In this document: one piece after another, positions 1 to 64,000 of the stretch | Layout of the letters: each line of letters starts with the position of its first letter | How positions within the stretch are numbered: the first letter of the stretch is position 1 | Source: Candidatus Doudnabacteria bacterium | Lineage (GTDB): Bacteria; Patescibacteriota; Doudnabacteria; UBA920; O2-02-FULL-48-8 | Length of the DNA: 64,000 bases | Direction: 5' to 3' | NCBI GenBank assembly: GCA_039931165.1 | Contig: JBDTSL010000004.1 | Location: forward strand, 21,028 to 85,027 | Notes under the pieces: model-generated | Database searches by the model: none | The model's input: the letters and a program-made list of their open reading frames with translations, nothing else | What the model was told of the DNA's origin: nothing | Made by a program: the position numbers and the translations under genes

Positions 1-58
1 CAAACTTTTTGAAAAAAAGCAAAAATCTGTTAGAATTAGAAAGAATTAACGAATAGAA

Positions 59-655
59 ATGATACTTTCCGATAAAGACATAAAAAAAGCCCTATCAAGC
101 GGTCGGATCAAAATTACCCCGGCTCCTGACCTGAAAACCCAACTCGGTTCCTGCTCCGTCGATATGCATTTAGGCAATAAATTCCGAGTTTTTAAGCATT
201 CCAGTTACGCGTATATAGATCTTAAAGGCCCGGTTGATACGGATAAACTGATGAAAGAGATCGAGGTGCCGGACGGGGAGCCGTTTATTATGCAGCCAGG
301 GGATTTCGCTTTGGCCACGACTTCGGAAAATCTTGATCTGGCTGATGACCTTCTCGGCCGCATAGAGGGTCGAAGTTCTCTCGGACGTCTTGGTATCATA
401 GTCCACGGCACCGCTTCTATTTTTGACCCGGGCTGGATCGGCACTCCGACCATGGAACTGGGAAACCTCGGTGTCATGCCGGTAGCGCTTTATCCGGGAA
501 TGAGGATTTGCGCGTTTACTTTTGAAGAAGTCTCAAGCCCGGTTGAGGTTCCTTATAGACTGAAGAAAAATAATAAATATGCGGGCCAAAAAAGCCCGCT
601 GGCTTCGAAATTATCGGTTGAAGTCAGAAAGGAGCAAAAAAACCATGAAGGATAA
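59..655 (+). CDS. dcd: dCTP deaminase
   Basis: 198 aa. N-terminal MILSDKDIKKAL..GRIKI and overall length are typical of the Dcd/dUTPase-fold dCTP deaminase family. Confidence 0.8.
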   Translation: MILSDKDIKKALSSGRIKITPAPDLKTQLGSCSVDMHLGNKFRVFKHSSYAYIDLKGPVDTDKLMKEIEVPDGEPFIMQPGDFALATTSENLDLADDLLGRIEGRSSLGRLGIIVHGTASIFDPGWIGTPTMELGNLGVMPVALYPGMRICAFTFEEVSSPVEVPYRLKKNNKYAGQKSPLASKLSVEVRKEQKNHEG

Positions 656-1334
656 TTGGCACGATCCCGGATTTGCCTCGGATTGGGATAAGGATACCGA
701 AAGAGGCAATCCCGCCCGACTGATCCATCTAGAGCTGATCAAAAGAATAGTTATCGATAATTACAGACCCGAAAATACGATTTTGGACATTGGGGCCGGC
801 TCCGGACAAGTGGAGGCTTTGATCATGGAAGTATTGCCGCAAGCGAATATTGTGGCGGTGGATTCATCGGAAGTGATGAGCGTTTTGGCAAAACGGAGAT
901 TGGAAAATTATTTGGAAACCGTTAAATTCATAAAACACGATCTGAATCAAATAAACAAGCTGGTTTTACCGAAACATGATTATAAGATTGCTATTGCTTG
1001 CCAGGTATTGCACGAAGTGCCGGATAAAAAGAAAATAATCGAATATATTTTCAAAAAATTAAGCCATGGCGGGATATTCCTTTTAGCAGACAGGTTGAAG
1101 GTAGATTTGGATAAACTGGAGCCGATCTATAAAACCGTCTTTGACTGGAACGAGCACAAAGCTAAACTGAAATGGGAAAAAAGTTTTGAATTTTATCAGG
1201 AAAAAATCGCAACGAAAGACGACTTTGCTGTAACTTTGGACGAAAACCTCGGCATCTTAAGTGCAGCTGGTTTTGAAGCCGCCTGCATTCATTTGCAGCT
1301 CGACAGAGTATTGATCGGAGGAGTAAAAAAATAA
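645..1334 (+). CDS. class I SAM-dependent methyltransferase
   Basis: Motif I ILDIGAGSGQ is present. Start moved from 579 to the ATG at 645, which has AGGAGC 9 nt upstream and removes the overlap with dcd. The stop overlaps the tmk start (TAATG). Confidence 0.65.
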   Translation: MKDNWHDPGFASDWDKDTERGNPARLIHLELIKRIVIDNYRPENTILDIGAGSGQVEALIMEVLPQANIVAVDSSEVMSVLAKRRLENYLETVKFIKHDLNQINKLVLPKHDYKIAIACQVLHEVPDKKKIIEYIFKKLSHGGIFLLADRLKVDLDKLEPIYKTVFDWNEHKAKLKWEKSFEFYQEKIATKDDFAVTLDENLGILSAAGFEAACIHLQLDRVLIGGVKK

Positions 1335-2020
1335 TGGCCAAGGGTAAATTTATAGTTATTGACGGCACCGACGGGTCAGGCAAGACCACCCAAACCAAAA
1401 TTTTGATCAACCGCCTGCAAAAAATCGGCCATAAGGTCCACTTTGAAGACTTCCCCCAGTACGGCAAAAAGTCAGCCGGGCCGGTGGAAGATTACTTGAA
1501 CGGCGAATACGGCTCGGCGAAAAAATTAGGCGCATATATTCCATCGGTGTTTTTCGCGGTCGACCGGTTCACAGCGGCAAACCGCATAAGAACCCATTTG
1601 GCGCACGGAGACGTCGTGGTCTCCAACCGATACGTCACGGCCAATATGGCCCATCAGGGAGGAAAAATTGCCAATATCAGGCAGAGGGAAAAATTTTTTA
1701 AATGGCTGGCCGAATTTGAATATATATTTTTTAAGATTCCGAAGCCGGATCTGGAAATTATTCTGCATTTGCCGCCGAAAATTTCCGTCCAGCTTGTCAA
1801 ACAGCGCGGGCCACAGCACTACATCGGCTCAAAACATCTTGACCTTCATGAAAAAGATATAAATCACATGGTGCACGCCGAAAAAGTTTATCTGCATATC
1901 GCAAAAAAATTTCATTATAAATTGGTGGAAGGTTTCGTCGATGGCCGGCTGCTCACGCCCGAGGAAGTCAGCGATAAGATTTTTCCGATAGTAAAGAAAT
2001 ACCTCAATGGCAAATTATGA
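1334..2020 (+). CDS. tmk: thymidylate kinase
   Basis: P-loop FIVIDGTDGSGKTTQ at the N-terminus; length and fold match dTMP kinase. Confidence 0.9.
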   Translation: MAKGKFIVIDGTDGSGKTTQTKILINRLQKIGHKVHFEDFPQYGKKSAGPVEDYLNGEYGSAKKLGAYIPSVFFAVDRFTAANRIRTHLAHGDVVVSNRYVTANMAHQGGKIANIRQREKFFKWLAEFEYIFFKIPKPDLEIILHLPPKISVQLVKQRGPQHYIGSKHLDLHEKDINHMVHAEKVYLHIAKKFHYKLVEGFVDGRLLTPEEVSDKIFPIVKKYLNGKL

Positions 2021-2651
2021 AATAGAAATTAAAAGCCTTATCGGGGACAAGCGAAAAGCCGACGAGCTGGTGTCAAAAATGAAGTTAGCCGACCCGGGTT
2101 TAGTTTCGGTCGGAAAACACAAGCAGATGAATCATTACTTTGTTGGCGGGAATTTGGCCAAGTTAAAAGTTAGGCTGAACCTAGAACTGCCATTTCAAAA
2201 TCCAAAGGATGCTTCTGTGCGGACCCGCTGGGCAGACGGCCGGGTTATTCTTGTGATTAAGGCTACCGTTGACGACACTACATCGAGCAATGGCACCGCT
2301 AGGCAGGAGTTTGAGAAAGTAATGAATTTAACTTTAGAACAGTTAGACAAAGCCCTGCTGGATTGCGGTTTTGAATACCAAGCCAAATGGTCGCGCGAAC
2401 GCGAGGAATACCAATATAAAAATATGAACGTCAGCATAGATAAAAACGCCGGCTATGGATATTTAGTGGAATTCGAATCAGTTATTACCGATTTAAAGAT
2501 GGCGGAACAGACCAAAACTGACATTCGAGACAGAATGAAAGAATTAGCTGTCGAAGAATTGCCTCAAGATCGTTTGGAGCGCATGTTTGACTACTATAAC
2601 AAACACTGGCAGGATTACTACGGGACTGAAAAGGTTTTTAATATCGCGTAA
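2007..2651 (+). CDS. CYTH-domain protein (CyaB/thiamine-triphosphatase-like)
   Basis: Starts MANYEIEIK; the N-terminal EIExK signature is diagnostic of CYTH domains. Overlaps the tmk stop. Confidence 0.5.
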   Translation: MANYEIEIKSLIGDKRKADELVSKMKLADPGLVSVGKHKQMNHYFVGGNLAKLKVRLNLELPFQNPKDASVRTRWADGRVILVIKATVDDTTSSNGTARQEFEKVMNLTLEQLDKALLDCGFEYQAKWSREREEYQYKNMNVSIDKNAGYGYLVEFESVITDLKMAEQTKTDIRDRMKELAVEELPQDRLERMFDYYNKHWQDYYGTEKVFNIA

Positions 2652-2681
2652 TTACGTAATTAAATATGTAATTCAAGCCGG

Positions 2682-3677
2682 ATGGAAATAAAACACCCAG
2701 AATATCAATACCTTGATTTGCTCAAGGACATAATAGCTAACGGCTCTGATAAGCCGATCTTTTTTACGCCGGAGATCATCCAGCAGTACAAAGACAAGGG
2801 CGAACAGCCGCCGATCCTTCGTTCCGTTTTTGGCAGGCAAATGAGATTTAATCTGTCTGAAGGTTTTCCGCTTCTGACCACAAAAAAAGTTTTTACCCGC
2901 GGCTTGATCCACGAATTGCTTTGGTTCTTATCAGGAAGCTCGAACATTAAATATCTGGTCGACAATAATGTCCATATTTGGGACGATTGGGCCTGGAAAA
3001 GATATCACAAACTGGCGTTGGCCGGAGCGCATCCGGACATGAGACAGGATGAATTTATTACCAAGCTGAAAAGCGAGCCCAAGGAAGGCGAATTTGTAAA
3101 AAAATGGGGAGACCTGATCACGATTTACGGCAGGATGTGGCGCAAATGGCCGGCCTCGGACGGAAGAGAGATAGACCAGCTGGGCTGGGTCATCGAAGGT
3201 TTGAAATCCAAGCCATATCGCAAATCGTATGTGGTTTCGGCTTGGAACCCTGATTTTATTTATGCCATGGCATCGAAGGGCAACGCGAACGAGGTGCCTC
3301 CGTTCTGCCACACGACTTTTCAATTCGCGGTCGTCAATAATAAATTAAATCTTGGCTTGTACCAACGAAGCGGGGATTCGTTTCTAGGCGTGCCGTTCAA
3401 TATTGCCAGCTACTCACTTCTGCTACTCATGGTCTCTCAAGTGACCGGTATTGAGCCGGGAGAATTTGTGCATTTTTTTGGCGATGTCCATATTTATTCA
3501 AACCACTTTGATGCGGTAAAGACGCAATTGGCGCGCGAACCGAAAGCCTGGCCCAGGATGAAACTAAATCCCGAAAGAAAAAATATCGATGATTTTAAAT
3601 TTGAAGATTTCACTTTGGAAAATTACGACCCGCATCCCGCCATTAAAGCCGACATTGCGAATATCGGAGGATTCTAA
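2682..3677 (+). CDS. thyA: thymidylate synthase (ThyA type) with an approx. 35-aa insertion
   Basis: VPPFCHTTFQFAV matches the LPPCH active-site motif; GVPFNIASYSLLLLMVSQVTGIEPGEFVHFFGDVHIYSNH matches the ThyA C-terminal core. Confidence 0.9.
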   Translation: MEIKHPEYQYLDLLKDIIANGSDKPIFFTPEIIQQYKDKGEQPPILRSVFGRQMRFNLSEGFPLLTTKKVFTRGLIHELLWFLSGSSNIKYLVDNNVHIWDDWAWKRYHKLALAGAHPDMRQDEFITKLKSEPKEGEFVKKWGDLITIYGRMWRKWPASDGREIDQLGWVIEGLKSKPYRKSYVVSAWNPDFIYAMASKGNANEVPPFCHTTFQFAVVNNKLNLGLYQRSGDSFLGVPFNIASYSLLLLMVSQVTGIEPGEFVHFFGDVHIYSNHFDAVKTQLAREPKAWPRMKLNPERKNIDDFKFEDFTLENYDPHPAIKADIANIGGF

Positions 3678-4162
3678 TGACAATCTCTTTCGTTGCGGCA
3701 GTATCGGAAAACGGGGTCATCGGCAGCCATAATGCAATACCGTGGCTCATTCCTGAAGACCTCAAACATTTTAAAAAGATAACCATGGGCCATGTTTGCC
3801 TTATGGGCAAGCATACTTTTGACTCCATAATGAGTTCCCTGAAAAAGCCTTTGCCCGGAAGAACTAATGTGGTCATTACCCGACAAACTGATGTTATTTT
3901 TCCTGAAGGAGTAATAACTTACCATGATCTGGATGATGCGCTCAAAAATATCAAAACCGACGAACTTATGGTTATCGGCGGTGGACAGATCTACCAACAG
4001 CTGTATGATAAGGGTATGGTAGATAAACTCTATATGACCCATGTGCATAAACATATCGATGGTGATGTCATGTTTCCCAAAGTTGATTGGTCAAACTGGA
4101 ACGAAGTTTCACGCGAAGACCGCAAAGAATTTTCATTTGTAATCTATGAACGGAAGCAGTAA
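3677..4162 (+). CDS. folA: dihydrofolate reductase
   Basis: The N-terminus ISFVAAVSENGVIGSHNAIPW and a 161 aa length match DHFR; ORF overlaps the thyA stop. Confidence 0.85.
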   Translation: MTISFVAAVSENGVIGSHNAIPWLIPEDLKHFKKITMGHVCLMGKHTFDSIMSSLKKPLPGRTNVVITRQTDVIFPEGVITYHDLDDALKNIKTDELMVIGGGQIYQQLYDKGMVDKLYMTHVHKHIDGDVMFPKVDWSNWNEVSREDRKEFSFVIYERKQ

Positions 4163-4382
4163 CATCATATTTTTAAGTATTTTTGCAGCGGTTGTCTTAC
4201 TGTGCTTGCTTTATTTTGGACTTGAATTATTTCATATGAAGAATAAGCAGATAGAAAACTTGACTGGTATCAATCCATTCAATCCGACGGGAAAGTCCAA
4301 ATACATTATAATTGCTTGCTTTGTTCTAATGATTTTAGTATTAGCAGTCACTATCACTATTCTCTCAATACGAACTAGATGA
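4146..4382 (+). CDS. small membrane protein (hypothetical)
   Basis: 78 aa with two hydrophobic helices; overlaps the folA end and the HD gene start. Confidence 0.3.
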   Translation: MNGSSNIIFLSIFAAVVLLCLLYFGLELFHMKNKQIENLTGINPFNPTGKSKYIIIACFVLMILVLAVTITILSIRTR

Positions 4383-4966
4383 CAAATCGTGATATAGATT
4401 TTTTATACGAAATTGGTTCATTAAGAAATGTGCCGCGGGGTTGGCGGCAGCATCTGGGTTTTGATGTGGCGTCCGACCTTGAACATACTTATCGCCTGAT
4501 CTGGCTGGCTTTGATAATTTCCCGCATGGAAAAGAAAGGCGACGAGAACACGATCATAAAAATGGCCCTGGTCCATGATGTCGCCGAGACCAGGACATCT
4601 GACTTAAGCTATGTCCAAAAAGTTTACGTTAAAGCGGACGAGCATAAAGCCGCTGTTGACATGTTTGCCGGCACGATAGTCGAAAGTTTTCGGCAGATCA
4701 TCGAAGATTATGAAAAAAGGGATTCGATAGAATCAAAGATCGTGAAGGACGCGGATAACCTCGATATTGATCTGGAACTCAAAGAGATCGAAGAACTGGG
4801 ATCAAAACTCCCGTTGAAGTGGGCATCGAACAGGAAATTCGTCCGCGAGCAAAAATTATATACGGAATCTGCCAAGAGACTTTGGGACGAAATTCAAACA
4901 AGCGACCCTAATTCCTGGCATATGAAAATGAATAAATGGCTGACTGACCCTAACGCTGGAAAGTGA
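4379..4966 (+). CDS. HD-domain phosphohydrolase (YfbR-like 5'-deoxynucleotidase candidate)
   Basis: MALVHDVAETRTSDL contains the HD motif. Confidence 0.6.
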   Translation: MTNRDIDFLYEIGSLRNVPRGWRQHLGFDVASDLEHTYRLIWLALIISRMEKKGDENTIIKMALVHDVAETRTSDLSYVQKVYVKADEHKAAVDMFAGTIVESFRQIIEDYEKRDSIESKIVKDADNLDIDLELKEIEELGSKLPLKWASNRKFVREQKLYTESAKRLWDEIQTSDPNSWHMKMNKWLTDPNAGK

Positions 4967-5655
4967 TGAAAATTAAATTAGTTGCTTTTGATTGGAACGG
5001 AACGATTTTGGATGATATGCTCGGAGGTGTGATTGCAGAATCAGCAACTCGAGTACATTTTGGATTTAAGGAAACCAGTTTAGAGGAAATCCAAGAGCAT
5101 TTTGAAATACCAATAAAGAAATATTGGATCAATACTGGTCTATCTTCTGAATTTTTTGATACTCATTCGGCCGAAATAGATAAAATATTCATGCAGAACT
5201 ATGAACCAGAAGAAGCACGATCTGGGTTAAGATCAGGATCCAAAGAGATATTGGATTGGTTGAAAGGCGAAAAAATAGATTCAATTATATTCAGCAATCA
5301 TATCGTCCCGCACATTGTGAGACAAACGAAAAGATTGGGAATTAGGAATTACTTCAAAGAAATACTCGCCCGAGGAGCCTTAGGTGATCTGGTTCATCAC
5401 GAAAAAACTTTTAAAGATGAGTTGTTGAAACAGTACGTCGAAGCAGGTTTTTTTGCGCCGCACCAGGTTCTGGTGGTTGGTGATACGATTGAAGAAATAG
5501 AAATTAGTAAAAAATTCGGTTATACTTCAGTTGCCTTTACTGGCGGCTGGCAAAGTACCGCGAGATTAAAATCTGCAAACCCGGATTTTTTGATAAACAG
5601 TTTAGTTGATTTAAGATCAATAATCACCCGTCTTTCCGAGCAGGCCAGTGATTGA
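4963..5655 (+). CDS. HAD-family hydrolase
   Basis: N-terminal motif I VAFDWNGTILDD (DxDGT-like) and later GDT motif (VVGDTIEE). Confidence 0.65.
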   Translation: MMKIKLVAFDWNGTILDDMLGGVIAESATRVHFGFKETSLEEIQEHFEIPIKKYWINTGLSSEFFDTHSAEIDKIFMQNYEPEEARSGLRSGSKEILDWLKGEKIDSIIFSNHIVPHIVRQTKRLGIRNYFKEILARGALGDLVHHEKTFKDELLKQYVEAGFFAPHQVLVVGDTIEEIEISKKFGYTSVAFTGGWQSTARLKSANPDFLINSLVDLRSIITRLSEQASD

Positions 5656-5755
5656 GAATTTATTATGCTGGCCGACGAAGCAATCTCTTCCATAGGTGAG
5701 ATTGCTTCGGCCGATGAAACCAGGAAAGATCGGCCTCGCAAAGACAAGATATTTT

Positions 5756-6851
5756 ATGGAAGAACTCCTAAGACAAATTAAAACACTCAAAGACCAGGCT
5801 CATGATCTTAAGGAGCATCTTTGACCTGCCTCAAAAGAAACAAAAAATCCTAGAGATAGAAGAGGCGATGTCGGATCCGGTTTTTTGGTCCGACCAAAAT
5901 TCGGCCAAAGCCAAAGCCAAGCAGCTTTCGGACCTGAAAAAACATGTTGAAGGCTGGTTTAAGTTTGAGCAAGAACTACACGATTTAGAGGGTCTCACGG
6001 CAGAAGCGGCACTTGAGTCGGACAAGGTTTTGGAGTCTGAATTAAAGGCCAAATTTAAGCTCCTGGAGGCTCAATATGGGCAACTTAGCCTCACAACCTT
6101 CCTATCCGCGAAATACGACGACCATGACGCCATCTTATCGGTCCACGCGGGCGCCGGCGGGGTGGATGCCCAGGATTGGGCGGAAATGCTTTTGCGGATG
6201 TTTTTGCGTTTCGCGGAAAAAAATAATTTCAAAGCCAATGTCATAGACGAAAGCCGGGGAGGCGAAGCCGGGATCAAAAGCGTTGTCGTGGAAATTTCAG
6301 GACCATATGCTTATGGGTATTTTAAAAGCGAAGCCGGGGTGCACCGGCTGGTAAGGCAGTCGCCGTTCAATTCCACGCATACGCGCGAAACGTCATTTGC
6401 GCTGGTTGAGGTTTTACCGGCCATTGAGCAAGATGAGTTTAAACTGAATATGGATGAGATAGAAATAGAGGCCAAAACTTCCCGAGGGCATGGCGGACAG
6501 TCGGTGAACACAACCTATTCGGCTATCAGAGCCACTCATAGACCAACAGGACTTACCGTCACCATTCAAAACGAACGTTCGCAAACGCAAAACAAAGAAC
6601 AAGCGCTGAAAATTTTGACCAGCAAACTTGCTCAATTGGAGGAACAGCGCCAGCAGGAGGAAAAGCTGAAGATCCGAGGGGAATTCCATAGCGCCGAATG
6701 GGGCAATCAGATCCGTTCATACGTTTTGCATCCGTATAAGCTGGTCAAAGACCACCGGACGAATTACGAAACATCAGATGCGCAATCCGTGCTCGAAGGA
6801 AATCTGGATGAATTCGTGAAGCAATATCTGGAAAAAAACCGGATGAAGTAG
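5756..6851 (+). CDS. prfB: peptide chain release factor 2, with programmed +1 ribosomal frameshift
   Basis: SPF tripeptide (RF2-specific) and GGQ motif (SRGHGGQSVN). Frame-0 ORF ATG 5756 to CTT-TGA at 5819-5824, with an AAGGAG SD-like element just upstream of CTT TGA C; the body continues in the +1 frame to 6851. Confidence 0.85.
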
Positions 6852-6875
6852 ACCGGTATGGTATAATGCTTATAC

Positions 6876-7553
6876 ATGATCAAATTCGACCAGGTAACAA
6901 AAACATACAACAAAGTCACAGCGATCAAGGATCTGACTTTGGAGATCCATAAAGGTGAGTTCATTTCGCTGGTTGGGCAGTCGGGCGCCGGCAAATCAAC
7001 TTTGATCTCAATGATCATCGGGGAAGAGCGGCCGGACTCGGGCCGGATATTGATCGACGACATAGACGTTTCCCAGATCCGCCGTACCGATATCCCGTAC
7101 CTGCGCCGCAAGATCGGGGTTGTTTTTCAGGATATCAAATTGCTGCCCAGGCGCACCGCCTTTGAAAATGTCGCGTTCGCGCTTGAGGTATCGGGCGAAA
7201 GCCACGCTCATATAAAAAAAGAAGTGCCGAAGATTTTGGAATTGGTCGGACTGGCAGACAAGACCAAAGCTTTCCCAAACGAAATGTCCGGAGGAGAGAA
7301 GCAACGAGTGGCGATCGCCAGAGCTCTTTCACATAATCCCGTTCTGCTCCTGGCTGACGAGCCTACCGGAAATCTGGATTCTATCAACGGTTGGGATATT
7401 ATTCAGTTGCTGCTGAAGATCAATAAAGCCGGAACCACAGTAATTCTGGCCACTCATGCTAAAGACATGGTCAATAGCGTGAAGAAACGCGTCATCACCA
7501 TAGAAAAAGGCCAAATTGTCTATGACCAAGAAAAGGGAAAATATGTATTATAA
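6876..7553 (+). CDS. ftsE: cell division ATP-binding protein FtsE
   Basis: Walker [10 protein letters not shown] and ABC signature LSGGEKQR; 225 aa, followed by ftsX. Confidence 0.9.
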
Positions 7554-7633
7554 GTATAAAGGGACAAATATAAAGTATAATGGGATGTTTGCCCGCCCTG
7601 TTCCCTTAATACTTTATACTTAATACTATTTAT

Positions 7634-8551
7634 ATGAGCTCTACTAACGCCAAAAGACTGATTGGTTCCGGATTCACCAATTTTTTCCGGAACATCTGGA
7701 TCTCGATCGCCGCCACATCCATGGTTGCCATCACTTTGTTCATTATTTCCACTATCCTAGTTTTTTATACGCTCACGGTTTTGGCGGTCCAAAATTCCAC
7801 GGACAAGGTTGGAGTAGTAACTGCTTATTTCAAGGACACTGCCACTGACAAGGAGATCGAAAGCACGCGCGCCGATATCCTGTCTTTGCCCGGAGTAAAG
7901 TCCGTGGATTACACTTCTAAAGCTCATGCCGAGGAATTATTCAAGCAGCGGCACGCGAACGAGCCGGCATTACTTGAAACTCTTACCGAATTCAGCGCTA
8001 CCGACGGCCCGATCCCGGCTTCGGTCGCTGTGCGGGCGGACAACCTTTCGGATTATCCGCATATTTACTCGACGCTGACCTCGGACAGGTACTCCGCCTT
8101 CTTCCAGACTGTCCGGGATAATCAAAAAATCATCGACAAGCTTCACCGTATTATTATTTTTATTACGAGATTTGGATTGATACTTGCCGGTATTTTCATC
8201 ATTGTCACTATCATGGTGACGTTTAATACCATCAGATTGACGATTTACAATAGGCGCGAGGAAGTGGAGATCATGCGCCTTGTGGGTGCCACTAACTGGT
8301 ACATCCGCTGGCCTTTTCTGATTGAAGGCATCATGTACGCGCTGTTCGCGACCACATTCGTCACTATCATGGTTTTGATCTTGCTCTATATGCTTTCCGG
8401 CAAGATCGAACAATTTCTGTCGATCGCGGCCCTGGGAACTACCTTATTCCAGGCAATCTTCTGGAAAATTTTGGCGGTAAACCTGGTCGCCAGCATCGTA
8501 CTGTGCGTCATCGCCTCCAGTATTGCTATGCGCAAGTATCTGCGAATTTAA
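7634..8551 (+). CDS. ftsX: cell division permease FtsX
   Basis: 305 aa with four hydrophobic helices and a large extracytoplasmic loop, downstream of ftsE. Confidence 0.85.
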   Translation: MSSTNAKRLIGSGFTNFFRNIWISIAATSMVAITLFIISTILVFYTLTVLAVQNSTDKVGVVTAYFKDTATDKEIESTRADILSLPGVKSVDYTSKAHAEELFKQRHANEPALLETLTEFSATDGPIPASVAVRADNLSDYPHIYSTLTSDRYSAFFQTVRDNQKIIDKLHRIIIFITRFGLILAGIFIIVTIMVTFNTIRLTIYNRREEVEIMRLVGATNWYIRWPFLIEGIMYALFATTFVTIMVLILLYMLSGKIEQFLSIAALGTTLFQAIFWKILAVNLVASIVLCVIASSIAMRKYLRI

Positions 8552-8638
8552 ATTCGCAGATACTTGTATATAGTATTCAGTATTCAGAGGTGAGTATCAT
8601 CCCTTTATACTTTATACTAAATACTGTATACTTTTTCT

Positions 8639-9082
8639 ATGAAAGTGATTCTAACTAAGGATGTTTCGGGGCTGGGACGGGCTGGCGATGTCAAAGAAGT
8701 TTCTGACGGACATGCCAGAAATTTTTTGTTGCCGAAACATCTGGTTCTGCCGGCCACTATTTCAGCTTTGGGGAGGGTTCAAAAAGAAGAATCGGAACGC
8801 CAAGACAAAGTAAAAAAGCATGAAGAAAAATTACTTGCCGCCAAAAGCAAACTGGAAAACAAAACGTTCATCGTAAAAGGCAAGGCCGAAAAACAGCACT
8901 TGTTTGCGGCAATTCACGAAAACCAGATTGTCGCCGCCATCAACGAAAAGCTGAATTTGGACATTGAGTCTAACCAAATAGTGCTCGAGAAACCAATTAA
9001 AAGTCTTGGTTTGCATGAATTTCATGTCCGTCTTGGCGAAAAACAATTGATTAAGGTAAAATTGGATGTTGAAGCGGTGTAG
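8639..9082 (+). CDS. rplI: 50S ribosomal protein L9
   Basis: MKVILTKDVSGLGRAGDVKEVSDGHARNFLLP is the canonical L9 N-terminus. Confidence 0.9.
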   Translation: MKVILTKDVSGLGRAGDVKEVSDGHARNFLLPKHLVLPATISALGRVQKEESERQDKVKKHEEKLLAAKSKLENKTFIVKGKAEKQHLFAAIHENQIVAAINEKLNLDIESNQIVLEKPIKSLGLHEFHVRLGEKQLIKVKLDVEAV

Positions 9083-9086
9083 TTAA

Positions 9087-9596
9087 ATGTTAAAACAAAT
9101 AGAGAAAAATTGGGGATTTACGCTTATCGAACTTTTGGTGGTCATCGCAATCATCGGACTTTTGGCTGCCGTGGTATTAGTCTCCTTAAATAGCGCCAGA
9201 GTCAAAGCCAGGGATGCCAGAAGAAAGGCAGATATCAAGCAGATGATGACAGCCTTGGAGCTTTATTATAATGACAATGGCGTATATCCGTTTTCAAACG
9301 GGTGGGCGTATAGCAACGACAGTACTTGGACAACTTTACAAACAGCCTTAGCCGCATATACAACAAAACTGCCTCATGATCCAATAGAAACAAACGGGCT
9401 TCCCTTTAATAACGACTATAGTTATGGGTTTTTTAATGAGGGGTACGGCTGCCAGCAACAATGGTTCATGATTGTATACCGTTTGGAAGTTGCAGACGGT
9501 CCTGACCCTGGAGTAATCACCTGCGATGGATTTTTATTTCAATACGGCGGCAGCGGCAGTTCCACCACAATGAAAACCGTAGGCCATGCTCGTTAA
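9087..9596 (+). CDS. type IV pilin-like / prepilin-type N-terminal cleavage-methylation domain protein
   Basis: Leader [10 protein letters not shown] followed by [21 protein letters not shown] (class III signal peptide). Confidence 0.7.
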
Positions 9597-10104
9597 GAAA
9601 ATGTCGAAACTAAAAATAACGATCTTAGGATTTACGCTTATCGAGCTTTTAGTGGTCATTGCAATCATCGGACTTCTTGCCTCTGTGGTTTTGGTGGCGA
9701 TGAACTCGGCCCGTGCAAAATCTAGAGACGCCAAAAGACGCGCTGATCTTGATCAGCTTGCGACAGCTCTCGCTGTCTACTATGATGCTAATAATTCGTA
9801 TCCAATAACAGGAGGGTATTGGGGAAATTGTTCAGGCTTTGGAAGCCATGATATAACCGGAGCCAACGGCTGGATTCCCAATCTGGCTCCGACTTACATT
9901 TCTCAGTTGCCACTTGATCCGAAACCTAACGGCATCTATGGTTGTTATCTCTATATCTCACCGGATGGTAAAGAATATAAAATTATGGCGTATGCCACAG
10001 TAGAAGGCCCATGTGTTCTGCCGACGGACCCATTATATAACCCTTCTGATGGATCCTGTAATGTGTTTGCAAGATATACACCAGGAGCAGCAGTTGCTTA
10101 TTAA
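9586..10104 (+). CDS. type IV pilin-like protein (paralogue of 25788-26372 and 26308-26832)
   Basis: [22 protein letters not shown] prepilin N-terminus. An alternative start at 9601 ([10 protein letters not shown]|FTLIEL) gives a typical short leader. Confidence 0.7.
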
Positions 10105-10171
10105 AAAATTACAATTAAAACGGACTTTAATTAGCAAATATTTAAAAAATCATTTATATTAGTAATATATT

Positions 10172-11845
10172 ATGGCTGTAAAAAAACACGGTAAAGCTGC
10201 AAAATACATCTTTGTTTCAGGAGGCGTGATTTCCGGCCTCGGAAAAGGCATTACAGCGGCATCGATTGCCGCTATTTTAAAGGGTAAGGGGTATATAATT
10301 TCACCCGTAAAGGTGGATATGTACCTGAATTTTGACGCCGGCACCATCCGGCCGCAGGAGCATGGTGAAGTGTTTGTAACCAATGATGGAATAGAGACCG
10401 ACCAGGATCTGGGCCACTACGAGCGATTTTTGGATACGGACCTGGCTAAAGTCAACTATATGACCACGGGCCAGGTTTATTCCGAAGTGATGCGAAAAGA
10501 ACGGGCATTTGCGTACAATGGCGAGGACGTGGAAGCAATTCCGCATATCACAGACGAGATCATCCGCAGATTCAAGCTAGCAGGGAGAGGCGCTGATATA
10601 GTGATCATTGAACTGGGCGGAACCGTGGGCGAATATCAAAACGGTATTTTCTTTGAAGCGTCCCGGATCATGAAACTTCGCAGCCCCTCCGACGTGATTC
10701 AGGTCCATGTTGCCTACCTGCCGATTCCCGGAAATCTCGGTGAAATGAAATCCAAACCGGTCCAGCAATCGGTGAGACTGCTCAACTCCTTGGGAATCGA
10801 ACCGGATTTTATTGTGGCCCGTGCCGAGCACTACGTGGATGACCGGCGCAAGGAAAGAATCGCGCTGTTTTGCAATGTCAGCAAAGAGGATGTCATCTCA
10901 AACCCGGACATGGCATCTATTTACGAAGTGCCGTTGGTGCTGCAGCAGCAGAAACTGGGCGAAAAAATCCTGACAAAGTTCGGACTTCCGGTTGGCAAAA
11001 AGGACCTGGAGCCTTGGAGGAAACTGGTCCGGACCATCAAAACCGTGAAAAAAGAAGCTCATATCGCGGTTGTGGGAAAATACTTCAGCACCGGGAATTA
11101 CAATCTTTCCGATGTTTATGTTTCGATAATTGAGGCGCTGAAAGCCGCCAGTTGGCAAAATAAAGCCAAGCCTGTCCTGCATTGGATCGACTCGGAAAAA
11201 ATCGAGAAAGAAGGCACAAAGCTTTTGGAAAATATGGACGGTATTGTCATCACCCCCGGATTCGGCAAAAGGGGAGTGGAGGGCATGATCTCCGCCATCA
11301 CCTACGCCCGCGAAAACATAGTCCCTTATCTGGGGTTATGCTATGGCATGCAAATGGCCTCAATCGAATTTGCCCGCAATGTTTTGAAGCTCAAAGCCGC
11401 GCATACGGTCGAAGTGGACGACGAGACACCCCACCCGATCATAAATATAATGCCTGAACAGGAAAAAAAGCTTTTGAAAAAAGATTACGGCGCCTCCATG
11501 CGTTTGGGGTCCTGGCCTTGCGTGCTTAAGCCCGGTTCAAAGGCGGAAAAAGCCTATGGATCCCGCAAGATTGAAGAGCGCCACCGCCACCGCTATGAAT
11601 TCAATAACAAATACCGCAAGCAGTTTGAAAACGCGGGTATGGTTTTTTCAGGAACCTCACCTGACGGCCATTTGGTTGAAATAATTGAACTTGCCGATCA
11701 TCCATTCTTTGTCGGCGTCCAGTTCCACCCCGAATTCAAATCCCGTCCCCTAAATCCCGGCCCGCTTTTCCGCGAATTCATCAAAGCCGCGCTGAAGAAT
11801 AAAGATTTTTTAACCACAAAAGCGACCAAAATCAAGTCTAAATAA
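10172..11845 (+). CDS. pyrG: CTP synthase
   Basis: 557 aa. N-terminal KYIFVSGGVISGLGKGITAAS and C-terminal glutamine amidotransferase GLCYGMQ motif. Confidence 0.9.
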   Translation: MAVKKHGKAAKYIFVSGGVISGLGKGITAASIAAILKGKGYIISPVKVDMYLNFDAGTIRPQEHGEVFVTNDGIETDQDLGHYERFLDTDLAKVNYMTTGQVYSEVMRKERAFAYNGEDVEAIPHITDEIIRRFKLAGRGADIVIIELGGTVGEYQNGIFFEASRIMKLRSPSDVIQVHVAYLPIPGNLGEMKSKPVQQSVRLLNSLGIEPDFIVARAEHYVDDRRKERIALFCNVSKEDVISNPDMASIYEVPLVLQQQKLGEKILTKFGLPVGKKDLEPWRKLVRTIKTVKKEAHIAVVGKYFSTGNYNLSDVYVSIIEALKAASWQNKAKPVLHWIDSEKIEKEGTKLLENMDGIVITPGFGKRGVEGMISAITYARENIVPYLGLCYGMQMASIEFARNVLKLKAAHTVEVDDETPHPIINIMPEQEKKLLKKDYGASMRLGSWPCVLKPGSKAEKAYGSRKIEERHRHRYEFNNKYRKQFENAGMVFSGTSPDGHLVEIIELADHPFFVGVQFHPEFKSRPLNPGPLFREFIKAALKNKDFLTTKATKIKSK

Positions 11846-11852
11846 ATTAATA

Positions 11853-11888
11853 AAAAACCGCCCCAGCTTCCGGAGCGGTTTTTTATTA
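11853..11888. terminator. bidirectional rho-independent terminator (hairpin with flanking A/T runs)
   Basis: aaaaaccgccccagcttccggagcggtttttt between convergent pyrG and the 382-aa gene. Confidence 0.5.
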
Positions 11889-11893
11889 GAGCT

Positions 11894-13042
11894 TTATTTT
11901 TGCGTAGTTTCCTGTTGCCAGTGATGTGATGCAAACGCGCCTAGAGTGATCAGCCAAAGTCCGAACAATACTATCCAACCCACGATCGGAATTAAGCCCA
12001 GAAGCAGCATGATCACAGCGCCGACCCCGAGATCCCGCCAGTGATTTGGGCCTGCATTTTTTTGATACCAACCCCAAACCAACCTTCCTGTATAAAACAT
12101 GACCAGAACGGAAGAAATTACAAGAAGCAAACCGTAACTGAGCATAACTATCAGTCCCAAATATACCCCAACCACGGTAATCATCAAAATAATCGCGAGA
12201 ATAGGCAGGACTACCAGTACCGCAAATCCGATTCCAAGGTCGTGCCAAGGTCTAGCCAGAGCCTCTTTGACCACAGACGCAACTTTGGCTGGAAAAAGCC
12301 AAACCAGGACCAAACCCGCGGCAAGGAGCATCAAGAATTTAAATATGCTGCCGATAATCATCATACCGGCGAAACCGCCTTTTTGAGCCACTTGTTTGTT
12401 TACTTTAGTAAACTCAATCGGTCCGACTTTAGCGCCTGGCATCACAACCGCTTCCACGGGTCCTTTAAAGCTAATTTTCCCGCTTACCTCTGCATTTGAT
12501 CCAAAGGTCAGGCTCTTGCTGGCCATGATTTCAATAACGTTGCCGCTGACCTTGCCATTGATCGTAACTTCACCGCCTCCGATTTTTAGGTTCCCGGTTA
12601 CATCAGAATCCACGGAAATATTGCCTCCACCGATCACAAGATCTCCGCCAATGCTTGCTTTTTGCGCGACAGATATATTGCCGCCGGCCACAACAAGATC
12701 CCCGTTGACAGGGCCGCTGATGGAAATATTTCCGCCCGCTATACGGGCAGTTTCACCCACCGAACCATTGATATTCAAATTTCCGCCCGCGACCAATAGA
12801 TCTTTTTCAACGTCCCCATTAACTGTGACCACTCCGCCGGCAGCGGCAAGATCACCTTTGGTTTGGCTGTTTACTGTGACGTTCGCTCCCGCTATGTAGA
12901 GATTTTTATGCGTCTCTTTCTGCAAGGTTGAAACATTGGAGTCGGTCTTGCTTGCCGGAGCTATAAACTCAGCCGCTTGGACGGTTACTGCCGCCAAAAA
13001 AGATAACGCGATCACCGCGCCTAAAACCTTAACTTTGTTCAT
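11894..13042 (-). CDS. signal-peptide plus polytopic C-terminal membrane protein with bactofilin-like beta-helical repeats
   Basis: Repeated GDLxVAGGNISV / GGNLNINGSV units typical of polymer-forming cytoskeletal (bactofilin/DUF342-like) folds; N-terminal signal peptide; C-terminal approx. 5 TM helices. Confidence 0.45.
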   Translation of the reverse strand: MNKVKVLGAVIALSFLAAVTVQAAEFIAPASKTDSNVSTLQKETHKNLYIAGANVTVNSQTKGDLAAAGGVVTVNGDVEKDLLVAGGNLNINGSVGETARIAGGNISISGPVNGDLVVAGGNISVAQKASIGGDLVIGGGNISVDSDVTGNLKIGGGEVTINGKVSGNVIEIMASKSLTFGSNAEVSGKISFKGPVEAVVMPGAKVGPIEFTKVNKQVAQKGGFAGMMIIGSIFKFLMLLAAGLVLVWLFPAKVASVVKEALARPWHDLGIGFAVLVVLPILAIILMITVVGVYLGLIVMLSYGLLLVISSVLVMFYTGRLVWGWYQKNAGPNHWRDLGVGAVIMLLLGLIPIVGWIVLFGLWLITLGAFASHHWQQETTQK

Positions 13043-13093
13043 AAATTTCGTTTCTTAATTATCTAGAGTAATTTAAGCACTAAACCTGAGCTT

Positions 13094-13130
13094 TGGCAAA
13101 TAAAAACCGCTCCAGAGCGGTTTTATTTTA
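13094..13130. terminator. rho-independent terminator hairpin
   Basis: aaaaaccgctccagagcggtttt flanked by A/T runs, downstream of rpmA on the minus strand. Confidence 0.5.
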
Positions 13131-13136
13131 AAAAAA

Positions 13137-13418
13137 TTATTTTCCAGACAATACATGCACGAATCGTCTTTGGTGCAAGTTGCCGTCAAATCCGCGGACT
13201 TTTTTGGCGGTGAATTTCACTGTGCCGATCCCGACGGAATAAAGAGTGTCGTCAGAGCCCTTGCGCACATTTTTACCCGGGTGCCACTTGGTGCCGCGCT
13301 GACGGACCAGAATCGTTCCTAGTTTGGCGGTTTGACCGCCGAAAAGTTTAATTCCCAGTCTTTTGGATTGCGAATCGCGCCCTAGGGCTGTAGATCCGCC
13401 TGCTTTTTTATGAGCCAT
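13137..13418 (-). CDS. rpmA: 50S ribosomal protein L27
   Basis: [29 protein letters not shown] is the canonical L27 sequence. Confidence 0.9.
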
Positions 13419-13473
13419 AAATCGTGTAACGAGGAGCGTAGAGCCAGTAACGTTATACGTTACGCGTTATACG

Positions 13474-14811
13474 CTATACGAGTTCCTCACCGGATTCTGT
13501 CTCCAACGCATTTGCGTCTTCTACTACAGTTTCCTGTTTAGTTTCTTCTCCATATTTAACAACAAATATTTCTCTTGCGACAACTTGATCCTTGCGGTCA
13601 TAGATGACGGACTTGCGAGGAGTTACCCGTAAAAATTTATATTTGACCGATAAATATTCAGGTAAAGGATCTAGAATAGTGTAGCCATTTTCGGTGATGA
13701 AGTCAAGGTCGGGCATAAACGCATAATCCGACATACTGACTTTATAAGCGGGGAAGGACACAACAACTTTTGAGCCCGGAGCAAGAAATTTTTTGAACTC
13801 CTTGAAAACCTGGTCGTAGAGTTTGGACAAGGTTTTGAAATTTGAGGTCATTTCGGGCTTTTTTGGAATCTTGGAGTATAGCGGGCCAAGCGTGCCTTCG
13901 GTAACCACAGCCGCGATTTTATATTTGGGTAATTGAATTGAGATTTCGGCGGCGTTGGACCGGAAAAGCTTGTAACGCCCCAGCGCGACATGATAGCGGT
14001 TGCGGAACCATTCCAGATTTTTCTCACTGTTTTCGACCATTTTCTGCTCAATGTCCGAACCAATAGCTCGATATCCCATGAGAACTGACTCCTGCAGGAT
14101 TGTGCCGGAGCCGCAGAAAGGGTCCAAAATATAGTCCATAGGTTTCAAGGGTCCGGCAAGATTGATCATGGTCTGGGCTACTTTTGGCGGGATCATCCCT
14201 ATCTTTTCGTCGCGGGCAGGTCTCTGATAATCTCTTCTTCCGTAATCTTCGTAGTTTTGGACCGATAAAGTTTTACCGACGAACAATCTTTGGTTGCCGG
14301 CGATGATCACAACCTCCGCGCCTTTAGCGAGCAGTTGGTTCTCGGTCACTTGGACGGATGAAAGCGCTTGAGATGGGAATTGAGGCAGCACGGCGCGTAT
14401 GCTTTGGGACTGATCCTGGATGATTTTTTTTATCAGGAAGGCGATTCGCGGAGCTTCTTCATAAAACTTAATGGTAGGATCAAGCGAATAAATGGATACG
14501 CCGAACTGTTTTTTGCCCGAGTATTCGTGAAAGTATTCTTTTATTCTTTTGAAAGTAAAGTAGCCGGCCAAAACCTGCGACGGGAATTCTTTTCCCTTCT
14601 TTTGAAAAGTATCGAATAAGCGTATAATTTTAATGGTGCCGCCGAGACGGGCCTGAAGCGATTCGGTATTCAATGCTTTGTCCGCCTCGATCACCACAAC
14701 CTCGGGTGAGCAGGCCATGACTTTGTAGGCCACTTCCAGTGAAGTCAGGACCGCAAGCAGCTCGGCCAAAGACAGCGTGTAAACCCTCCCTAAAATAAAC
14801 GCGTATTGCAT
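13474..14811 (-). CDS. THUMP-domain class I SAM-dependent RNA (m2G-type) methyltransferase, Trm11/RlmL-like
   Basis: PPKVAQTMINLAG ... LDPFCGSGTIL motif I, characteristic of the THUMP-associated N2-guanine RNA methylase family; 445 aa. Confidence 0.55.
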   Translation of the reverse strand: MQYAFILGRVYTLSLAELLAVLTSLEVAYKVMACSPEVVVIEADKALNTESLQARLGGTIKIIRLFDTFQKKGKEFPSQVLAGYFTFKRIKEYFHEYSGKKQFGVSIYSLDPTIKFYEEAPRIAFLIKKIIQDQSQSIRAVLPQFPSQALSSVQVTENQLLAKGAEVVIIAGNQRLFVGKTLSVQNYEDYGRRDYQRPARDEKIGMIPPKVAQTMINLAGPLKPMDYILDPFCGSGTILQESVLMGYRAIGSDIEQKMVENSEKNLEWFRNRYHVALGRYKLFRSNAAEISIQLPKYKIAAVVTEGTLGPLYSKIPKKPEMTSNFKTLSKLYDQVFKEFKKFLAPGSKVVVSFPAYKVSMSDYAFMPDLDFITENGYTILDPLPEYLSVKYKFLRVTPRKSVIYDRKDQVVAREIFVVKYGEETKQETVVEDANALETESGEELV

Positions 14812-14852
14812 ATAACGTATAATGTATAACGTGTAACCTATAACCGTTAACT

Positions 14853-15215
14853 ATGGAAAATTTAAAGAATTTTCTAAAAGCTTATCAGCAACCCTTGGTC
14901 CTGACAATCGGCTACTTGCTCGTCGCCTGTTTAGCTTTCGGCTTGGGAAGATATACGTTACCGAAACAATCAGCACGACAAGTGAGTAGCGTTAAGGTGC
15001 AGGAGGCTAGCGCAACACCTTTAAATTATAATCCAAACTCGGCTTCAATACAATCCGCCAGTGACGTAAATTGCGCCGGCAAGATCAAAGGATCTGCCAG
15101 CCTGATCTACCATGTGCCCGGAGGAGCGTTCTATAATAAAACCTCTCACCCTATCCGATGTTTTAACTCCGAAGCGGAAGCCAAGGCGGCAGGCTTCAGA
15201 AAGTCGAGTCGATAG
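14853..15215 (+). CDS. membrane-anchored hypothetical protein
   Basis: N-terminal TM helix; C-terminal conserved-looking motif IYHVPGGAFYNKT..RCFNSEAEAKAAGFR. Confidence 0.3.
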   Translation: MENLKNFLKAYQQPLVLTIGYLLVACLAFGLGRYTLPKQSARQVSSVKVQEASATPLNYNPNSASIQSASDVNCAGKIKGSASLIYHVPGGAFYNKTSHPIRCFNSEAEAKAAGFRKSSR

Positions 15216-15216
15216 C

Positions 15217-16404
15217 ATGAACATGGAGAGAATATATTTGGACTATGCCGCCACAACACCTTTAGACAATCGTGTCGCGAAAACGATGCGTGATTTTGAA
15301 TTGGAATTTTACGGCAACCCCAGCTCCACCCATCGGGAAGGCCAGGCTGCCCGAGCCAGAATTGACACCGCCCGCGAAGCGGTGGCGAAGTTTATTAACG
15401 CCAAGACTCAGGAAGTAATTTTCACCTCAGGCGCAACCGAAGCCAACAACCTGGCGATCCAGGGCACGGTCAGCCACTATATCAAAGAATTTCAGATGAA
15501 ACCTCATGTGATAACAACCATGCTTGAGCACCAGTCCGTTTACAATACAGTTAAAGAACTAAGCAAGCAGGGGATTATAGACGCGACTTTTATCAGTCCG
15601 TCCCCAGATGGACTGATAAATCCAGACGAGATCATCAAATCAATTACCGCCAACACTGTTCTAGTCAGCGTGATTTTTGTATCGAATGAGATAGGCTCAG
15701 TTTTGCCGGTAAGAGAGATCGGGCGCAAACTGGATGAGACCAATAAGCGCCAAAAATATCAGATCATGTACCACATTGACGCAGTACAGGCAGTTAAGTA
15801 TCAAAATTGCAATGTGGAAAAATTAAATTGCAGTCTTTTAACCATGTCCGCGCATAAAGTTCATGGTCCGAAGGGGATTGGCGCTTTATACACTAAATCG
15901 AGGGTCAAGATCAATAATTTACTTTATGGAGGCTCTCAGGAATACGGCAAGCGTCCAGGCACCCAAAATACCGCTGGAATTATCGGCATGGCCAAGGCGC
16001 TGGAACTTTTGGGGACATTGGAGAACCGGCAGGAGGCCGGGAAAAAAATTTCCGTTCTAAGGAATAAATTAATTGAAGGAATAAAAAAAATAGATCAAGC
16101 TGATTTGAACGGCCCGGAGGGGGAGATGCGTTCGCCGGATAACGTCAGCTTTACTTTTTATGGGGTAGACCAGGACGCTCTCATGACCGCTCTCGACCTG
16201 GCCGGCATTGCCGCTTCCACCGGTTCTGCGTGCGTTTCAGGCTCATCTGAACCGTCTTATGTCATTGAGTCCTTAGGTAAAATCGGCAGCAAGCCCGCCG
16301 CCACAGTACGATTTACGCTTGGAAAAAGCACTAAAAATTCAGATATTGTTTATACGTTGAAAGCGCTTTTGAAAATAATCCCGCAGCTTCGCCGAACTGT
16401 ATGA
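15217..16404 (+). CDS. cysteine desulfurase (NifS/IscS family, PLP-dependent)
   Basis: MNMERIYLDYAATTP N-terminus; SAHKVHGPKGIGALY (PLP-lysine region); C-terminal STGSACVSGS active-site cysteine loop. The track ORF start at 15112 is over-extended; the ATG at 15217 follows the stop of the upstream gene. Confidence 0.8.
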   Translation: MNMERIYLDYAATTPLDNRVAKTMRDFELEFYGNPSSTHREGQAARARIDTAREAVAKFINAKTQEVIFTSGATEANNLAIQGTVSHYIKEFQMKPHVITTMLEHQSVYNTVKELSKQGIIDATFISPSPDGLINPDEIIKSITANTVLVSVIFVSNEIGSVLPVREIGRKLDETNKRQKYQIMYHIDAVQAVKYQNCNVEKLNCSLLTMSAHKVHGPKGIGALYTKSRVKINNLLYGGSQEYGKRPGTQNTAGIIGMAKALELLGTLENRQEAGKKISVLRNKLIEGIKKIDQADLNGPEGEMRSPDNVSFTFYGVDQDALMTALDLAGIAASTGSACVSGSSEPSYVIESLGKIGSKPAATVRFTLGKSTKNSDIVYTLKALLKIIPQLRRTV

Positions 16405-16474
16405 ACTGGCCCTTGACTATTCGTCAAAACTACTGTATACTAATTAGTCTTTTGTAATAACTAATTCCAACCTA

Positions 16475-17227
16475 ATGAAAAATAAATTTTGGTTAATCTT
16501 AGCTCTGATTTTACTCGCCGCCGGTGGAGCGTATTTTGTTTCCAAAAATCCTACCGCTCACAAAGTGGCGGATGTGGTCGTAGGTAAAACCCCGCCTCAG
16601 CCACCCGATATAACTTTCAATCCCTCTGTTCCTGATGTCGTGAAGGCGACTTCAGCTTTGCTGAACGTTCCTTTTGTTTCGCAGGCCCCGACCGGGAACT
16701 GGGCTGATCAGAAACAGGAAGACGGCTGTGAAGAAGCTGCGGTGCTCATGTCCTGGCTTTGGATCAATGATAAGTCAATCACTCCGGCCGATGCGGAAAA
16801 GACCATTATCAATATGGCTGACTTTGAAACCGCCCATTACGGAAATTATGCCGATACGGACGCGCAGGATACTGCCAAATTTTTCACCGACTATTACGGC
16901 TATACGAATATTGAAGTGAAAATCAATATCACGATTGATGACATTAAAAACGCTCTGCGGGCAGGCAAGTTGGTCTTAGCTCCGGCCAATGGCACCAAAT
17001 TAGGCAATCCGCATTATAAATCACCTGGCCCAACCACCCATTTTTTGGTCATCAAAGGTTTTGACGATGCCACGGGGTTGTTTACCACAAATGACTCAGG
17101 GACTCAGTATGGCAAAAACTACACTTATAACTATCAAACTTTATTTAACGCATTGGTAAATTATCCCACAGGCAATCATCTGGATCAGACAGGCCGGCCC
17201 AAGGCCATGATCATCGTGACAAAATAA
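16475..17227 (+). CDS. membrane-anchored papain-fold (peptidase C39-like) domain protein
   Basis: N-terminal TM; VPFVSQAPTGNW...DGCEEAAVLMSW (Cys region) and HFLVIKGFDD...FTTNDSG (His / Asp-Asn region) resemble the C39_2 / BtrH-like architecture. Paralogue at 36130-36780. Confidence 0.5.
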   Translation: MKNKFWLILALILLAAGGAYFVSKNPTAHKVADVVVGKTPPQPPDITFNPSVPDVVKATSALLNVPFVSQAPTGNWADQKQEDGCEEAAVLMSWLWINDKSITPADAEKTIINMADFETAHYGNYADTDAQDTAKFFTDYYGYTNIEVKINITIDDIKNALRAGKLVLAPANGTKLGNPHYKSPGPTTHFLVIKGFDDATGLFTTNDSGTQYGKNYTYNYQTLFNALVNYPTGNHLDQTGRPKAMIIVTK

Positions 17228-17338
17228 AAAAAAAGGGGACACAGAGATAAAATAATAAGCGCAAACTTCAGACAGGAGAGTTCGGGAGCAAAGTAACAGA
17301 AGGGCTTATTTCAAGAACGTTAGCTAGTCGCACAATGT

Positions 17339-17389
17339 ACCTTATACGACAACACTTTTTTAAGCCCTATTTGTGTTGTCGTATAAGGT
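17339..17389. repeat. perfect 17-bp inverted repeat (stem) with 17-nt loop in a 300-bp noncoding region
   Basis: accttatacgacaacac / gtgttgtcgtataaggt; no ORF of 60 aa or more on either strand across 17228-17530. Confidence 0.6.
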
Positions 17390-17492
17390 CGCGGAGTTGC
17401 TGCGACAAAATCATATTTATCCCCTAGCCGTTTGTCGCGAAATTTCGCGCGAAATTTATTTGAAATTACTAAATTAATAATCAGAGATTCAA

Positions 17493-17520
17493 AAACCGAC
17501 CAGCAGGGTCGGTTTTGTCT
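17493..17520 (-). terminator. rho-independent terminator for the M23 peptidase gene
   Basis: aaaaaccgaccagcagggtcggtttt hairpin immediately downstream of the minus-strand stop at 17531. Confidence 0.5.
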
Positions 17521-17530
17521 CTCCCCTATT

Positions 17531-18835
17531 TTAGAGGAAGTTTAGGGGATTATAGGTTGCTCCATAAGGCACATCGTATGGACCATATATGTTCGGGTAA
17601 GCGCCGGGTGAAATCCCAAAACCTTCCGCATCAAAGACTGTAAAGTGCAGGTGATACCCGCGATGAGGCCCATAAATTAATCTGGTGGTGTTGCCGGTAT
17701 TACCTTCAAATCCCACAAGGTCGCCTTGTTTGACTGATTGTCCTTTGTTCAAAGTAAAGCTGCTCATATGACCATATAAAGACACGATTGCCCGGCCGCT
17801 GAATTGCCCAACTGTGTGTTTGATCGCAACCCAGTTGCCGTAGGCACCCGTACCTGTGCCTGTCCCGACCACCACCCCGTCACCGGCCGCGTAAATCGGA
17901 CTTCCTGGCGGGGCTGCGATGTCTATGCCGTTATGATAATTATATCCGAGCGCCGTAAATCCCGTATTGCCGTAGCCTTGCGTCAGAGTTCCTTCCATCG
18001 GCCAGCCGAGCAGGCCGTGGATCGAAGGCAGTTTGCGGTTTCCAAGCTTGGCGCTGATAGCCGCGTCAAGATCGAAAATTTCCTTGTTCAACTGATTTTC
18101 CTGTTGCTGGGAATCCGTCAACAGCCTTTGATAGGCTTTTTCCTGCCCCTTGGTTTCGTCCAGGACTTTTTGCCGCGCGACTCTTTGGCCGCTAAGACTG
18201 GCTTTACTGGTGTCCAGCTGGACCAGCAAATTATCCAGACTGGCTTTTTCGGCTTTTAAATCCGCCTGCCGCAGCTGCAGATCAGCTTGCAGTTTTTTGA
18301 TCTTGGTCAATGCTTGTTGGCTTTGATCCTGAATGCTCGAAACATATTGGACCTGGTCCAAGAATTGCTGGAAATTTTCGTTTTCAAGAGCTATTTCCAG
18401 AGGACTCCGCTGGTCCAGATCGTTAATATCCACCATCAGCGTCTTTAAGATCGCTTTCTGTTTGGTTATGTCATTTTCGGTTTTTACTATTTTGTCCGTC
18501 ACATCCGCGATGGCTATGTTGGACGCGTCAATTTTAGCCCGGGTTGCGTCTATTTGCGCAGAGGCTTCCGCAATTTGCAGGTCAAGTATGGCTAAGGTAT
18601 TTTTCAGGGTATTGGCCTGGGATTGTTTTTGCTTGATCTGGCTCTGGTAATCCGTAATTTTCTGGAGTATTGCGTCAAGCTGTTTCTGCTTGTCCAGTTT
18701 CTGCGCTGCGAGCTGATCCGCTGTTTGGCCTAAGACCTTGGGAGTCGCGCTGATAGCAAAAATAACGCCCACAATGAGCAGACCGGAAATTAATTTCTTT
18801 AAATTATTTTTATTTTGTTTCGAAATGATAGACAT
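17531..18835 (-). CDS. M23-family metallopeptidase with N-terminal coiled coil (EnvC-like murein hydrolase/activator)
   Basis: Long Q/L/K-rich coiled coil, then HNGIDIAAPPGSPIYAAGDGVV ... HMS, the M23 (LytM) core. Confidence 0.8.
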   Translation of the reverse strand: MSIISKQNKNNLKKLISGLLIVGVIFAISATPKVLGQTADQLAAQKLDKQKQLDAILQKITDYQSQIKQKQSQANTLKNTLAILDLQIAEASAQIDATRAKIDASNIAIADVTDKIVKTENDITKQKAILKTLMVDINDLDQRSPLEIALENENFQQFLDQVQYVSSIQDQSQQALTKIKKLQADLQLRQADLKAEKASLDNLLVQLDTSKASLSGQRVARQKVLDETKGQEKAYQRLLTDSQQQENQLNKEIFDLDAAISAKLGNRKLPSIHGLLGWPMEGTLTQGYGNTGFTALGYNYHNGIDIAAPPGSPIYAAGDGVVVGTGTGTGAYGNWVAIKHTVGQFSGRAIVSLYGHMSSFTLNKGQSVKQGDLVGFEGNTGNTTRLIYGPHRGYHLHFTVFDAEGFGISPGAYPNIYGPYDVPYGATYNPLNFL

Positions 18836-18881
18836 ATGCGTTTATTCTATCATTTTATGGGGTTTTTGTAAAGCTGCTACG

Positions 18882-20384
18882 TTACTTGAACAAAATTTCT
18901 GCCGCCTTGCTGACGCGCTTTATGATTTGTTCTTTGCCGTCGGGCAACACGGAAAAAGCGTCCATGATTTCATAGGGTCCCGGCGAAGCTTCAAGACCGG
19001 TCAGAGCCACCCTCAATGGCCAGAGCACTTCTCCGGTTTTAAGCTTCTCTGACTCGATAAACTTTTTGGTTTCGGATTCCAAAATATCTCTCTTGAATTT
19101 TTTTGCCGGTAAGGTTTGCAGGAAAGTTTGCAGACTCTCTAGATTTTTTATAATTGTCTGTTTTTCCGTTTTTTTCCAAATTAAAAGCTGAGGATCATAT
19201 GTGGGTTCTTTAAAAAAGTATTCTACCCTCTCCCCTATCTCGGACAATTTCCTCAGCCTTCCGCGTTCGAGTTCCAATATCTTTTCGATGAATTCTTTCG
19301 GATATTTACCGGTTTCAATCCCAGTTTTTATGAGATAGGGCAGACAGCGAGCAAACAATTCTTCGATTTTCAGTCTACGAATGTACATGCTGTTAAACCA
19401 ATCAAGCTTATCCAGATCAAAAATCGCTCCCGAACGGTTAACTTTGTCCAAAGAAAAAACCTGAACCAATTCCAGCATGCTGAAAATTTCCTGCTCGGTT
19501 TTAGGATTCCATCCTTGAAAAGCCAGAAAATTTATCAAGGCTTCGGGTAGGTAGCCTTTTTCCAAAAAATCTTGGACCGAAACGTCACCTTCTCTTTTTG
19601 ACAGTTTCTTGCCGGTTGTCTTGGATAGAATCGGCGGCAGGTGGACGAATGTCGGTAGCTTCCAACCGAATGCCTGATACAGCAAAATATGCTTTGGAGT
19701 GGATGGGATCCATTCATTGGATCTGATTACATGGGTTATTTCCATCAAATGATCATCCACTACTACCGCCAGATGGTATGTAGGAAACCCATCGGATTTT
19801 AACAACACCTGGTCATCTACTTCGTTCGAAGAAATTTTTATCGGTCCGTAAACCAAATCGATAAATTCAATCAAGTGATCGGGATGGACATTTAGCCTGA
19901 TGACGTGGGATTCGCCGTTTTTAATTTTTTGCGCCACCTCAGCTTCTGAAAATTTCAAACAAAACTTGTCATACTTAGGCGGAAGTTTGTTTACCTGTTG
20001 CTCCTGGCGCAATTGTACAAGGCGTTCTTTCGTGCAAAAACAGTAATAGGCGGCTTTTTTATCTAACAACTCCTGGGCGTATTTTTTATATATATCCAAC
20101 CTCTGAGACTGAATATAAGGCCCCTTATCGCCCCGGGATTTCAGGCCATTATCCCAGTACGGTCCTTCGTCGGTATTAATTCCCAATTCATGCAGCGATT
20201 GAACAATATTCTCAAGGGAGCCCGGAACCAGTCTTTCTTGATCCGTGTCCTCGATACGCAAAATATATTTGCCGTTGTTTTTTCTGGCGAATAAAAAATT
20301 GTAAAGAAATGTCCTTATGCCGCCAATGTGTAACAGACCCGTAGGACTTGGCGCGTTTCTTACTCTTACTTCAATTTTATCCAT
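18882..20384 (-). CDS. gltX: glutamate--tRNA ligase
   Basis: RVRNAPSPTGLLHIGGIRT (HIGH region) and KLSKR (KMSKS variant). Confidence 0.9.
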   Translation of the reverse strand: MDKIEVRVRNAPSPTGLLHIGGIRTFLYNFLFARKNNGKYILRIEDTDQERLVPGSLENIVQSLHELGINTDEGPYWDNGLKSRGDKGPYIQSQRLDIYKKYAQELLDKKAAYYCFCTKERLVQLRQEQQVNKLPPKYDKFCLKFSEAEVAQKIKNGESHVIRLNVHPDHLIEFIDLVYGPIKISSNEVDDQVLLKSDGFPTYHLAVVVDDHLMEITHVIRSNEWIPSTPKHILLYQAFGWKLPTFVHLPPILSKTTGKKLSKREGDVSVQDFLEKGYLPEALINFLAFQGWNPKTEQEIFSMLELVQVFSLDKVNRSGAIFDLDKLDWFNSMYIRRLKIEELFARCLPYLIKTGIETGKYPKEFIEKILELERGRLRKLSEIGERVEYFFKEPTYDPQLLIWKKTEKQTIIKNLESLQTFLQTLPAKKFKRDILESETKKFIESEKLKTGEVLWPLRVALTGLEASPGPYEIMDAFSVLPDGKEQIIKRVSKAAEILFK

Positions 20385-21102
20385 GATGCTTCAATTTATA
20401 TTTATAAACTTTCCAAATAAACACCGGCACCGCGTTCCAGATCCGTTTTGCCCGCCAAGGCTGGGTGATCAGCCTCCAAAGCCATTCTAAGCCCATGTGG
20501 TGCATAAAACCGGGCGGCTGAGAACGAATTCCTGATAAATAGTCAAATGTCCCGCCCAGGCCGATCGCCACCTTGGAATTGAGTTTTTTGGCGTTGTCAG
20601 AAAGCCACAATTCCTGCCTCGGCGGAGAGTACGCTATGAGCAGTATATCAGAATTGGCTTCGTTTATCTCCCTAAGGACGGACGCGTCAAATGGACGGCC
20701 GGATAAAGCTAATTTTATCTTAATGTTAGGATAGAGTTTTTTTAGTTCATACGCGGATTGAGCGGCGACATTGTCGCTGCCGCCCACGAGCGCTAGCGAG
20801 TAATTATTTTCCGAAGCCAGTTTGGCAATTTCATACACAAATTTCCTGCCAGTGATCCTTTCTTTTATCTCTGACCCAAGAAATTTCGCCGCCCAAACAA
20901 TACCGGCTCCGTCAGCTAAAGATAAATCGGCGTTATTTAAAGCGTCTTTATATTTTTTATCACTTTGCGCAAACACTATCATCTCCGAGTAAGGCGTTAC
21001 AACATAATGCGAATAGCCTGATCTAACGAAATTATCGATGAGCGAGATGGCCTCATCCTTAGTGACATTATCAATATTAACCCCGGCAACATTTATTTTC
21101 AT
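20377..21102 (-). CDS. WecB/TagA/CpsF-family glycosyltransferase
   Basis: 241 aa; GGTFDYLSG motif of N-acetylmannosaminyltransferase-type enzymes. Confidence 0.7.
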   Translation of the reverse strand: MKINVAGVNIDNVTKDEAISLIDNFVRSGYSHYVVTPYSEMIVFAQSDKKYKDALNNADLSLADGAGIVWAAKFLGSEIKERITGRKFVYEIAKLASENNYSLALVGGSDNVAAQSAYELKKLYPNIKIKLALSGRPFDASVLREINEANSDILLIAYSPPRQELWLSDNAKKLNSKVAIGLGGTFDYLSGIRSQPPGFMHHMGLEWLWRLITQPWRAKRIWNAVPVFIWKVYKYKLKHHG

Positions 21103-21629
21103 GAAAGCAAGGCCTCCAAAAGCGGAATATATTTCGGGTGATGAAGCAAAAGTTTGCTTTCGTAAAGCAAAACCGTTTCGGCTTTGAAACTAAGCTTTTT
21201 CAATTCCTGGTTTGGAAAATTTTCCATTTTACGCTGGCGGTTCATGACATTATCCATGTGCAGATTGCCTAAATTTACATGCGGGTAGTAACTGCGGTCC
21301 TGAAAACTAAAACCGATTTGCCGGTAATCCTCCTCCAGCCTGGCCCGCAGGTCTTTCAGGGCTTGATTCTCCTTCAGAGTGATATGCAACTGGTTGTGAA
21401 CTTTAGCGATCGCTTGAAACTCGACAGCAATAGCCGCCTGGCCATGCACAAAACTCAAAAAACAGCTTTTTACTTTTTCAACCTCCGCATCCGAAAGCTC
21501 GCCAAAATAATTCAACGTAATGTGCAGATTAGTGGTGTTGATGTACGGGATGGGCAGACGGCCGTTCGTAATTTCCTCCACTTGCCGTTTGGTTGTCTCA
21601 GGCAGAGGAATAGCAATAAAAAGTCTCAT
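21099..21629 (-). CDS. thpR: RNA 2',3'-cyclic phosphodiesterase / 2'-5' RNA ligase family (2H phosphoesterase)
   Basis: Two H-x-T-x motifs (LHITLNY and LHITLKE); MRLFIAIPLP start typical of LigT/ThpR. Confidence 0.65.
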   Translation of the reverse strand: MRLFIAIPLPETTKRQVEEITNGRLPIPYINTTNLHITLNYFGELSDAEVEKVKSCFLSFVHGQAAIAVEFQAIAKVHNQLHITLKENQALKDLRARLEEDYRQIGFSFQDRSYYPHVNLGNLHMDNVMNRQRKMENFPNQELKKLSFKAETVLLYESKLLLHHPKYIPLLEALLS

Positions 21630-21890
21630 TTATCCTCCCACCAAAGAATTACTTTGTCTTTTTTTTAACTGCACATAAGATCTTTTTCTTAACTTTAAAT
21701 TATGCTCTCTAGTCCAGGCATCTTTGGCTAACTTATAAGCCTCATAATAAATAATTTCAAAAGGAACACGACTTCGAATCGACAAGATTTTTTGAGAGTT
21801 ATGCTCGTTAAATCTTCTCTTCAAATCATTCGTGCAGCCTATATAGTTTTGGCCATCTTTTTTACTTTTCAAAATATATACATATTGCAT
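21630..21890 (-). CDS. GIY-YIG nuclease-domain protein (UPF0213-like)
   Basis: MQYVYILKSKKDGQNYIGCTNDLKRRFNEHN matches the GIY-x10-YIG motif. Confidence 0.7.
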   Translation of the reverse strand: MQYVYILKSKKDGQNYIGCTNDLKRRFNEHNSQKILSIRSRVPFEIIYYEAYKLAKDAWTREHNLKLRKRSYVQLKKRQSNSLVGG

Positions 21891-21954
21891 AAAAATAGCT
21901 TTGGTGGGAGGGTAAATCCTTTAAATTATAGCATAATTCTGTTAGAATGGATTT

Positions 21955-22206
21955 ATGGAAATTAAGCGTCAATTTAAGAAACATTCTGAAAAACACCTCC
22001 ACTCCCCTTCTCACGTTTTGGCTGACGAACTATCAAAACGGCTTGCGGACACAAGGAATTTTGGCTTTTATTTAAAAATGGCCACAATGTATGATCACAA
22101 TCTTTTGCGCCGTTTGGCCGGAGAAGTGCTTGAAAGCAAGACCACAAAAAAACCCGGCGCTTTATTTGCCTACTTAATCAAAAAACACAGCGATGAGCAA
22201 TCTTAA
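21955..22206 (+). CDS. hypothetical small basic protein
   Basis: 83 aa with no recognisable motif; overlaps the def start by 14 nt. Confidence 0.3.
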   Translation: MEIKRQFKKHSEKHLHSPSHVLADELSKRLADTRNFGFYLKMATMYDHNLLRRLAGEVLESKTTKKPGALFAYLIKKHSDEQS

Positions 22207-22675
22207 AATCGTCACAATCCCCGATCCGATACTGACGCGCAAGACCGAAGCGGTGAAAGATTTCAACCCGGCGCTAAACAAGCTGGTCACAGACATGATC
22301 CAAGCCTGCAAAACCGCCAACGGCATCGGCTTGGCAGCGCCGCAAATCGGAAAATCGATCCGACTTTGCATTATCGACCTTGACCACCTCGGCCTGGCGC
22401 CTTTTGCCTTGGTCAATCCCCAAATCAAAAAAAGATCATGGAAAAAAATTGAGATGGAGGAAGGATGCCTGTCTATACCGGGAATATTCGGGATTGTTAA
22501 GCGTCCGGCTAAAATCTCAGTCGAAGCGCAAAATTTAGATGGCAAAAAACATACATTTGTCGCCGACGGATTGGTGGCCCGTGTCATCCAGCACGAGGTT
22601 GATCATTTGGATGGAATTTTATTCACTTCAAAAATGAGCAAGCAAACCTTAGGCAGACCCAAGGACAAAATGTGA
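22193..22675 (+). CDS. def: peptide deformylase
   Basis: GIGLAAPQIG, EGCLSIPG and HEVDHLDG motifs. Confidence 0.9.
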   Translation: MSNLKIVTIPDPILTRKTEAVKDFNPALNKLVTDMIQACKTANGIGLAAPQIGKSIRLCIIDLDHLGLAPFALVNPQIKKRSWKKIEMEEGCLSIPGIFGIVKRPAKISVEAQNLDGKKHTFVADGLVARVIQHEVDHLDGILFTSKMSKQTLGRPKDKM

Positions 22676-23628
22676 CCCAGATGCAAAAAATCATCTTTAT
22701 CGGAACAACTGAATTCGGCATCCCAACCTTAGAAAAGCTCTCCGCCAAAGGCGGATCCGCCTCCGGCGGAAAACCTCCTTATGAGCTTGTTTTAATCATA
22801 ACCCAACCGGACAAACCGGTCGGCCGCAAGCAGATCATAACAGCATCCCCTATCAAAATCTGGGCTCAAAAAAATAGTGTTCCTGTGATCCAACCAGAAA
22901 AAATTCTGGATTCTATATCCCAGATTCTTGATTCTGGTCCAGATTTAATCCTTGTGGCGGCCTATGGGCAGATCATTCCAAAAGCTATACTGGATATACC
23001 GAAATTTGGCTCTGTAAATATTCATGGTTCCCTGCTCCCAAAATATCGCGGGGCGTCCCCCATACAGGCGGCAATTCTCAATGGAGATAATGAAACAGGC
23101 ATAACACTCATAAAAATGGACGAAAAAATGGACCATGGACCAATTGTCGCAAAGCAGGTTGTCCGCCTCGCGGGGCTTGAAACTTACCCTGAACTTTATA
23201 AAAAACTTGCCGATATTTCTGCTGACCTGATAGTTGAAACCTTGCCCCGCTTGTTTGAAGGGAAGCTGAAAGCCGCGGAGCAGGTCCATCCACATGCAAC
23301 TTATACCAAGCTCTTAAACAGGGAGGACGCCAGGATCGATTGGTCCCAAAGCGCCAAATTGATCGGCCAAAAAATCCGCGCGCTTAATCCCGAGCCCGGC
23401 ACTTGGACCACACTGGACGGCAAGACGGTAAAAATTATCGAGGCTAAAATATTGAGCGAAGCAAAAATCGAACTACCCGGCAAAATTTATATCCGTTCCG
23501 GAGAACTGGCTGTCAAATGCCTGGACGGCAGCGTGATAATTGAAAAACTCCAGCCTGAAGGAAAAAATATGATGTCAGGAAAAGATTTTCTGAATGGATT
23601 AAAAATCGGAAACAAACTGTTTATCTAA
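22672..23628 (+). CDS. fmt: methionyl-tRNA formyltransferase
   Basis: Formyltransferase N-domain (NIHGSLLPKYRGASPIQ) plus C-terminal domain; overlaps the def stop. Confidence 0.9.
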   Translation: MTQMQKIIFIGTTEFGIPTLEKLSAKGGSASGGKPPYELVLIITQPDKPVGRKQIITASPIKIWAQKNSVPVIQPEKILDSISQILDSGPDLILVAAYGQIIPKAILDIPKFGSVNIHGSLLPKYRGASPIQAAILNGDNETGITLIKMDEKMDHGPIVAKQVVRLAGLETYPELYKKLADISADLIVETLPRLFEGKLKAAEQVHPHATYTKLLNREDARIDWSQSAKLIGQKIRALNPEPGTWTTLDGKTVKIIEAKILSEAKIELPGKIYIRSGELAVKCLDGSVIIEKLQPEGKNMMSGKDFLNGLKIGNKLFI

Positions 23629-23630
23629 AC

Positions 23631-24332
23631 TTAGGCGATAGACCTTCCGCCGTCGACATATAGCACCTGGCCGGTCACAAATTCAGCGTCCAGAAGATAC
23701 AAAATTGCCTTGCTAATCTCATGCGCCCCGCCCCATTTACCGAGCGGCGTGTTTTTAAGAACCTCGGCATTATCTGCATCCGAAAGACCATCCGGCTTTA
23801 AAATCGGGCCCGGGGCGATGCAATTGACCATTATTTTGGGCGCCAGTTCCTTAGCCAGAGATTTGGTCAAGCCGACAACTGCCGATTTGGCGACGTTATA
23901 AGGCAAATAATCTTTATAGGGCTGGGTCAAAACCGACCAGTCGGAAATAAAAATCATTTTGCCGGACGGCATTTCTGCGGCAGCGGCTTTTGCCATCAAG
24001 AAGGAGCTTTTAGCGATAGTATTCAGATTTTTATCCCAGTCAGCTTCCGAAACTGTTGCCCAGGGAGTTTTCGGGTAAATTGCCGCCATATGGATCAGGC
24101 CGTCGACCTGTCCGAAACGGGTTTTCGTCTGCGAAACAACTCCGGCAGTATCCTTCGTTTTGGACAGGTCTGCCTGGACATAAAGTATATCGGACTTAAC
24201 GCCGGATAGGTCCGGTTTAGTCGTCAAATAAGTAACAGCTAATTTTGCGCCTAAACCATCAAGTGTCCTGGCTACGTCCAGGCCGATGCGCGCGACTCCT
24301 GTCAAAATAAATACTTTATTTTTAATTTCCAT
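23631..24332 (-). CDS. SDR-family oxidoreductase, enoyl-ACP reductase (FabI)-like
   Basis: VFILTGVARIGLDVARTL...GAKLAVTYL N-terminus and PYNVAKSAVVGLTKSLAKEL (Y-x6-K) resemble FabI. Confidence 0.55.
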   Translation of the reverse strand: MEIKNKVFILTGVARIGLDVARTLDGLGAKLAVTYLTTKPDLSGVKSDILYVQADLSKTKDTAGVVSQTKTRFGQVDGLIHMAAIYPKTPWATVSEADWDKNLNTIAKSSFLMAKAAAAEMPSGKMIFISDWSVLTQPYKDYLPYNVAKSAVVGLTKSLAKELAPKIMVNCIAPGPILKPDGLSDADNAEVLKNTPLGKWGGAHEISKAILYLLDAEFVTGQVLYVDGGRSIA

Positions 24333-24334
24333 AT

Positions 24335-24970
24335 CTAGACCTCAAATTCTTTCCCCAACTCGGGCAAAATCACTTCAATCCCTTTTGGAGGAATTATTGT
24401 TTTATACACGCCGTAAACAAACTGGGTTGATTTAAATCCGCCGTCGTGGACAGGAAAACCTTTTACAGGCTTGACTTCCATAACATAATTTATTGATTCT
24501 TTGATATTAGCCCAAGAGCCGGCAGTCGGGAATGCCAAAACCTCAACTTTTTTCGGAGGAATATACAAAGCGTCGCCCGGAAAAAAAAGTTTGTTCTGGA
24601 TAAAGTAACCGGTATTCAACACCTGCCCGTATTCCTCGAAGATCTCAGCGTGCTTGGTCCCAAAGCCTTCAATCAATATCTGGCCGAATTTCTTGCTTTG
24701 GCCGTCCTCAAGAGTTTCGAACACAATATTCTCGGAGCTGAGTATATTTCCGACAGAGCTGTTTGTTATCACTTTTGCGTCAGGATTATTGGCCAAAACG
24801 GCTTTTACAGATTCAATATGTAAATGATCTCCGTGTTCATGAGTAATCAAAATAATATCGATGTCCTTCAGAACATTTTGTTCCGTGGTATACATACCGG
24901 GGTCGGTCAAAATTTTCATCCCCGCATCTTCAATGATCATGCAACAGTGACCCAGTTTCGTAATCTTCAT
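24335..24970 (-). CDS. MBL-fold metallo-hydrolase
   Basis: ILITHEHGDHLH (HxHxDH) motif. Start set at the internal Met (MKITKLG) to avoid a 43-bp overlap with murI. Confidence 0.7.
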   Translation of the reverse strand: MKITKLGHCCMIIEDAGMKILTDPGMYTTEQNVLKDIDIILITHEHGDHLHIESVKAVLANNPDAKVITNSSVGNILSSENIVFETLEDGQSKKFGQILIEGFGTKHAEIFEEYGQVLNTGYFIQNKLFFPGDALYIPPKKVEVLAFPTAGSWANIKESINYVMEVKPVKGFPVHDGGFKSTQFVYGVYKTIIPPKGIEVILPELGKEFEV

Positions 24971-24972
24971 AA

Positions 24973-25761
24973 TTAATATCTGGCTAATTCTAAACTTATC
25001 TTTTTCCCGAACCATTTTTTCGCGTTCAACAGAAAATCTCTGTTTAACTTTGTAACGTAAAACTTTCTGTCTTTTCTTTTGGAAAGTTTATTTTCAATTT
25101 CAGGATGGCGACCCAGGTAATCGGCGAGCTTCACCGGAATGATCTCATCCTGGCTGATAAGTTTGATCCCCCGTCCAAGGCCCCTGGCAAACTGATCTTT
25201 GATCACAGCATAGTGCGTGCAGCCCAAAATCAGGTTTTTGACTTTTTTATCATTCACTAATCCCGTGTACTTGGCCACCGCCGACTTAAGCTTGCCTAAT
25301 TGGCCGGTTTCGAGCAAGAGTACCAGTTCCGGGGCCGGCAGCTCGAATACTCTGAGCTTAGGGTTTATTTTCCTAAGCTCTCTGGTGTAAGCGCGCGCGC
25401 GGACCGTGCCCGTGGTGGCCAGAACGCAGACATCGCCGGCTGAGATCAACTCCACGGTCGGACGAATAACTCCCAAAACCTTTCTGCCGGCAAAATTTGT
25501 GGGCAAATATTCTTTCTGGATCTTCCGCAGTGCCTGGGAGGAGGAAGTATTGCAAGCCACGATGACCAGGAGGCACCCCCGGTCAAACAAAAATTTAATA
25601 GCCTTGCCTGTTAGATTGTAAATTTGCTTACGGCTTTTTTCCCCATAAGGAAGGTTTTTTGTATCCCCTAGAAAAACATAATCATACTTGGGAAGCCTAT
25701 TTGCCACTGCCTTCAGCAAATAAAGACCTCCCAGCCCCGAGTCAAAAAAACCTATTTTCAT
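24973..25761 (-). CDS. murI: glutamate racemase
   Basis: MKIGFFDSGLGGL N-terminus and GCTHY second catalytic Cys region. The upstream extension to 25878 in the ORF track is rejected. Confidence 0.85.
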   Translation of the reverse strand: MKIGFFDSGLGGLYLLKAVANRLPKYDYVFLGDTKNLPYGEKSRKQIYNLTGKAIKFLFDRGCLLVIVACNTSSSQALRKIQKEYLPTNFAGRKVLGVIRPTVELISAGDVCVLATTGTVRARAYTRELRKINPKLRVFELPAPELVLLLETGQLGKLKSAVAKYTGLVNDKKVKNLILGCTHYAVIKDQFARGLGRGIKLISQDEIIPVKLADYLGRHPEIENKLSKRKDRKFYVTKLNRDFLLNAKKWFGKKISLELARY

Positions 25762-25787
25762 AAGAAAAGTATAACATACCGGGAACT

Positions 25788-26372
25788 TTACCAGCCGGAT
25801 GCTCCGGCGGAAAATCTTGCAAAGGTGCAGCTTCTCGATGCCGGATCCCACATCGGATCCGTTTGAGGAATCGAACATATGCTCTCTACGGTGATATGGG
25901 CTAAAATTTTAAAGTCGATGCCATCTGAACGGTATAAATAACATTTGTCGGTGTCCATTGGTTTCGGATCGAGAGGCAAAATTCCAACATAAGTTGGAGC
26001 TAAGTTGGGTATCCAGCCGTTGGCTCCGGTGACACCGTGGCTTCCGTAGGTTGTACAATTTCCCCACCATGTGCCTGCCGTAGTTGGATAAGCGTTATTG
26101 GCGTCATAATAAACCGCCAAAGCCGTCGAGAGCTGAGTGAGATCGGCCCGCCTCCTAGCGTCTCTTGATTTGGCCCTGGCAGAACCTAAAGCCACCAAAA
26201 CAATCGAAGCCAAAAGCCCGATGATGGAGATGACCACCAAAAGTTCGATCAAAGTGAATCCTAATTTATTTTTATTTAACTTTGCCACAAATAATCCGCT
26301 TTTTAACTTACCAATCGACAGATGCCGATGAGGAATATCTGGCAAAAACACAGCCTGGTCTGGCTGGATCAT
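25788..26372 (-). CDS. type IV pilin-like protein (paralogue)
   Basis: KLNKNKLG|[21 protein letters not shown]; the C-terminal region is about 75% identical to 9586-10104. The real start is probably a GTG about 26282 ([10 protein letters not shown] leader) rather than the ATG at 26372. Confidence 0.65.
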
Positions 26373-26832
26373 ATAAAGGATCAGTGGTAGGGACAGGACA
26401 ATTTTCTACAGTCAGATATGCCAAAATTTTATAATCCGTACCATTTGACTGATATAAGTAACATTTACCAGTATTCGGCGGTATCGCATCTCCTGGTAAC
26501 TGTCCAATGTAGGTTGGGGCCAAATTCGGGATCCACCCACTTGCACCGGTTGTCCCGTGAGCGCCATAACCTATACAATTTCCCCACCAAGAACCTGAAG
26601 TTGTGGGATAAGCATTGTTGGCATCATAATAAACAGCCAAGGCCGAAGAGGCCTGATCAATATCAGAACGCCTCTTGGCGTCCCGCGCTTTGGCCCTAGC
26701 GGAATTTAAAGCAACCAAAACTATCGAAGCCAAAAGCCCGATGACTGAGATGACCACCAAAAGTTCGATCAAAGTGAACCCGGCCTGAAAATTTTTTTTA
26801 TTCATGCATCCCTGACGCACAAATTTGATCAT
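26308..26832 (-). CDS. type IV pilin-like protein (paralogue)
   Basis: MNKKNFQAG|[21 protein letters not shown], then RRSDIDQ...[13 protein letters not shown]...[15 protein letters not shown], conserved with the other two paralogues. The likely start is the internal Met at about 26805. Confidence 0.65.
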
Positions 26833-26857
26833 ATGATTGTGTTTGATAAATTTTGAT

Positions 26858-27199
26858 TTAAATCAACTCATCTATTTTCGCGGCTAGGATAAAGTCATTT
26901 TCCGACAGACCTCCTACAGAGTGGGTCCACAGCTCTATCACAACCTTGCCATAAGAAACCCGCATGTCCGGATGATGGTCTTCGGCTGCGGCGACGATAG
27001 CCACCTCGTTTACGAAACCCATAGTCCCCGCAAAATTTTTAAACTTGAATTCCCGCCGGAGTTTTTTTCCATCGTTTACTGTCCAACCCTTATCAATCTT
27101 GGAAATATATCTGCCGATTTCTTTTTTTCCAAAAGCCGGCATTCCGCCTTCACAAGGAATACAGCGCTTTTCCGAAAGCTTCGGCATTATTTTTTTCAT
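26858..27199 (-). CDS. pterin-4a-carbinolamine dehydratase (PCD/DCoH)
   Basis: 113 aa with AEDHHPD...W motif characteristic of PCD. Confidence 0.7.
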   Translation of the reverse strand: MKKIMPKLSEKRCIPCEGGMPAFGKKEIGRYISKIDKGWTVNDGKKLRREFKFKNFAGTMGFVNEVAIVAAAEDHHPDMRVSYGKVVIELWTHSVGGLSENDFILAAKIDELI

Positions 27200-27275
27200 T
27201 TTTAATGACTTAATTTAAAAAATATTGGTCTAAAATAGCGGCAATGATTGCCGCTGTTTTAATGTTCCAATTATT

Positions 27276-27710
27276 TTATTTCCAAGTGCCAAGGATCGCG
27301 CCGAAGATCAGAAGCTGCACCAACTGATACGAATTGTTGAGTGTCCAGAGTTTCCAGGATTTGCCTTCCCAGAATACACTGCCCATGCTGACAGTGGCGA
27401 TAAAGCCGAGCCAGCTTATAAAACCTGTCATCAGGCCGGCGTTCAGCCAGGTCGTGTTCATGTAGCTCTGGGCAAAGATAATCGCTTGGGTCAGGACCCA
27501 GGCCATGACCAAAGAACCGATAAATGTCAGTGTGTAACTTTTCATCATTTCTTTTTTCATTTCTTCCTTTTTGCCCGGGCTCCATTTATCCATGCCGACC
27601 ATCTGCATGAACATTTTGCCGAACATTGGCCCATACCACACCGAGCCCAGGACCATGCTGACGATACCGCAAACCAATATAGCCCAATAATTCACAGGAA
27701 CAGCTGCCAT
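27276..27710 (-). CDS. DUF1761-like integral membrane protein
   Basis: N-terminus NYWAILVCGIVSMVLGSVWYGPMFGKMF and four hydrophobic helices. Confidence 0.45.
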   Translation of the reverse strand: MAAVPVNYWAILVCGIVSMVLGSVWYGPMFGKMFMQMVGMDKWSPGKKEEMKKEMMKSYTLTFIGSLVMAWVLTQAIIFAQSYMNTTWLNAGLMTGFISWLGFIATVSMGSVFWEGKSWKLWTLNNSYQLVQLLIFGAILGTWK

Positions 27711-27767
27711 AAGATTGCTCTTTTAATTATTTGTCTAACTTAAGCTTAATCCGGGGAGTATTATTCG

Positions 27768-28316
27768 TCAATCAAATTTGAACTCGCGCATTTCACGCAG
27801 ATTTATTTTGTAAACCTCGCGAATGACGATATCAGCGGTACCGAAAACGGCATTCTTCCAGTCAAAGCCTAATTGCTTAGCCGTAGCTTGTATCGATTCT
27901 TCAGTGGGGCCCTCAAACTCAACATATGTCGGGATCTTGGGCCAGGTGTCAATGTCCACAACTACTTCTCCAAGCTTAAACTTATGGCGAATTTTTTCCT
28001 GTTGCCTGTCCATGACCAAGCCGAGCTCTTCCAAAACCAATTTCATTTTGTCCGGTTCTTCCAGTTTAAATTCAATTTCCAAAGTACCGGTAGCGGTAAT
28101 CCGCTCCACGTGCTTGTAAGTAAAAAAGACCCCTTTGGAGGTTTTCCGGATCCGGGCAAACTTTCTTTCCTGATACCACTTCCCCGCCGGGTCATGAAAA
28201 ATCTGTTCGGTGATCAGCTCCTCGCCCAGGTCCGAAGCGCCCAAGCTGCGCAAAGAGCTGATGAGTTTTGTCTTGTCTACTTCCAGAAACTTAACTTCAA
28301 TTTCCCGATTATCCAT
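27768..28316 (-). CDS. CYTH-domain protein (second paralogue)
   Basis: MDNREIEVKFLEV with the EIExK signature; 182 aa. Confidence 0.5.
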   Translation of the reverse strand: MDNREIEVKFLEVDKTKLISSLRSLGASDLGEELITEQIFHDPAGKWYQERKFARIRKTSKGVFFTYKHVERITATGTLEIEFKLEEPDKMKLVLEELGLVMDRQQEKIRHKFKLGEVVVDIDTWPKIPTYVEFEGPTEESIQATAKQLGFDWKNAVFGTADIVIREVYKINLREMREFKFD

Positions 28317-28468
28317 TAAAGCTGTTCGGTTACTACTCCTTCGTGTTTGCCGTCTTTACAAGTGCAAACTCTCATTGGCTGGCCGTTCAGATGACAACCT
28401 TCAGTATCGCAGCTCTTCGGACCCGATGAAACCACACCGCATGCGGGACAGACATAATGATTTTCCAT
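28316..28468 (-). CDS. small Cys-rich (zinc-ribbon-like) protein, 50 aa, not in the ORF track
   Basis: Minus-strand ATG at 28468 to TAA at 28316-28318 encodes MENHYVCPACGVVSSGPKSCDTEGCHLNGQPMRVCTCKDGKHEGVVTEQL. Its stop overlaps the CYTH start (ATG 28316-28314) by 1 nt, implying translational coupling. Confidence 0.4.
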   Translation of the reverse strand: MENHYVCPACGVVSSGPKSCDTEGCHLNGQPMRVCTCKDGKHEGVVTEQL

Positions 28469-28488
28469 AAAATTTGCTTGCAAATTTT
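28469..28488. promoter_or_regulatory. perfect 9-bp inverted repeat (AAAATTTGC-TT-GCAAATTTT), operator-like
   Basis: Abuts the start of the small Cys-rich ORF; a GC-rich hairpin (accccgac...gtcggggt, 28481-28504) follows the upstream gene. Confidence 0.35.
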
Positions 28489-28520
28489 ACCCCGACCACA
28501 GCGTCGGGGTAAATAGTTAA

Positions 28521-29285
28521 TTATTTGATTTCAAAAGTAATGCTAACCGTAGCCGTGACGTCCTGGCTTCCGGGTTCGATCGTCGGGGCAACGGACTTCA
28601 CGTCAGAGCCTCCACCTCCCATGCCAGTGGCATAAGGCATAGGTGTCGGATAGCCGGCATTGTTCTCGGAAATACTGACGATCCTGCCGAGTTTCAGCCC
28701 GGTGGCGTCTGCCAGCTCCTGAGCTTTTTGTTTGGCCTTATCGATGGCCTGTTTGCGGGCAACTTGCTTAAGGTTGTCCGGGTCATCAAAACTGAACTGC
28801 ACTCCCTGGATCTGATTGCCCCCGCTGAGCACGGCGCCCGCCAAAATCTTGCTCAGGTTATCTGTTGATTTATCGACTCCATGAACTTTTACGCTTATGC
28901 TTTGACTTCCTTGGTAGCCATTTATGGTATTTTTACCATTCTGATAATCATAACTTGGATAAACGCTGAAGTTAGAGGTGGTTATATCTTTTGAAGCAAT
29001 TCCCTGCTGTTTAACAAAATCCGTGATCTTATTCGCTTTGAGGGTCATGTCATCCTGGACTAGCTTGGCCGTCGTTGAGCTAGAAACCACTCCTACATTA
29101 ATGGTTGCCAGATCGGGCGTGGCGGAAGCCTTGCCTTCAGCAGACATCGAAATCGTGTTTTTCGGCTGTGAGGGCCTGAAATCCTGAGAAACGGTATACC
29201 CCTTTTCCAAAACCACTAAAACTAAAAAAATTCCAAGCAAGATCGCCAAAGTTTGCCAAAGCCAGGGCTTAATATTGGTTTCCAT
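28521..29285 (-). CDS. SIMPL (DUF541) domain protein
   Basis: N-terminal TM, then TPDLATINVGVVSSSTTAKLVQDDM...ITDFVKQQGIASKDITTSNFSVYPSY, matching the DUF541/SIMPL pattern. Confidence 0.5.
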   Translation of the reverse strand: METNIKPWLWQTLAILLGIFLVLVVLEKGYTVSQDFRPSQPKNTISMSAEGKASATPDLATINVGVVSSSTTAKLVQDDMTLKANKITDFVKQQGIASKDITTSNFSVYPSYDYQNGKNTINGYQGSQSISVKVHGVDKSTDNLSKILAGAVLSGGNQIQGVQFSFDDPDNLKQVARKQAIDKAKQKAQELADATGLKLGRIVSISENNAGYPTPMPYATGMGGGGSDVKSVAPTIEPGSQDVTATVSITFEIK

Positions 29286-29384
29286 GAGTGTTTGAGGTTA
29301 ATAATGCTTATTATAGCAAAAATAAATAGCAACCAAAAATCCCGATCTGCGCGCGGGCGTTTCTGAGTTTTCAGGGTAGAAAGT

Positions 29385-31109
29385 CTAAGGCGCGTTGAGT
29401 ATCGGGTCCGGCACCAGCCACTGGCAGCTGGTCTTGTCTTTTTTTATCCGCGAAATGTCCAGCTGTATGTCCGCTTGATGACTATCTATTAAAGATCGGA
29501 CAATACTTTGGATTTGCGCTGAAGTAAAGCTGCTCAAATCAAACTCTACCATTGAATAATCCGTCAGCTCGAATCTGTGGGTTTCGACATCAGGAGAAGG
29601 CGCAGTTTTGTTGATGACAAAAAACATTCTGGAATATTTTTGCTTGATAGCGTTTGGGTCAAACCCGAAATTCATTTCCAACAAAGTTTTCGATTCCGTG
29701 CCGGTCAGGAATAGCGGGTAGTACCTAAACCAGCAGTCGCTGTCAGAGACTCTGACGATGATCAGGTCATTCGTGGTTAAACCCAAAGCACGCATTTCTT
29801 CGGCTGTCCGATAAAATTTCTCGTGTTCGGATTGATAAATATAAGCTTGCGCGCGGCGAGATTTAAAAGCCTGGTCAAATCTCACGGATTCGTAGCCAGT
29901 AACCAATAAAGCGATCGATAAGGCTAGAACATATATGTAGCGGAAGTCTTCAGACTTCCATAATTTTCGAAACCTAAACGTTTCCGCTACTTGGCGCACA
30001 CAAATTGTCAGGGCGTATAAAATAAAAAACAAGCTCAGCAAATAACTTTGATAAATGAAATTCGGCACTTTCGATGTGACCAAGGAAATAGCCAAGAGGT
30101 TCCAGACAAACCAGCCGCCGGACAAACCAAGCAGTATTTTATCTTTCCTCTCACCTTTATACTTTATGCTTAATACTATTCCAAGCGTTATCCCTGCATA
30201 ATATACCCATGTCCAACGAAAAAGATATCTTTGCGGCAAATAGTCGGACAGATACCAATGCCAGGGCCTGGCCCATCCCTCCAGCTGCCTGAAATGGGTA
30301 AAAGAAACAAATATTTCACTTTTAAACGTCTGAGGGGAACTGAAGAATAAAGGCAGAAGACAAACCAGAAGCAAAAAAAGAAAAAACAGAACGGATGCCG
30401 ACACTTTTTTGTTTATTGTTCGGTGATCCCAAATAAGCAAGCCAAAAAAAGTTGCGGCCGGTATCGCGCCCAGCAAATTTTTCGCCATGACCGGCAAAGC
30501 CACGACCAAACCGATAAGAGCAAACTTCCAAATAGGATAGTTTAATCGCAGCTCTTGATCTTTTTCCAAATACCAAAGATTGGCTAAGAATCCAAACACA
30601 ACCGTAAAAGCCAAAACAATATCGGAAGCGCCAAAGGCGTAACCTGAGATCAGTTCATGGGTGAAAGGAGTGTTCAGCCAGAAGATCGCGGCTATTGTAG
30701 CAGCGAGTGCGGCCGATAAATTTTGACGGAATCTATAAATACCGCAAATAAACAGTAAACCTGCCGGACAAAGGACAAAGGCATATGACAGCCTTTTGAC
30801 CTCAATACTGACCTGGCCGTCGAGATTAAAAAATAGATATGGCACATAAGCAAAAAGTGGCGGGATATGCTGCCAGTAAGGCCCCTCCATCCAATTCCCC
30901 TCCTGATCTACGAGCGGATTGACGCGAACCATAGGCGGAAAAAGTTTCCTCGTCAGGTTCGCTGCCACCACGGAATTCGACGATTCGTCATGCGCCAGAA
31001 GGTCTTTTTTGAATATCCAAGGAAAATCCGATTTTGTATTGAACAAAAACAAAGTCGTGAAGATCAGGCAGAGTATGGCAACAATAATTTGATTCTGATA
31101 TTTTCTCAT
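29385..31109 (-). CDS. polytopic membrane protein, probable GT-C fold glycosyltransferase (PMT/ArnT-like)
   Basis: 574 aa, at least 10 TM helices, DE dipeptide in the first extracytoplasmic loop (LLAHDESSN), and a C-terminal soluble domain. Confidence 0.4.
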   Translation of the reverse strand: MRKYQNQIIVAILCLIFTTLFLFNTKSDFPWIFKKDLLAHDESSNSVVAANLTRKLFPPMVRVNPLVDQEGNWMEGPYWQHIPPLFAYVPYLFFNLDGQVSIEVKRLSYAFVLCPAGLLFICGIYRFRQNLSAALAATIAAIFWLNTPFTHELISGYAFGASDIVLAFTVVFGFLANLWYLEKDQELRLNYPIWKFALIGLVVALPVMAKNLLGAIPAATFFGLLIWDHRTINKKVSASVLFFLFLLLVCLLPLFFSSPQTFKSEIFVSFTHFRQLEGWARPWHWYLSDYLPQRYLFRWTWVYYAGITLGIVLSIKYKGERKDKILLGLSGGWFVWNLLAISLVTSKVPNFIYQSYLLSLFFILYALTICVRQVAETFRFRKLWKSEDFRYIYVLALSIALLVTGYESVRFDQAFKSRRAQAYIYQSEHEKFYRTAEEMRALGLTTNDLIIVRVSDSDCWFRYYPLFLTGTESKTLLEMNFGFDPNAIKQKYSRMFFVINKTAPSPDVETHRFELTDYSMVEFDLSSFTSAQIQSIVRSLIDSHQADIQLDISRIKKDKTSCQWLVPDPILNAP

Positions 31110-31243
31110 CTGCTTAATTCTACCTTACTCTTGACAATATCGCCAAAAAAGAGTACAATTAATTGTTAAGTAAATAACAGACTCGATACCAAAATTGTCA
31201 GATTTTTTGACCCATTTGGATGCTCGGGTCAAAGAAATAATTT

Positions 31244-32626
31244 ATGAACGCATCCGCGTCAACAGCCTCTTTCGAGGGCCTGGGCATCGCCCCGCAATTG
31301 CTCGAAATCCTGGTAAAATTAAACTTCACGATCCCGACCCCGATCCAACTGCAATCCATTCCGATAGCGATTGAAGGCAAGGACGTCATGGGTATCGCCC
31401 AAACCGGCACGGGCAAGACCCTGGCTTTTGGTATCCCCATGATCCAAAGACTGGCCCAAAATAAAGGCCGGGGCCTGGTGATCCTGCCGACACGGGAGCT
31501 GGCCTTGCAGGTAGATGAAGCCATCCAAAAAATAGGACGCTCTCTGGGACTTAAAACCGCGGTGCTTATCGGCGGCGAACCGATTAACAGGCAGATTCGG
31601 TCATTGCGCCAAAACCCTCACATTATCATCGGTACTCCCGGTCGCATGAACGACCATTTGGAGCAAAAAACACTTGATCTGTCATCTGTCAACATTTTGG
31701 TGCTTGATGAAGCGGACAGGATGCTGGATATGGGCTTCGAACCGCAGATCAGAAGGATCCTGGCAAAAATCCCAAAAACCCGGCAGACTATGCTGTTCTC
31801 AGCCACAATGCCCGACCAGATCGTCCGGATTGCGACAGCCTATATGTCTCTGCCGATCCGGATCGAGGTCGCCCCCGCCGGTTCCACTGTCCGGGAGATA
31901 TCCCAGGAGGTGTTCTTTGTAAATCGCGATAAAAAACTGTCTTTGCTGGAAAAAGTGCTGGCTGAGCATAAAGGTTCGGTTCTGGTTTTCACCCGGACCA
32001 AATACGGCGCTAAAAAAATCGCGCACGCGGTGCGGAACATGAGGCACACCTCTTCCGAAATTCATTCCAACCGTTCTCTGGGCCAGCGCAAAGAAGCTCT
32101 GGAAGGGTTTAAGATCGGCCGGTATAAAGTTTTGGTCGCGACAGACATTGCCGCCCGCGGCATTGACGTGACCGGCATCGAACTGGTGATCAACTATGAC
32201 CTGCCTGAAAATCCGGAAGATTACGTCCACCGCATCGGCAGAACCGGCCGCGCCGGACTGTCGGGCAAGGCAGTATCATTTGCCACTCCTGACCAGCGCC
32301 ATGACGTCAGATCAATTGAGAGACTGATAAAGATCAGCCTGCCGATCAAGCAGTCGCCAGAATTGGCCTCTGGCTTTGCGCCGGCAGACCAGCCCAGGCA
32401 TAGTTACGTCAGACAAATGGGGCGTCAGTCTTCCGACAGGCCCCGACGGGACGGACCTCCTTCCAGGTTCGGCAAGTCAAGAAATAAGTTCAAACAGCGT
32501 GAACAATTTCCCCGTCACAAGCCGGGAGCGCCGCTGGATCAAGGTTTCGATGCCAATCACCGAAAACCAACCGGCAATTTTGACTCGAACCGCATTTCTT
32601 ACAGGAATGACCGGGATTCATTCTAA
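31244..32626 (+). CDS. DEAD-box ATP-dependent RNA helicase with R/G-rich C-terminal tail
   Basis: AQTGTGKT (motif I), DEAD, SAT and HRIGRTGRAG motifs. Confidence 0.9.
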   Translation: MNASASTASFEGLGIAPQLLEILVKLNFTIPTPIQLQSIPIAIEGKDVMGIAQTGTGKTLAFGIPMIQRLAQNKGRGLVILPTRELALQVDEAIQKIGRSLGLKTAVLIGGEPINRQIRSLRQNPHIIIGTPGRMNDHLEQKTLDLSSVNILVLDEADRMLDMGFEPQIRRILAKIPKTRQTMLFSATMPDQIVRIATAYMSLPIRIEVAPAGSTVREISQEVFFVNRDKKLSLLEKVLAEHKGSVLVFTRTKYGAKKIAHAVRNMRHTSSEIHSNRSLGQRKEALEGFKIGRYKVLVATDIAARGIDVTGIELVINYDLPENPEDYVHRIGRTGRAGLSGKAVSFATPDQRHDVRSIERLIKISLPIKQSPELASGFAPADQPRHSYVRQMGRQSSDRPRRDGPPSRFGKSRNKFKQREQFPRHKPGAPLDQGFDANHRKPTGNFDSNRISYRNDRDSF

Positions 32627-32721
32627 TAATAAAAGCTGCGCATTTCAAATTTCTTTTTGGCTAACGAGTGTGATAAAAATAGTTATCCCGGGTTATACCC
32701 GGTTATGCACCGTTTTTGACT

Positions 32722-32755
32722 TTGACAAAAAATAGCGAAGTTCTATGATGAATTT
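32722..32755 (+). promoter_or_regulatory. sigma-70-like promoter (TTGACA-N16-TATGAT)
   Basis: tttgacTTGACAaaaaatagcgaagttcTATGATgaa in a gene-free interval; downstream are AAAGGAG plus a 17-codon ORF and a terminator. Confidence 0.4.
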
Positions 32756-32896
32756 GAAAGGAGAGAACAAATAATGCAGCAGGACTTAATAACGCATAGA
32801 GCGCGTTTCCTCTGTAGCGAAAACTAGCAGGCCGGTTTAGGCCTTCAAATAAAAAAATAATTATCGCATACCTATGGAAACATCGCACTTTTGCTA

Positions 32897-32924
32897 AAAG
32901 CCGCACGATACCGTGCGGCTTTTA
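32897..32924. terminator. bidirectional rho-independent terminator
   Basis: aaaagccgcacgataccgtgcggctttt, a perfect 10-bp stem flanked by A4/T4. Confidence 0.6.
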
Positions 32925-32935
32925 GGTTGCGGCAA

Positions 32936-33310
32936 TTATTGGATAAGTTGCTGAATGTCCGAAGGTTTGATCTGCTGAACTTGATTCAGGCTGACTCCGC
33001 TTGAAGAAAAAATCACTGTGGCCAATATCACGAAGAGTAGGATCGATATCGCGGTTAGCGCCACACAAATCAACGCGGCTTCCTGGCCGTCTTCCTTGCC
33101 GCTAAAATAAAATTTAACCGCAAAAAATATGCCGACAGGAGGAACGGCTACCGAAATTATGTAGGCCCATTTTTTTTGTTTATCGGTCAGCTGGTCGGCC
33201 TTCCCGCTCTGCATGGCCATAATGGCCAAGGCCGCAACATCAATTTTTTTGTCCTGCTGGGCCAGTCTTTTGTAGGTTTCGAGCTCTTGAGCCAGTTTAT
33301 CTTCATTCAT
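32936..33310 (-). CDS. hypothetical membrane protein
   Basis: 124 aa; two hydrophobic helices in the C-terminal half. Confidence 0.3.
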   Translation of the reverse strand: MNEDKLAQELETYKRLAQQDKKIDVAALAIMAMQSGKADQLTDKQKKWAYIISVAVPPVGIFFAVKFYFSGKEDGQEAALICVALTAISILLFVILATVIFSSSGVSLNQVQQIKPSDIQQLIQ

Positions 33311-33346
33311 AAGTTTTGGTTACCTGTATTATATACCCGGTCGTCA

Positions 33347-34864
33347 TTACGCGAAACCCGGAAAGAAATCGATTTTGATCTGACTGCCCGGAATTCCAAG
33401 AGTTTTCAGGTTTTTTTCGAACGCCACGACCATACCGTGCGAACCCGAAATATAAAACATCCGTTCCTTATAATCCCCGACTTCGTCTGTGATCTTTTTT
33501 GCGGTCAGGTGGCCGTCTCTTTCCGTCATGATGTAAACGGTTTTGATCCCAAGCCTTTGCTCGGCTTGTTCAAAAATCTCCCGATAGCTGGCTTCGTCTT
33601 GGTTTCTGTTCGAGTAAAACAAAACGATATTCCTTTTTTCGTTACGGTCCAGAAGATATTTGATCATGCTCCGGAAAGGAGTGATGCCGATGCCTCCTGC
33701 CAAGAACACAAGCTTTTTTTTCGGGTCATCAGGTAAAGTAAAATCCCCGGATAATTGTCCGGCCAAAACTTCGCTCTCCGGTTTCAGGGCAATCAAAGTT
33801 CGTTTAAAACTGCTGGCTTCAGGGTAAAATTTTACCCCTATATGGACATCGGGTTCTGTCGGAGAAGACGCTAAAGTAAAATACCGGCGATTGCCTCTGC
33901 TGTCCGGATTTTTATGACCTACGGTCCATTCCATATATTGCCCGGGCTTGAAACTTAGGCGGCTGTTGGCCCGAAACACAAAGTCGTACGTATCCGAACC
34001 CATTTCCTTAATAGCCTTAAGTGATAACATGTATTTTTCCTTGGGGCTCAGAATGTATGAAAAAACATTTCCGGCCAGTAGTGCCATCTCTGGAGTTGAG
34101 TAGAAAGAACCGATGTGGATGTTTGGTCCAAAAAGCAAACCCACCAAAGCTCCATAAATAATCCTGGCCGATTTCCTGGGCGGCGTGGTCAGCGGCTCAG
34201 TCAGCATGATGAAAGCAAAAAATATGATCGGAGAATGCATCAAAATCTGTTGGATCAGAACAAACGGAGTAGAACGGGATGGTGAAAACGCGACGATCGA
34301 AACTGCGGCAGCAAGCAAGAAACTTATGACCAGTTCGAAGCGCTGGATTTTACGGGTAACCAGTAGCCCTCCTAAGATCACCAGGGGCAACAGCGACAAG
34401 GTTCCCACCCACCAGCTGGCCGATTGATTGATGGTCAGGGCTGTCAATGCAACGGCAAATGCCGCGGGATTGAAAAAATGTTTTCCCCGGAAAGCCAAAA
34501 TATATTTTACAGACATGCCCCAAACCGCGGCCCAGAACAAAAACATCAGGCTGCTGAAATAACCGGCTCCGGATGCGGCAGGTGGAGTTATAATTAATGC
34601 CAAAATCAAGGCTGTGATGTATACCGACTCGACGTTGGCCGGCACTTTAAACACTCGGGAAAAAGTTTCGTTTGCAGCCCAACAAATCACCAATAGAATT
34701 AAAACTTCAAAAATAAGATCCAACGGCTTGAAAGCCAAAATCCCAAGAGCGGAAAAAACCACGGCTACGATTACCAACACCATCAAAAAATACAGCACCA
34801 GCCGGTACATCGTGATTTTGTTCAAATAACTATCAATAAAGTTAAGCATTGGCATACTCTTCAA
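33347..34864 (-). CDS. membrane-bound FAD/NAD(P)-binding oxidoreductase (polytopic N-domain + FNR-like C-domain)
   Basis: N-terminal approx. 250 aa with 6-8 TM helices; C-terminal RRYFTLASSP (FAD-binding R-x-Y-S/T-like) and FLAGGIGITPFRSM (NAD-binding) motifs. Confidence 0.6.
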   Translation of the reverse strand: MKSMPMLNFIDSYLNKITMYRLVLYFLMVLVIVAVVFSALGILAFKPLDLIFEVLILLVICWAANETFSRVFKVPANVESVYITALILALIITPPAASGAGYFSSLMFLFWAAVWGMSVKYILAFRGKHFFNPAAFAVALTALTINQSASWWVGTLSLLPLVILGGLLVTRKIQRFELVISFLLAAAVSIVAFSPSRSTPFVLIQQILMHSPIIFFAFIMLTEPLTTPPRKSARIIYGALVGLLFGPNIHIGSFYSTPEMALLAGNVFSYILSPKEKYMLSLKAIKEMGSDTYDFVFRANSRLSFKPGQYMEWTVGHKNPDSRGNRRYFTLASSPTEPDVHIGVKFYPEASSFKRTLIALKPESEVLAGQLSGDFTLPDDPKKKLVFLAGGIGITPFRSMIKYLLDRNEKRNIVLFYSNRNQDEASYREIFEQAEQRLGIKTVYIMTERDGHLTAKKITDEVGDYKERMFYISGSHGMVVAFEKNLKTLGIPGSQIKIDFFPGFA

Positions 34865-35588
34865 ATCCGCTGGTCATAGTCGCGATCTTATTATTATCAA
34901 TCATATAACCTTCGAAGCCTGGCAATTTTTCGATAAAAACTATCCCTTCCTTTCCCATGGCGAACGCTGCGGTGGCAAACCTGTCAGCTTCGTAAATATT
35001 CGGCCCGATCACTGTCAGGCTGATTATATCAGCAATATCTTGACCGATATCGTGAGGATTGTAAATATGCTGGCCGCGGATATATGTCCCGGAAGTGGCG
35101 ATGCCTTCGGACTTGAGAAAGACCACTTTTAAGATCTGCTTTTGGTCAAAAGGATTCTTGATCCCCACTCGCCATGATTTTCCCTGGCCGTTGCTGCCGC
35201 TGACCTGGACGTCTCCGCCGGCTTCAATAAAATAATTTTTAAAACCGGCTTTTTTTAGAATTTCAGCGGCATTGTAAATCGCCCAGCCTTTGACCAGACC
35301 CGAAGGATCAGATGTCCCGTCCGGTTTTTTGATGTCGAAGTAACCATTGGTTTGGTTTTTCGTCTGTTCCGAAAGCTCGAGCATGTTTTTCATTAGGGCG
35401 CTTATGTCCGCGGGTTTGATCTCGCCCCTGTTCATTCGGCTCATCTCGCTGTCAAACTTATATGTGCTGAAGCGCCGGTCGATCTGGTCAAAGTAATTAA
35501 AAATTTGCTCCAAATCCCCTGCCGTTACAAGGCTGTCGATCACCTCTACGGTTACCGGCATACCCATAATAATCCTGGTCGATTTCAC
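34842..35588 (-). CDS. apbE: ApbE-family FAD:protein FMN transferase
   Basis: Shows the ApbE fold regions (MGMPVTVEV, GWAIYNAAEILKKAGFKNYFIEAGGD, ATSGTY); 248 aa, slightly short. Confidence 0.75.
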   Translation of the reverse strand: MKSTRIIMGMPVTVEVIDSLVTAGDLEQIFNYFDQIDRRFSTYKFDSEMSRMNRGEIKPADISALMKNMLELSEQTKNQTNGYFDIKKPDGTSDPSGLVKGWAIYNAAEILKKAGFKNYFIEAGGDVQVSGSNGQGKSWRVGIKNPFDQKQILKVVFLKSEGIATSGTYIRGQHIYNPHDIGQDIADIISLTVIGPNIYEADRFATAAFAMGKEGIVFIEKLPGFEGYMIDNNKIATMTSGFEEYANA

Positions 35589-35601
35589 AAAAAAATTACT
35601 C

Positions 35602-36036
35602 CTAATTTTTAGCCTGAGCCAGGGCTGAAGCCAAAGTTTGCCTGTAAGCCAGACTTGATTGCGTTGCCCCAGAAACGATGTTCACATTCGCGCTCTGGAC
35701 TTGGATTGCCTCCTGCTTCATGATCGGCATTGCCTGAGTATTGATTTGAATAGAGGTGCGGCGATCGTTGGGATATTGCAGAAATATAATATCGGTTATT
35801 TTACCGCCTGAAATTACGGCATTAACCTGAAAAGGTCCATAAAAAGCATCGGCAACCATACCCATATACTGTCCGTCCTTATATAGAGCCTTGGTCTGCG
35901 GAGTCGGATAAACTGGAGTTTGATCCGTAGGCGTTGTGGTAACGGTATTGTTGGTACTTTTTAAAATGCTTCTCTCGTAAGCGACATAAACAACAAATGC
36001 CAGCACAACTGTCAGCGACAAAAGGAATTTTTTCAT
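35602..36036 (-). CDS. FMN-binding domain protein (extracytoplasmic, flavinylation target candidate)
   Basis: Signal/TM at the N-terminus; FMN_bind-like C-terminus with ..IVSGATQSSLAY (S/T-G-A-T flavinylation motif). Confidence 0.6.
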   Translation of the reverse strand: MKKFLLSLTVVLAFVVYVAYERSILKSTNNTVTTTPTDQTPVYPTPQTKALYKDGQYMGMVADAFYGPFQVNAVISGGKITDIIFLQYPNDRRTSIQINTQAMPIMKQEAIQVQSANVNIVSGATQSSLAYRQTLASALAQAKN

Positions 36037-36129
36037 AAGAATATTATACCCGATATATCTTATGCGGCCAAACTTGAAAGATATTTCTGGGTACTTTCAA
36101 AATAGTTCCGCAGCATCTATAATTAGAGC

Positions 36130-36780
36130 ATGAATACTAAATCAATTTTGCTGGCTGGGCTGGGAATAATTGTTATCATCGCGGTGGGATTTGTTTTTTC
36201 ACGCCCTCGGATCCCTAAAACCCTGATTCTGGCAGTTCCATTTACCGCTCAAGCGCCGACCAATAACTGGTCTCGCAACGAGGACTGCGAAGAAACAAGC
36301 GTCGCTATGGCCACAGCTTACCTTAACGGCCAATCCGGGGACATGATGTCTGCGGGGGATGCCCAGAATGCCATAAATCAGCTTAAAAATTGGGAGAATA
36401 TCAACACCGGCTACAATGCCAATACCGGCGCTGATGCCACCACAAAAATGGCCGAAGGTGCGTTCAAACTGAAAGTGACACAGATCAAGGACTTTACCGA
36501 ACTCGATCTGAAGTCGGCGCTGGCGAAGCATCATCCGGTGCTCCTGCCTATCAATGCCAAATTGCTTGCCAACACTTACAAGGACAACGGCCCGACTTAT
36601 CACATGATAGTGGTCCGAGGCTTCGACGAGCGCGGCTTCATCATCAATGACCCGGGTACGAATTCCGGAGACGGGAATGTCTATACATTTGAAACTTTAA
36701 AAAATGCTTCAGCCAATTGGAATCAAACGACAGGCTCAATGGAATCGGCAAATAAGATCGCTTTAATATTGTCTAAATAA
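36130..36780 (+). CDS. membrane-anchored papain-fold (peptidase C39-like) domain protein, paralogue of 16475-17227
   Basis: VPFTAQAPTNNWSRNEDCEETSVAMATAYL and HMIVVRGFDERGFIINDPG mirror the motifs of the other copy. Confidence 0.5.
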   Translation: MNTKSILLAGLGIIVIIAVGFVFSRPRIPKTLILAVPFTAQAPTNNWSRNEDCEETSVAMATAYLNGQSGDMMSAGDAQNAINQLKNWENINTGYNANTGADATTKMAEGAFKLKVTQIKDFTELDLKSALAKHHPVLLPINAKLLANTYKDNGPTYHMIVVRGFDERGFIINDPGTNSGDGNVYTFETLKNASANWNQTTGSMESANKIALILSK

Positions 36781-36795
36781 TGTTGATGCTTTCTT

Positions 36796-36869
36796 TGGCT
36801 GGGGAGGAAGGATTCGAACCTTCGATGATGGATTCAGAGTCCATTGCCTTACCACTTGGCTACTCCCCA
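36796..36869 (-). tRNA. tRNA-Gln (anticodon CUG)
   Basis: Minus-strand TGGGGAGTAGCCAAGTGGTAAGGCAATGGACTCTGAATCCATCATCGAAGGTTCGAATCCTTCCTCCCCAGCCA folds as a cloverleaf: 7-bp acceptor with U1-A72, D-arm GCC/GGC, anticodon stem ATGGA/TCCAT with loop CTCTGAA, T-arm GAAGG-TTCGAAT-CCTTC, and encoded CCA. Confidence 0.8.
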
Positions 36870-36877
36870 AAGTTGTA

Positions 36878-37582
36878 TTATTTTACCATTAAACTGTATT
36901 TAATTAAAGCCCACAGCGATTCGGTTTGGCCTTTGAAATTCATATGTTTGCCTTCGCCTTTTGATCTCGGAGCATAACTGATCGGGACTTCAATAATTTT
37001 ATAACCGAGCTTGCTCAGCCTGGCAGTCACCTCCGGCTCAAAACCAAACCTTTTTGATTCTAGCTTATCGAGCACTGAACTTAAAGCCTTCCGACTAAAT
37101 GCTTTATAACAGGTCATAATGTCCGTGATATTTTGCCCGGTAAACAGATTGCCAAAGCGCGTAAAAGCTTTATTAAAAAAACTATGCCAAAAAAGCAGAT
37201 CTGGATTTTCCTTCAGATAGCGTGAACCATAAACGACTTCAGCTTTCAATTTCCAGAACGGCGCCAGAACATTTTCAATCTCCGCGGGATCGTATTCCAG
37301 ATCCGCATCCTGGATGACAATAATGTCGCCTGTGGCATGCTGAAATCCGGTATGCAGCGCGCCGCCTTTGCCCTGGTTTATATCGTGAACAAACACGGTA
37401 ATTTGAGGGTCTTGCAGTTTCCTCACAAACTCGGTTGTTCCATCGGTTGAATGATCATCCACCAAAATAATTTCTTTTTCCAGACCGCCGGATCCCGCAA
37501 GCTGGACTTGAGTCAGAAGCTCTTGAATAGTCGCCAGCTCGTTGTAGACGGGAATGATTATGCTGATTTTTTTATAATCCAT
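36878..37582 (-). CDS. family 2 glycosyltransferase (polyprenol-phosphate sugar transferase-like)
   Basis: IIIPVYNE...DDHSTDGT...DAD motifs of GT2 (DPM1-like). Confidence 0.8.
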   Translation of the reverse strand: MDYKKISIIIPVYNELATIQELLTQVQLAGSGGLEKEIILVDDHSTDGTTEFVRKLQDPQITVFVHDINQGKGGALHTGFQHATGDIIVIQDADLEYDPAEIENVLAPFWKLKAEVVYGSRYLKENPDLLFWHSFFNKAFTRFGNLFTGQNITDIMTCYKAFSRKALSSVLDKLESKRFGFEPEVTARLSKLGYKIIEVPISYAPRSKGEGKHMNFKGQTESLWALIKYSLMVK

Positions 37583-37641
37583 GTCTTAAGTTTAGCTTTT
37601 TTGATCAAAAAAAAGAAGCGCAGGTTTAGGGACCCTGCGCT

Positions 37642-37824
37642 TTAGCGTGACTGAGTGGCCGGTGCCGGTTTCGGAGTCGATTCACTCCGCCCTCGAGTGA
37701 GGAAATATGCGCAGACCGAGACGATGATCACGATGACCGCCGCGACCATCACGAACTTCTTGCTGTCAAACCCGTACGAGGCTTGCTGCCGGCGGCCGAA
37801 ACTCGGCTCGTTAATTGCAGACAT
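37642..37824 (-). CDS. small single-TM protein (hypothetical)
   Basis: 60 aa with one hydrophobic helix; low confidence that it is expressed. Confidence 0.2.
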   Translation of the reverse strand: MSAINEPSFGRRQQASYGFDSKKFVMVAAVIVIIVSVCAYFLTRGRSESTPKPAPATQSR

Positions 37825-37902
37825 AGCATTCCTCCTGGAAAGAGAACCTTGTCCACACTATAAATCATTCGGCCAAGCCTCGCAACATGATATAATCAAG
37901 AC

Positions 37903-38160
37903 ATGTTTGATAATATCAAAGACCTCTACAATCTGCGCAAACAGGCCGCGGAACTGCAAAACCAGCTCGGCTCTGAAAAGTTCACGGAAACCTCGGGCAA
38001 CGTGACATTAACCCTGAATGGGAACCAGGAGCTTCTGGAGGTTAAAATCACAGACGGATCTGATATAAAAAACCTTGAAACTGATTTTAAAAACGCTTAT
38101 AACAAGGCCCAAAACAAGCTTAAGTCCGCTTTGGCTTCGAAGTTCCAAGGCATGCTTTAG
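37903..38160 (+). CDS. YbaB/EbfC-family nucleoid-associated protein
   Basis: 85 aa; MFDNIKDLYNLRKQAAELQNQL ... VTLTLNGNQELLEVKID pattern of YbaB. Confidence 0.65.
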   Translation: MFDNIKDLYNLRKQAAELQNQLGSEKFTETSGNVTLTLNGNQELLEVKITDGSDIKNLETDFKNAYNKAQNKLKSALASKFQGML

Positions 38161-38233
38161 TTGAAATCCTCAGCTAATTCGGATATAATCTTAAAGGCTT
38201 CGTTAGAAGTCTTTATTTATTAAACACCATACC

Positions 38234-40231
38234 ATGCTTACAGAATCTTCGATATTTGGCCTGTCGATCTTTGCCGGCCTTGCCGCGATCGCCTACGGAT
38301 TGATCCTTACATACTGGGTTCTGCAAAAACCGGACGGAGATAAAAAAATGCAGGAAATCGCCTCCGCCATCCAGGAAGGCGCGACCGCCTATCTGACCCG
38401 CCAATACTCGACCGTGGCCGTGGTCGCCGTCATTCTGGCCGTGCTGATCTGGAAAATTTTGGGTGTGCACTCGGCGCTTGGATTCGTGCTGGGAGCTGTG
38501 GCTTCGGCAGGTGCCGGATTTACTGGGATGTTCGTAGCTGTGCGCGCCAATGTCCGGACTGCCCAAGCGGCCAGATCGGGGCTGAAAGAAGCTTTCTCGC
38601 TGGCTTTCAATGGAGGCGCAGTCACCGGATTGTTTGTGGTCGGTTTAGGTCTTTTGTCGGTCTCATTATTTTATCATTTTACGAATGATCTTAATTCCCT
38701 TGTCGGATTGGCGTTCGGAGCCAGCTTAATTTCGGTATTCGCCAGGCTTGGCGGCGGAATTTTCACAAAAGGCGCCGATGTCGGAGCTGACTTGGTAGGA
38801 AAAATAGAAGCCGGCATCCCCGAGGATGATCCTCGGAATCCGGCAGTGATCGCGGACAACGTCGGAGACAACGTCGGAGACGACGCCGGCATGGCCGCTG
38901 ACTTATTCGAAACCTATGCCGTGACCACGATCGCCGCCATGCTTTTGGGAAACATTATTTATAAAGACAACTCTCTTTTCATTCTCTACCCGTTGGCTCT
39001 CGGCTCGGTTGCGGTATTTGCGTCGATCATCGGCACTTTTTTCGTGCGCTTGGTGAACAAACAAATCATGACCGCACTTTACAAAGGCTTGATCGTTTCA
39101 GCAATTTTGTCCGCTATCGGGTTTTATTGGGTGACGAAAAGCCTGTTTATCCCTTTTTTCGGCGTCGGCTTATTTTACTCCTCTTTGGTAGGATTGGGCG
39201 TGACAGCCGCCATGGTCATTATCACCGAATACTACACCTCAAAAAAATTTAAACCAGTCCAATCTATCGCCCAGGCCTCAACCACCGGGCACGGGACGAA
39301 TATCATTACCGGGCTTGCCGTATCAATGCAGGCAACCGCGCTTCCGGTGCTGACAATCATTGCTGGCATTTTGCTTTCATATCACTTTGCGGAAATCTAT
39401 GGCACTGCCATTGCCACGGTTTCGATGTTGTCCATGGCAGGGATCATCGTGGCCATCGACGCTTTTGGTCCCATCACGGACAACGCCGGAGGCATTGCCG
39501 AAATGGCCGGGCTTCCGGATTCAGTACGGCAGTCAACCGATGCGCTGGATGCGGTTGGCAACACAACGAAAGCGGTAACCAAAGGATATGCCATAGCATC
39601 CGCCGGACTTGCCGCTGTGGTGTTATTTGCCTCATACACCCATGAACTTGCCGGCTTGGGCAGGAACCTGACCTTTGATCTGTCGGACACAAAGGTGCTG
39701 GCCGGGTTGCTTATTGGCGCTGCCCTTCCATATCTGTTCGCTTCCATGGCCATGCAGGCTGTTGGCAAGGCCGGACATGCCGTAGTGGAAGAAGTCCGGA
39801 GGCAGTTCAAAGAAATTCCGGGAATTATGGCTGGCACCGCTAAACCGGATTATGCGCGGGCTGTGGATATCGTGACCAAAGCTGCCATTAGAGAAATGGT
39901 TTTACCGGCACTGCTTCCGGTCGTGGTTCCGATTCTGGTTGGTATAATCCCGTTTCTGGGCGCCAAAGCCTTGGGCGGAGTTTTAGTCGGCTCGATCATC
40001 ACGGGCTTGTTTGTAGCCATTTCCATGACTTCGGGCGGAGCGGCCTGGGATAACGCCAAAAAATTCATCGAAGAAGGCCACTATGGCGGCAAAAAATCCT
40101 TGGCCCACCAGGCCGCAGTGACCGGCGACACGGTCGGCGATCCTTATAAAGACACAGCGGGTCCCGCCATAAATCCAATGATAAAAATAATTAATATCGT
40201 AGCGCTGCTGATCATCAGTTTTCTCGCCTAG
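38234..40231 (+). CDS. hppA: membrane-bound proton/sodium-translocating pyrophosphatase (V-type H+-PPase)
   Basis: 665 aa, about 15 TM helices. [45 protein letters not shown] is the PPase signature. Confidence 0.9.
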
Positions 40232-40237
40232 CTTGAC

Positions 40238-40280
40238 CATAAAAACAAACCGGATTTTGAAAAGTCTGGTTTTTGTTTTA
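40238..40280 (+). terminator. rho-independent terminator after hppA
   Basis: aaaaacaaaccggattttgaaaagtctggtttttgtttt. Confidence 0.5.
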
Positions 40281-40329
40281 TAATTAAGACAATTGTTTTG
40301 CTTCTTTCCGTCAACCCAAAGGAGGGCCA

Positions 40330-40785
40330 ATGGACACGAGCAGCTCTTCGGCCAAAAAGTCGTCCGTTCCCGTTCGGCCCGAAAGTTCGTGGGAGGACCC
40401 GGCAATTTCTACTGAATCTCGGGTCATCGACGAGGATGCTATTTCCCGCTTCTCCGCGGCGGTCGGCGAAGACAATCAGATCCACTTCTCGGACAGAGCC
40501 GCCCAGGAAGCTGGGTTCCTCCGAAGAGTGGCGCCCGGCAAACTGGTGGAGAGCATCGGCGTCGATCTGATCCGCAGGTCACTCAATTCTCACAGCCGCT
40601 ACCCGATTCTGCTCGAGGATTGCTGGCGGCTACTGGCCCCGGTCTATATCGGAGATGAGATCTTTCTCAGGTACACATACCGCAACAAGCTCGGTGTGTG
40701 CGTGATCGGTGGCGAAATTTACGCCATCAGGGCAGACCAAGAAGTGCGCGTAGCTTCGGGATCGATCAAGGCCAAGTGCCCGTAG
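40330..40785 (+). CDS. MaoC-like (hotdog-fold) dehydratase domain protein, GC-rich and probably horizontally acquired
   Basis: VGEDNQIHFSD resembles the MaoC GDxNPxH motif; GGAGGG RBS 6 nt upstream. Local GC is about 58% against a window average in the low 40s. Confidence 0.55.
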   Translation: MDTSSSSAKKSSVPVRPESSWEDPAISTESRVIDEDAISRFSAAVGEDNQIHFSDRAAQEAGFLRRVAPGKLVESIGVDLIRRSLNSHSRYPILLEDCWRLLAPVYIGDEIFLRYTYRNKLGVCVIGGEIYAIRADQEVRVASGSIKAKCP

Positions 40786-40858
40786 TTGTTGCGATGACGC
40801 TAGAAGAGGCTGACAAGCCAAAAACTTGTCTACCTCTCTTTTTTTTAATCATGCCCAA

Positions 40859-41953
40859 TTAAAAAACCTTGTCTATAACCCCGCCGCCTAAAAGTTCTTC
40901 GCTGTTGTAAATCACCGAGGATTGGCCTGGAGTTATCGCCCGTTGTGCCTGTTCAAAAACGACTTCAAGTTTGTTACCGGTTTTTTGTTTGATATTTGCC
41001 TGAAATTCCGGATGATGATACCTGATAGAAACCCCTGTTCTGGTAGGAAAATCGGGGGTTTGTCCCACCCAGGAAAGGTCAGTAACGGAAAATGTATTTT
41101 TCCAAAGATCTGCGTCAGTTTTGTTGTTCGTGACTACCAATCGATTGCCCTCAAAATCTTTTCTGGTCACATAATAAGGACCTTGGCCTCCCAGATTCAT
41201 GCCTTCTCTTTGGCCGATAGTATAATACGGCAACCCGTCATGAACACCCAAAACCTGTCCGTTGGCTGTCATAATCTCTCCTGCTTTGGTTTTAATATGA
41301 GCTTTTAAAAACTCGGTGACATTGATCTTGCCGATAAAGCAAATTCCCTGTGAATCTTTTTTAGCCGCATTAGGCAAATCGAATTTCTTTGCCAATGCTC
41401 TCACTTCCGATTTCGCCATGTGCCCGATTGGAAACAGGATTTTTTCCAGCTGATGCTGTTTTAATGTATATAAAAAATAGCTTTGGTCCTTGGCCGGGTC
41501 AATGCCTTTCAACAAATGATAACTGTTATCCGATTTCTGATATCTGACTCGCGCATAATGACCGGTAGCCACGAAATCTGCGCCTAACCGCAAGGCCTTT
41601 TCCAAAAAAACCTTGAATTTTATTTCGGTATTGCACATCACATCCGGATTAGGAGTGCGTCCGGCGGAATATTCCCGCAAAAAATACTCGACGACTTTAT
41701 CGTAGTATTCGTTTTCAAAATTCCAGACGTAAAAAGGAATATTCAGCAATTGGGCCACCTTGCGCGCGTCCTCCGAATCTTCGGCCCATGAGCAGCCAAA
41801 ATCGCCGAAATCCTCGCTCCAATTTTTCATATACACGCCAATAACATCAAAGCCTTGCTGTTTGAGCAAAGCAGCTGTAACTGAAGAATCCACACCGCCG
41901 GACATGCCGACAACAACAGTTTTTTTCTTTGAATTAAGCATAGCGAATATCAT
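40859..41953 (-). CDS. mnmA: tRNA-specific 2-thiouridylase
   Basis: VVGMSGGVDSSV PP-loop and MnmA C-terminal domain; 364 aa. Confidence 0.9.
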   Translation of the reverse strand: MIFAMLNSKKKTVVVGMSGGVDSSVTAALLKQQGFDVIGVYMKNWSEDFGDFGCSWAEDSEDARKVAQLLNIPFYVWNFENEYYDKVVEYFLREYSAGRTPNPDVMCNTEIKFKVFLEKALRLGADFVATGHYARVRYQKSDNSYHLLKGIDPAKDQSYFLYTLKQHQLEKILFPIGHMAKSEVRALAKKFDLPNAAKKDSQGICFIGKINVTEFLKAHIKTKAGEIMTANGQVLGVHDGLPYYTIGQREGMNLGGQGPYYVTRKDFEGNRLVVTNNKTDADLWKNTFSVTDLSWVGQTPDFPTRTGVSIRYHHPEFQANIKQKTGNKLEVVFEQAQRAITPGQSSVIYNSEELLGGGVIDKVF

Positions 41954-41992
41954 AGCAAATTTATAGCCAATTGTAACTCTTACGTTTTTGTT

Positions 41993-43831
41993 TCAATCGA
42001 ATTGGATTTTATCGCCGGGTTTGAGCGTTCCCTGCTTTTGTTCCGGTTCGGCGGGTTTGGTTTCTTCGGTTTTGATTACCGGGGGCGCCGGTTGAATCCG
42101 CGGCTGCTGTTCGGGTACTTGCTTTTTTGAAGCATCTTTACCGAGCGAAAGTGCCAGAGAACTGCTTAAATCCTCCAGAGCCGAAGTGGCTTTCCCAACT
42201 CTCTCGGTAATCTTTTCCGCCGCCAGCTTATTCACAGTTTCCCAAACCGGGTTTTGCGCGGGTTTTTTATCCGCCATTCTTCTGCCCGAATTATTTTCCG
42301 ACTGCTGTGCCGGCCTCCGTTCGGGTCTCCTGGTTTCCTGTCTGCGCGGCTGTTCAGACTGGCTGATCCTGGGGGCAGAAGGCACCGGCCTTTCAGAACG
42401 AGTAGCCGGAGCCGGAAGCGCTTGGTTGACTTGGACAGGAGGAGAAATAACCGCCGGACGGTCCTGGTAGCGTAAACTTTCTTGCAGCTCTTCTTGCTCA
42501 ACAGCGCCGCTCTCTGACGCAGCGGCTTGAGCGTGAAATTCCGAACCCATCCACTTGTTGATCTTCTCTTCCACTCCTTCCCGTTTGTTCGCATAGCGTT
42601 CCCTGGAAATACTGACAACTTTTTCTTCGTTGCCGGTGATCTCCGCGATTGGCGGCAGAGTTGTCGCAGAAAAAGGTGTCGATGAAACTCCGTTGATCAT
42701 CAGCTTCAAATAAACGTGATATTTGGTCAGATTGACCAGATCGTTCAGCAGATACGTCGGGTCGAATTCCTTTTCCAAAAATTCGGCGTCGTCAGCCCCG
42801 GTGCGGAAGCAAATCAATGTTCCGACGTTGCCGAAGATCGCATCCCTGACAACAGTATTTTTTTTATCCGTGACCAGCTGGCCGATGTACTGATGGGCCA
42901 CGATCAAATTCAGCCGGTATTTCCGGGCTTCGGACAGAATGTTTGCGAAAGATTCGGTGGCAAAGTTCTGGAACTCGTCCACATACAGATAAAAATCCTC
43001 CCGTTCTTCCTCAGGAATATCCACGCGGCTCATGGCCGCAAGCTGTAGCTTGGTAATGATCATGGCGCCCAGCAAAGCCGAATTGTCCTCGCCGATCCTG
43101 CCTTTCGACAGGTTGATCAGGAAAATTTTCTTGTTATCCATGATCTCCCGCAGATCAATGGAGCTTTTCGTTTGGCCCACAATGTTGCGGATAATGGCGG
43201 ATGATAAAAATTGCCCGACCTTGTTTTGAATAGGCGCGATGGCCTCGTTTCGGAATTTGTCGTTGTAATTGGCGAACTCATCCACCCAAAACGATTTGAC
43301 CACGGGATCTTTGATATTATCCACAATCCTTTTCCGATAGGTTTTGTTGACCAGCATCCGAGCGATTCCGAGCAAAGTATTGCCTGGCGAATCAAGCAGG
43401 GCCAGAATCGTGTTGTTCAGAATATACTCCATTCGCGCCGACCAGACTCCGGCCCAGATCTTCGTGAACACGCCCATCAGTCCTGATGCCACCAAATGTT
43501 TATATTTCGGGTCTACTGATTCCAAAGGGTTAAAAGCAATGGGAAAATCGCTGTCCGCGGGATTCAGATAGACTACGTCATTAACCCGGTTGGACGGGAT
43601 GTAGTTGAGGATCTTTTCCACGGAGTCGCCATGCGGATCTACAAAAGCAACCCCATGCCCATCCTGAATGTCCTGGATGACCATATTTTCGATGAGGGTG
43701 GTTTTGCCCATCCCGGTTTTGCCGATGATATACATGTGGCGCCTGCGGTCATCCCGGCGGATACCGAAAGACACATCCCGGTTCCGGAAATTGGTTTTTG
43801 CGAACAGTGTTATGTCATTATCAGAGGCCAT
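41993..43831 (-). CDS. FtsK/HerA-superfamily P-loop ATPase, TraD/VirD4 (type IV coupling protein)-like, lacking an N-terminal TM domain and carrying a Q/P/R/E-rich disordered C-terminal tail
   Basis: Walker A IIGKTGMGKTTL, DPHGD, Walker B FYLYVDEFQNF, and RKYRLNLIVAHQYIGQL (TraG/TrwB-like R..Q..QL region). The last approx. 170 aa are low complexity. Confidence 0.5.
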   Translation of the reverse strand: MASDNDITLFAKTNFRNRDVSFGIRRDDRRRHMYIIGKTGMGKTTLIENMVIQDIQDGHGVAFVDPHGDSVEKILNYIPSNRVNDVVYLNPADSDFPIAFNPLESVDPKYKHLVASGLMGVFTKIWAGVWSARMEYILNNTILALLDSPGNTLLGIARMLVNKTYRKRIVDNIKDPVVKSFWVDEFANYNDKFRNEAIAPIQNKVGQFLSSAIIRNIVGQTKSSIDLREIMDNKKIFLINLSKGRIGEDNSALLGAMIITKLQLAAMSRVDIPEEEREDFYLYVDEFQNFATESFANILSEARKYRLNLIVAHQYIGQLVTDKKNTVVRDAIFGNVGTLICFRTGADDAEFLEKEFDPTYLLNDLVNLTKYHVYLKLMINGVSSTPFSATTLPPIAEITGNEEKVVSISRERYANKREGVEEKINKWMGSEFHAQAAASESGAVEQEELQESLRYQDRPAVISPPVQVNQALPAPATRSERPVPSAPRISQSEQPRRQETRRPERRPAQQSENNSGRRMADKKPAQNPVWETVNKLAAEKITERVGKATSALEDLSSSLALSLGKDASKKQVPEQQPRIQPAPPVIKTEETKPAEPEQKQGTLKPGDKIQFD

Positions 43832-43880
43832 AGAATTTAGAATTTAGAATATAGAATATAGAATATAGAATATAGAATAT
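43832..43880. repeat. heptanucleotide tandem repeat (TAGAATT)x2-(TAGAATA)x5 immediately 5' of the ATPase start codon
   Basis: tagaatttagaatttagaatatagaatatagaatatagaatatagaatata on the plus strand (ATTCTA-type units on the coding strand). Confidence 0.8.
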
Positions 43881-43918
43881 AAAATTTAGAATAAAGTCCA
43901 AATTCCAAATTCCATATT

Positions 43919-45244
43919 CTACCTAATCGGCAGATCCATCGGCGGCGCCGATTTGACTGTCTGAACTCTCTCCAGCTGCGAAATCCTGGTATGCGGGACC
44001 TGCGGGAAGTGAAAAATACTCGCCAGCTCTTCGGTGTTCATGATGACCTTGCCTACGCCCTGCCAACTGCTGCGCGTTAAAATCCAATGCAGTATGTGCC
44101 GCCTGCGTTTCAACTTTTGATTTTCAATATATGGCCGCTCCAGCCTTTCGGAAATATGAAACGAAGGGCCTTCGGTCCAGCTGTGGCCTATATCGGGCTT
44201 CATGCCGTTGAGGTTAACATCATCAAAATTGCGGAAAGCTCCGACAATTTCCGGGATCCTCAAAGATTTGTTGATTTTTCCTTTGGGCGCCAGATAAAAA
44301 GTTCTGATACGGACTTCGTATCCGATTTTTGAAGCAGCATGTTCAATGGCGTTTATCGCCAGCTTTTCATTATCGGTTTTGTGAAGCATCAGGCTCGGCG
44401 GTTCTTCCTGCACTCGGGATGCTGGCGCATGCTCTTCAGCAGGCCCGGCAACAATGCCGACCAAAATTTTGGCGATCAGGTCAGGGACAAAATGAACAAT
44501 TTTCAGTAGCCAGTCATCCCCGTGCTTTTCCGGCACACCTTTCAGCTTTTCCACAAGATGTTTAGTGTGATTTTTCCAGGAATCATCAATGGGCTTGATG
44601 ACCAGCTGGAATAACAGCAATTCGTAAGGCTGGATATTACTCATGACCTCTATGACATTTGAAAGCGGATCGATAAATGTTTCCTGGGCGCCGTGCTCAT
44701 AAGACGAATCCTGCAGATATGTCCGGATCGGGTAAGCATTATCCTTCTTTTTCAGCCACTCCGTGCCCCAAAATTCAAAGTCCGCGTGTTCCGGATCATA
44801 ATGATGGGGCAGATTGCGCAGATAATCCTCGATTTCGCGGATCTCAGCCTTGGCGTATTGGGCAAACACCGCGCTTTCCAATAAATTCCGGAAACGGGTA
44901 GGAATTCTGAAAATATAAGAAACTTTGCCGCCCAGGCTGACAATTTCGCACGAAACAGATAAAACGGTTTTTCCGGACAACTGCTCGCCCCAGCTGTAGT
45001 TTGTATGTATCGCGTGCAGCGCCGCGAAGATCTGCTCCATAGCCAGCGGCGACTTTTCGTTCAGCTCATCGATCTTCACTTCCAAAAGAACCCATTCGAT
45101 CGAATTAGCGTACTTAATGCGGTTCGCGTCCCGCTTCAACCACCAGAGCATCCAGACCAGAAACACCAAAAAAACGGTCCACCCATACCCGCTGATCAAA
45201 ACAATGTCAACCAAATAATGAAAATAATCGCTAAGAAACGACAT
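43919..45244 (-). CDS. membrane-anchored hypothetical protein (441 aa)
   Basis: N-terminal hydrophobic helix (VDIVLISGYGWTVFLVFLVWMLWWL); contains GEQLSGKT (GxxxxGKT-like). Stop and start overlap the flanking genes. Confidence 0.35.
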   Translation of the reverse strand: MSFLSDYFHYLVDIVLISGYGWTVFLVFLVWMLWWLKRDANRIKYANSIEWVLLEVKIDELNEKSPLAMEQIFAALHAIHTNYSWGEQLSGKTVLSVSCEIVSLGGKVSYIFRIPTRFRNLLESAVFAQYAKAEIREIEDYLRNLPHHYDPEHADFEFWGTEWLKKKDNAYPIRTYLQDSSYEHGAQETFIDPLSNVIEVMSNIQPYELLLFQLVIKPIDDSWKNHTKHLVEKLKGVPEKHGDDWLLKIVHFVPDLIAKILVGIVAGPAEEHAPASRVQEEPPSLMLHKTDNEKLAINAIEHAASKIGYEVRIRTFYLAPKGKINKSLRIPEIVGAFRNFDDVNLNGMKPDIGHSWTEGPSFHISERLERPYIENQKLKRRRHILHWILTRSSWQGVGKVIMNTEELASIFHFPQVPHTRISQLERVQTVKSAPPMDLPIR

Positions 45245-46376
45245 CGGTTGATTCCTCCGTTGCTAAAGCAAATTTATCTTTTCCGACTTTTTGAAAATGT
45301 TTGCGGTTGGAAAGCCCTACCAGGATCGTGTTTCTTTTCACCTGGCGCCGCTTCATGACCTCGGCTATGATTTCTTCCCGGCCAATGGGCCTGTTGAAAG
45401 ATTTCAATATTTCACGGATCACATCCGCAACCACGCCTTTTTTGTATCCCCACTCCGACAGCGCGTAAATGCCGCGGCCGATCAGCACAAACCGGGTGTC
45501 CTTGATCAGCTCATTATGGACAGTTTCCTGATAAGCGACCCGGTCGTCGAATTTATTATCGTTGATAAGTTTAGTGATCGCCGAATAGTGCTCCGGCTTT
45601 CCGTGATGCTTCATTACCAGATAAGCCTTATCCCCTACGTCGCGGGGTTTGACTTCACTCCAATGCCGCAGCCCGATCTCGCTGAACGGATTGATTTGGA
45701 TGATCTTGGACACTCCGAGATAGCTGTGCAGGATATTATCATTAAATTCCAATTCGTGCTCCTTGAAATACGCCGTCTGCCTGAATTTTTGGTATAAAGC
45801 ATCCTGGCTTAAGACATGCTTGTCAGATTCGAGGATAGCCGTAAATTCCTTCACCACCTTCTCAAGTTTGGAGAAGTCAAAGCCCAAAATATACCATGAC
45901 TCAAAGTACTCCCCGGAATCGTGAAGGTTTTTAAACTGCTCTCCCATGCATAAGAGAAACTTGACCGCATTCAGTTCATTGTTGTCCGATTTGCTGATCA
46001 GAGTAGTCTGCATCAAAGAATCCTCGCTCATGATGCTTCCGTGCTCGACGATCGTATCGAAGATCAGCTGCAGGGCTTTTTCCAGAGGAGGAAAATGCTG
46101 TTGTTTTAATAAATTCAAGGAATCTTTTTCGATCTGGCGAACTCGCTCCCGGGTCAAATTATTTTTTTTTCCGATCGACTCCAGTGTTTCGATCTCTTTG
46201 CCGGACAAGCCAAACCGCTTGCTTAAAATCTCCCGATCCCGTTCTTTCAAGCGCGACAAAAGATCATTGACCAAAACTATAGGCTGAAAATCGTTCAGAC
46301 TGGTTTGGGTCTGACTGCCCATGATCTGGTCGAGAATGTTTGAATTGCTCTGATTGTTCAACTCTTCAGAAGCCAT
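45231..46376 (-). CDS. sigma-70 region-4-like HTH protein with C-terminal HARE-HTH-like winged helix
   Basis: LSRLKERDREILSKRFGLSGKEIETLESIGKKNNLTRERVRQIEKDSL is a near-canonical sigma region 4.2; C-terminal HYSAI...DTRFVLIGRGIYALSEWGY matches the HARE-HTH (RpoE-delta-like) pattern. No sigma region 2. Confidence 0.45.
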   Translation of the reverse strand: MASEELNNQSNSNILDQIMGSQTQTSLNDFQPIVLVNDLLSRLKERDREILSKRFGLSGKEIETLESIGKKNNLTRERVRQIEKDSLNLLKQQHFPPLEKALQLIFDTIVEHGSIMSEDSLMQTTLISKSDNNELNAVKFLLCMGEQFKNLHDSGEYFESWYILGFDFSKLEKVVKEFTAILESDKHVLSQDALYQKFRQTAYFKEHELEFNDNILHSYLGVSKIIQINPFSEIGLRHWSEVKPRDVGDKAYLVMKHHGKPEHYSAITKLINDNKFDDRVAYQETVHNELIKDTRFVLIGRGIYALSEWGYKKGVVADVIREILKSFNRPIGREEIIAEVMKRRQVKRNTILVGLSNRKHFQKVGKDKFALATEESTDVVS

Positions 46377-46580
46377 AAAATTAAATCAATAATAGTATAG
46401 CACAAATTTTCATTTCTGTCAAGAGCCTTGACGAAAATTCTAACCTTTCAGATAGTATATTTATGAAAAATCAGGATTTTAAGCCCGCGCGCGAAGTTTT
46501 GGAGAAATTACATAAAGAGCCGGATACTGGCCAGAATTCACCAAAACCCGAAAACCAAGAACCAAAATATGTAACAAAAA

Positions 46581-47483
46581 TTAAGCCGAACGTTTTCTCA
46601 ATTCCCAATTATGCCAGACGATCAGGATCGGGCTGGCTATGAAGATGGAAGAGTAAGTTCCTGCCACAATGCCGATCAGCAAGGCAAGCACAAAGTAATG
46701 AATACTCTCCCCGCCGAACAGGAACAAGGACAAAAGGACAAAAATAACCGTAAGCGAAGTGTTAAGAGAGCGCACCAAGGTCTGATTGATGCTGTTATTG
46801 ATAATTTCCGACAGGGACGAACCGGCGCGGACGCGCAAATTTTCTCTGATCCGGTCAAAGACTACGATCGTATCGTGAACCGAAAATCCCAAAACCGTCA
46901 TCATGGCCGTCACAAACAGGCTGTCGACCTCGATGCCTTTGAAGTGTCCCAGAATGGAAAATGCTCCAAGGACAATGAGCAGGTCGTGAAGCAAAGCCAC
47001 AACCGCCGCGATGCCGAAACGCCAGGATGAGACCGGTTTGGAAACTTTTCTGAAAGCGTAAGCAATATAGAAAATAATTCCCAAAGAAACCAGGATCAGC
47101 TGGACAAAAGCCTGTGAACGCAATTCTTTGCCTATCACCGGGCCGATGGATGTGAATTGCTGTTCGATGACTGGGCCGAATTTATCGGACAAGGCCTTCA
47201 TTAATTTGGCATGTTCGGCCTGTTCCTGAGGGCCGGTGCGGATGATGACTTCATTGTTGCCGGCTGGCTGGATCTGAGCGCCTGTAAACCCGCTAGCAGA
47301 CAGGACTGTTTGAATTTCGCTTGCCTGCGGAGCGGCTTTGTTAAATTGAATCTGGGTCAAGGCTCCTCCGGTAAAATCAATGCCTGGTTTCAGCTTGAAA
47401 CTGACCAGAGAAACGATGCCGGCAACCAAAAGCAGGCCGGAGACCAGAAACCAGAATTTGTAATACTTCATTATGTTAAGCAT
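46581..47483 (-). CDS. secF: protein translocase subunit SecF
   Basis: 300 aa with 6 TM helices, downstream of and overlapping secD. Confidence 0.85.
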   Translation of the reverse strand: MLNIMKYYKFWFLVSGLLLVAGIVSLVSFKLKPGIDFTGGALTQIQFNKAAPQASEIQTVLSASGFTGAQIQPAGNNEVIIRTGPQEQAEHAKLMKALSDKFGPVIEQQFTSIGPVIGKELRSQAFVQLILVSLGIIFYIAYAFRKVSKPVSSWRFGIAAVVALLHDLLIVLGAFSILGHFKGIEVDSLFVTAMMTVLGFSVHDTIVVFDRIRENLRVRAGSSLSEIINNSINQTLVRSLNTSLTVIFVLLSLFLFGGESIHYFVLALLIGIVAGTYSSIFIASPILIVWHNWELRKRSA

Positions 47484-48828
47484 TTGATTTCTCCTCGATC
47501 ATTGTCCTGACCCCGTACAAACCGTGCCTGACCAGAATATTATGCCCGACTAGCATCCGCAGAAATGTCCTGGTCACCGTGATGGCGGTGAACATCGAAA
47601 CAATAATGCCCAAAGCCAGAGTAATGGCAAATCCTCGGATAATGCTTGAGCCAAAATAATACAAAATCAATGTGGTGATCAAGCTTGAAAAATTGGAATC
47701 GCGGACAGACAGCCAAGCCCGGTTAAATCCGTCTTCCACAGCCAGACGCAGGGTTTTGCCTTTGCGCAATTCCTCTTTCATGCGCTCAAAAATCAAAATA
47801 TTGGCGTCCACCGCCATACCGATCGAAAGAATAAATCCTGCGATGCCGGCCAAAGTCAGAGTGATGCCGAATAATTTGAAAATTGCCAAGGTCAAAATGG
47901 TATAAACCGCCAAGGCTAAGACAGCGAGAACTCCTGGCAAACGATAATAAATGATCATGAACAGCGCCACGATCGCAAACCCGATCAAACCCGCGGCCAC
48001 GGACTTCCGGACCGACTGCAGTCCCAGAGTGGCGCCTACGTTTTGCTGGGAGACCAGTTTGATCGGCACAGGCAATGCTCCGGCGTTGAGCCGGGTCACC
48101 AAATCCTTGGCTTCAGCAACCGTGAACTGGCCGGTGATCACGGCTTGGCCGTCGGTGATGGGCGTATTAACGGTCGGCGAGGATAAAATCTGACCATCGA
48201 GAAAAATGGCGATTCTTTTTCCCACGTTACGGGTCGTAATGTCGGAAAATAATTTAGTGCCTTCGGCGTCAAATTGAAGGGAGACTTGCGGCAGGCCGGT
48301 CCGCTGGTCAAACTCCAGAGTGGCTCTCTTGAATTGCTTGCCGGAAAGCCCGGTGGCCTTGAATGCGTCGTCAGCGGACAAGGTTACTTGGCCGTTTTTG
48401 TCAGGCGTGACATTCGGCGGATTCGGATTCTCTTCTCGGAATTCCAGAAAAGGGGTTTGCCCGATCAGGGCAATCGCTTGATTTATATCCTTCACTCCGG
48501 GTAATTCGACGATCAGACGGTTGCTGCCCGAGACCTGAACCAGAGGTTCCGATACGCCAATGGCGTTCACTCGGCGTTCAATAACGTCGCGAGCGGAACT
48601 CATGGCATCACCCTGAACCTCGGACGGGATGTTCTTCAGGTCTCCCTCGTACACCAGATGCGTGCCACCCTGCAGATCAAGGCCCAGTTTCAGGCTGAAC
48701 TGCTGGTCGTAGTTGATTTTAAACCGTTTGAGATTGATCTTGCTTCCGGCAGGAATGTCTAAATAAACCGCGCCCGCGGCCAGAAGCAAAATGGCTAAAA
48801 AAGTTAAATAAAGTCTTCGCTTTGACAT
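47476..48828 (-). CDS. secD: protein translocase subunit SecD
   Basis: 450 aa; periplasmic domain plus C-terminal 6 TM helices. Confidence 0.85.
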   Translation of the reverse strand: MSKRRLYLTFLAILLLAAGAVYLDIPAGSKINLKRFKINYDQQFSLKLGLDLQGGTHLVYEGDLKNIPSEVQGDAMSSARDVIERRVNAIGVSEPLVQVSGSNRLIVELPGVKDINQAIALIGQTPFLEFREENPNPPNVTPDKNGQVTLSADDAFKATGLSGKQFKRATLEFDQRTGLPQVSLQFDAEGTKLFSDITTRNVGKRIAIFLDGQILSSPTVNTPITDGQAVITGQFTVAEAKDLVTRLNAGALPVPIKLVSQQNVGATLGLQSVRKSVAAGLIGFAIVALFMIIYYRLPGVLAVLALAVYTILTLAIFKLFGITLTLAGIAGFILSIGMAVDANILIFERMKEELRKGKTLRLAVEDGFNRAWLSVRDSNFSSLITTLILYYFGSSIIRGFAITLALGIIVSMFTAITVTRTFLRMLVGHNILVRHGLYGVRTMIEEKSNA

Positions 48829-48875
48829 AAAAAAAGAGGTAATTCCTCAAAAGGGATTATAATAAATATTTAAAA

Positions 48876-49400
48876 TTAAGACAAGCGGCGTTTTTTAATG
48901 ATGACATCGACTTTTCTGGGAGCTGTTTTGGCCGCTTTTTCGATCAGCCAGGAGCTGGACTGGATCTTGCCGCCGGCGCCGACATTATAAACCATTTTTA
49001 TGCCGTATCTTTGGCATACCGCCAGATCCCGGTTCAGCGAAGAGGAGCGGTTTCGGGCATCCTGAATATTGCGGTCGCCGCCGTTGGCGAAAATATCCGG
49101 CTTGAGCCTGCGCAATTCCTCGCTTACGCTCATATCTTCGGGATCGTGTTTATGTCCGGAAACCAATACCTCATCCACGTATTTGATTGCTTCCAAAACT
49201 TCTTTGCGCTCTTTCACGGTCATGAATGTGAACTTTTTTTTCTTCAGAAGCCAGTTATCGTTGTTTAATATCACCACCAGAACATCGCCCAAATCTTTGG
49301 CTTCTTTTAGCATCCGGATATGGCCAGGATGGATCGGATCAAATCCGCCGGACACCGCGACCACCTTTGGTTTTTTATTCTGGGTCATAAACCTCGTCAA
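48876..49400 (-). CDS. cytidylyltransferase-family nucleotidyltransferase (RfaE-II/TagD/RibL-like)
   Basis: VVAVSGGFDPIHPGHIRML (HxGH) motif. Confidence 0.6.
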   Translation of the reverse strand: MTRFMTQNKKPKVVAVSGGFDPIHPGHIRMLKEAKDLGDVLVVILNNDNWLLKKKKFTFMTVKERKEVLEAIKYVDEVLVSGHKHDPEDMSVSEELRRLKPDIFANGGDRNIQDARNRSSSLNRDLAVCQRYGIKMVYNVGAGGKIQSSSWLIEKAAKTAPRKVDVIIKKRRLS

Positions 49401-49950
49401 TCAGCTTCTTAGTTAAAAATCTGGGCAATCCCATGACCGTGCCTTTCTCGCCCTCAATGTACGCAATGTATGGCTTGATCGGCGGATCATCCGGATGAAA
49501 CGCGCCGGCGAAATCAAAAATTCGTCCGAGCTTTATCATTTCTTCAATGAGATTATGTGGTATTTTTTGAAAGTATACTTTTGCGGAATCGACTCCCTGA
49601 ACCGATCTGCCGTTGCCGGTATTTGTCACCACAACGCCACAAATTACTTCCGCAGGAAGCAAGCCGTAAGACTGCAGCATTTCCCGCGCCTCATAATCAC
49701 TGCCGGGTTTTTCATAGAGCCTGCCGTCGTGCAGAACAATCGTATCACACGTGATCAAAAGAGCCGGCTGGGTGATCTGCTGCCTTAGATTTTCGGCCTT
49801 AGCCGAGGCGAGCATAAGAGGCAATAACCGCAAATCTTCGGACCGGATCATTTTTTCGTCAATCTGTGGCCTGAGGACATCAAACCGATACCCCCAATCC
49901 GAAAGCAATTTTTGGCGCCTTGGTGAGCTGGAACCCAGAATCATTTTCAT
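49375..49950 (-). CDS. maf: Maf-like nucleoside triphosphate pyrophosphatase
   Basis: MKMILGSSSPRRQKLL N-terminus typical of Maf. Confidence 0.8.
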   Translation of the reverse strand: MKMILGSSSPRRQKLLSDWGYRFDVLRPQIDEKMIRSEDLRLLPLMLASAKAENLRQQITQPALLITCDTIVLHDGRLYEKPGSDYEAREMLQSYGLLPAEVICGVVVTNTGNGRSVQGVDSAKVYFQKIPHNLIEEMIKLGRIFDFAGAFHPDDPPIKPYIAYIEGEKGTVMGLPRFLTKKLIDEVYDPE

Positions 49951-49993
49951 GTGTTTATTTTAGCATTTTATTTGACTTCTCGGAATCAGCGGA

Positions 49994-50338
49994 TCATATA
50001 TTATAAGTTTTTGTAAAATAAATAAAAATCAAGGCCAAAGCCACGAATACCGCGATTCCTATGCCTATCGCTTTATTGGCTCCAATTTTGTCTGAATAAT
50101 AATATATCACGAACATATAAGGCAGCCAGGCCACGATAGTCCCTAGCAGGACAAACAGGGAATGCTTGGATACAGCCTTGTTTCCGGACACTCTGGCAAT
50201 AAAAAGATACGATATCCAGGTCGAGACCGGGAATAACGCCGCCAGCCTGGAAATAGTCGGCCAACCTGAGTTCGCAAAATAAGTAATTATCGTGGTTACC
50301 GCGCCGCCAACAATAAAAACCAACAAATATTCTTTCAT
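49994..50338 (-). CDS. hypothetical membrane protein (4 TM)
   Basis: 114 aa with four hydrophobic helices. Confidence 0.3.
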   Translation of the reverse strand: MKEYLLVFIVGGAVTTIITYFANSGWPTISRLAALFPVSTWISYLFIARVSGNKAVSKHSLFVLLGTIVAWLPYMFVIYYYSDKIGANKAIGIGIAVFVALALIFIYFTKTYNI

Positions 50339-50349
50339 TTATAATATTT

Positions 50350-51291
50350 TTACTTATCCCATACAAATCCCCGTCCGAAATGCCCCCAAACCGCGGTCTG
50401 GGCGTAACCTGTCTTATCAAGTTTTAACAAAGTCCTGATCCCGCCCGGCGACAAATCATATTCTTCAGGAAACTTCACTTCCTTGCTGTCCAGTAAGAGT
50501 GTTTTCATTACCGGTTGGGGCTTTCCGATGGCATAGGCAATTTTTACCAATGCTTCTTTCGCATTATTTTTTCTGACCGAATCTGCCGCGATCTTTCTCG
50601 CTATATAAGCGCCCGAGCGGTCGACTTTGGTATAATCTTTTCCCGAAAATGAGCCACCGCCAACCGGTACATTAGGGCCATAGTTATCGATAACAATTTT
50701 GCGTCCTGAAAGACCTGTGTCCGCGTCAAATCCGCCCAAGCTCCATTCGCCGGCCGGGTTTATCAAATATTCTTCTGCAGCAATTTTCGATTGAACCAAT
50801 TTTAATAACTCCGGTATTTCGGCATTTTGGAAACTGGCCACAACCGTTAGGATTTTATTTCCATCGGTTGTCACCTGTGTCTTACCGTCAAAAGGATAAA
50901 CATTATAAATTTCCCTGCAAAGATTCCGAGCCAACTCATATTCCAAGGGCATCAGGTTTTCGGTTTCATTGCAGGCATATCCGACCATAATTCCCTGGTC
51001 GCCTGCGCCTCCTGTATCCACGCCTTGGGCGATTTGCGGACTTTGGCTTGTAGCGTTAACGGTAACTTTAAAATCAGGACCTACAAGGCCCTGTACGACC
51101 CCGGATATATCCACCGAAGCTTTGCTGGTAATTTCCCCGCTGACAGTGATCATCCCGTGCCCTCCCATGACCTCCACTGCCACCCGCGCTGCTTTATCTT
51201 GCGACAAAAAAGCATCCAGGATCGAATCTGCGATAAAATCACAAATTTTATCCGGATGCTTTGGGGAAACGAATTCAGCCGTCTTGATCAT
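50350..51291 (-). CDS. metK: S-adenosylmethionine synthetase (short form)
   Basis: SPKHPDKICDFIADSILDAFL (GHPDK motif) and DTGGAGDQGIMVGYA. Start set at the internal Met (MIKTAEFVS), clear of the response-regulator gene. Confidence 0.8.
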   Translation of the reverse strand: MIKTAEFVSPKHPDKICDFIADSILDAFLSQDKAARVAVEVMGGHGMITVSGEITSKASVDISGVVQGLVGPDFKVTVNATSQSPQIAQGVDTGGAGDQGIMVGYACNETENLMPLEYELARNLCREIYNVYPFDGKTQVTTDGNKILTVVASFQNAEIPELLKLVQSKIAAEEYLINPAGEWSLGGFDADTGLSGRKIVIDNYGPNVPVGGGSFSGKDYTKVDRSGAYIARKIAADSVRKNNAKEALVKIAYAIGKPQPVMKTLLLDSKEVKFPEEYDLSPGGIRTLLKLDKTGYAQTAVWGHFGRGFVWDK

Positions 51292-51301
51292 ATCGAGGCT
51301 A

Positions 51302-51676
51302 TTAGACAAAAAGTTTCTCGATCTGCTTGACCACAAGATCGGGAGTCACCGCTGTTTTAACGAAATAATCCACCGCGCCCAATTCCTTGGCGCGGTTAAT
51401 TTCCTTCAGCCCCGTCAGACTGGACATCACGAAAACCGGGGTTGTGATTTTTCTTTTTTTCAGATCATCCAGAACCTCGAGCCCGTTGAACAGCGGCATC
51501 ATGAGATCCAAAAGCATGACGTCATAATGCTCCTCCGCGATCCGGCGCAAGGCATCCTTGCCATCAGCCGCCACTGCCACATCAAAGCCTTCCAGGCGGA
51601 ACCTGTTTGCCATGACATCGGCCAAAAGCAGGTCGTCTTCAACTATCAAAACGCTTTTTTTTTCTTTCAGTGCCAT
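51302..51676 (-). CDS. single-domain response regulator (CheY-like receiver)
   Basis: VLIVEDD...D (phospho-acceptor in LLDLMMP) ...K; 124 aa, no output domain. Confidence 0.8.
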   Translation of the reverse strand: MALKEKKSVLIVEDDLLLADVMANRFRLEGFDVAVAADGKDALRRIAEEHYDVMLLDLMMPLFNGLEVLDDLKKRKITTPVFVMSSLTGLKEINRAKELGAVDYFVKTAVTPDLVVKQIEKLFV

Positions 51677-51683
51677 ATTGATA

Positions 51684-52283
51684 TTATTGTATGGGATTCG
51701 TTTGCTGCCGTCCAGTGGATAGAGTGGAGATTGAGCACAGTCCGCCCCACAACCCCAGTTTGTTGGTTCTGGCTGAAATTTCGGCGGCTAAAAATTCGGC
51801 GGATTTAGAGACATCAGGCGGATAAGGATAAGCGAAGGCGTAGCCCTGCTTGACCAGTTCCATGTTCACGAAAGTTCCGTCTTCCAGATAAACAAATCCG
51901 AGCCATCGGCCGTATTTGTCGGTTTCTTCCACGTCTTTATAAAATTTAATGGTTTTACCCTCTGCAAGTTGCTTATTTTTTTCCGCGGCTTCTTTAGCAA
52001 AGCATTGAACCGGTTTGCGCTGGTCAAATTCCTCAGGCGTATCAATGCCGACATACCTCAAATGGTCACCGTTGACCAAAACAATCGTGTCTCCGTCAAT
52101 TACTTGTGTCACTTTAATCGGGACACCATGTTCGGTTTTGATACTCTTGTCATATTTTATGCCGGACACCACCGGCAGGGTGGGTTTGACGCGGCGCTGA
52201 AAATAAACGCTTGTGACCAGCGTAAGCAATGCGATAAATAAAAATAGGAGTTTGTTTTTCACAGCATTATCTTTTTTCGGCAA
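51684..52283 (-). CDS. membrane-anchored thermonuclease (staphylococcal nuclease, SNase-like)
   Basis: N-terminal TM; VIDGDTIVL..RYVGIDTPE...R..G..W motifs of SNase. Confidence 0.75.
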   Translation of the reverse strand: MPKKDNAVKNKLLFLFIALLTLVTSVYFQRRVKPTLPVVSGIKYDKSIKTEHGVPIKVTQVIDGDTIVLVNGDHLRYVGIDTPEEFDQRKPVQCFAKEAAEKNKQLAEGKTIKFYKDVEETDKYGRWLGFVYLEDGTFVNMELVKQGYAFAYPYPPDVSKSAEFLAAEISARTNKLGLWGGLCSISTLSTGRQQTNPIQ

Positions 52284-54957
52284 TACGTTTTTGGTGTTCA
52301 GATGTATTCAAAAGCCCGCACTTCTTCCATTTCTTTCCTGAACCGCAAGGGCAAGGATCGTTGCGGCCGATCCCAGCGCTCAGCGCTGAGCGCTCAGCGC
52401 TGACAGTTGGCTGCGCCACAACATCAACTTTAAAGATCGTGAATGCGATCTGCCGGTTTATCTCATTCAAAAGTTTTTGGAACAATTGATACCCTTCGTT
52501 CTTGAATTCCTGTAAAGGATCCCTCTGGCCGTAGCCGCGCAGTCTTACGGAATCGCGCAAGTGTTCGATAGTATCCAGATGTTCCTGCCACAATGTATCG
52601 ATTGAGCGCAAATAAACCATCTTCTCTAATTGATTCATTACATCAGATCCAAGTTTTTCCTGCTTGCGCTTATATTCCCTTTCCGCGATCTGGACAAAGT
52701 GATTTATCAATTCAATTGAATCTTTCGAGTCAATTATATCTGATGGCTGCATCGGTAAAAATCCTGCCAGCTCCTGGTGCAGTTGCTCCAAATTCACTTC
52801 TTCCGCCGTCAGAGTAAAATTAACCAATTCGGTTATTTCTTTTTCCATTGATCCCAAAATTTCTTCAGCCAAAGATTCTTTGCGGTTCAGAACATCCTTA
52901 CGTTTGCCGTAAATTATAGTCCGCTGCTTGTTCATGACATCGTCATATTCCAGGACGTGTTTGCGTGTATCGAAGTTCAGGCCCTCGATCTTCTTTTGCG
53001 CCGATTCGATGGATCTGGAGATCAGGCCATGCTCGATCGGCTGATCATCCGGAATTCCCAAAGTCTCCATCATTTTCTGTACGCGTTCGCCGCCGAACAG
53101 CCTCATCAGGTCATCCTCCAAAGATAAAAAGAACTGCGAGGAACCGGGATCGCCTTGGCGACCCGCGCGTCCGCGCAATTGGTTATCGATACGCCTGGAT
53201 TCATGCCGCTCAGTGCCGATCACAGCCAGTCCCCCCAGCGATTTGATCTGTTCCTGCTGTTTCGGGTCCGGAATACTTCCGCCCAAAATAATGTCCACAC
53301 CTCGGCCGGCAATATTTGTCGCCAAAGTAACCGCGCCCAAACGACCTGCCTGCGCGATAATATGGGCTTCCCGTTCGTTATTCTTGGCATTCAAGGTCTC
53401 ATGAGCCACACCTGCGTTTGCCAGAAGCTGTGAGAGCATTTCGTTTCTCTCTATCGAGATCGTGCCGATCAAGATCGGCCTGCCGGCTTTGTTTAGTTCT
53501 TTGATCGTTCTTATAAGGGCAGTCCACTTCCCTTCCGCGTTTTTATAAACCTGGTCCGTTAAATCCGCGCGGACCATGGGTTTGTTGGTCGGGATCTGGA
53601 CCACTTCCAATTTATAAATTTTATGGAACTCCTCGGCCTCAGTCTCGGCAGTGCCGGTCATGCCGGAGAGTTTATGGTAGAGCCGGAACAAGTTTTGGAA
53701 CGTTATAGTAGCAAGAGTTTTGCTTTCTTGCTGAATTTTCACCGGCTGCCTGTAAACCGCGTTCTCCTTGGCCTCGATCGACTGGTGCAAGCCCTCCGAA
53801 TACCTGCGGCCGTACATCATGCGCCCCGTAAATTCATCAACTATGACTATTTCCCCTGACTTCACCACATACTGCTGGTCTCTTTTATATAGTTCCTTGG
53901 CGCGCAAGGCATTTTCATTATGGTGGACCAGCGCCACATCACTGTACAAATTCGGAACGTTCAAAATTTTCTCCAGTTTTGTAATACCTTTATCGTTTAT
54001 CATCACGGCTTTGTGCTTTTCGTCCACAGTGTAATCCTCATCCTTCATCAGCTTCTCGGCAGCTTTGGCGAATTCCAAGTATTTTTCGGTTGGATCAGTG
54101 TCAGGAGCCGAGATGATCAAAGGGGTACGCGCTTCATCAATCAAGATTGAATCGACTTCGTCCACAATCGCGTAAAACAAATCCCGCTGGACCATCTGTT
54201 CTTTGGACCAAACCATATTATCGCGCAAATAGTCAAAACCATATTCATTGTTCGTGCCATATACAATATCCGCGGCATAAGCGGCCCTGCGTCCGATCGG
54301 CCGCATGTCTTTGACATCCAAAACCAAACCCTGCACCTGCGACTCGACGTTCTTTATCTCTTCTTCGTCAGGAGCATACGCCGGGTCATACAGAAAAGCC
54401 TGCTCATGCTGGATGGAGGCCACCGATAAACCCAAATAATGATAGATTTGCCCCATCCAGGAAGCCTGCCAGCGGGCCAAATAGTCATTGACCGTGATCA
54501 GATGCACTCCGCGGCCGGCCAAAGCATTCAGATACATCGGCAGCGTCGCAACCAAGGTTTTTCCTTCTCCGGTCCGCATTTCCGCGATCGAACCTTCGTG
54601 CAGGACCATGCCGCCGAGAAGCTGGACATCATAATGTCTCTGTCCGATGGTTCGTTTGGCAGCTTCTCTTACCGAAGCAAACGCCTGCGGCAATATTTCG
54701 TCAAGATATTTTTTTGTCTCTATCAAATCTAAAGACGCCAGATCGGATTTCCATTTGGCAGTAAGTTCCTTCAGCTGGTCCTGCGACTTGGTCTCAAATT
54801 CTTTTTCTAGCGCGTTGATCTCGTCAACTTTCTTGCCCAGGCGCTTGACCACAGATTCGTTTGAAGAACTGAATAGATTGGATAAAAATGACATAAAAGC
54901 TTGCTTAGTATACCAACTTATGACCATTTTGAAAAGAATAAAAAACCGCCCCGACAA
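52267..54957 (-). CDS. secA: preprotein translocase ATPase SecA
   Basis: 896 aa; DEAD-like motor domains and C-terminal zinc finger CPCGSGKKWKKC. Confidence 0.95.
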   Translation of the reverse strand: MSGRFFILFKMVISWYTKQAFMSFLSNLFSSSNESVVKRLGKKVDEINALEKEFETKSQDQLKELTAKWKSDLASLDLIETKKYLDEILPQAFASVREAAKRTIGQRHYDVQLLGGMVLHEGSIAEMRTGEGKTLVATLPMYLNALAGRGVHLITVNDYLARWQASWMGQIYHYLGLSVASIQHEQAFLYDPAYAPDEEEIKNVESQVQGLVLDVKDMRPIGRRAAYAADIVYGTNNEYGFDYLRDNMVWSKEQMVQRDLFYAIVDEVDSILIDEARTPLIISAPDTDPTEKYLEFAKAAEKLMKDEDYTVDEKHKAVMINDKGITKLEKILNVPNLYSDVALVHHNENALRAKELYKRDQQYVVKSGEIVIVDEFTGRMMYGRRYSEGLHQSIEAKENAVYRQPVKIQQESKTLATITFQNLFRLYHKLSGMTGTAETEAEEFHKIYKLEVVQIPTNKPMVRADLTDQVYKNAEGKWTALIRTIKELNKAGRPILIGTISIERNEMLSQLLANAGVAHETLNAKNNEREAHIIAQAGRLGAVTLATNIAGRGVDIILGGSIPDPKQQEQIKSLGGLAVIGTERHESRRIDNQLRGRAGRQGDPGSSQFFLSLEDDLMRLFGGERVQKMMETLGIPDDQPIEHGLISRSIESAQKKIEGLNFDTRKHVLEYDDVMNKQRTIIYGKRKDVLNRKESLAEEILGSMEKEITELVNFTLTAEEVNLEQLHQELAGFLPMQPSDIIDSKDSIELINHFVQIAEREYKRKQEKLGSDVMNQLEKMVYLRSIDTLWQEHLDTIEHLRDSVRLRGYGQRDPLQEFKNEGYQLFQKLLNEINRQIAFTIFKVDVVAQPTVSAERSALSAGIGRNDPCPCGSGKKWKKCGLLNTSEHQKRIAEKR

Positions 54958-54972
54958 GTCAGGACGGTTCTC

Positions 54973-55890
54973 TTATTTCAGTGCTTTTGCCTTGTACTTA
55001 TACAAGATCATCTTCATTAATAGCTTGGCGGCCATGAAGTCAGGAGCTTGAAGTCCTTTGATCGGGGCAAGCTCAACCAAGTCCATGCCGACAATATTTT
55101 TTCTTTTACAAACTTCGCGGATGATGGGCAAAATCTCGTCCCAAAAAGGCCCTCCTGGTTCCGGCGTGCCGGTGGAAGGGATCATGGCAGCGTCGAAGCA
55201 GTCAATGTCAAAACTAAGATAAACATTCTCTCCCAAGCTGTTTACGATCTCATCTATCTTCCAGCTCTTGCGGTCGCGCGCCAAAAAAACTTTCACGCGG
55301 TCAGGATTGCTCTGCCAAAATTCGTATTCCAATTTATTAAAATTCCTGATGCCCACCAGAGTAGCTTTCTTGATATTCGGTAAGCCTAAGGAATATTTCA
55401 ACCACGCCGCATGAGTGAATGGATTAAGCGACCACCTGTCTCCCAGATCTAAATGCGAATCGAAAACTAAAACCGATACTTCTTTATATTTTTCATTCAA
55501 AGCCTGGGCAAATCCGTAGCTGATCGAGTGCTCCCCGCCGATCACAACAGGTAATTTTTTGGCGTCAATAATTTCACTGACAATTTTTTTCAGAAGTGCG
55601 CAGGCGGCTTCCGGCTCTTTCGGCAGTTCGGGCTGATGTGTGGTCCAAAACTTGATCTGGTTTTGTATATCATCCAGCAATTCATCGTCAAATGTTTCCA
55701 CCTGATACGAGGCTTCGATCAAACCCGCCGGGCCTTTATCCGTCCCATGCCCAAAAGTCACCGTACCTTCATAACCGAAAGGCACTATAACAGCATCTGA
55801 TGAATCAAAAGTAATCTCGGGCTTAACGCCGAGATTAAAGATGTCCAAGAAAGGCTTAGGTTGATATGCTTTTTTAAGATCAAATATCAT
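54973..55890 (-). CDS. speB: agmatinase / arginase-family ureohydrolase
   Basis: GGEHSIS, DSHLDL and SFDIDCFDAA metal-binding motifs. Confidence 0.75.
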   Translation of the reverse strand: MIFDLKKAYQPKPFLDIFNLGVKPEITFDSSDAVIVPFGYEGTVTFGHGTDKGPAGLIEASYQVETFDDELLDDIQNQIKFWTTHQPELPKEPEAACALLKKIVSEIIDAKKLPVVIGGEHSISYGFAQALNEKYKEVSVLVFDSHLDLGDRWSLNPFTHAAWLKYSLGLPNIKKATLVGIRNFNKLEYEFWQSNPDRVKVFLARDRKSWKIDEIVNSLGENVYLSFDIDCFDAAMIPSTGTPEPGGPFWDEILPIIREVCKRKNIVGMDLVELAPIKGLQAPDFMAAKLLMKMILYKYKAKALK

Positions 55891-56855
55891 TGATTCAAAA
55901 CGTAAGCAAAAATCAGAGGTGCCACGATAGTCGCGTCAGACTCGATAACAAATCGAGGGGTGGTCACATCCAGCTTGCCCCAGGTAATTTTCTCATTGGG
56001 CACGGCTCCCGAATACGAACCATAAGAAGTAGTAGAATCCGATATCTGGCAAAAATAGCCCCACAGTTTGCATTTTTCCCGTAGATCCTGTTGGATCAAC
56101 GGCACGACGCAAATTGGAAAATCTCCCACAATTCCCCCGCCGATCTGGAAAAAACCAATATCTGAATCCTTGGAATTTTGTTTATACCAGTCGATCAAAT
56201 ACGCCATTTGTTCCATTCCTGATTTCACCACGCCGTAATCTGATACTTCCTTGCGTATGACGTTTGCCACAAATATATTGCCTAATGTGCAATCCTCCCA
56301 GCCCGGGGTAAAAATCGGGATATTTTTCTCGCAGGCGGCCAGAACCCAGGAATTCTTCGGATCGATCTGGTAAAATTCCTTCAGTACGCCGCCGCGAATG
56401 AGCTGATACATAAACTCCCAAGGGAAATATCTCTCCCCTGCCTTATCAGCGTTCTTCCAAAATTTGAGGACCAACCGTTCGATCCGACGCATTGCTTCTT
56501 CCTCAGGAATACAGGTGTCAGTGACGCGGTTAAGGTTGTTTTTCAGCAGATCGACCTCATCCTGATCCGAAAGATTTCGGTAATTAGGTATCCTTTTATA
56601 GTGATCGTGAGCGATCAAATTAAAAATATCTTCTTCCAGGTTATTCGCGCTGCATGATATGGCGTGAATTTTGTCCTGGCGGATCATTTCAGCCAAAGAC
56701 AAGCCTAACTCAGCAGTGCTCATGGCTCCGCCCATGGCCAAAAACATCTTGCCGCCTTTTTCCAAATGCTTGACATATGCTTCAGAGGCGTCCACCACAA
56801 CCGCGGAATTGAAATGGCGGTAATGGTGTTTGATAAAATCTTTTATCGGTCCCAT
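55887..56855 (-). CDS. deoxyhypusine synthase-like (DHS/homospermidine synthase family) protein
   Basis: 322 aa; NAD-binding Rossmann-like fold with the FQIGGGIVGDF motif typical of DHS-like proteins. Confidence 0.55.
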   Translation of the reverse strand: MGPIKDFIKHHYRHFNSAVVVDASEAYVKHLEKGGKMFLAMGGAMSTAELGLSLAEMIRQDKIHAISCSANNLEEDIFNLIAHDHYKRIPNYRNLSDQDEVDLLKNNLNRVTDTCIPEEEAMRRIERLVLKFWKNADKAGERYFPWEFMYQLIRGGVLKEFYQIDPKNSWVLAACEKNIPIFTPGWEDCTLGNIFVANVIRKEVSDYGVVKSGMEQMAYLIDWYKQNSKDSDIGFFQIGGGIVGDFPICVVPLIQQDLREKCKLWGYFCQISDSTTSYGSYSGAVPNEKITWGKLDVTTPRFVIESDATIVAPLIFAYVLNQ

Positions 56856-56908
56856 ATATTTTGGGTTAATTATGTAGCCTTTTCTTCTTTAGCAAGGCGG
56901 GCCGCCAA

Positions 56909-58276
56909 TTACCAACCGAACTGCTTGCCAACTTCTTCTGATGTCTCGCGCCGGCGCGCCAATTTGATCTCCCCGTTCTGGCAGATGATTTTTGCCGGAC
57001 TGGATAGCAGGCAATGATGCGAAGCCAGAGGGTCTTGATAAGCGCCGGTGTCATAAAACGCCACGTACAAGTCCTCGCCGTTTAGGTCCTCCATGCGCGG
57101 CATAAAAATATTACCGCCGCCAGACGTATATCTGTCGTCGGAATCACAGCTAGAACCGGCAAACCACACTGATTGCAGTTTATTTTCCTTCATATAATTG
57201 ACCGGGGTCACGTGCCATTTCCATTTGATCGACCAGGTATCCAGCAGGTCGTTCATAAAACTGCCGTCAATCACATACCACTTGCGTTTACTGCCCTCGG
57301 ACACGGCTTTTTCAGCGATGATCTTATAAATTGTGATCTGCGCCGGTGAAGCGACATATCTTCCCCATTCCACGATCAGATTGGGGTGCTTCAGGTTATT
57401 TTTATCGCAGAATTTCTTGGCCACGCGCACGATCTGATTGATCGCGGTCTTCGCCGAATAGAACTTTCCCTTCTTTTCATAGGGAACGCCGGCGCCTCCG
57501 CCCAGATCGATCGTATCCAGCCCGGGATTGGTTTTTTTCAGTTCTTTAAAAATTTCCAAAGCCCGCTTGAACGGATGAACCAGGCCGTCTACGCGTTCTA
57601 TCTGTGAGGAGATATGATAGTGCAAAACACTCAAATTCCTGATCTTGCCGATTTTCAAAATTTCGTCCTCTTGAAACCCATAACGGTTAAAATGTTTATC
57701 CCAATGAGATCTGACCTTGACATTCATATTCAGACGGATACCGGTTTCGCCTTTGAATTTTTTGAACCGCTCAAGTTCTTTATAATCTTCAATGATCGGA
57801 ATGACCGTAAGTCCTTTGGCTTTCAGCTCTTCGATCAGTTTAATGTAGGCCTCATTTTTCGGCCCGTTGCAGATTACGCGGATCTTAGGGTTGAATTTTT
57901 CCTGCTCGAGCATGCGCTTGACCAGCCATAATTCATTCACGGAAGCCACATCGAAATGCCCACCTTCGGAAACGACAGGCAATACGAATTCCTTGTTCTG
58001 ATTGACCTTCATGGCGTAGTGGTAATAAAACCGGCCTTTATAGCCATGCAGCTTGATGTAGGCGTTGAAAATGTCGATCAGATCGCGGACTCGGCTCTCC
58101 AAAATGTGGGGGAAGACAACCTCAAGAGGCGAACCGTATTTTTTTATGAGTTCGAAAATATTGTATTGGTAATTTCCTTCTTTGACGACCAGCTTCCCGT
58201 CCCTGGTGATGTCAAATGGTTGAGTATTGTACTCCTCGACTCCGAGTTTCCAAAACCGTTTGAAATTTTTTTGCAA
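56909..58276 (-). CDS. PLP-dependent fold-III (Orn/DAP/Arg) decarboxylase, probable biosynthetic arginine decarboxylase
   Basis: HYAMKVNQN (PLP-lysine), DLGGGAGVPY, and SSCDSDD (EsGD-like) motifs; the N-terminus resembles the SpeA PLEVVFPHILESRV region. Confidence 0.55.
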   Translation of the reverse strand: MQKNFKRFWKLGVEEYNTQPFDITRDGKLVVKEGNYQYNIFELIKKYGSPLEVVFPHILESRVRDLIDIFNAYIKLHGYKGRFYYHYAMKVNQNKEFVLPVVSEGGHFDVASVNELWLVKRMLEQEKFNPKIRVICNGPKNEAYIKLIEELKAKGLTVIPIIEDYKELERFKKFKGETGIRLNMNVKVRSHWDKHFNRYGFQEDEILKIGKIRNLSVLHYHISSQIERVDGLVHPFKRALEIFKELKKTNPGLDTIDLGGGAGVPYEKKGKFYSAKTAINQIVRVAKKFCDKNNLKHPNLIVEWGRYVASPAQITIYKIIAEKAVSEGSKRKWYVIDGSFMNDLLDTWSIKWKWHVTPVNYMKENKLQSVWFAGSSCDSDDRYTSGGGNIFMPRMEDLNGEDLYVAFYDTGAYQDPLASHHCLLSSPAKIICQNGEIKLARRRETSEEVGKQFGW

Positions 58277-58514
58277 CTAGATCTTTCGGGATTGTCCGCC
58301 GACGCGTCCTCCGAAGCTTTTTGCGTAGGAGGAAATTATGAAACGAAGACGGAAAAAAATAATATCAAGTTTATTTTAAACCTATTGTTCAGGTTGTCAA
58401 GCCGGATAGTAGAAATTTGACAGCCTTCGGCTTAACAAAATCAAATTTCACTACCCGATACTCGTCCGGTAGTGAAGTTCGATTATTTTTTTGCGCAAGC
58501 GAATCTAACTTCTA

Positions 58515-58853
58515 CTAACGGATTTTTCCTTTTGCTGTCCGCGCGCCCCGGCGGTATTGCGTGGTTTTTTTGTCTTTGAATTTGGCGATCTGTTCTTTCA
58601 GCTTTGGGATACATAGGTCAACCGCCGCGTAAATATCTTCAGCCTCAGCGTCCGCTCTCATCAGCTTCCCGCCCATGACCAGCATGATTTCCGCCCGGAA
58701 AACCTCGCCTTTATGATGGTGGCGGTCCCGCTCCAACTCAACCTTGCCCTCTAAAGTATGGATATATTTACTCAAATTCCCGACTTTCTCATCCACATAC
58801 CGCTTGATGGGAGAGGTTAGTTCCAGATGTGTTGCTTTAATGGCGATGTTCAT
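58515..58853 (-). CDS. hpf: ribosome hibernation promoting factor (HPF/RaiA)
   Basis: MNIAIKATHLELTSPIKRYVDEKV N-terminus characteristic of S30AE/HPF. Confidence 0.8.
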   Translation of the reverse strand: MNIAIKATHLELTSPIKRYVDEKVGNLSKYIHTLEGKVELERDRHHHKGEVFRAEIMLVMGGKLMRADAEAEDIYAAVDLCIPKLKEQIAKFKDKKTTQYRRGARTAKGKIR

Positions 58854-59137
58854 AGTTTTACGAATTTACTGATTATCACAAAATGACTTATTTTTTTCTA
58901 TGTTTTGTTTTGGCGTCTCTTATGATCACAGCGCCGGAAATTTTTTTAATGATCAGTCTTTGCTTAGTGCGCCAGCCAAGCGCCTGGATGATTGCCGCGG
59001 GGATCACAACCGACCGGGACCTCGATGCGCCAACGCTGGTAAGCTTCCTGATTTTACTTTTAGGCATATAGGTTGCTCCATATTTTAGTCATGAGCAGAG
59101 TCATGAGCAATAAATTAATTTGGTAATTATTATGTCT

Positions 59138-60514
59138 TTATTCTACCAGTTTCCTGGCCAACAAATCAATATCTCCGGCGCCCATCATAAGTACAGCGTC
59201 GAAATCCTTTATTTTATCCCTGATCAGCGTTTCTGCTTCGTCTAAATTTTGCGCAAAAGTTGCTTTCACATTTCGCAGGACAAGCTCACGGGCCAGATCA
59301 TTGGAACTGATCTGCTCTCCGTGCTCGCGCCCGGCCACGTCAAATATCTCCGGTAATATAACTTCATCGGCTATGAGCAGCGATTCGATAAATTCCCCGA
59401 ATAAAGACTTGGTTCTGTTTCTGTGATGGGGTTGAAATACGACCAGGATTTTCTTATCGGGATAAAACTGCTTTGCGGCTTCGATCGTGGCAGTCACACC
59501 AGCGGGATGATGGGCATAATCGGAAATTACAACTTTTCCGTCCAGCCTGCCGACAATTTCAAACCTGCGCCAAATGCCGGCATAATTTTCCAAAGTTTGC
59601 GCGATTGAAGCGGGTTCAACAGAAAGCTTGAGTCCAGCTAAAATCGCTCCCAAAGCGTTTGAAACATTAAATAAGCCGGGTACTTGCAACTGAAAAGTTC
59701 CGATTTTTTCGTCATTTAGATGCAAATCAAAAGTTTGACTGCCCCCTGCGCCCTGCCCCCTGACCCCTAAATTTAAAGCCTGCAAATCCGCGTAATGGCG
59801 GATTCCAAATGTAAACTTGTGACAGGTCGCGTGCTTGCCTACATCAACGGCATTATGGTCATCGGCGTTATAAATCAGAATTCCGTCTGAGGGCAACGAT
59901 TTAATGTATTCGGAAAAAGCCCGTTTGATGTCTGACAAATCCTTATAGTAGTCCAGGTGATCTTCCGCGACGTTGGTCAAAACGATCATCTTCGGCTTGT
60001 TCTCCAGCATTTTTCGGGCGTATTCATCAGACTCGGCGACGAAAAACCGCCCCAAGCCCATGCGGGCATTGGCTTTAAATTTATCGCTTTCATTTTTGGG
60101 TGAAAGCAATGAGCCGATCAGCACCGTGGGGTCCAAGCCGGCATTTTCCAAGATCTTTCCCAAAATCGCGGAAGTTGTGGACTTGCCGTTGGTTCCGGTC
60201 ACTCCAATGCCGTATTTATCTTCCATGAGCCGACCCAAGGCCTGACCCTGGCTCAGTTTGGCAATGTTTATCTTATCAAGTTCTTCCGCCGGCACGGCGG
60301 GGGTATAAATCACCAGATCAGGACTGCCTTCCACAATGTTAGAACCGAAGGAAATTTTAATCCCAAGTTTAACCAGGTCCCGGGTAATTTCCGATTCTTT
60401 CAGATCCGATCCGGAAACATTTTTTCCCATTGCAAAAAGCAGACGCGCAAGTCCTGAAACACCAATCCCGCCTATTCCCAGACAGTAAATATTTTTTGCT
60501 TCTTTGATCGTCAT
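59138..60514 (-). CDS. murC: UDP-N-acetylmuramate--L-alanine ligase
   Basis: IYCLGIGGIGVSGLARLL...GSDL N-terminus and Mur ligase central domain GTNGKSTT. Confidence 0.9.
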   Translation of the reverse strand: MTIKEAKNIYCLGIGGIGVSGLARLLFAMGKNVSGSDLKESEITRDLVKLGIKISFGSNIVEGSPDLVIYTPAVPAEELDKINIAKLSQGQALGRLMEDKYGIGVTGTNGKSTTSAILGKILENAGLDPTVLIGSLLSPKNESDKFKANARMGLGRFFVAESDEYARKMLENKPKMIVLTNVAEDHLDYYKDLSDIKRAFSEYIKSLPSDGILIYNADDHNAVDVGKHATCHKFTFGIRHYADLQALNLGVRGQGAGGSQTFDLHLNDEKIGTFQLQVPGLFNVSNALGAILAGLKLSVEPASIAQTLENYAGIWRRFEIVGRLDGKVVISDYAHHPAGVTATIEAAKQFYPDKKILVVFQPHHRNRTKSLFGEFIESLLIADEVILPEIFDVAGREHGEQISSNDLARELVLRNVKATFAQNLDEAETLIRDKIKDFDAVLMMGAGDIDLLARKLVE

Positions 60515-60623
60515 ATTTTGATCTTAAACAAATAACGCATTTGCGAGGAGGCCTTATTGAGGTTTAACTTTGCGGCCGACGAAGCAATCTTCTACGTTTA
60601 GACTGCCGCGCAACCGCCAATGC

Positions 60624-61628
60624 TTAAGCTTGAGAATAGCGGTCGCTCGCAGATTCGATTTTTTCTGATTTTTCAACTTTATAATTTTCGATTAGTTTTC
60701 TGATCTGCGGAACTGCTTCCTCTGCGGCTCTCCGGCCCTCCAAATAAATTTTTTCCAAACTGCTAAATTCGGTCTTGCCGAAATGTTTGACTTTCGGCTC
60801 GATCATCAGATCGCATGCTATATGAGACTCGTCCCATTGCTCCTCGATCTCGAACGAATGATCGATGGCCTTGGACAAAACTGACATAACTCCGGGAATT
60901 TTAATATCTTCTTCTTCCAAAATATCGGATTGGGAATCTATCCTAAACAGTAGTCTTGGCGATAATTTTGGGATGACCTTCTCCCGGATGAACTGCAAAC
61001 CCGTGAGCCGGGTCAGAAATCTGTACCCACGCCATATCGGCATCCTTTTTTCATAAATGAACTTAGTTGCCGCGAGATTGACCCCGATCACTATATCCGC
61101 TCCCATTTCTTTGGTCGGCAAGGTCGGCACAATATTGACCAAGCCACCATCCACCAGAACATGCTTGTCCCAAATCACAGGTTCGAATAAACCGGGAACC
61201 GCGACACTGGCCTTGAAAGCCTTGTTCAAACTGCCGGTGGTCAGGGTCACCAATTCCCCGGTATTGATATCGGTCGCGGAAAACCCCAATTTCGGATGCT
61301 GAATGTCTTCAAAGTTCAGATTTTTGGTAAAGCCATTCAACTCTTCGCTCATTTTGTCTCCATGCAGATGGAATAATGCCCCTTTAGCCTTGTGGGTGGA
61401 CCAGAGCCGCAGCATTTTCGGAAAGGTCAGCGTATACATAAATCTTTTCAGTTTGTCCATCGTGCCCAACGCGAAACTGGCACCGGTCAGCGCGCCGGAT
61501 GAGCATCCGACAATATAATCAATCGGAATATTTTGCTCACGCAGAACTTCCAGCACGCCTATGTGGGCAACAGCCCGGCCTGAAGCGCCAGATAAAGCGA
61601 TCCCGATTTTTGGTTTATAATTGTTCAT
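60624..61628 (-). CDS. patatin-like phospholipase
   Basis: GIALSGASGRAVAHIGVL (oxyanion) and GCSSGAL (GxSxG nucleophile), with a DGG catalytic Asp. Confidence 0.8.
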   Translation of the reverse strand: MNNYKPKIGIALSGASGRAVAHIGVLEVLREQNIPIDYIVGCSSGALTGASFALGTMDKLKRFMYTLTFPKMLRLWSTHKAKGALFHLHGDKMSEELNGFTKNLNFEDIQHPKLGFSATDINTGELVTLTTGSLNKAFKASVAVPGLFEPVIWDKHVLVDGGLVNIVPTLPTKEMGADIVIGVNLAATKFIYEKRMPIWRGYRFLTRLTGLQFIREKVIPKLSPRLLFRIDSQSDILEEEDIKIPGVMSVLSKAIDHSFEIEEQWDESHIACDLMIEPKVKHFGKTEFSSLEKIYLEGRRAAEEAVPQIRKLIENYKVEKSEKIESASDRYSQA

Positions 61629-61703
61629 TTACCCCACACCAAAAAAAATTATTTGAATAAATATTTTTCATCGTCAGTACTTTAATATACATAGGCAGCG
61701 GCG

Positions 61704-62816
61704 TCATTCTCCTTGATTGGTGTGGGGGTGAACTTGCTTAATCACAACCTTGGCGAGAAGCATGGCGGCATCTTTGGGCATTAATTTTGAGATATTCCGG
61801 CTCAAAATGCCGGTTTGCGCTTGATTAAATTTCAAATTGTTGATAACTCGAGCCAAATTATCTGTCGTAGCCTCATCTCGTGATAATACGGCGGCTGAGT
61901 GCGCCTCCTGCAATATTCTAGCATTATCTTCCTGATGAGTATTGGGCATGGGAATAATGATCGCCGGCTTGCCCAGCGCTGAAAGCTCCGCGATGGTGGA
62001 CAAGCCCGCTCTGGCCACGACCAAATGCGCCAGCTTTAGAATTGCCGCGTATTCTGGAAAAGCAAGAAATTCAAAAGGAAGATAATTTCGGCTGGAAAAA
62101 GTCACACTATTTTTATTTTTGCCGGTTATATGCACGACCTGATGTGTTTTTACCAAAACAGGCAAAATTTCTCCTATCAGCTGATTGATCTGCTTAGCGC
62201 CGGTAGCACCCCCTAAAACCAATAGGATCGGCAGCTCTTCGTGCAGATTAAAAAACTTTTTGGCATCAACGGCGGAATTGAACAAATCCGGCCTGACCGG
62301 ATTGCCAACCCATTGGGCGGCGGGTTTTAATCTTTTTTCAAACAAACCCGAGCCCGAATAAAATTCCTTGCTGGTTTTTTCAAAAGCCGTGGTGATCTGG
62401 TCGGCAATCGGCGAAATTAGTTTATTCGCCAAACCGATCCGGGCGTCCTGCTGATGGATCACTATTTTGGCGCCATAAAGCCTGGCGGCCCAAGCCACAG
62501 GGACCGCGACAAACGAACCGGCCGAAAATACCACATCCGGCCGGAATTTTCGGACAATTCTTAATGATGACAAGAATCCTGTTATCAATACAATAGGAGC
62601 GAATAAATTTTGGATCGTAAAAAACCGGCGCCATCTCGCTGCGGGAATGGATACGAATCGGATATTGGCCGGTTCAACCATGGCTCTGTCCGGCCCGGTT
62701 CGAGTTCCCACGAACAAAAATTCCGTCTTCGGCCGGAGTTTTCTGATTTCCATAGCCACGGCAATAACCGGTGTTACCGGACCGCCCGTGCCGCCGCCTG
62801 CTAAAAGTATTTTCAT
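61704..62816 (-). CDS. murG: undecaprenyldiphospho-muramoylpentapeptide beta-N-acetylglucosaminyltransferase
   Basis: MKILLAGGGTGGPVTP N-terminus and GT28 C-terminal domain. Confidence 0.9.
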   Translation of the reverse strand: MKILLAGGGTGGPVTPVIAVAMEIRKLRPKTEFLFVGTRTGPDRAMVEPANIRFVSIPAARWRRFFTIQNLFAPIVLITGFLSSLRIVRKFRPDVVFSAGSFVAVPVAWAARLYGAKIVIHQQDARIGLANKLISPIADQITTAFEKTSKEFYSGSGLFEKRLKPAAQWVGNPVRPDLFNSAVDAKKFFNLHEELPILLVLGGATGAKQINQLIGEILPVLVKTHQVVHITGKNKNSVTFSSRNYLPFEFLAFPEYAAILKLAHLVVARAGLSTIAELSALGKPAIIIPMPNTHQEDNARILQEAHSAAVLSRDEATTDNLARVINNLKFNQAQTGILSRNISKLMPKDAAMLLAKVVIKQVHPHTNQGE

Positions 62817-62825
62817 AAGTATGAA

Positions 62826-63944
62826 CTATAACCTATCACCTATAACCTCATTATAAAGCTTAATAGTCTGCTCTGCAGCTTCTTTCCAGCTGAAATGCCT
62901 GGACCTGCTCAACGCCAAATTAGCCAGTTCTTCCAGCCGCTGCGGGTTTTGTAAAAGCCGGTAAAGCACATCCGCCATGTTTGATAAATTTTCAGGGTCA
63001 AAATATTCCGCGCCCTGGCCCATGATCTCGCGAAGAGTAGGGATATCGGAACAGGCAACAGGGATGCCGCAGGCAGCCGCTTCAAGCGCTATCAAGCCAA
63101 ATCCTTCAATTAAGGAAGGTAAAACAAACAAAGTCGCCCCGTTATAAAGTTGATTTAAATCGGCATCGCTGACTCTTCCCAAGACCTTTACTCGTGATTT
63201 GTTTTTGATGCCCAAGACCTTTTCGGCGATGTCCGGATATGACGGATCAGACGCCCCAACCAAGACCAGCTCCAGGTCCATGCCTTTGGTGATAAGTATA
63301 TCAAATGCAAGGGAGAGCTGAGGCAAATTTTTATACCGGCGCCAAACACCTACGTTTAGTATATATGGCTTGCTGAACCCAAATTTATTGGACATGGCCT
63401 TATAGGCCTCCTGCTTATCAAGCATATGGTATCCCTGGCTGATTCCTTCATAGACCACGTTAATTTTATCTGCAGGAATTGGAAAATGCTCAAGAATGGA
63501 TTTTTTAGTGGCGTTGGAGACAGCGATTATTTTTTTGGAACGCCGGATCGCATTCCGCAAAATTAAGTTGTAAGCGATCCTGTGAAAAAAATGGGACTTT
63601 TTCCTGCCCGGAAACAGAGTATGCGTTAAATCGTGAATAGTCACAACAAACGGCCGGCGATAAAACAACGGCACGTTGAAATGCGGAAAATGAACCAAAT
63701 CAAGTTTTTCTCTTTTTAAAATTCCTGGAAATTTTAATTGTTCGGCAAATGAATAGTGCGGTATATCGGCAATCACAATTTTTTGGTTGTATTGTTTATA
63801 ATTCGCGGATTTATCGATGTCACGAAAAAATAAAATATATTGATTGGTTTTATCTTGCTTCAAAATCTCATGACTAAGATCGGTAATATACCGGTCTATC
63901 CCCGACCCCCCGCCGATCATGCGCAAATCCACACCTATTTTCAT
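62826..63944 (-). CDS. family 4 (GT-B) glycosyltransferase
   Basis: Two-domain GT-B architecture with C-terminal E-x7-E-like region (IEGFGLIALEAAACGIPV). Confidence 0.7.
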   Translation of the reverse strand: MKIGVDLRMIGGGSGIDRYITDLSHEILKQDKTNQYILFFRDIDKSANYKQYNQKIVIADIPHYSFAEQLKFPGILKREKLDLVHFPHFNVPLFYRRPFVVTIHDLTHTLFPGRKKSHFFHRIAYNLILRNAIRRSKKIIAVSNATKKSILEHFPIPADKINVVYEGISQGYHMLDKQEAYKAMSNKFGFSKPYILNVGVWRRYKNLPQLSLAFDILITKGMDLELVLVGASDPSYPDIAEKVLGIKNKSRVKVLGRVSDADLNQLYNGATLFVLPSLIEGFGLIALEAAACGIPVACSDIPTLREIMGQGAEYFDPENLSNMADVLYRLLQNPQRLEELANLALSRSRHFSWKEAAEQTIKLYNEVIGDRL

Positions 63945-64000
63945 GCCTTTTCTAATGAATTAAAATATTCTTTAACTTTATCTTGATGCCTCTTTATTGC

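What the first reader, a model, noticed from the sequence alone, without database searches (positions are those of the whole stretch)
43832..43918. Heptanucleotide tandem repeat abutting the start codon of the ATPase gene (possible phase-variable expression)
The 5' UTR/promoter of the 612-aa ATPase consists of (TAGAATT)x2-(TAGAATA)x5, followed by further AATTCCA direct repeats (ccaaattccaaattcc). Repeat-unit gain or loss would alter promoter spacing or UTR structure. Short tandem repeats directly upstream of a start codon are the classic substrate for slipped-strand phase variation of surface or contingency loci.
Basis: seen in the sequence. Interest (0 to 1): 0.55.

Follow-up and report, generated by a model that had tools for sequence, protein, structure and literature searches.

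The report
Heptamer-repeat hairpin between two operon genes
The 7-base tandem repeat is real, but it is the largest of many such arrays that this group of tiny uncultured bacteria (Candidatus Doudnabacteria) carries between and inside housekeeping genes; here it forms an RNA hairpin between two co-transcribed genes and is probably not a phase-variation switch.

Summary
Window 43832..43918 is entirely period-7 repeat: (TAGAATT)2(TAGAATA)5 plus decayed units, then (AAATTCC)~4. TRF scores it 100, and 0 of 20,000 shuffles come close.

The repeat is the whole 87-nt spacer, on the minus strand, between a DUF8128 membrane-protein gene and a VirD4/TraD-like ATPase gene. These two belong to a three-gene cluster conserved with the same gene order across Candidatus Doudnabacteria (CPR), with a strong promoter upstream of the first gene.

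The two sub-arrays are inverted copies. On the sense RNA they form a 25-bp A/U-rich stem-loop that starts at the upstream stop codon (-25.1 kcal/mol, z -3.9). About 33 unpaired A/U-rich nucleotides follow, up to an AUG with no Shine-Dalgarno motif.

The array is not specific to this locus:
- Period-7 arrays are about 120 times over-represented in 1.37 Mb of Doudnabacteria DNA.
- In this window they precede ftsX, rplI and murG.
- In relatives they sit in frame inside MnmA and Mur-ligase loops.
- In 62 relatives this same junction is either 22 nt or less, or carries unrelated repeat hairpins.

Best reading: a slippage-generated repeat hairpin acting as a passive spacer between cistrons. Copy-number change would give at most a graded effect. 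Phase variation is not supported, and it could not be tested directly because no same-species data were found.

The parts
43845..43879 (-). Perfect core of the array: (TAGAATA)5 on the + strand, (UAUUCUA)5 on the sense RNA
   Evidence: four overlapping zero-mismatch matches of the 16-mer TAGAATATAGAATATA, which together cover the perfect run
43830..43893 (-). Full period-7 array, 9.1 copies, 89% matches, including decayed flanking units. Its last unit abuts the ATPase AUG.
   Evidence: TRF score 100; 0 of 20,000 shuffles
43893..43921 (-). Inverted partner array: (AAATTCC)~4 on the + strand, (GGAAUUU)3 on the sense RNA. It begins at and includes the stop codon UAG of the upstream gene.
   Evidence: inverted repeats I1-I8, 73-85% complementary at the DNA level
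43865..43922 (-). Predicted stem-loop in the sense RNA: 14 bp, a 1x1 internal loop, 11 bp, and a 6-nt loop. It has 25 pairs, of which 5 are G.U and 3 are G-C.
   Evidence: -25.1 kcal/mol, z -3.88, 0/200 shuffles. The antisense strand gives only -10.6 kcal/mol, z -0.41.
43832..43864 (-). Unpaired A/U-rich repeat tail (about 4.7 units) between the hairpin and the AUG, with no Shine-Dalgarno motif
41993..43831 (-). 612-aa VirD4/TraD-like P-loop ATPase (TrwB_AAD_bind, TraG-D_C) with a disordered C-terminal tail
43919..45244 (-). 441-aa membrane protein. Its orthologues carry Pfam DUF8128 (PF26449).
45231..46376 (-). 381-aa protein with a sigma-70 region 4 domain and a weak, sub-cutoff HARE-HTH match. 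It is the first gene of the cluster and overlaps the next gene by 14 nt.
46394..46422 (-). Best promoter-like site of the region: TTGACA-17-TATACT (11/12, preceded by TG), upstream of the first gene

Best explanation
The element is an 87-nt intercistronic spacer in a conserved, probably co-transcribed three-gene cluster: a sigma-r4/HARE-HTH protein, a DUF8128 membrane protein, and a VirD4-like ATPase. The genome is a Candidatus Doudnabacteria (CPR). The spacer has been filled by a heptanucleotide simple-sequence repeat and an inverted copy of it.

Shown:
- It is the largest member of a lineage-wide population of 7-nt tandem arrays. These sit at permissive sites: gene junctions and surface loops of proteins.
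- On the sense RNA the two arrays pair into a 25-bp A/U-rich stem-loop that begins at the upstream stop codon.
- About 33 nt of unpaired A/U-rich repeat follow, running into an AUG with no Shine-Dalgarno motif.

Inferred:
- The arrays arise by replication slippage. The inverted arm arises by template switching or duplication, and both turn over quickly.
- In the mRNA the stem-loop acts like other intercistronic palindromes, as a barrier to 3' decay or a double-strand-RNase site, and it uncouples translation of the two genes.
- The surplus repeat units simply keep the start region single-stranded.
- A change in copy number would give at most a graded effect, and only after loss of two or more units. 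It would not give an ON/OFF switch.
For: Array and statistics. Sense-strand hairpin -25.1 kcal/mol, z -3.9, against antisense -10.6, z -0.4. No canonical terminator in the spacer, although GC-stem plus U-tract terminators exist elsewhere in the window. Strong promoter only upstream of the first gene. Conserved gene order. In 62 relatives the same junction is 22 nt or less in 31 and 29-208 nt in 31. About 15 of the long spacers fold with z of -2.5 or lower, and their unit sequences are unrelated. Period-7 arrays with TRF score of 40 or more: 48 observed against 0.4 in local dinucleotide shuffles of 1.37 Mb. The excess is about 10-fold at periods 8 and 9, and there is little or none at periods 10 and 11. 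Arrays precede ftsX, rplI and murG in this window. In relatives they lie in frame in MnmA, Mur-ligase and peptidase loops. Among 315 co-directional spacers, those with tandem arrays fold much better than the rest (mean z about -4.2 against -2.0). Only 10 of 71 genes have an SD-like motif. Copy-number titration: P(unpaired) around the AUG is 0.24 with 0-1 units, 0.43 with 2-3 units, and about 0.6 with 4 or more units; the native array has 5.
Against: There are no transcript, read-level or strain data, so co-transcription, the RNA structure and any effect on expression are all predictions. The strand asymmetry rests on 5 G.U pairs that are copies of one or two unit-level substitutions, so it is weak evidence for selection at the RNA level. 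Across relatives the repeat hairpins fold equally well on both strands. The closest relatives have a spacer of only 3-17 nt, so whatever the element does is dispensable and it may be purely neutral. A/T-rich repeats also create weak promoter-like hexamers on both strands, so an internal start site is not excluded.
Confidence: 0.55

Rival explanations
1. The array is a phase-variable or 'volume-control' simple-sequence repeat. Slipped-strand gain or loss of 7-nt units would change promoter geometry or leader structure and switch or tune ATPase expression, as at the hmw1A/hmw2A genes of Haemophilus influenzae.
For: There are 5 perfect and about 9 total heptamer units directly upstream of the AUG. 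Heptamer tracts upstream of genes are known to modulate expression (PMC2651432). The spacer varies greatly between species. In silico, loss of two or more units lowers start-site accessibility.
Against: The gene is a conserved core gene in conserved gene order, not a surface or contingency gene. The arrays are genome-wide and precede housekeeping genes. No -35/-10 pair straddles the tract. Steps of one unit around the native copy number have no predicted effect. Known examples have 13-38 perfect copies. Three other arrays were identical in four assemblies of one related population, but those assemblies had zero SNPs, so that test has low power.
Confidence: 0.12
2. The array is a stack of tandem -10-like promoter boxes. 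Sense-strand TATATT/TAAATT hexamers would give the ATPase its own short-leader or leaderless transcript. Alternatively, the + strand TTTAGA-17-TAGAAT sites would drive an antisense RNA into the DUF8128 gene.
For: The promoter scan finds 9/12 matches inside the array on both strands. In this lineage -10-like hexamers peak 6-9 nt before the ATG: 72 of 645 genes, with 25 at gap 6 against a background of about 8. TAGAAT and TATACT serve as the apparent -10 of other genes in the window. The last units of the rplI and murG arrays place TATACT or TATAGT 6-8 nt before the ATG.
Against: All sites in the array are weak (9/12, poor -35, no TG). The best sense hexamer at leaderless distance (TAAATT, 9-nt gap) matches TATAAT at only 4 of 6 positions, and the better TATATT boxes lie 16 nt or more away. 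Any A/T-rich repeat that contains TA makes such matches on both strands. Half of the relatives have no room for a promoter at this junction.
Confidence: 0.15
3. The spacer is an inserted mobile or selfish palindromic element, like REP/BIME elements, MITEs, or the Rickettsia palindromic elements that also land in frame inside genes. In that case it did not grow by slippage in place.
For: Repeat hairpins appear and disappear at the same gene junctions across species. Some unit families recur at several loci of one genome: CTTTATAC at three window loci, 9 matches against 0.35 expected. Composite arrays occur as inverted copies 10-12 kb apart in L031 and L066. Arrays and GC-rich palindromes are inserted in frame at one MnmA loop.
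Against: The TAGAATA/GGAATTT element occurs only once in the 64-kb window. Units are very diverse, about 50 canonical units among 68 arrays. No conserved ends or target-site duplications were seen. The perfect 5-unit run points to recent local expansion.
Confidence: 0.1
4. The units form an iteron-like array of binding sites for a DNA- or RNA-binding protein, for example a ribosomal protein S1 or Csp-type factor, as was proposed for the TAACTGA repeats of Beggiatoaceae.
For: The heptamer repeats lie directly upstream of start codons without Shine-Dalgarno motifs, including a ribosomal-protein gene. This matches the Beggiatoaceae description (PMC4679880). About 30% of arrays share an AAATTnn core.
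Against: There is no single conserved unit: neighbouring loci use unrelated heptamers. The arrays also lie inside coding regions and after stop codons. No candidate binding protein was identified.
Confidence: 0.05

Closest known systems
Long simple-sequence repeats with 5-11-nt units in prokaryotes (Mrazek et al. 2007, as summarised in PMC4679880)
   Same: The tandem unit is 7 nt and the array is far longer than chance allows. Heptamers are the dominant class, and slippage is the presumed origin. Units that are not multiples of 3 occur mostly outside genes.
   Different: This lineage (CPR / Doudnabacteria) was not in that survey. Here arrays often come as inverted pairs that form hairpins, and many also sit in frame inside conserved proteins.
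TAACTGA heptamer direct repeats upstream of start codons in marine Beggiatoaceae, Cyanobacteria and Bacteroidetes (MacGregor 2015, PMC4679880)
   Same: A few copies of a heptamer lie within a few nucleotides of start codons that lack a Shine-Dalgarno motif, including ribosomal-protein genes, with no pattern in gene function.
   Different: That system uses one fixed heptamer genome-wide and related heptamers are rare. Here dozens of unrelated units occur, and this locus also has an inverted arm.
Heptanucleotide tracts upstream of hmw1A/hmw2A in Haemophilus influenzae (Dawid 1999, as cited in PMC2651432)
   Same: 7-nt tandem units upstream of a gene, where slippage changes copy number.
   Different: Those tracts have 13-38 perfect copies about 70-100 bp upstream, in the promoters of adhesin genes, and they vary between strains. 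Here there are 5 perfect copies in an intercistronic spacer of a conserved core gene, with no evidence of variation.
REP/BIME intercistronic palindromes of enterobacteria, for example malE-malF (from my own knowledge: Newbury, Higgins et al. 1987)
   Same: A stem-loop between co-transcribed genes that is not a terminator. In that system it stabilises the upstream mRNA and sets relative expression within the operon. This is the proposed 'works like' model.
   Different: REPs are a conserved GC-rich sequence family of about 35 nt. This hairpin is A/U-rich, is built from locus-specific heptamer units, and is unique within the window.
Rickettsia palindromic elements (from my own knowledge: Ogata et al. 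2000)
   Same: For the wider phenomenon, short palindromic or repetitive inserts are found both between genes and in frame inside housekeeping proteins.
   Different: RPEs are 100-150-bp members of defined sequence families. The Doudnabacteria inserts are 20-60-nt heptamer arrays with diverse units.

Membership tests
Phase-variable simple-sequence-repeat (contingency) locus | A long, perfect or near-perfect tandem tract capable of frequent slippage | tested here: inconclusive
   There are 5 perfect units (35 bp) and 9.1 units at 89% identity. Documented heptamer cases have 13-38 perfect units.
Phase-variable simple-sequence-repeat (contingency) locus | The tract lies inside the ORF, or between or next to promoter elements, so that unit number changes expression | tested here: not met
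   The tract is outside both ORFs. No -35/-10 pair straddles it, and the strong promoter is at 46394..46422. A change of one unit has no predicted effect on start-site accessibility.
Phase-variable simple-sequence-repeat (contingency) locus | The associated gene is a surface, restriction-modification or otherwise dispensable contingency gene | tested here: not met
   The gene is a VirD4-like ATPase conserved in 80 of 80 fetched relatives with the same gene order.
Phase-variable simple-sequence-repeat (contingency) locus | Copy number differs between strains or between reads | not testable with these tools
   No identical protein and no copy of the unique loop 28-mer exist in the public collections. 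The closest relative is 80-88% identical in protein sequence.
Long simple-sequence repeat, heptanucleotide class (Mrazek 2007) | The unit is 5-11 nt and the array is longer than expected by chance in that genome | tested here: met
   TRF score 100; 0 of 20,000 shuffles.
Long simple-sequence repeat, heptanucleotide class (Mrazek 2007) | Heptamers predominate among the genome's long repeats | tested here: met
   At score 40 or more, period 7 gives 48 arrays against 0.4 in shuffles. Period 8 gives 10 against 1.0, period 10 gives 8 against 4.2, and period 11 gives 5 against 6.2.
TAACTGA-type start-codon-proximal heptamer repeats (MacGregor 2015) | Direct repeats lie within a few nucleotides upstream of start codons that lack a Shine-Dalgarno motif | tested here: met
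   This holds at this locus and before ftsX, rplI and murG.
TAACTGA-type start-codon-proximal heptamer repeats (MacGregor 2015) | One specific heptamer is used genome-wide and related heptamers are rare | tested here: not met
   There are about 50 canonical units among 68 arrays, and none is TAACTGA.
REP/BIME-like intercistronic palindromic element | An imperfect palindrome forms a stable stem-loop between co-directional genes and is not a terminator | tested here: met
REP/BIME-like intercistronic palindromic element | It is a member of a conserved sequence family dispersed through the genome | tested here: not met
   The TAGAATA/GGAATTT element is found only at this site in the 64 kb. The rest of the genome was not available.
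Intrinsic (Rho-independent) terminator | A G+C-rich stem followed by a U-tract | tested here: not met
   The stem has 3 G-C pairs out of 25 and no U-tract. The scan finds no terminator in the spacer. Canonical terminators exist elsewhere in the window.
Any described RNA family (Rfam 15) | The score reaches the family's gathering threshold | tested here: not met
   Only sub-threshold matches to miRNA-precursor hairpin models were found, of 25 bits or less against thresholds of 44 or more.

The most novel reading that the evidence does not exclude
Doudnabacteria, and perhaps other CPR bacteria, may have an active lineage-wide process or element that builds 7-nt tandem arrays. In spacers these appear as inverted pairs that form hairpins; in housekeeping proteins they appear as in-frame inserts in surface loops. 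They arise repeatedly at the same junctions with unrelated units. The hairpins might be used as an RNA-level layer of operon regulation in genomes that largely lack Shine-Dalgarno motifs and often use leaderless mRNAs. This locus would be the largest instance.
Probability: 0.2. Interest if true: 0.65.

Novelty: new variant of a known kind. Interest (0 to 1): 0.4.

Why it matters
For this locus, the result removes a tempting but unsupported reading, namely phase variation of an ATPase. The repeat sits in a conserved housekeeping-type operon and resembles dozens of others in the lineage.

The wider pattern may be worth a dedicated study. CPR genomes are small and streamlined, yet these accumulate heptamer arrays at about 120 times the chance expectation. 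The arrays often form inverted pairs that make hairpins between cistrons, and they even sit in frame in MnmA and Mur-ligase loops. This bears on three questions: how mutation processes shape reduced genomes, how new protein loops arise, and how gene expression is organised where Shine-Dalgarno motifs are rare. Two full-text searches found no description of this in CPR.

Tried and rejected
- Same-species comparison. The exact ATPase protein is not on record. The unique loop 28-mer has 0 hits in metagenome contigs. The best homologue is 80% identical, or 88% for a partial one. Copy-number polymorphism at this locus therefore could not be tested.
- Scan for (TAGAATA)4 in metagenomes. It found more than 120 contigs of all kinds. 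This microsatellite is not diagnostic, so I did not follow it up.
- Conspecific contigs of relatives as a proxy for array stability. P0008 gave 3 contigs with 107 SNPs and one 177-nt deletion, with no repeat-type indels. P0058 gave 10 contigs with 7 SNPs and no heptamer arrays. P0037 with L005 gave 4 contigs in which three arrays were identical, but with zero SNPs over 14.6 kb, so the test has no power.
- Known RNA families. None was found.
- Canonical terminator. Rejected.
- Defence-system reading. PADLOC gives only a weak mad8/HerA-type ATPase match, and MzaA matches only through sigma region 4. The conserved core gene order argues against a defence island.
- RNA-level selection inferred from G.U asymmetry. 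It holds at this locus. It is not general across relatives, and it rests on few independent substitutions, so I do not rely on it.
- Homology of the spacer across species. The units are unrelated apart from small groups: TACTAAT/ATTAGTA in L009, L039, L043, L069 and L081, and TTTATAAAG in L073 and L079. I therefore built no covariance model.

Full report
**1. What is there**

The finding's coordinates (43832..43918) are exactly the gap between two minus-strand ORFs. The upstream ORF, 43919..45244, encodes 441 aa and ends ...APPMDLPIR-UAG. The downstream ORF, 41993..43831, encodes 612 aa and starts MASDNDITLFAKTNFRN. Both ends agree with homologues. An in-frame TAA lies 15 nt upstream of the ATG, so the start cannot be further upstream.

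Read on the sense strand, the spacer is:
UAG AAUAUGG AAUUUGG AAUUUGG ACUUUAUUCUAAAUUUUA (UAUUCUA)5 AAUUCUA AAUUCU AUG.

TRF gives period 7, 9.1 copies and score 100 for 43830-43893, the best score in the window. It gives period 7 and 3.9 copies for 43893-43919. None of 20,000 shuffles of the 87 nt approaches the observed period-7 score: 47 observed, maximum 19 in shuffles.

**2. Context**

The 612-aa protein is a VirD4/TraD/TrwB-like P-loop ATPase (PF10412, PF12696, DUF87) with a long disordered C-terminal tail. Orthologues of the 441-aa protein carry DUF8128. The gene before it (45231..46376) has a sigma-70 region 4 domain and a weak, sub-cutoff match to HARE-HTH; it overlaps the DUF8128 gene by 14 nt.

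The best promoter-like site of the region is TTGACA-17-TATACT, preceded by TG. It lies upstream of that first gene. There is no terminator-like site in the spacer. Canonical terminators with a GC stem and a U-tract do occur elsewhere in the window.

Homologues identify the organism as Candidatus Doudnabacteria (Patescibacteria/CPR). The best hit is 80% identical, and a partial hit reaches 88%. The order sigma-r4, DUF8128, ATPase, mnmA, with secDF and the H+-pyrophosphatase nearby, recurs in relatives and matches the window. This is a conserved core cluster. It is neither a contingency locus nor a defence island; PADLOC gives only weak ATPase-level matches.

**3. The two sub-arrays are an inverted pair**

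The sense RNA folds into a stem-loop at 43865..43922. It has 14 bp, a 1x1 internal loop, 11 bp and a 6-nt loop. The free energy is -25.1 kcal/mol with z -3.88, and 0 of 200 shuffles fold as well. The antisense strand reaches only -10.6 kcal/mol, z -0.41.

The difference comes from 5 G.U pairs, where UGGAAUU pairs with AAUUCUA. Because the units are copies of each other, these pairs reflect only one or two independent substitutions. I treat the asymmetry as suggestive, not as proof of selection at the RNA level.

The stem begins one base before the upstream stop codon. The 3' array is longer than the 5' arm, so about 33 nt (4.7 units) stay unpaired between the hairpin and the AUG. Several alternative pairing registers exist (I1-I5). 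No Rfam family matches.

**4. The array is not special to this locus**

- *Other arrays in the window.* Degenerate 7-nt arrays lie directly before the start codons of ftsX (7605-7627), rplI (8603-8634) and murG (62826-62848). Others lie in a divergent spacer (14811-14844) and after a methyltransferase gene (13450-13480). Several have an inverted partner nearby.
- *Over-representation.* In the window plus 80 related loci (1.37 Mb), arrays with TRF score of 40 or more were compared with local dinucleotide shuffles:

| Period | Observed | Shuffled mean |
|---|---|---|
| 7 | 48 | 0.4 |
| 8 | 10 | 1.0 |
| 9 | 20 | 1.9 |
| 10 | 8 | 4.2 |
| 11 | 5 | 6.2 |

- *Arrays inside genes.* Thirty of the 48 period-7 arrays lie in frame inside conserved genes. 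In MnmA, the loop after TGHYAR carries different heptamer arrays in L004, L006, L007, L009, L013, L015 and L028. A Mur ligase (L058, L066) and a peptidase of about 850 aa (L043, L046, L053, L071) carry AAATTYC-type arrays.
- *Unit diversity.* There are about 50 canonical units among 68 arrays, and roughly 30% share an AAATTnn core.
- *Arrays go with palindromes.* Among 315 co-directional spacers, those with tandem arrays fold much better than the rest (mean z about -4.2 against -2.0). This holds equally on both strands.

**5. The same junction in relatives**

In 62 relatives with the DUF8128-ATPase pair, the spacer is 0-22 nt in 31 and 29-208 nt in 31. About 15 of the long spacers are strong hairpins built from forward and inverted arrays of 7-9-nt units.

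The unit sequences are mostly unrelated between genomes. Examples are AGTGTAC in L078, TTTATAAAG in L073 and L079, TTGACAAAA in L037, TACTAAT in L009, L039, L043, L069 and L081, and AGAATTT x5 in L057. The closest relatives have spacers of only 3-17 nt.

The element at this locus is therefore a recent, lineage-specific gain at a junction that repeatedly gains and loses such structures.

**6. Mechanism**

*Shown:* the array, its inverted arm, the predicted sense-strand hairpin, the lack of a terminator, the upstream promoter, the genome-wide and lineage-wide excess of heptamer arrays, and the rapid turnover at this junction.

*Inferred:* the arrays arise by replication slippage. Heptamers are the commonest long simple-sequence repeats in several prokaryotes, according to Mrazek 2007 as summarised in PMC4679880. 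They persist where they are tolerated.

In the polycistronic mRNA the stem-loop would behave like other intercistronic palindromes (the REP model, from my own knowledge). It would be a barrier to 3'-to-5' decay or a substrate for a double-strand RNase, and it would uncouple translation of the two genes. The unpaired A/U-rich tail would keep the AUG accessible in a genome where Shine-Dalgarno-like motifs are rare (10 of 71 genes).

An in-silico titration supports at most a graded role for copy number. The mean P(unpaired) over -18..+12 is 0.24-0.26 with 0-1 perfect units, 0.43 with 2-3 units, and about 0.6 from 4 units upward. The native array has 5. Gains, and the loss of a single unit, are predicted to have no effect.

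**7. Rival explanations**

- *Phase variation* remains formally untested, because no same-species data exist. It is disfavoured by the nature of the gene, the genome-wide distribution of arrays, the absence of a promoter straddling the tract, and the short perfect run compared with known cases.
- *A stack of weak -10-like boxes* is possible. The lineage shows a peak of -10-like hexamers 6-9 nt before ATGs, which suggests frequent leaderless mRNAs. However, the hexamers in this array are weak and occur on both strands.
- *A mobile palindromic element* is suggested by recurring unit families and by distant inverted copies in L031 and L066. This particular element is single-copy in the window.
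- *A protein-binding iteron array* is unlikely, given the diversity of units.

**8. Comparison with known systems and novelty**

The feature meets the definition of a heptanucleotide long simple-sequence repeat. In position it resembles the TAACTGA repeats of Beggiatoaceae (PMC4679880), which lie just upstream of start codons without Shine-Dalgarno motifs, including ribosomal-protein genes. It fails that family's defining feature of a single conserved heptamer.

It is not a canonical terminator. It is not a REP family member, since no dispersed conserved sequence was found in the window. It does not match any Rfam family.

Two features seem undescribed: hairpins built from inverted heptamer arrays, and in-frame heptamer arrays in conserved proteins of a CPR lineage. 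Two full-text searches found nothing, although the library is incomplete. I rate the feature a new variant of a known kind. Interest is moderate for the wider pattern and low for the phase-variation claim.

Noticed in passing
L004, L006, L007, L009, L013, L015, L028 (MnmA loop after TGHYAR); L058 16456-16633 and L066 17142-17168 (Mur ligase after GTKGKGTT); L043, L046, L053, L071 (peptidase of about 850 aa): Heptamer DNA arrays sit in frame inside conserved housekeeping proteins. They occupy the same loop in different species but use different units, for example (CGAAATC)4.7, (TCAAAAG)6.9 and (AAATTCC)4.7. At the same MnmA loop, L022, L024, L027 and L035 carry GC-rich palindromic in-frame inserts.
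   Followed up: partly
window + L001-L080, regions upstream of start codons: Hexamers resembling a -10 box (TAnnnT, at least 5 of 6 matches to TATAAT) peak 6-9 nt before the ATG. This holds for 72 of 645 genes with an upstream spacer of 40 nt or more; gap 6 has 25 against a background of about 8. Only 10 of 71 window genes have a Shine-Dalgarno-like motif. Leaderless mRNAs may be common in this lineage.
   Followed up: partly
window 13450-13480 and 14811-14844: (ACGTTAT)n and (TATAACG)n arrays are inverted copies of each other. They flank the whole 445-aa methyltransferase gene 13474..14811(-), which lies 55 nt upstream of the rpmA (L27) gene.
   Followed up: no
L031 4324-4605 vs 14638-14825; L066 6281-6342 vs 18137-18255: Long composite blocks, each made of several different heptamer arrays, occur as inverted copies 10-12 kb apart. 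They bracket the secF-to-mnmA region that contains the ATPase cluster.
   Followed up: no
window 7567-7627, 8603-8632, 30155-30177: The same CTTTATAC-type unit recurs at three loci, with 9 matches against 0.35 expected. The third locus lies inside the ORF of a 574-aa membrane protein, where it encodes ...VLSIKYKGE....
   Followed up: partly
window 17228-17530: This 303-nt spacer between convergent genes folds to about -94 kcal/mol. It includes a long near-perfect hairpin (GTACCTTATACGACAACAC...GTGTTGTCGTATAAGGT) and a terminator. It has no Rfam match.
   Followed up: partly
window 52374-52401 and 59739-59768: Two further period-7 arrays lie inside coding regions. (CAGCGCT)4, a self-complementary unit, sits near the 3' end of an 886-aa ORF (52267..54927, -). 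(CTGCCCC)4.3 sits inside a 458-aa ORF.
   Followed up: no
window 8552-8600: A perfect 17-bp A/T-rich palindrome (CAAGTATCTGCGAATTT/AAATTCGCAGATACTTG) lies directly after ftsX. It has no U-tract and is followed by the rplI heptamer arrays.
   Followed up: no
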